Positions 1-16,985 of a DNA stretch of 16,985 nucleotides are shown here, piece by piece (the stretch's first letter is position 1; every line of letters begins with the position of its first letter). Under the pieces are notes generated by a model. It was not told where the DNA came from. It made no database searches and worked only from the letters and a program-made list of their open reading frames with translations. This DNA comes from Candidatus Rifleibacteriota bacterium (GTDB lineage Bacteria; Muiribacteriota; Ozemobacteria; Ozemobacterales; Ozemobacteraceae): positions 1 to 16,985 of the forward strand of contig JBNJGH010000074.1 of assembly GCA_051747585.1 (NCBI GenBank), in the 5' to 3' direction. A program made the position numbers and the translations under genes.

Positions 1-1
1 A

Positions 2-1039
2 ACCGTTACCATGAACCTTCAACCAGAAGCCTTGCCTTCAGTCATGTCGAGAATCAAGATTCTCAGCGGCATGGATATTTCCGAGCGCCGTATTCCACAA
101 GATGGTCGTATTCAGATGGTAATTATGGATAAACCAATTGATTTTCGTGTCAATACGATTCCTACAGCCTGGGGAGAAAAAGCCTGTCTTCGTATCCTCG
201 ATAAGTCAAACGTTAATGTAGCGCTTGATATGATGGGCTTTACCCCGCAAAACTTTACCATGTTGAAAAGAGCTATTGGTTCGCCAAATGGCATGTGTCT
301 GGTTACCGGTCCGACCGGTTCAGGCAAAACCACAACCTTGTATTCCTGTTTGAGTGCAATAAAAGGGCCTGGACTCAACATTTGTACAGTTGAAAACCCG
401 GTAGAATATAAGTTGAAATTTATCAATCAGGTTCAGGTTCGGCCTGAAATAGACTTGAAGTTTGCCACAGTCTTAAGAGCTTTTCTCCGCCAGGATCCAG
501 ATGTTATTATGTTAGGTGAGATTCGTGACGAAGAAACAGCAAGTATCGCGGTTGAAGCCGCTTTAACCGGCCATCTTGTTTTTGCGACTCTACATACCAA
601 TGATGCGCCGAGTACTGCGATCAGGCTGGTTGATATGGGAGTCGAGCCTTTCCTGGTTTCTTCGGCCCTTCTCTGCATTGTTTCACAGAGACTTGCTCGA
701 AGAATCTGCAAATCATGCAAAGATGTTGACACAACGGTAACAGCAGAAACAATTGCAGACATGGGTCTTCCTCCCGAAGCTATAAATGAAACTTATTATC
801 GGGGAAAAGGCTGCGACAAATGCGGTAAAACCGGCTACAAAGGAAGAGTTGGGGTTCATGAGATCATGTATACCCACGAAAATTTGAGGCGCATGATTAT
901 TCAAAAAGTATCACCCGATGATCTTAAAGCAGAAGCCATAAACCTGGGAATGAAAACGCTGAGAGAAGACATTGTCATCAAATTTCAACAAGGCCTGACC
1001 ACACCGGAAGAGGTTTTTGCCCTTGCCAGGTCCGATTGA
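2..1039 (+). CDS. pilB: Type IV pilus/T2SS assembly ATPase, GspE/PilB family (5'-truncated by window edge)
   Basis: Frame is open from the window start (ACC GTT ACC ATG), so the ATG at 11 is probably internal. Motifs: MDISERRIPQDGR, Walker A GPTGSGKTTT, Asp box TVENPVEY, Walker B region LRQDPDVIMLGEIRD, His box TGHLVFATLHTN, tetracysteine CKSC...CDKC, GYKGRVGVHE. Confidence 0.96.
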   Translation, partial: TVTMNLQPEALPSVMSRIKILSGMDISERRIPQDGRIQMVIMDKPIDFRVNTIPTAWGEKACLRILDKSNVNVALDMMGFTPQNFTMLKRAIGSPNGMCLVTGPTGSGKTTTLYSCLSAIKGPGLNICTVENPVEYKLKFINQVQVRPEIDLKFATVLRAFLRQDPDVIMLGEIRDEETASIAVEAALTGHLVFATLHTNDAPSTAIRLVDMGVEPFLVSSALLCIVSQRLARRICKSCKDVDTTVTAETIADMGLPPEAINETYYRGKGCDKCGKTGYKGRVGVHEIMYTHENLRRMIIQKVSPDDLKAEAINLGMKTLREDIVIKFQQGLTTPEEVFALARSD

Positions 1040-1053
1040 TTTAAATTTATGCT

Positions 1054-1060
1054 GGAGAGG
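1054..1060 (+). promoter_or_regulatory. Shine-Dalgarno site for pilC
   Basis: GGAGAGG ending 5 nt before the ATG at 1066. Confidence 0.7.
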
Positions 1061-1065
1061 TTGAA

Positions 1066-2265
1066 ATGCCAAAATATGATTGTGAAGTAAAAGATTCGAA
1101 GGGTGACATTATAAAAACTACTCTTGAAGCTCCAAATATGCAGGAGCTGGCTAACCGACTTTCAGATAAAGGTTATTACCTGGTCAAAGCCAAGGAAGCA
1201 AAAGCCAAAGGCGGGTTCAGCTTTGGCGGCGGAGTATCCAAAAAAGAAATGATGGTCTTTACAGTGCAGCTGTCAACTCTTGTAGGCGCTGCCGTCCCGC
1301 TGGTCGAAGCAATAGGAATCCTGGCAGACCAGACGCAAAATCAATATTTTAAAAACATTCTCGAGCAAATCAACAAAGACCTTAATTCAGGGCAATCTTT
1401 TTCAGTTTCAATCAGAAGACACCCGAAAGTTTTCGATAAAATTTACTGCAATATGTGCGAAGCCGGTGAAGCCGGTGGTATGCTCGACCAGGTTCTTGAT
1501 CGTCTTGCAGCTTTTGCCGAAGCCGATGCTGAAATCAGAGGAAAAATCAAAGGCGCATTGACTATGCCGGTTGTTCAGCTGGTACTTGCCGGTGGTGGTG
1601 TAATATTTCTGCTGGTCAAGATTTTTCCAAACTTTTCCAAGCTTTTCAAAAAAATGAAGGTGGATCTTCCAAAAATTACTGAAATCATGATGTTTGCCTC
1701 TGATGCACTTTTGCACAATTATATTATGATAGGCGGGGGCGCTATTGGTATTGTAATTGGTATAATTTTATTTATGAAAACCAATTTCGGCCAGCGTATG
1801 GTCTCAAAAATTTCAATTGTTGCCCCTGTACTTGGTCCTCTTACCCAGAAAATTGCAGTCAGCCGATTTGCCCGAACCTTCTGTTCATTGCTTGCTGCCG
1901 GCGTTCCAATTATGCAGGCGCTTCAAATAACTGCCTCGGTTATGGGCAACCCTATAATGGAAGAAATGATTGGAGGCATGGCTGTTGGGATACAACAGGG
2001 TAATACTCTTGCAAGCACCTTAACAAAAGTTACAATTTTCCCACCAATGGTTAAAAAGATGATAGAAGTTGGAGAAAACACCGGGAACCTCGATGTAATG
2101 TTAAGCAAAGCAGCCGACTTTTACGACCGCGAAGTCAAAGAAGCCCTCGATGGCTTAACCTCGGCCCTCACGCCTATTCTCACAGTTGTTATGGGTATTG
2201 TTATCGGCACCATCGCCCTGTCAGTTTTCATGCCCCTCTTCAAAATGACCTCGAGCATGAAATAA
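1066..2265 (+). CDS. pilC: Type IV pilus/T2SS inner-membrane platform protein, GspF/PilC family
   Basis: 399 aa. Two T2SSF-type repeats (QLSTLVGAAVPL...AGEAGGMLDQVL; FARTFCSLLAAGVPI...VGENTGNLDVML), three hydrophobic segments, C-terminal VFMPLF; directly after pilB. Confidence 0.96.
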   Translation: MPKYDCEVKDSKGDIIKTTLEAPNMQELANRLSDKGYYLVKAKEAKAKGGFSFGGGVSKKEMMVFTVQLSTLVGAAVPLVEAIGILADQTQNQYFKNILEQINKDLNSGQSFSVSIRRHPKVFDKIYCNMCEAGEAGGMLDQVLDRLAAFAEADAEIRGKIKGALTMPVVQLVLAGGGVIFLLVKIFPNFSKLFKKMKVDLPKITEIMMFASDALLHNYIMIGGGAIGIVIGIILFMKTNFGQRMVSKISIVAPVLGPLTQKIAVSRFARTFCSLLAAGVPIMQALQITASVMGNPIMEEMIGGMAVGIQQGNTLASTLTKVTIFPPMVKKMIEVGENTGNLDVMLSKAADFYDREVKEALDGLTSALTPILTVVMGIVIGTIALSVFMPLFKMTSSMK

Positions 2266-2266
2266 G

Positions 2267-2890
2267 ATGCCCACTAGTAAAGACAAAACAATTTATGCCA
2301 ATAAATATCTTCATTACCAGGAAAACAGAGGAATTTTAAGAAAAATTGTTAGACAGTTTTATCTTAATAAAATAGCCAGCTACTGCCTGGGAAATTCAGT
2401 AGACATTGGCTGCGGGAATGGCACTTTGTTGCAAATACTGGATAAAAACTCAGTTGGTTTTGAAGTAAACAAAGAAGCGGTTGAATTTTGTCGAAGAAAA
2501 AAATTGATAGTATTTGAAATACCCGAAAAGAATCCCTGGAAAACTATCAGAAATCATCTACCACGAAATTGCCAGACAATTATTATGAATCATGTGCTCG
2601 AGCACATAGAAAACCCGGCAATTTATTTCAACCAGCTATTGAGCTTTGCTGTTAACGAAGGTATAAAAAGAATTGTTCTTGTTTCCCCCGGGAAAAAAGG
2701 CTTTTTAAGCGATAAAACCCATATATCGTTTATCACCTCCAACTGGTTCAAGAAACATAAGTTTATTGAACGATATTCACTTAAAATAGTTAAAAACCTT
2801 TTTTTCCCAGTTAACAGCTACAAGTTTGGCCAGCTGTTTACTCATAATGAATGGCATCTTGTGGCAGATTTGCCAATTCAAAAAAGATAA
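2267..2890 (+). CDS. Class I SAM-dependent methyltransferase (glycan-locus type)
   Basis: Motif I VDIGCGNG, acidic motif II VGFE, NHVLEH and DKTH segments typical of Methyltransf_11/23 enzymes in polysaccharide loci. Confidence 0.88.
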   Translation: MPTSKDKTIYANKYLHYQENRGILRKIVRQFYLNKIASYCLGNSVDIGCGNGTLLQILDKNSVGFEVNKEAVEFCRRKKLIVFEIPEKNPWKTIRNHLPRNCQTIIMNHVLEHIENPAIYFNQLLSFAVNEGIKRIVLVSPGKKGFLSDKTHISFITSNWFKKHKFIERYSLKIVKNLFFPVNSYKFGQLFTHNEWHLVADLPIQKR

Positions 2891-3900
2891 TGCCCATTGC
2901 ATCGATAATAATACTTAACTGGAACGGCTTACAACATCTTCACGATCTTCTCACAAGCCTTAAAAATCAGTCTTTCAAAGATTATGAATGTATAGTAGTT
3001 GATAACGGTTCTAAAGATGGTTCCCGGGAATTTATCCAACAAAATTTTCCCTGGGTCAAGCTTATAAGCTTGCAAAAAAACACTGGATTCGCTACAGGCA
3101 ATAACATTGGCTTTAAGCATTCAACCGGAAAATATATAATAACCTTGAATAATGATACCTTGTTAGACTGGTCATGGCTCGAACAATTGGTTAAAACGGC
3201 AGAAAAAGACTCAAAAATTGGTATGGTTGCCAGTAGAATCTGCTCTTATTACGACCATGACAAAATAGATTCACTTGGTATGAAGATTTGTATTGACGGA
3301 ATGTCTCGGGGAGCTTTCCGCAACAGAGATTTTTCGTCTATAAAGAATATTCCCGATGAAATACTTTTACCCTCTGCCTGCGCAGCTCTATACAAAAGAG
3401 CGATGCTGGAACAAATCGGCTTTTTTGATGATTGTTTTTTTGCTTACTGCGAAGATACCGATCTGGGACTAAGGGCCAGAAAATCTGGCTGGAAAGCTGC
3501 TCTGGCAGCAAATGCAATTGTTTATCATAAATACTCATCAACTTCAGGGGCATTTTCTCCTTTTAAACTCTATCTGGTCGAAAGAAACCATTTCTGGCAG
3601 GCATGCAAAAATCTTCCGCTTATCTTTTTATTAACTTTACCAATCACCAGTCTTATGCGCTACTGCATGCAGTTACTGTTTTATTTAAAATTATTTAAAA
3701 ACGAAAATCCGTGCATCAAAAATAATTCATCAACTTTCATAAATATGTTGTTAAAAGGCGTCTGGCACGGCATTTGTGGTGCTTTGCCCAGATTGAAAGA
3801 CAGACTTGAAACATATTTATCAGAAAATATGAAACAGAAAAATATTTCCAGGCTGCTAAAAAAATATCATTTATCCTTTTATGATTTGTTGAAGGATTAA
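2890..3900 (+). CDS. Glycosyltransferase family 2 (GT-A, rhamnosyltransferase-like/WbbL-like subgroup)
   Basis: SIIILNWNG, VVDNGSKDGS, NTGFATGNN, LNNDT, FFAYCEDTDLGLRA, VYH. Start placed at ATG 2890, which overlaps the upstream TAA (TAATG), rather than 2851. Confidence 0.93.
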   Translation: MPIASIIILNWNGLQHLHDLLTSLKNQSFKDYECIVVDNGSKDGSREFIQQNFPWVKLISLQKNTGFATGNNIGFKHSTGKYIITLNNDTLLDWSWLEQLVKTAEKDSKIGMVASRICSYYDHDKIDSLGMKICIDGMSRGAFRNRDFSSIKNIPDEILLPSACAALYKRAMLEQIGFFDDCFFAYCEDTDLGLRARKSGWKAALAANAIVYHKYSSTSGAFSPFKLYLVERNHFWQACKNLPLIFLLTLPITSLMRYCMQLLFYLKLFKNENPCIKNNSSTFINMLLKGVWHGICGALPRLKDRLETYLSENMKQKNISRLLKKYHLSFYDLLKD

Positions 3901-3901
3901 C

Positions 3902-4642
3902 ATGAAAATGACTCAAAAAACCTGTCTGATAATTCCCTGTCATAATGAAGAGAAAAATCTGCCTCTTTTGTTCACTGAGATTGCAAAACTCGAAGATGAA
4001 ACTCTTATTCCGCTTGTTATCGATGATTGCTCGGTAGATAACAGCGCCAAGATGGCCATACGGAACAATGACGTTATTGTCTTACAGCTACCGGTTAATC
4101 TGGGGGTAGGAGGAGCCGTGCAAACCGGTTTAATATTCGCTCTAGAAAACAATATGAATTATGCAATCAAACTGGATGGAGATGGGCAGCATCCTCCAGA
4201 CCAGATTGAAAAGTTGTTAAATGCCCTTAACCAGAATGAAGCAGATATAATTGTGGGTTCCAGGTTTTTGCAAAATGAAGAAAAGGGTTTTAAATCTACT
4301 TTCACCAGACGCATGGGAATAAGCTTTCTCCAAAAGGTCTGTAAATTGTTAACCGGACAACAGATAACAGACCCAACCTCGGGTTTTCGAGCCTATAACC
4401 GTAAAGCTATAGAATTCATGGCCGAACACTATCCTTCTTTTGATTATCCGGAACCTGAAGAAATAATTCTGGCAGTTAAAAACAACTTGAGAATTAAAGA
4501 AGTTCCGGTCATAATGAGAGAACGGCAACATGGGAAATCCAGTATATCTGCTGGCAATTCCATTTATTATATGATTAAAGTTACCCTGGCAATGTTTTTT
4601 ACAGCCATCAGAAAAAAAGAAAAGTTTTTGAAGCAACAATAA
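3902..4642 (+). CDS. GT2 polyprenol-monophosphate glycosyltransferase (DPM1/GacI/PpgS-like)
   Basis: IIPCHNEE, VIDDCSVD, NLGVGGAVQTG, DGDGQH, IVGSRF, DPTSGFRAY, YPEPE, EVPVIMRERQHGKS; immediately followed by a DUF2304-like gene, the usual pairing. Confidence 0.92.
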   Translation: MKMTQKTCLIIPCHNEEKNLPLLFTEIAKLEDETLIPLVIDDCSVDNSAKMAIRNNDVIVLQLPVNLGVGGAVQTGLIFALENNMNYAIKLDGDGQHPPDQIEKLLNALNQNEADIIVGSRFLQNEEKGFKSTFTRRMGISFLQKVCKLLTGQQITDPTSGFRAYNRKAIEFMAEHYPSFDYPEPEEIILAVKNNLRIKEVPVIMRERQHGKSSISAGNSIYYMIKVTLAMFFTAIRKKEKFLKQQ

Positions 4643-4643
4643 G

Positions 4644-5021
4644 GTGCTAATGCAACTCGAAAGAATACAAATCATATCTCTTATCAGCAGCGTATTGTTT
4701 CTGATATTTATTTTCGAACTAATACGAAGAAAAAAAATCAAAGAAGCCTATGCAATATTGTGGTTGATATTCGGTTTTATTTTTATTTTTTTCTCGATCT
4801 GGAAACAAGGCCTTGATTACATAAGCGAACTTGTGGGCATCTATTATCCACCAGCTTTTTTATTTTTACTTCTTATTATTGCCATTATCCTTATTTTAAT
4901 TCAGTTTTCAATAGTTATATCTAAACAAAGTGACATCTTAAAAAAACTAACCCAGGAAATAGCTCTAATAAAAACAACAAAAGATAATTGCAAAAATGAC
5001 AGACACACCCACCGAGAATAA
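4644..5021 (+). CDS. DUF2304-family small membrane protein (GacJ/Rv3632-like partner of polyprenol-P glycosyltransferase)
   Basis: About 125 aa, three TM helices, LIRRKKIKEAYAILW, ISELVGIYYPP, C-terminal IS...KLTQEIAL. Start is GTG 4644 or ATG 4650. Confidence 0.88.
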   Translation: MLMQLERIQIISLISSVLFLIFIFELIRRKKIKEAYAILWLIFGFIFIFFSIWKQGLDYISELVGIYYPPAFLFLLLIIAIILILIQFSIVISKQSDILKKLTQEIALIKTTKDNCKNDRHTHRE

Positions 5022-6438
5022 TCATTTAATATCAACAAATTCAGTTATAAAACTTATTTATTGTACTATTTTCTTTTCTTTGCTAAATAAGGGTTTATTG
5101 CTCTATAGAAATCCTATTTTGTTTCAAAGTTTTTATCTCTTAATACATGGTCTTATCGCCGATCTAACCATTCCCGCATGCATAGTTGCTCTTGTAATCT
5201 ATTTTAACAATGAAGCTTTCAATAAATTTTCCGCTATTTTTATTACAATTTTTAATATTGTAATACTGCTTGATTATTTACATTTTTTTAAATACGACTT
5301 CAGACTGAATATTGAATTGTTATATTTGAAAACATGGCTAAGCTTTATTCATATGTCCCGCCTTGCATTTGCAACTATTTTAATATTGAACCTGGCCATT
5401 TTTTATCTATTAAAATCAAAGACAAACAAAAAAGTAATTATTTCCTCTCAACAAAAAAAGACCTGGCTTGCATTAGCCACAATCCTGATAATTATCCAGA
5501 GCCTTACACTTAAAGCCAACCTTTATCAGTTTTCAAGCTGGAATAAATATTATTCAAGTAAAAAGGCTATCTCCCAGACTGTTCCTGCAGTCTCCAGCTT
5601 CAAGAGCTTATTTTCAAAAACTATTATGGATTTCTTTCCAGAAGAATTGGATATTTTTATTGCAAGCCCATTCTATACAAAATTCCAAAAAGAATTCATC
5701 CAGAGAACCCATGACAAAGCTTTTTCAAAAACACCTTTGGAAGAAAACAAAATCTGGTCCCACCGTGGATTCCATAAAAATGCTCCCCAGAATTCACCAG
5801 AAGCGGTTAAATTATCACTTCAAAACGGAATAAAAGGTTTTGAAATAGATATTCGATATGTTTATGGCGCAAACAAAATCGTCATTTCACACGATCCATT
5901 CCCGCCGGCTATATTAGCAAAAAAACAAGATATTTTTTCTTTTTTTGATCAAATTAAATCTGATTTGCATTCGGCTGAATATATCTGGCTGGATTTCAAA
6001 AATTTGTATTTTACAAACATTGAAAATTCGATAAAAATCCTCAAAAAACTGGCCCTTAAATATAAAATTGATCAGAAACTCTTAATTGAATCAACCAACC
6101 CTTTTTTACTTAGAAAATTCGCAAATGCCGGCTTTAAAACTATTTTAGCCATAGCTTATGGGCAACATAACTTTAAATTTACCGGTCCTGCTACATCAAT
6201 GATGCGCTCTTCAACAATTTTAAGCAGATGTGAGTTTGTTACATTGCCATGGCAAACTATGAATTATAAAAGCACCTGGGAAGCACTTAACGGATTCCCG
6301 GTCGGTTGTTATACTGTCAACGATTCAAATATAATCAAGTTTCTGGTCAAAAGAAAGTCTGTTTTTGCAATTTTGACTGACCTTGAAATTAACCCTGTTA
6401 GCTTATTAAAAAATGATTCAAAAATTAAAAAACATTAA
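4996..6438 (+). CDS. Membrane protein with about 5 N-terminal TM helices and a C-terminal glycerophosphodiester phosphodiesterase (GDPD)-like domain
   Basis: WSHRG (HRG at 5761), PQNS, GFEIDI (5842), VISHD, WLDFK, YTVND, ILTD, in GDPD TIM-barrel order. Hydrophobic N-terminal ~170 aa. Confidence 0.8.
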   Translation: MTDTPTENNHLISTNSVIKLIYCTIFFSLLNKGLLLYRNPILFQSFYLLIHGLIADLTIPACIVALVIYFNNEAFNKFSAIFITIFNIVILLDYLHFFKYDFRLNIELLYLKTWLSFIHMSRLAFATILILNLAIFYLLKSKTNKKVIISSQQKKTWLALATILIIIQSLTLKANLYQFSSWNKYYSSKKAISQTVPAVSSFKSLFSKTIMDFFPEELDIFIASPFYTKFQKEFIQRTHDKAFSKTPLEENKIWSHRGFHKNAPQNSPEAVKLSLQNGIKGFEIDIRYVYGANKIVISHDPFPPAILAKKQDIFSFFDQIKSDLHSAEYIWLDFKNLYFTNIENSIKILKKLALKYKIDQKLLIESTNPFLLRKFANAGFKTILAIAYGQHNFKFTGPATSMMRSSTILSRCEFVTLPWQTMNYKSTWEALNGFPVGCYTVNDSNIIKFLVKRKSVFAILTDLEINPVSLLKNDSKIKKH

Positions 6439-8221
6439 TCCACTTCACGCATCCATTACACTGTTTTTTTTAATCTTATTATCTAATCATGTTTACATAC
6501 AAATCAAAACCCAGCTGCCAGTTAATGTCTTTGTTCTGAAAGCACATTTAACCGGTTTGGTTAATGAGCTTTTTCTACCAACTTTAATTGTCGTTTTGTT
6601 TTTGAAATTACCGTTACGAAATAGAACCCGCCTGACGTCGCTGACAATATTTTTTCAATTTATTGCTTTAATGCCCCTGTTAGATATTTTATATTTTCAA
6701 GCTACTCTTCATAGATTCAACTGGAAAATCTGGCACGATGTAAATTTTTATTCCATTAAAGCGTTTTTTGGCTATAAAGAGCTTCTTTTTCTCAGTTTTT
6801 GGGCATTAATTTATATTCTGGTTTTTCTAAAATTAAAAAAATCACCTGCAAACAAATTTAAAACAATAAAAATTGATTCAATAGCACCTAAGTTCCTTGT
6901 TTTGTTAATATTAATTTATCTTTTTGTGCCTTTTGAATTGTATAAAATCAATAGTAAATTTGACAACGTTGCTTGCCCAATTAGAGGAAAAAATAATTTT
7001 CTGAAAATAATCAACAATGGATTTCTAAACAATTTTTTAGAATTTCCTAAAACAATAGCAAAAAATACAACTAAAAATTTACAATATACAAAATCTGAGA
7101 CTGCTTTCCTTATAAAAAATGGTTTTATAGCACCATCAATAAAAAAAATAAATTTTAAAGCAAAAAATTATAATAAGATTATCTTCGTTGTTTTTGAATC
7201 TCTGGCTGCAGATTATTTACATAGTTACAATCCAAACATCCCCTCCGAGGCTACTCCTTTTTTCGACAGCCTTATAAGTAACTACACTGATGTTCCACAA
7301 TTTTATGCTTCAGACTGCCCAACTATAAACGGTCTCAATGCCATGCTTCTTTCAAGAATACCATTCGACCCTGACTTCTCAATGATCAGCAATCACATCA
7401 GTCTTGCAAAGCTTTTAAAAAAATATCAGGGGTTTGACTCGGTTTTTTTACGTGGTGTAAGCAAATTTTACAGTGGCGAAAATATTTTAATTAAATCACT
7501 TTTTTCTTTTGACAAACTAATTTGTTTTGAGGAATTAAAGAAAAAATACCCCGAACCTCCCTTTCGCGATTGGGGCTTTCACGACGATACCATCTTTAAA
7601 GAAGCTATTGATATTCTTGAAAAGCATAAAAATAAAAAGCTATTTTTACTGCTCAAAACCATTGATCTACATCAACCGCCTCATTATTGCGGCCTTCCTG
7701 ATTCGAAATTACCATTAAAAGTTAGAAACCATCCAAGCCCGATAATTAAAAGCCTTTACTGGGCCGACTATAGCTTAAAAAGCTTTTTTAAAACTCTCGA
7801 AGACAAGAAACTGTTTGATAATAAAACACTCATTATAATTACATCTGATCATTATGCTTTTCCCGGCTATGGGCACAGCGAACTGGTAAACAAGCCCGTT
7901 TTTTCTCAAATCGATAAAATTCCACTTATTTTTGTCGATAAAAAGCAAAACTTCCGGAACCTAATGTCGACCAACAAAAAATTCTGCCAAATTGATCTAG
8001 CTCCCACAATTTGTCACCTGCTTGGCTTGCCTGTTCCAGATTCTTTTATCGGACAAAGCATGTTAAATCCAAATGCTCGCAGTCGAATTCTCGGTATTGA
8101 CAATGACAAAATAATTTTAAGAAACGAAAAAAAAGAATATTCATTGGAATTGAATGAGAAAAGAACCAACCAGGCCATAGAAAAATGGCTTAACAATTTG
8201 ACAGCATTAGCCGGAAAATAA
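6413..8221 (+). CDS. LTA synthase/OpgB/GacH-family phosphoglycerol transferase (sulfatase/alkaline phosphatase superfamily)
   Basis: About 5 TM helices, then IIFVVFESL (E262), PTING (T304, putative nucleophile), WGFHD, TIDLHQP (H420), ITSDH (D479/H480), QIDLAPTI. Spacing matches S. aureus LtaS E255/T300/H416/D475/H476. Confidence 0.88.
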   Translation: MIQKLKNINPLHASITLFFLILLSNHVYIQIKTQLPVNVFVLKAHLTGLVNELFLPTLIVVLFLKLPLRNRTRLTSLTIFFQFIALMPLLDILYFQATLHRFNWKIWHDVNFYSIKAFFGYKELLFLSFWALIYILVFLKLKKSPANKFKTIKIDSIAPKFLVLLILIYLFVPFELYKINSKFDNVACPIRGKNNFLKIINNGFLNNFLEFPKTIAKNTTKNLQYTKSETAFLIKNGFIAPSIKKINFKAKNYNKIIFVVFESLAADYLHSYNPNIPSEATPFFDSLISNYTDVPQFYASDCPTINGLNAMLLSRIPFDPDFSMISNHISLAKLLKKYQGFDSVFLRGVSKFYSGENILIKSLFSFDKLICFEELKKKYPEPPFRDWGFHDDTIFKEAIDILEKHKNKKLFLLLKTIDLHQPPHYCGLPDSKLPLKVRNHPSPIIKSLYWADYSLKSFFKTLEDKKLFDNKTLIIITSDHYAFPGYGHSELVNKPVFSQIDKIPLIFVDKKQNFRNLMSTNKKFCQIDLAPTICHLLGLPVPDSFIGQSMLNPNARSRILGIDNDKIILRNEKKEYSLELNEKRTNQAIEKWLNNLTALAGK

Positions 8222-8239
8222 TCGCAAATACAGTATCCG

Positions 8240-10495
8240 TTAGTTGTCGACAGTAAAATTGTTGACTAATTCAAGCTTCTTTCCCTCTAAAACATCTTTA
8301 TTTTTAATTTGTATTTTGGCTTTAATAAGCTCGCCCGCCTTCGTAAATGCCACTTTGTAGTGATCGGAAGTTTTGATTCTACCGGAATGGTATGCATTGG
8401 AATAAGGAACTCTGATAGAAAATTGTCCATCAGCGTCGGCTTGAACTCTACGCTTGTATAACTGCTCGACTTTATCAAATTTGCATTGCAAAGATAAAAC
8501 TACCTCTGTATAAGGGTCTACTTTACCGGTAATTTCACAGCCTGACACAAACTCATAAATCAAAATATCAGGAGGCGCAAACCTGTTTAACTGCGATGAA
8601 GAAAAAACAATTCTAAAATGAGAAGTCGGTTTTTTGAATTCTCCTGCAGTTTTTATTGCAACCTGCCCACTTAACCAGTGATGGAAGCTATCTATGTAAA
8701 GATGATTTTCATTCTTTTGTGCTTTTTTACCATAAGCATAACTGAATCGGTCGACAGGGCTGCCAGGCAGATTTTTATATATATGCATCATGTCGATAGC
8801 TTTATCATCAATAGTTCTATCTCGAATATATACATATCTAACCTTATATTTTTCACAAAATTTAACCGCTTCATTTTCATTTTCTGCCGAAAAAATTTGC
8901 GCCATTTTCTTGTAGCCTCTTAACGTGTTCCCAACCAGAACCGGACGCCTTGCATAGTAAGAAATTGCATTTCCTTCATCCCAGTAGCACAAAATCCCAT
9001 ACTCGGGTTTCTCAGTATCTTTATACCCTGAAGTTTCGGGAGTATTTTTTCTTATCCAGTTAAAGGACTCAATTTTGTTTTTTGATATAAACCTGTTGTT
9101 GTTAAAAAATATCGCAAAGCTTAAGATAAAAAATATAATCATATAAGGCAAAGAAGCAGCTATAACTTTTACGACTTTATTATTTTTTAGTTTTCCTCTG
9201 CTTAATTTAATTTTGTCTATTACATAAATAACGACCAAATAAATAGCACAACCGTTAAATAAAACTGGAAGAGCTCCAAACCAACGAATAAACCTCACCG
9301 AAAACATTGCCAGCAAACTGATAATAATAAACCAGTCTAAAATTACTTTGCCCCCGCCGTTAAATAACTTACCCGGATTTAAAATAAATATTAAAGGAAA
9401 AAGAAGAAGCCCGGGTCCCATGAATACAAAAGTTTTGAAGAATTCCAACGGTTTAATAAAAATCTGATCTGGTTTAAAAGCCGGGCGAAGCTCACTTATA
9501 GTAGACATCATTGGTTCATTGGCCGTTAGAAAACTGAACCCATAAAGAATCTGGTCGCCAAAAAGCAACCACATTGCAAAACCAGTAGCAACAGCTATAA
9601 AAATCATTAGCAAACTAAGTTTTTTAAAGCCAATTCGTCGGACCGAGTTAAGATAATCGACTAATTTAAAAAATATTCCGGCAATAAAAACAGTAGAAAC
9701 ATGAAAAAAATTAAAACCCTCTATTTCAAAAAGAATTTCATTTTTGGGAAGCGTAAGTATCACTGCCAAAATTGAGCCAATTACCAAAGAGGCTGAAATA
9801 TATTCATTGTAAGCTTGAGAGATTTTGCTTCTGGAAAAAATTAGATAGAGACCATAAATAGAAGCAAACAAATAAAATAACGGTGCTCCCTGCCAGGTCG
9901 ACAAAAACAGCATGGTAACCAGACCTGAAGCTATTACCAACCATACTTTTCTGGTATGACAAAAAACTGCCGCCAAAACCAGCCATAACTGGATAAAAAA
10001 TGCATTTAGAAAATGATAATCAATAACTAAATAATCAAAAACCATCAATGAATAATAGCCAGGTGCGGCCGCAAAGGCTACTGCAAGACATAAACCAGGT
10101 GAGCCGGTTTGATACCAGCAAAAGATGACCATGATTAAACTACAAAGCCAACCGACAACCGGCGGAATCCAACCTATAATATAATCAGTATCAATGGTGG
10201 ACTCTGGAAAAAAATAAAAATAAAGATCCGTAACCCCAAGTAAAAATTTCAAATGGAAAGGCGGGAAATCATTTTTTAATTCCGAAGGGAAACAACTATA
10301 AGTATCTTTTTCTATAAGCTCACCCTGAAGAAGCGATTGCTCATGATAACGTAAAAAAAGCACTGAGTCAGGGTCTTGAACATGGAGCTTTCCGATCCAT
10401 GGATACGCCTCAAAAATACCGCTGAAAAACATGAACAAATTTACTAGAAGAACCAAAAATACTGGCAAGATGTATATTTTACTTTTTTTTTTCAT
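8240..10495 (-). CDS. STT3-family oligosaccharyltransferase (AglB-like)
   Basis: 751 aa, about 13 TM helices plus soluble C-domain. DPD in first loop, DYH, TISE (TIXE motif), VRF, WIRKNTPET, YGILCYWDEGN (WWDxG variant), YYARRPV, KYKVRYVY; C-terminal beta-rich tail YKRRVQADADGQFSIRVPYS. Confidence 0.88.
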   Translation of the reverse strand: MKKKSKIYILPVFLVLLVNLFMFFSGIFEAYPWIGKLHVQDPDSVLFLRYHEQSLLQGELIEKDTYSCFPSELKNDFPPFHLKFLLGVTDLYFYFFPESTIDTDYIIGWIPPVVGWLCSLIMVIFCWYQTGSPGLCLAVAFAAAPGYYSLMVFDYLVIDYHFLNAFFIQLWLVLAAVFCHTRKVWLVIASGLVTMLFLSTWQGAPLFYLFASIYGLYLIFSRSKISQAYNEYISASLVIGSILAVILTLPKNEILFEIEGFNFFHVSTVFIAGIFFKLVDYLNSVRRIGFKKLSLLMIFIAVATGFAMWLLFGDQILYGFSFLTANEPMMSTISELRPAFKPDQIFIKPLEFFKTFVFMGPGLLLFPLIFILNPGKLFNGGGKVILDWFIIISLLAMFSVRFIRWFGALPVLFNGCAIYLVVIYVIDKIKLSRGKLKNNKVVKVIAASLPYMIIFFILSFAIFFNNNRFISKNKIESFNWIRKNTPETSGYKDTEKPEYGILCYWDEGNAISYYARRPVLVGNTLRGYKKMAQIFSAENENEAVKFCEKYKVRYVYIRDRTIDDKAIDMMHIYKNLPGSPVDRFSYAYGKKAQKNENHLYIDSFHHWLSGQVAIKTAGEFKKPTSHFRIVFSSSQLNRFAPPDILIYEFVSGCEITGKVDPYTEVVLSLQCKFDKVEQLYKRRVQADADGQFSIRVPYSNAYHSGRIKTSDHYKVAFTKAGELIKAKIQIKNKDVLEGKKLELVNNFTVDN

Positions 10496-10527
10496 GGCTT
10501 TATTTTAAAATATTTGAAATTTAACCG

Positions 10528-10538
10528 ACTATAGCACA
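10528..10538 (-). promoter_or_regulatory. Candidate extended -10 promoter for the OST gene
   Basis: Minus strand reads TGTGcTATAGT, about 32 nt upstream of the ATG at 10495. A second TATAAT lies at 10553-10548 (minus). No good -35. Confidence 0.4.
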
Positions 10539-10577
10539 TAATATACGATTATAAAATTAAAATTGTTCGATTTAGTC

Positions 10578-10606
10578 TTGACACTGTCGATATCTGTACC
10601 TATATT
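10578..10606 (+). promoter_or_regulatory. Near-consensus sigma70 promoter of the pilin gene
   Basis: TTGACA (10578-10583), 17 bp spacer, TATATT (10601-10606); followed by SD AGGGAG (10623-10628) 8 nt before ATG 10637. Confidence 0.8.
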
Positions 10607-10636
10607 GCATGCAAGTCGAACAAGGGAGTGGATTTT

Positions 10637-11218
10637 ATGTTTAACTTAAAAAAATCTGGTTTTACCCTGATGGAAATCATGGTAGTTATCATTGTTATTG
10701 CGGTTCTGGCTTCAGTTGCCGGACCTATGATCGGTTCCATAACAGATCAAGGTAGAGCTTCTGCGACAAAATCAAAGATAAGTTCTTTAAAAAGTGCCCT
10801 CATGGCCTACAAAGCAGACGTTGGCCGTTATCCTTTTGCGGGGCCACCTAAGTGTGCAAGAAATGCCCAAGCTTACAACGATGCCTCAGACCGGCTTCTT
10901 GGCTGCTTTGAAGACACTAACATTTTAGTTAACGCAAATCTTGGCGCTGATGGCATGAGTGAAGATTTTGACATTACTAACTACACCAGAAAATGGAAAG
11001 GGCCTTATATGCAATCCGCGCCCGATGATTTTATGATGGATGCCTGGGGAAATAAAATACGCTATTCTGCCGTTGATAAAAGTGTTTACCTGCAATCAAT
11101 GGGAGCAGACATGATAGAAGAATCAATTCCTAACATGCTCGATGATGATTATGTAGAAGATATGGCAGCCGATGATATTCTTATAAGTGTGTTTCGCACA
11201 AGAGCAGCTTTTAAATAA
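10637..11218 (+). CDS. Type IV prepilin, GspG-like (pseudo)pilin; probable major subunit
   Basis: Class III signal KKSG|FTLMEIMVVIIVIAVLASVAGP with E5; YKADVGRYP, KWKGPY, DAWG, SMGAD...DDI typical of GspG. ATG 10637 preferred over GTG 10628 from SD spacing. Confidence 0.92.
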   Translation: MFNLKKSGFTLMEIMVVIIVIAVLASVAGPMIGSITDQGRASATKSKISSLKSALMAYKADVGRYPFAGPPKCARNAQAYNDASDRLLGCFEDTNILVNANLGADGMSEDFDITNYTRKWKGPYMQSAPDDFMMDAWGNKIRYSAVDKSVYLQSMGADMIEESIPNMLDDDYVEDMAADDILISVFRTRAAFK

Positions 11219-11238
11219 AATCAACATTATTTGACTTT

Positions 11239-11280
11239 AAAAAACAGGGATGTATTTATTTATACATCCTGTTTTTTTTT
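11239..11280 (+). terminator. Rho-independent terminator after the pilin (potentially bidirectional)
   Basis: AAAAAACAGGGATGTAT-loop-ATACATCCTG-T9: long stem with one bulged G, T-run on the + strand and A-run upstream. Confidence 0.85.
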
Positions 11281-11308
11281 AGAAAATGTATAGATAGAAA
11301 AGAAGTAT

Positions 11309-13180
11309 ATGGCTGAAGAAAAATTTGAAAATTTTGTCGCCGTTGACGTTGGCTCTTTCTCATTAAAGTTTGCTTATTGCGAAAAAACGGACGACGAAAA
11401 TTTCCTCTTAAAAACTCTTGCTCAGATGCCAATACCATCCTACGAGCATGAGCTGAGCGAAGATGATCTCGAAACGATGAGCAAAGACGATGTTAAAGAG
11501 CATTGTCTTAAAGAACTTCGCCAGTTTTTAACTACCCATTTAACAGAACTTCTTTATGACAACGAAATTCAGACCAAAAAGTCTATAACTTTTGCATCAA
11601 ACCGTGAGGTAACAATCAGATGCATAGAAATCCCTCCGGTTCCCGAAAAAGAGAAATTAACAGAAGCCGTAAATGCAGAAGCTAACAAGCAAATGCCCTT
11701 TTCGATGGGTAATGCAGTGCTTGGCTACCATGTTCAGGGAGACATAGTTAAAGAAGAAAAAGCACTTACTCAAATAATGGTTGCCGCCCTGCAAAAAGAT
11801 ATTATTGACTATATCGCTCAAAACCTAAAAGGTGGCGGCTTGAACAATGACGGAATTCTTACCCTGCCCCAATCTTTAGAGATTGCCCTAAAGCCTCAGA
11901 TGGAAGCCTATGCAGAGGGCGACAAAAAACTCGGCATCATTCACTGCGGAAATTCTACCACCTCGATCATGATTTATAAAAACAACAAGATTCAGTTTTT
12001 CCGCGACGTAAATATGGCCGGTTTTACAATAACCGAGGCAATATATAAGGGAGGAGAATTCGAAGAAAAAGAATACAGCTTCGAAAACATTAACGAAGCA
12101 GTAGAGCTGAAACATAAGCTTGGTGTTTTACCACCCGATGAAATAAATGAATTAAAAGGGGTAGACAAATTTGCCGCCACAAAAATATTTGAAACAGTCG
12201 AAAAAATATTTCAGCATATACAGCTGTCGATAAGCTTTTATGTATCCCAGACCGGAGAAGCGGGCCTCGATAAAATAATACTCACCGGTGGCTCTGCCGG
12301 CATGAATAATTTCAAGGAATTTATCGAAGAAAGCCTTGAGGTTCCAACAGAGTTAGGGGATCCTTTCCGAGCTCTTGAAATTGGAGAAATTAAATACGAA
12401 GAAGAAAAACGAAAAATAGATGGACCCGGACTGGCACCGATAATAGGTGTTGCACAGTACAGGGGCGAAGAAGAAATTATTAATTTTATAGATATCCTTT
12501 TTCCCAATCGCAAAAATCAAAATATTAACCTTTCAGGCGTCAGTTCAAAATTTGGAGGAGGCTTAAAAGGTAAGTTCAGTAATATTTTCCATCTTACCGA
12601 AACAAAACTTAGAATCATAGCAGTTTTACTTGGAATACTCGTTTTAAGCATTGGGCTTTACCCGGTTATCAATATACGAAAACAGGTTTCAGATTCGAAA
12701 AAAAAATTCATTCAAATGAGAAGAAAATTGAGTAATTTGCAAAATTCACAAAGAGAAGTTGCCGAATTATTGAAAGAGCAAAAGTCCCTTGAAAAATACT
12801 CAACCTTCTCCGATGGTCTGGAAAAATATAATATAAATAACTCGACTCTAGTTTTGGAAATAGCAAGCCTCACTCCCAAGGAAATTTTCCTCACAGCAGC
12901 AGAATTCAATATGAATGCCAATCCACCCTCCTTTAAATTTCTGGGACATGCCGATAATTCTGACAGTGTTTTTGAATATTTGAGTATTCTAGGAAAATCT
13001 GATTTTTTTCAAAACCCGCTGCTTGAAAACACCCAGGAAGTACCTATAGATGAAGACCGATATTTTATCAGATTTGTAATTGGTGGTAAAATCAACAAAG
13101 GTGCTTTAAAAAGAGACCCACTGGCAAAAAAAGAAGAAAAAGATCAAGAAGAAGCTCTTGACGACTTTTTTATAGACTGA
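11309..13180 (+). CDS. PilM-PilN fusion (actin-like cytoplasmic domain + TM + coiled coil + PilN periplasmic domain)
   Basis: N-terminal VAVDVGSFSLK, EANKQMPF, IQLSISFY, IILTGGSAG, VPTELGDPF (PilM). Then IINF/NINLS, one TM (IIAVLLGILVLSIGLYPVI), coiled coil, and EIASLTPKEIFLT...GHA...VFEYLSILGKSDFF (PilN). Single uninterrupted frame. Confidence 0.85.
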   Translation: MAEEKFENFVAVDVGSFSLKFAYCEKTDDENFLLKTLAQMPIPSYEHELSEDDLETMSKDDVKEHCLKELRQFLTTHLTELLYDNEIQTKKSITFASNREVTIRCIEIPPVPEKEKLTEAVNAEANKQMPFSMGNAVLGYHVQGDIVKEEKALTQIMVAALQKDIIDYIAQNLKGGGLNNDGILTLPQSLEIALKPQMEAYAEGDKKLGIIHCGNSTTSIMIYKNNKIQFFRDVNMAGFTITEAIYKGGEFEEKEYSFENINEAVELKHKLGVLPPDEINELKGVDKFAATKIFETVEKIFQHIQLSISFYVSQTGEAGLDKIILTGGSAGMNNFKEFIEESLEVPTELGDPFRALEIGEIKYEEEKRKIDGPGLAPIIGVAQYRGEEEIINFIDILFPNRKNQNINLSGVSSKFGGGLKGKFSNIFHLTETKLRIIAVLLGILVLSIGLYPVINIRKQVSDSKKKFIQMRRKLSNLQNSQREVAELLKEQKSLEKYSTFSDGLEKYNINNSTLVLEIASLTPKEIFLTAAEFNMNANPPSFKFLGHADNSDSVFEYLSILGKSDFFQNPLLENTQEVPIDEDRYFIRFVIGGKINKGALKRDPLAKKEEKDQEEALDDFFID

Positions 13181-13188
13181 GCAGAAAT

Positions 13189-13782
13189 ATGGCAGAAAAA
13201 GTAAATATAACTGAATGGCTGGCTAAAGCCAAAGAAGACCCAAAACTTGCTGCCCAGCCTCTGATTATAATTGGCGGGCTATTTTTTGCCGGCTACAAAG
13301 TGCTTTATTCACCACAAACAGTTGAGCTATTCAGACAGGAAAGAAGAACAAAAAAAGTTGTTGGTGATGTTCAACGACTAGAGTCAGCGGTTCAAAACGT
13401 CGAAGATATCAAGCTGGATATTCAGGAACAAAAAGAAGCCTGGGAAAAAGCACAGAAAAGATGCTACAAAAAGTCTGAAATGACAAAATTTTTGCGGCGT
13501 ATCCGAGAGCTTGCAAAATTGGCCGGGGTTCCCATAAAAAGTGTCAATCCCCGAGATTTATCAAAAACAAAAGTGGGGGAAATTTCCGTGGAAGAATTGC
13601 CGGTTTCTATTTTTTTTACCGGAGACCTGGTAAAGCTTGGAACTTTTCTCAGATTAATTGAAAAAGAAGACAAAATTACTTACCTCAAACTTCCTAATCT
13701 TATGCCAAATGCAAGCGGAACTTTTGAAGTAGAATTGGAACCAACAACAATACTGATACCCGACGAACTGGTGAACCCCTGA
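13189..13782 (+). CDS. pilO: PilO/GspM-like alignment protein
   Basis: N-terminal TM, coiled coil, EMTKFLRRIRELAKLAGVPIKSVNP, ELPVSIFFTGDLVKLGTFLRLIE (PilO ferredoxin-like core); position after pilMN. Confidence 0.82.
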   Translation: MAEKVNITEWLAKAKEDPKLAAQPLIIIGGLFFAGYKVLYSPQTVELFRQERRTKKVVGDVQRLESAVQNVEDIKLDIQEQKEAWEKAQKRCYKKSEMTKFLRRIRELAKLAGVPIKSVNPRDLSKTKVGEISVEELPVSIFFTGDLVKLGTFLRLIEKEDKITYLKLPNLMPNASGTFEVELEPTTILIPDELVNP

Positions 13783-14495
13783 TGAATGGCAAGCAGCTCT
13801 TTTGCCTCAGCCTTGTGATACTTTCCGTGGCCATGGGAATTCACTGGTTCAAGCATAAACCCAAAACTCGAAAAAGGCCGACCAGGCGCCCAAAAGTTGC
13901 GCTGGATATAAAAGATCTTCAAATTCAGGACGAAAACAAGCAGGGAAATGAAGAAGAAACCCCGGTTGAAGATCTTGGTGACGATAATCAAGAAGAACAA
14001 GAACAAGCTACCGAAACAGAAGAACTTCCTGACGAAACGCAGGAAACTTCTAAAGCAACCGATACCACTGAAATCGCAACAGCCTCAGATACCGAGGAAC
14101 TGCCATCCGAGCTCGACGACCCGATTATAGCTCAATTTCACAATATCAAACGAAATCCTTTTGAAAAATCACCCTATGCAGAACTGGTTGAAGAACTCAG
14201 AGCCCAGCAAGAACTCGAAAACCAGGTAGAAGAAGTAACAATAAAACCGATCGAGGTGATGAATGCTAATTTCAGCGCAACTATCAAAGCTCAAAACAAG
14301 CTGGTAGCCATAATCGACTCACGTCTTTACCGAGAAGGCGATCAATTTCAGCAAAAACCTATTACTAAAATTGAGCCTTCACTTGTAACTCTCGATACCA
14401 ATTCCACCCTTTTTCTTATACCCAAGGTTGGGGTTCAGGTTGATGTGGCAACTGACGGCACCTATACTTATCAGGATACTTTCAGAGAAAATTAA
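13782..14495 (+). CDS. PilP/GspC-like membrane-anchored periplasmic protein
   Basis: N-terminal hydrophobic anchor, basic then very acidic linker, RNPF motif, beta domain ...VAIIDSRLYREGD...ITKIEPSLVTL; between pilO and secretin; TGATG coupling with pilO. Confidence 0.65.
   Translation: MNGKQLFCLSLVILSVAMGIHWFKHKPKTRKRPTRRPKVALDIKDLQIQDENKQGNEEETPVEDLGDDNQEEQEQATETEELPDETQETSKATDTTEIATASDTEELPSELDDPIIAQFHNIKRNPFEKSPYAELVEELRAQQELENQVEEVTIKPIEVMNANFSATIKAQNKLVAIIDSRLYREGDQFQQKPITKIEPSLVTLDTNSTLFLIPKVGVQVDVATDGTYTYQDTFREN
14007..14111 (+). repeat. Intragenic peptide repeat in the acidic linker
   Basis: ATETEELPDE (14007-14036) and ASDTEELPSE (14082-14111), with a degenerate ATDTTEI (14055) between them. 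Confidence 0.6.
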
Positions 14496-14531
14496 TTACA
14501 TTTTTACCCTTGTTATTCCGATAAAGAGAAC

Positions 14532-15020
14532 ATGAGCCTTTTAAAAAAAATAATTTTCTTTTTTATTCTTTTAACTACAGCAGTTTTTTCAAGCGGCTGT
14601 ATAGAAAAAACTCTTAACCCGGAAGCTGAACTCGAAATAACAAGTGTCGAGCCTCACGCACTTTATGTAACAGCCACAGATACCGCCAGTTTACCTACAA
14701 CTGACGTTACAGTTACCTCGATAAATACAATTCCCTGCAATTTAGAGAGTTGGTGGATTAATTATTACACCAGTAGCGATGAACCTATACCCAGCCTTAA
14801 AACTATTCCAACTTCCCTGGCAGGCAAGTTGGAGGCAGAAGGCACTCTAACAATTACAACAAGCCCTTATTCAACCAGAGTTGTTGATTTGTTTGAACTT
14901 TCAGGGTCAAATATTTCTCCAATTGTCGCCGAAATGAATTTCGTATTTAAAGATTATAACGGTAACCATATAAGCAAAACAGCAAGTTGCCTTTTATTTG
15001 AACCTGATCCTGCACAATAA
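14532..15020 (+). CDS. Lipoprotein of unknown function (candidate secretin pilotin/accessory)
   Basis: MSLLKK + hydrophobic stretch + FSSG-C (Cys23, codon 14598-14600); Ser/Thr-rich, beta-rich mature part; directly upstream of the secretin. Confidence 0.7.
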   Translation: MSLLKKIIFFFILLTTAVFSSGCIEKTLNPEAELEITSVEPHALYVTATDTASLPTTDVTVTSINTIPCNLESWWINYYTSSDEPIPSLKTIPTSLAGKLEAEGTLTITTSPYSTRVVDLFELSGSNISPIVAEMNFVFKDYNGNHISKTASCLLFEPDPAQ

Positions 15021-15078
15021 GCACAAACCTGCCGATATTAGATTCGGAAACAGAATACAGGAGAAAAATTTGATAAAA

Positions 15079-16985
15079 ATGCAGAGAAACAAAAGTCTGC
15101 AAACATATCTGGTTGCTGTCTTTTTATTGGCAGCAATGTTTTCTTCTGCAGCTTACAGCCAGAGTCAGCAATCAAGAACGACCGGTTTTCGCAAATCAGT
15201 AAGCTTTCCCACTCAGCCTCAGGCTAATGGATCTTTTTACCCGGTGGTCAGGAAACCTGCAGCCCCAAAACGGACATCTTCAAGAAAACCTGGCTGGATC
15301 GACCTTGGGAATGGCGCAAAAATGAAAGTTTCTGCCAACAAATCTGAACAGGAAAAAAAACTTTCACCAGATGTTTTAGAAACCTTAAAAAATCTTAAGC
15401 AAAAAGAACCCGAAAAATCATATCAGCTAAACTCTGAAGCTTCGCCGGTAACAGGAGCACTCACCCAGGGGCTTGAGCCACCCGCAGGCTCAGAGCAACA
15501 AGAAGAAATTGGTGTATCGGAATCAAAACTTCATTTCCCGGCTGGTAAAAATATACGGATTCAGGCACTTGACTTCAGAAATACACCGGTATCGGATGCA
15601 TTGCGCTCTCTGGCCCAGTTAATTGACATCAATCTCATGCTTTCACCACAAATTCAGGGAAACGTTACCATTCTTTTCAGTGATGTTACTATCGAAGAAG
15701 CTTTTAACACCCTGATGACCAGTTATGACCTGTCTTATGCATGGGCAGGAAACATTCTAAGGGTGTTTCCAAAATCTGAAGCTCCGCTGATTACCAGGAT
15801 TTTCTCGGTTCAACATACCAATGCGACAGACATAAAAACTATTATTGATCGCATGCTTACCGAAGGTCGGGGTTCTTCTGAAATAGACACAAGAACCAAT
15901 TCACTTATGGTAACAGATACTGCTGCCAAACTGGCAGAGATAAAAACTCTTCTACCTCAAATTGACGTCAGAGAAAGCAGTGTTGACATTAGCTCAAGAC
16001 CCCTCACGGAAGTATTTTATCTGGATTACGCTGACGCCAGCACTCTGATTGATCCAATAAAAATGCTGTCAACCGGTGTCCAGATTCAGGAATTTTCATC
16101 AAGCTCCGCTTCTCAAGCCGGTGCAGGTGGTGGCGAAGGCACCGGACGAAAGGATATGATGATTATTACCGATACGCAAAATAACCTGCAAAGAATCAGA
16201 GAACTGGTAGAAAAGCTGGATGTTTCACCGATTCAAATTACAATTGACGCTCATATTTTTGAAATCGACAAAAACGAAGAAGAACGGCTTGGGGTTAACT
16301 GGCAAAAATCTATCCCTATTGCCGGGACAGATGAAAACTTGTTTGAAATGACAGTTGCACCCGAAGATGCCGACGCCGGCGGCACAGGCGTATTTAGATT
16401 CGGAAGCCTCGATATAAACCAGTTCACTGCATTGCTGGCAATGCTTAAAACCCATAGCTTTGCAAAAGTATTGAGTAATCCGGTTATTACAACTCTTAAT
16501 AACAGAGAAGCAAATATTACCGTTGGCCAGTCTATACCCTATGTTTCTGCTTCACAGGTTAATGCTGAAACCGGACAGGTTACTAACACCATTGCTCAGG
16601 CCAATGCCAATATTTCTCTTATTGTAACCCCTTCGGTTACAGGCAATGACGAAGTTTTTCTCGATATTCAACCAACAATTTCAAGTGTACTCGGATTTAC
16701 CGAACTTGGTGGAAATTCTACACCCAACTTGAGCACAAGAAGTGCGGTAACTCAGGTAATTTGCCAGAATAACCACACAATCGTAATTGGTGGTATGATT
16801 AAAACAGACAAAAGCGAATCAACCAGTAAAGTTCCTTTTCTCGGTGACTTGCCCGGAATCGGCAAATTTTTTCAAAAGAAAACTCAACGAGAAACTCGCA
16901 CCGAGCTTATAATTTTTATTACTCCGCATATAGTTAACCGGGAATCAAACAAACCGATTAATTTTGCCGAACAAAATCAAAAATA
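15079..16985 (+). CDS. Secretin, PilQ/GspD family (stop codon not within window; absent from ORF track)
   Basis: Manual translation is open to the window end: signal peptide MQRNKSLQTYLVAVFLLAAMFSSAAYS; N0 LDFRNTPVSDALRSLAQLIDINL...GNILRV; two N-domain repeats (IDTRTNSLMVTD; MIITDTQNNLQRIRELVEKLD); secretin domain QITIDAHIFE, LGVNW, VLSNPVITTLNNREANITVG, IVIGGMI, KVPFLGDLPGIGKFF, TELIIFITPHIV. In-frame TTG at 15070 fits SD AGGAG (15059-15063) and is an alternative start. Confidence 0.95.
   Translation, partial: MQRNKSLQTYLVAVFLLAAMFSSAAYSQSQQSRTTGFRKSVSFPTQPQANGSFYPVVRKPAAPKRTSSRKPGWIDLGNGAKMKVSANKSEQEKKLSPDVLETLKNLKQKEPEKSYQLNSEASPVTGALTQGLEPPAGSEQQEEIGVSESKLHFPAGKNIRIQALDFRNTPVSDALRSLAQLIDINLMLSPQIQGNVTILFSDVTIEEAFNTLMTSYDLSYAWAGNILRVFPKSEAPLITRIFSVQHTNATDIKTIIDRMLTEGRGSSEIDTRTNSLMVTDTAAKLAEIKTLLPQIDVRESSVDISSRPLTEVFYLDYADASTLIDPIKMLSTGVQIQEFSSSSASQAGAGGGEGTGRKDMMIITDTQNNLQRIRELVEKLDVSPIQITIDAHIFEIDKNEEERLGVNWQKSIPIAGTDENLFEMTVAPEDADAGGTGVFRFGSLDINQFTALLAMLKTHSFAKVLSNPVITTLNNREANITVGQSIPYVSASQVNAETGQVTNTIAQANANISLIVTPSVTGNDEVFLDIQPTISSVLGFTELGGNSTPNLSTRSAVTQVICQNNHTIVIGGMIKTDKSESTSKVPFLGDLPGIGKFFQKKTQRETRTELIIFITPHIVNRESNKPINFAEQNQK

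Follow-up and report, generated by a model that had tools for sequence, protein, structure and literature searches.

Does a bacterial type IV filament cluster that carries an archaeal-type oligosaccharyltransferase (OST) use it to glycosylate its own pilin and, if so, on which residues? The question is raised by a contig of a Candidatus Rifleibacteriota bacterium, of which a stretch of 16,985 nucleotides (the window) was analyzed. STT3 glycosylation of type IV filaments is known in archaea and characterized bacterial pilin glycosylation is O-linked; an AglB pilin island would join both, and we found no published description of an island of this kind. Our analysis suggests that the AglB-type OST gene island likely glycosylates the adjoining GspG-like pilin, probably on Asn and under a relaxed rule that dispenses with Ser/Thr at +2, a reading that we hold with roughly even confidence.

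Organization of the Locus

All seven modification ORFs are placed between pilC (1066-2265) and the pilin gene (10628-11218). The first six are on the forward strand. The OST gene, on the reverse strand, converges with the LtaS-like gene and diverges from the pilin gene. Gene set, strands, and the codons of the N-Y-T site are as the first-pass annotation described them.

2..1039, +, PilB/GspE assembly ATPase (PF00437, E 1.8e-113); 5' end off the contig; context
1066..2265, +, PilC/GspF platform protein (PF00482); left border of the island
2267..2890, +, class I SAM methyltransferase (PF13489, E 7.5e-9); glycan methylation predicted
2851..3900, +, soluble GT2 glycosyltransferase (PF00535, E 7.9e-28); lipid-linked sugar extension predicted
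3902..4642, +, polyprenol-phosphate GT2 (GacI/PpgS/AglJ-like); Und-P-sugar synthesis predicted
4644..5021, +, DUF2304 protein of the GacJ/Rv3632 family (PF10066, E 7e-27); predicted activator of the upstream GT2
4996..6438, +, membrane protein, GDPD-like at its C-terminus (TM-GDPD; PF03009, sub-threshold at E 5e-4)
6413..8221, +, LtaS/MdoB-like membrane phosphotransferase; addition of glycerophosphate or a different phosphoform predicted
8240..10495, -, AglB-type (STT3/GT66) OST, from profile, fold, and catalytic residues
10578..10606, +, near-consensus sigma-70-like promoter 5' of the pilin (11/12 matches)
10628..11218, +, GspG-like type IV (pseudo)pilin; likely major subunit
10979..10987, +, N-Y-T (AAC TAC ACC), mature N107; candidate acceptor and sole N-x-S/T of the pilin
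11247..11270, +, intrinsic-terminator-like hairpin 3' of the pilin; reads on both strands
11309..16985, +, PilM-PilN fusion, PilO, PilP-position protein, lipoprotein, and secretin; right border, context

In relatives, the left neighbor of the cassette is usually pilC, and the gene order from the PilM-PilN fusion through the secretin is common to most; in the window, pilM and pilN form one fused gene. The best NCBIfam matches of the polyprenol-phosphate GT2 are PpgS (E 6e-24) and AglJ (E 1.1e-23), both below cut-off. The LtaS-like protein has a sulfatase fold (E 1e-22; PDB 3LXQ, 2W8D) with phosphoglycerol transferase I matches below cut-off, and the PDB GDPD matches of the TM-GDPD protein are weak. 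The promoter is the top site within 8000-11400, where promoter-like sites number 15 in all versus 10.8 ± 3.0 in shuffles, not clearly in excess.

Identity and Catalytic Center of the OST

Profile and model comparisons both indicate that the window enzyme is a true STT3/AglB protein and not another GT-C, in agreement with the first-pass assignment. Against the PDB, the alignment profile matches A. fulgidus AglB entries only, with AglB-L covered over its full length (E 2e-29). The AF2 model (pLDDT 87.6) has the OST fold, with a multi-helix membrane domain and a C-terminal globular domain, and its Foldseek match to AglB-L (7E9S; E 1e-26, TM 0.74) outranks those to eukaryotic STT3 and to PglB (E 1e-8 and TM 0.46 for the latter); matches to ArnT, Emb, and Aft come much further down the list than the OSTs. 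Domain matches comprise AglB_L1 (PF18079, E 2.7e-10), an AglB_core-like domain, and TIGR04154 (E 1e-45), the last with 156 bits against a curated cut-off of 450, a cut-off that is exceeded in none of 87 genomes of the phylum. The Pfam STT3 score is likewise below the family cut-off, and Pfam gives no match to Wzy_C or PMT_2 in the enzyme. A scan of the genome collection with the single OST as query returned zero relatives. A midpoint-rooted tree of 135 sequences, with 10 near-duplicates excluded, few named rows, and PglB left out, places the window OST and its relatives in a separate clade (support 1.0) with no donor lineage seen; euryarchaeal transfer as the origin is thus not established.

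Mapped onto AglB-L via the profile alignment, the catalytic residues D43, D159, H161, E335, and R401 are intact in the window enzyme. Both DXD motifs, the TIXE Glu, and the donor-phosphate Arg are present in the family: D43 is found in 46/46 aligned clade OSTs, D159 and E335 in 49/49 each, and R401 in 48/49, while position 161 is H or D in 46/49. The TIXE and both DXD motifs function in peptide binding and amide activation. The Ser/Thr pocket, which is built by the WWDYG and DK motifs (PMC8342417), is altered. The window OST reads YWDEG (504-508), with W505, D506, and G508 retained; the first Trp is replaced in all 49 clade OSTs and the Asp is lost in 13 of them, and for comparison WWD occurs in 19/22 members of the clade that holds the named archaeal proteins. 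The AglB-L-aligned region of the clade OSTs, placed by sequence alignment only, has no conserved Lys or Met of a DK/MI motif. Residues 532-535 were considered as an MI motif and dropped because the profile alignment puts this motif further downstream. Counter to a relaxed rule, C. jejuni PglB is inactivated by WWDYG changes (PMC3527161), and the mutations known to us from that source do not include aromatic swaps at the first Trp. As W505-D506 is the main Ser/Thr reader, the window OST may still read N-x-S/T.

Linkage of OST, Cassette, and Pilin

The pilin is GspG-like (WKGPY, TIGR01710; best fold matches to EpsG/PulG at E 2e-3 or weaker) and is likely the major subunit. Its N-terminus and core are conserved, and its loops are hypervariable and Asn-rich. 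Among related loci, which were picked by OST matches alone, the pilin lies within 2 kb of the OST in 33 of 35 OST-bearing genomes, and the linkage outlasts rearrangements. Adjacency is retained upon block inversion (G049, G051), despite pilB/pilC transfer (G012), and where the pair is co-oriented (G022, G048); the order in G010 is pilin-GT2-DUF2304-OST. Throughout, the OST stays with the pilin and not with pilC or pilMN. In G059, pilC, the pilin, and pilMN are contiguous and the OST and cassette are absent together, and in G005 a tandem OST pair adjoins a different pilin. Fourteen of 50 OST ORFs are away from the pilin ortholog, three of these next to a different pilin-like gene or at the end of a contig. 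Distance covariation between OST and pilin is weak (partial r 0.32 vs 0.20 for OST-PilMN), and shared rate effects may contribute to it.

In relatives, cassette and OST occur together, and the composition of the cassette varies. Among 33 related loci, the methyltransferase is present in 15, the polyprenol-phosphate GT2 and DUF2304 pair in 18, the LtaS-like gene in 8, and the TM-GDPD gene in 2, both with the LtaS-like gene; GT2 types differ between relatives. The methylated, glycerophosphate-decorated glycan of the first-pass annotation is best described as a guess from gene families, and these genes vary. The OST-pilin linkage, the variable cassette, and a related locus that lacks both cassette and OST make a pilin-linked glycosylation island well supported by genomics.

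Acceptor Specificity

An OST that followed the strict archaeal-style N-x-S/T rule would modify N107 and the machinery sequons, with relatives gaining and losing sites. We regard this as rather unlikely. The retained W505-D506 and the Asp in 36/49 clade OSTs fit such a rule, as do a sequon count of at least one in 28/36 linked pilins, the placement of N107 at the end of the least confident and probably flexible loop of the pilin model, and the N-A-S of PilO in 15/27. The counts argue against it. Shuffles of the window pilin give 0.91 N-x-S/T versus 1 present, and 13/15 window proteins, cytoplasmic ones too, contain at least one, so that the single site is at chance level; with its Asp at -3, DITNYT is not a Campylobacter-type D/E-x-N-x-S/T site. 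Sequons in the globular domains of linked pilins number 45 against 62.1 expected and those in the loops 27 against 32, and 8/36 linked pilins have none. The argument once drawn from the N-Y-T sequon fails on these numbers, and the position is a sequon in only 8/35 pilins, with no significant association of N with S/T (Fisher p 0.28). Such a lack of conservation is what the first-pass annotation itself had set as a refutation of its reading. Sequon-free pilins occur in seven genomes whose OSTs are catalytically intact, and the pilin of the OST-less G059 has two sequons. Loss of the WWD Asp follows no general rule with respect to pilin sequons: the pilins of linked OSTs that lack it (G003, G013, G024) have 0, 0, and 1 sequons, yet pilins free of sequons are also the partners of five OSTs that bear the Asp (G002, G009, G014, G044, G053).

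The pilus machinery, earlier suggested as a further target, does not bear out the strict rule either. Four secretin sites conserved in 26-27/27 are still present in G017, which lacks the OST, and a sequon of cytoplasmic PilB is just as conserved (20/20); conserved machinery sequons were rejected as evidence because they occur without the OST and in the cytoplasm too. The exported proteins of the genome, as sorted by a crude classifier, carry no general N-glycosylation signature, with N-x-T at 0.98 of expectation and 1065 N-x-S versus 1067 S-x-N. No alternative acceptor motif was found in the pilin loops, the enriched N-V-L and N-Y being conserved core positions, and G017 and G019, which have no OST, retain N87 of the pilin as well. 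In the 50 residues that precede WxGPY, Asn accounts for 13.7% in linked pilins versus 9.2% in unlinked paralogs, a modest excess among kin that are not independent.

The acceptor might instead not be the pilin, in which case the GacI/GacJ/GacH-like genes, with the OST in the GT-C role, would decorate some polymer of the envelope or exported proteins other than the pilin, and placement in the pilus locus would reflect co-regulation or a recombination hot spot. The set of GT2, DUF2304, and LtaS-like genes resembles the streptococcal side-chain module as outlined in 10.1101/180810 and 10.1101/337519. In two further clades of bacteria, AglB-like genes have a pilin nearby in 1/43 loci of at least 8 kb, some OST paralogs are away from pilins, and a crude screen finds 84 prepilin-like ORFs in the genome as other possible acceptors. 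This option is nonetheless unlikely, given intact TIXE and DXD motifs, a fold that is that of AglB and not of ArnT, Emb, or Aft, and an OST that tracks the pilin. Quite improbable, in our judgment, is a switch of the STT3-fold enzyme to O-linked transfer, with Ser, Thr, or Tyr in the pilin loops as acceptors, in the manner of TfpW or TfpO. It would accommodate the altered +2 pocket, the absent sequons, the S, T, and Y content of the loops (7.7, 6.9, and 3.7%), and the O-linkage of known bacterial pilin glycans, but the acidic residues with which OSTs engage the Asn amide do not vary, and we know of no O-linking STT3.

Proposed Pathway and Comparison with Known Systems

Our preferred reading remains relaxed transfer of a short glycan by the OST from undecaprenyl monophosphate to the adjoining pilin, probably on Asn. 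In this pathway, the GacI/GacJ-like pair would form an undecaprenyl-monophosphate sugar, the donor type of euryarchaeal AglB, as predicted from the PpgS/AglJ-like GT2 and DUF2304 pair, and the soluble GT2 and methyltransferase would extend and cap the lipid-linked sugar. Flipping may be carried out by DUF2304 or by a protein from outside the cassette; no flippase is found in the cassette, and GtrA was not found in the genome (93.6% complete). The metal/TIXE/Arg center, whose residues are present, would then transfer the glycan, on the periplasmic side, to residues in exposed loops of the membrane-anchored pilin, N107 being one candidate, and the LtaS-like enzyme may add a phosphoform to the glycan or pilin. 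More tentatively, and somewhat short of even confidence, we propose a family-wide AglB-based pilin system without an N-x-S/T rule, in which a swappable monophosphate-derived glycan is placed on non-sequon Asn or hydroxyls of a hypervariable pilin.

With euryarchaeal AglB, including A. fulgidus AglB-L (3WAJ, 3WAK, 5GMY, 7E9S), the window OST shares the full-length fold with the L1 peripheral domain, the DXD and TIXE motifs, the phosphate-binding Arg, and, by prediction, a monophosphate-linked donor made via an AglJ-like GT2. It differs in its bacterial host, its tie to one pilin gene, the clade motif (Y/F)WDxG in place of WWDYG, the missing conserved Lys of the DK motif, and the lack of sequon enrichment in pilin or exported proteins. 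PglB of Campylobacter and Desulfovibrio is likewise a single-subunit STT3 enzyme in a bacterium; for that family, PMC4894442 describes relaxed rules at -2 and the MI-versus-DK split. PglB, however, forms a general system with a diphosphate donor and a need for Ser/Thr at +2; the profile finds no PglB sequence in the PDB, and the fold match is much weaker. The window cassette lacks a PglC-type phosphoglycosyl transferase, and three PGT-family genes are found elsewhere in the genome.

TfpO, TfpW, and PglL are O-linking enzymes of the Wzy_C type or other GT-Cs. Like the window OST, the transferases of P. aeruginosa pilA-tfpO and pilA-tfpW and Neisseria PglL are dedicated enzymes that adjoin a variable major pilin and are dispensable for the pilus, whereas the window enzyme is an STT3/AglB protein with its own donor cassette. 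The island likely serves to mask a variable filament on the cell surface, with phages as one example of what it is hidden from; phage defense by pilin glycosylation is reported for P. aeruginosa in 10.1101/150227.

If the proposed system is real, bacterial protein glycosylation would gain a route that uses a monophosphate donor, and the swappable cassette points to surface variation of a serotype-like kind in this uncultured phylum. Should the pocket be relaxed, some 40 natural clade variants would test whether Ser/Thr at +2 acts in catalysis or in binding only, and the clade OSTs would be candidates for glycoengineering at sites closed to PglB.

The streptococcal GacI-GacJ-(GacK)-GacL-GacH and mycobacterial PpgS-Rv3632 modules have in common with the cassette a polyprenol-phosphate GT2 and DUF2304 pair and an LtaS-like phosphotransferase, and GacI is described as stimulated by GacJ (10.1101/180810). 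These modules act on wall polysaccharide; in the window, by contrast, an OST takes the place of the GT-C and the cassette contains no Wzx flippase. The LtaS-like enzyme could instead act directly on the pilin.

The Locus in Its Host Genome

The window makes up the whole of contig C74. The host genome (G000) measures 4.1 Mb and is 93.6% complete; it probably belongs to Candidatus Rifleibacteriota, the label that the source of a close OST homolog gives it. The first-pass annotation's account of seven modification genes, of the strands they lie on, and of the pilin's N-Y-T codons agrees with the sequence. The features needed here are as follows.

Between pilC and the OST, plus strand: cassette of six modification genes (methyltransferase, GT2, polyprenol-P GT2, DUF2304, GDPD-like, LtaS-like)
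8240-10495, minus strand: AglB-type (STT3/GT66) oligosaccharyltransferase (OST), with YWDEG in place of WWDYG
10628-11218, plus strand: GspG-like pilin
10979-10987, plus strand: N-Y-T, the only N-x-S/T site of the pilin (Asn = N107)

The cassette and OST genes have a G+C content of 30-39%; pilB and pilC reach 43-45%, and the genome as a whole has 40.7%. This hints that the module may have been exchanged, though pilMN (38%) falls inside the same range. The type IV filament repertoire of this genome is unusually large, with ∼84 prepilin-like ORFs (from a crude screen that includes a few false hits), roughly ten ATPases of the PilB/GspE type, and eight secretins.

An AglB-Type Enzyme with an Altered Pocket

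No STT3 homolog other than the OST was found in the host genome. A profile built from 23 of its relatives matched five PDB sequences, every one of them A. fulgidus AglB, and covered AglB-L end to end (E 2e-29). A fold search with the AF2 model (pLDDT 87.6) likewise placed AglB-L at the top (E 1e-26, TM 0.74), followed by eukaryotic STT3, DPY19, and PglB (E 1e-8, TM 0.46), with ArnT, Emb, and Aft far down the ranking. We aligned the enzyme with 48 others, leaving out two fragments shorter than 560 aa. The catalytic residues are near-invariant: D43 (46/46), D159 (49/49), E335 of TISE (49/49), and R401 (48/49). According to excerpts of PMC8342417, WWDYG and the DK/MI motif make up the +2 pocket; what the first Trp and the Asp each do is described in 10.64898/2026.09.03.749169. 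The first position of WWDYG is Trp in 0/49 sequences (Tyr in 25, Phe in 19), the Asp is present in 36/49, and no conserved Lys was found in the DK-motif region of the 49 proteins. The Ser/Thr pocket of this clade is altered, the catalytic set intact. WWD is retained in 19 of 22 members of a clade that includes proteins labeled Methanocella, Halobacteriota, and Euryarchaeota. Two points call for caution in reading the pocket: W505 and D506 are present in the window's OST, and changed WWD motifs are common in bacterial AglB-like proteins at large.

Conserved Adjacency of OST and Pilin

Among 50 other genomes of the same family, a TIGR04154 search located the enzyme in 35; in 36 genomes from other families of the phylum it located none. 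DNA was fetched around the matches of those 35 genomes, and in 33 of them a pilin ortholog lies within 2 kb of the OST; in the two exceptions the contig stops at the OST (G021) or only a distant paralog was recovered (G007). G042, counted as negative, has a contig end carrying an OST start divergent from the pilin. A typical locus starts with pilB and pilC, goes on to the cassette, the reversed OST, and the pilin, and closes with pilMN, O, P, lipoprotein, and secretin. Since the relatives are kin and not independent, rearrangements count for more than the 33/35 tally: the pair is intact despite inversion of the block in G049 and G051 and relocation of pilB/pilC in G012, G022 and G048 have the two genes in the same orientation, and the order in G010 is pilin-GT2-DUF2304-OST.

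The OST/cassette module is dispensable. Three genomes that are 93-96% complete lack the OST by profile search: in G059 pilC, pilin, and pilMN follow one another directly, the G017 locus contains genes of the radical-SAM, methyltransferase, and GT9 families, and in G019 the pilin stands by itself. The G017 locus (L087:4200-9212), where B12-radical-SAM, methyltransferase, radical-SAM, and GT9 genes occupy the place of the module, suggests a different modification route.

Fourteen of 50 OST ORFs lie away from the pilin ortholog, including a tandem pair in G005, which belongs to a pilB/pilT locus and is divergent from another pilin there. The tandem paralogs of G005 (L037:7046-14853) and G001 (L038) lack the WWD Asp, are accompanied by a large LtaS-like gene, and are flanked by pilB/pilT and a type IVa-like pilin. 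Within the loci sampled, the link is rare outside the family: for two other bacterial AglB-like clades, one Geobacteraceae-type, a pilin is nearby in 1 of 43 loci of at least 8 kb. In that locus (L206:5950-10090, an unrelated metagenome contig) the AglB-like gene (WSDGH) lies 3' of GT4 and other envelope genes and is followed by two type IV pilins, with no and three sequons, and then by PMT-like genes. The Geobacteraceae-type genes of L121-L124 (xWxLGA motif, GT2 next) neighbor purine genes along with genes for cytochrome c maturation or multiheme proteins, with no pilins nearby.

Sequon Statistics and the Acceptor

The first-pass annotation had pointed to the lone N-Y-T and inferred N-glycosylation of the pilin. 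We aligned 38 pilins, 36 of them from OST loci, after dropping two partial or distant ones. Past residue 30, the 36 contain 45 sites against 62.1 from shuffles, and eight are sequon-free (for one of them, the other pilin copy of the pair has a site, leaving seven genomes). The loops of 27 non-redundant pilins hold 27 sequons against 32.0. At the N107 column, Asn occurs in 20/35, Ser/Thr at +2 in 11/35, and both in 8/35 (p 0.28); the conserved residue at the site is Y108. The pilin of the OST-less G059 has two sequons. Tests for an N-x-S/T signal in the pilus machinery and across the proteome were both negative. Taken together, these results leave the single N-Y-T without evidential weight; N107 is a possible candidate site.

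The reading we prefer, to which we give about an even chance, is that the OST glycosylates the pilin under a relaxed Asn rule. Linked pilins are somewhat richer in Asn than unlinked paralogs (13.7% vs 9.2%), and OST and pilin distances correlate with PilMN and secretin controlled (r 0.32, p 0.009, 23 genomes); shared rate effects could be the source of this correlation, and OST and PilMN give r 0.20. Strict N-x-S/T glycosylation could draw on the retained W505 and D506, and with sequons below shuffle expectation we consider it unlikely. An acceptor other than the pilin would be compatible with the OST ORFs found elsewhere; set against the adjacency that survives rearrangement, it seems rather improbable. 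O-linkage would accommodate the sequon-free pilins and sits poorly with the invariance of the acidic residues by which OSTs engage the Asn amide, and we regard it as distinctly improbable. If the pilin is glycosylated, the purpose may be phage masking, by analogy with P. aeruginosa as presented in part of 10.1101/150227.

In open PMC papers and bioRxiv, which our search covered, we found no description of a bacterial AglB-pilin island or of Riflebacteria glycosylation. The literature that came up dealt with N-glycosylation of archaeal pilins, with PglB, and with O-linked systems; PMC4894442, PMC3527161, and PMC7509429 were among the sources consulted. Compared with the archaeal model, enzyme and substrate here both lack the canonical +2 signature, which sets the system apart.

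Cassette and Predicted Donor

The cassette is swappable. Among 33 linked loci, some of them cut short where a contig ended or the 20-kb fetch stopped, the polyprenol-P GT2 + DUF2304 pair occurs in 18, B12-radical-SAM genes in 19, a methyltransferase in 15, an LtaS-like gene in 8, and a GDPD-like gene in 2; rmlA/rmlC, glf, or GT4 are extras of single loci. Excerpts of 10.1101/180810 describe GlcNAc-P-Und as the product of GacI, which is stimulated by its DUF2304 partner GacJ, and liken PpgS-Rv3632 to GacI-GacJ. A monophosphate donor would fit an AglB-type enzyme, as euryarchaeal AglB uses one (PMC8342417, in part). No flippase is among the cassette genes; in the host genome (93.6% complete) GtrA was not found and Wzx matches were weak only. 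Neisseria PptB is reportedly a case of direct pilin modification. Because pilins can carry phosphoglycerol (passages of PMC4471445), the LtaS-like protein could act directly on the pilin; it could instead act on the glycan like GacH, a glycan modifier according to part of 10.1101/337519. The methylated, glycerophosphate-decorated glycan predicted earlier is plausible for the window's genome only. The most frequent cassette member in relatives, the B12-dependent radical SAM (up to four per locus; L032, L034, L042, L105, L110, and others), is absent from the window.

The Pilin and Its Relatives

The pilin is GspG-like by family and by fold, the fold matches being weak. A near-consensus promoter-like site 5' of the gene, a terminator-like hairpin 3' of it, and, among the aligned pilins, an almost invariant N-terminus with hypervariable loops give it the look of a major exposed subunit. 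Its partners are PilMNOP-like, and the filament could be a secretion endopilus as well as a type IVa pilus. The ORF at 11309-13180 is a fusion of PilM and PilN, found family-wide, with a weak match to the Akkermansia Amuc_1101 family. A second pilin-transferase pair occurs in the same genome (G000:C3:73079-76591), where a 920-aa Wzy_C/O-antigen-ligase-like gene is immediately preceded by a pilin gene that has four N-x-S/T sites. Scattered paralogs (L091:8859-10594, L092:8922-9698, and L093, L094, L095, L096, L097, L098, L099, and L100) keep the globular domain of the pilin and have, in place of the prepilin signal, a signal peptide or membrane anchors of another kind; they are possibly decoys or non-assembling copies.
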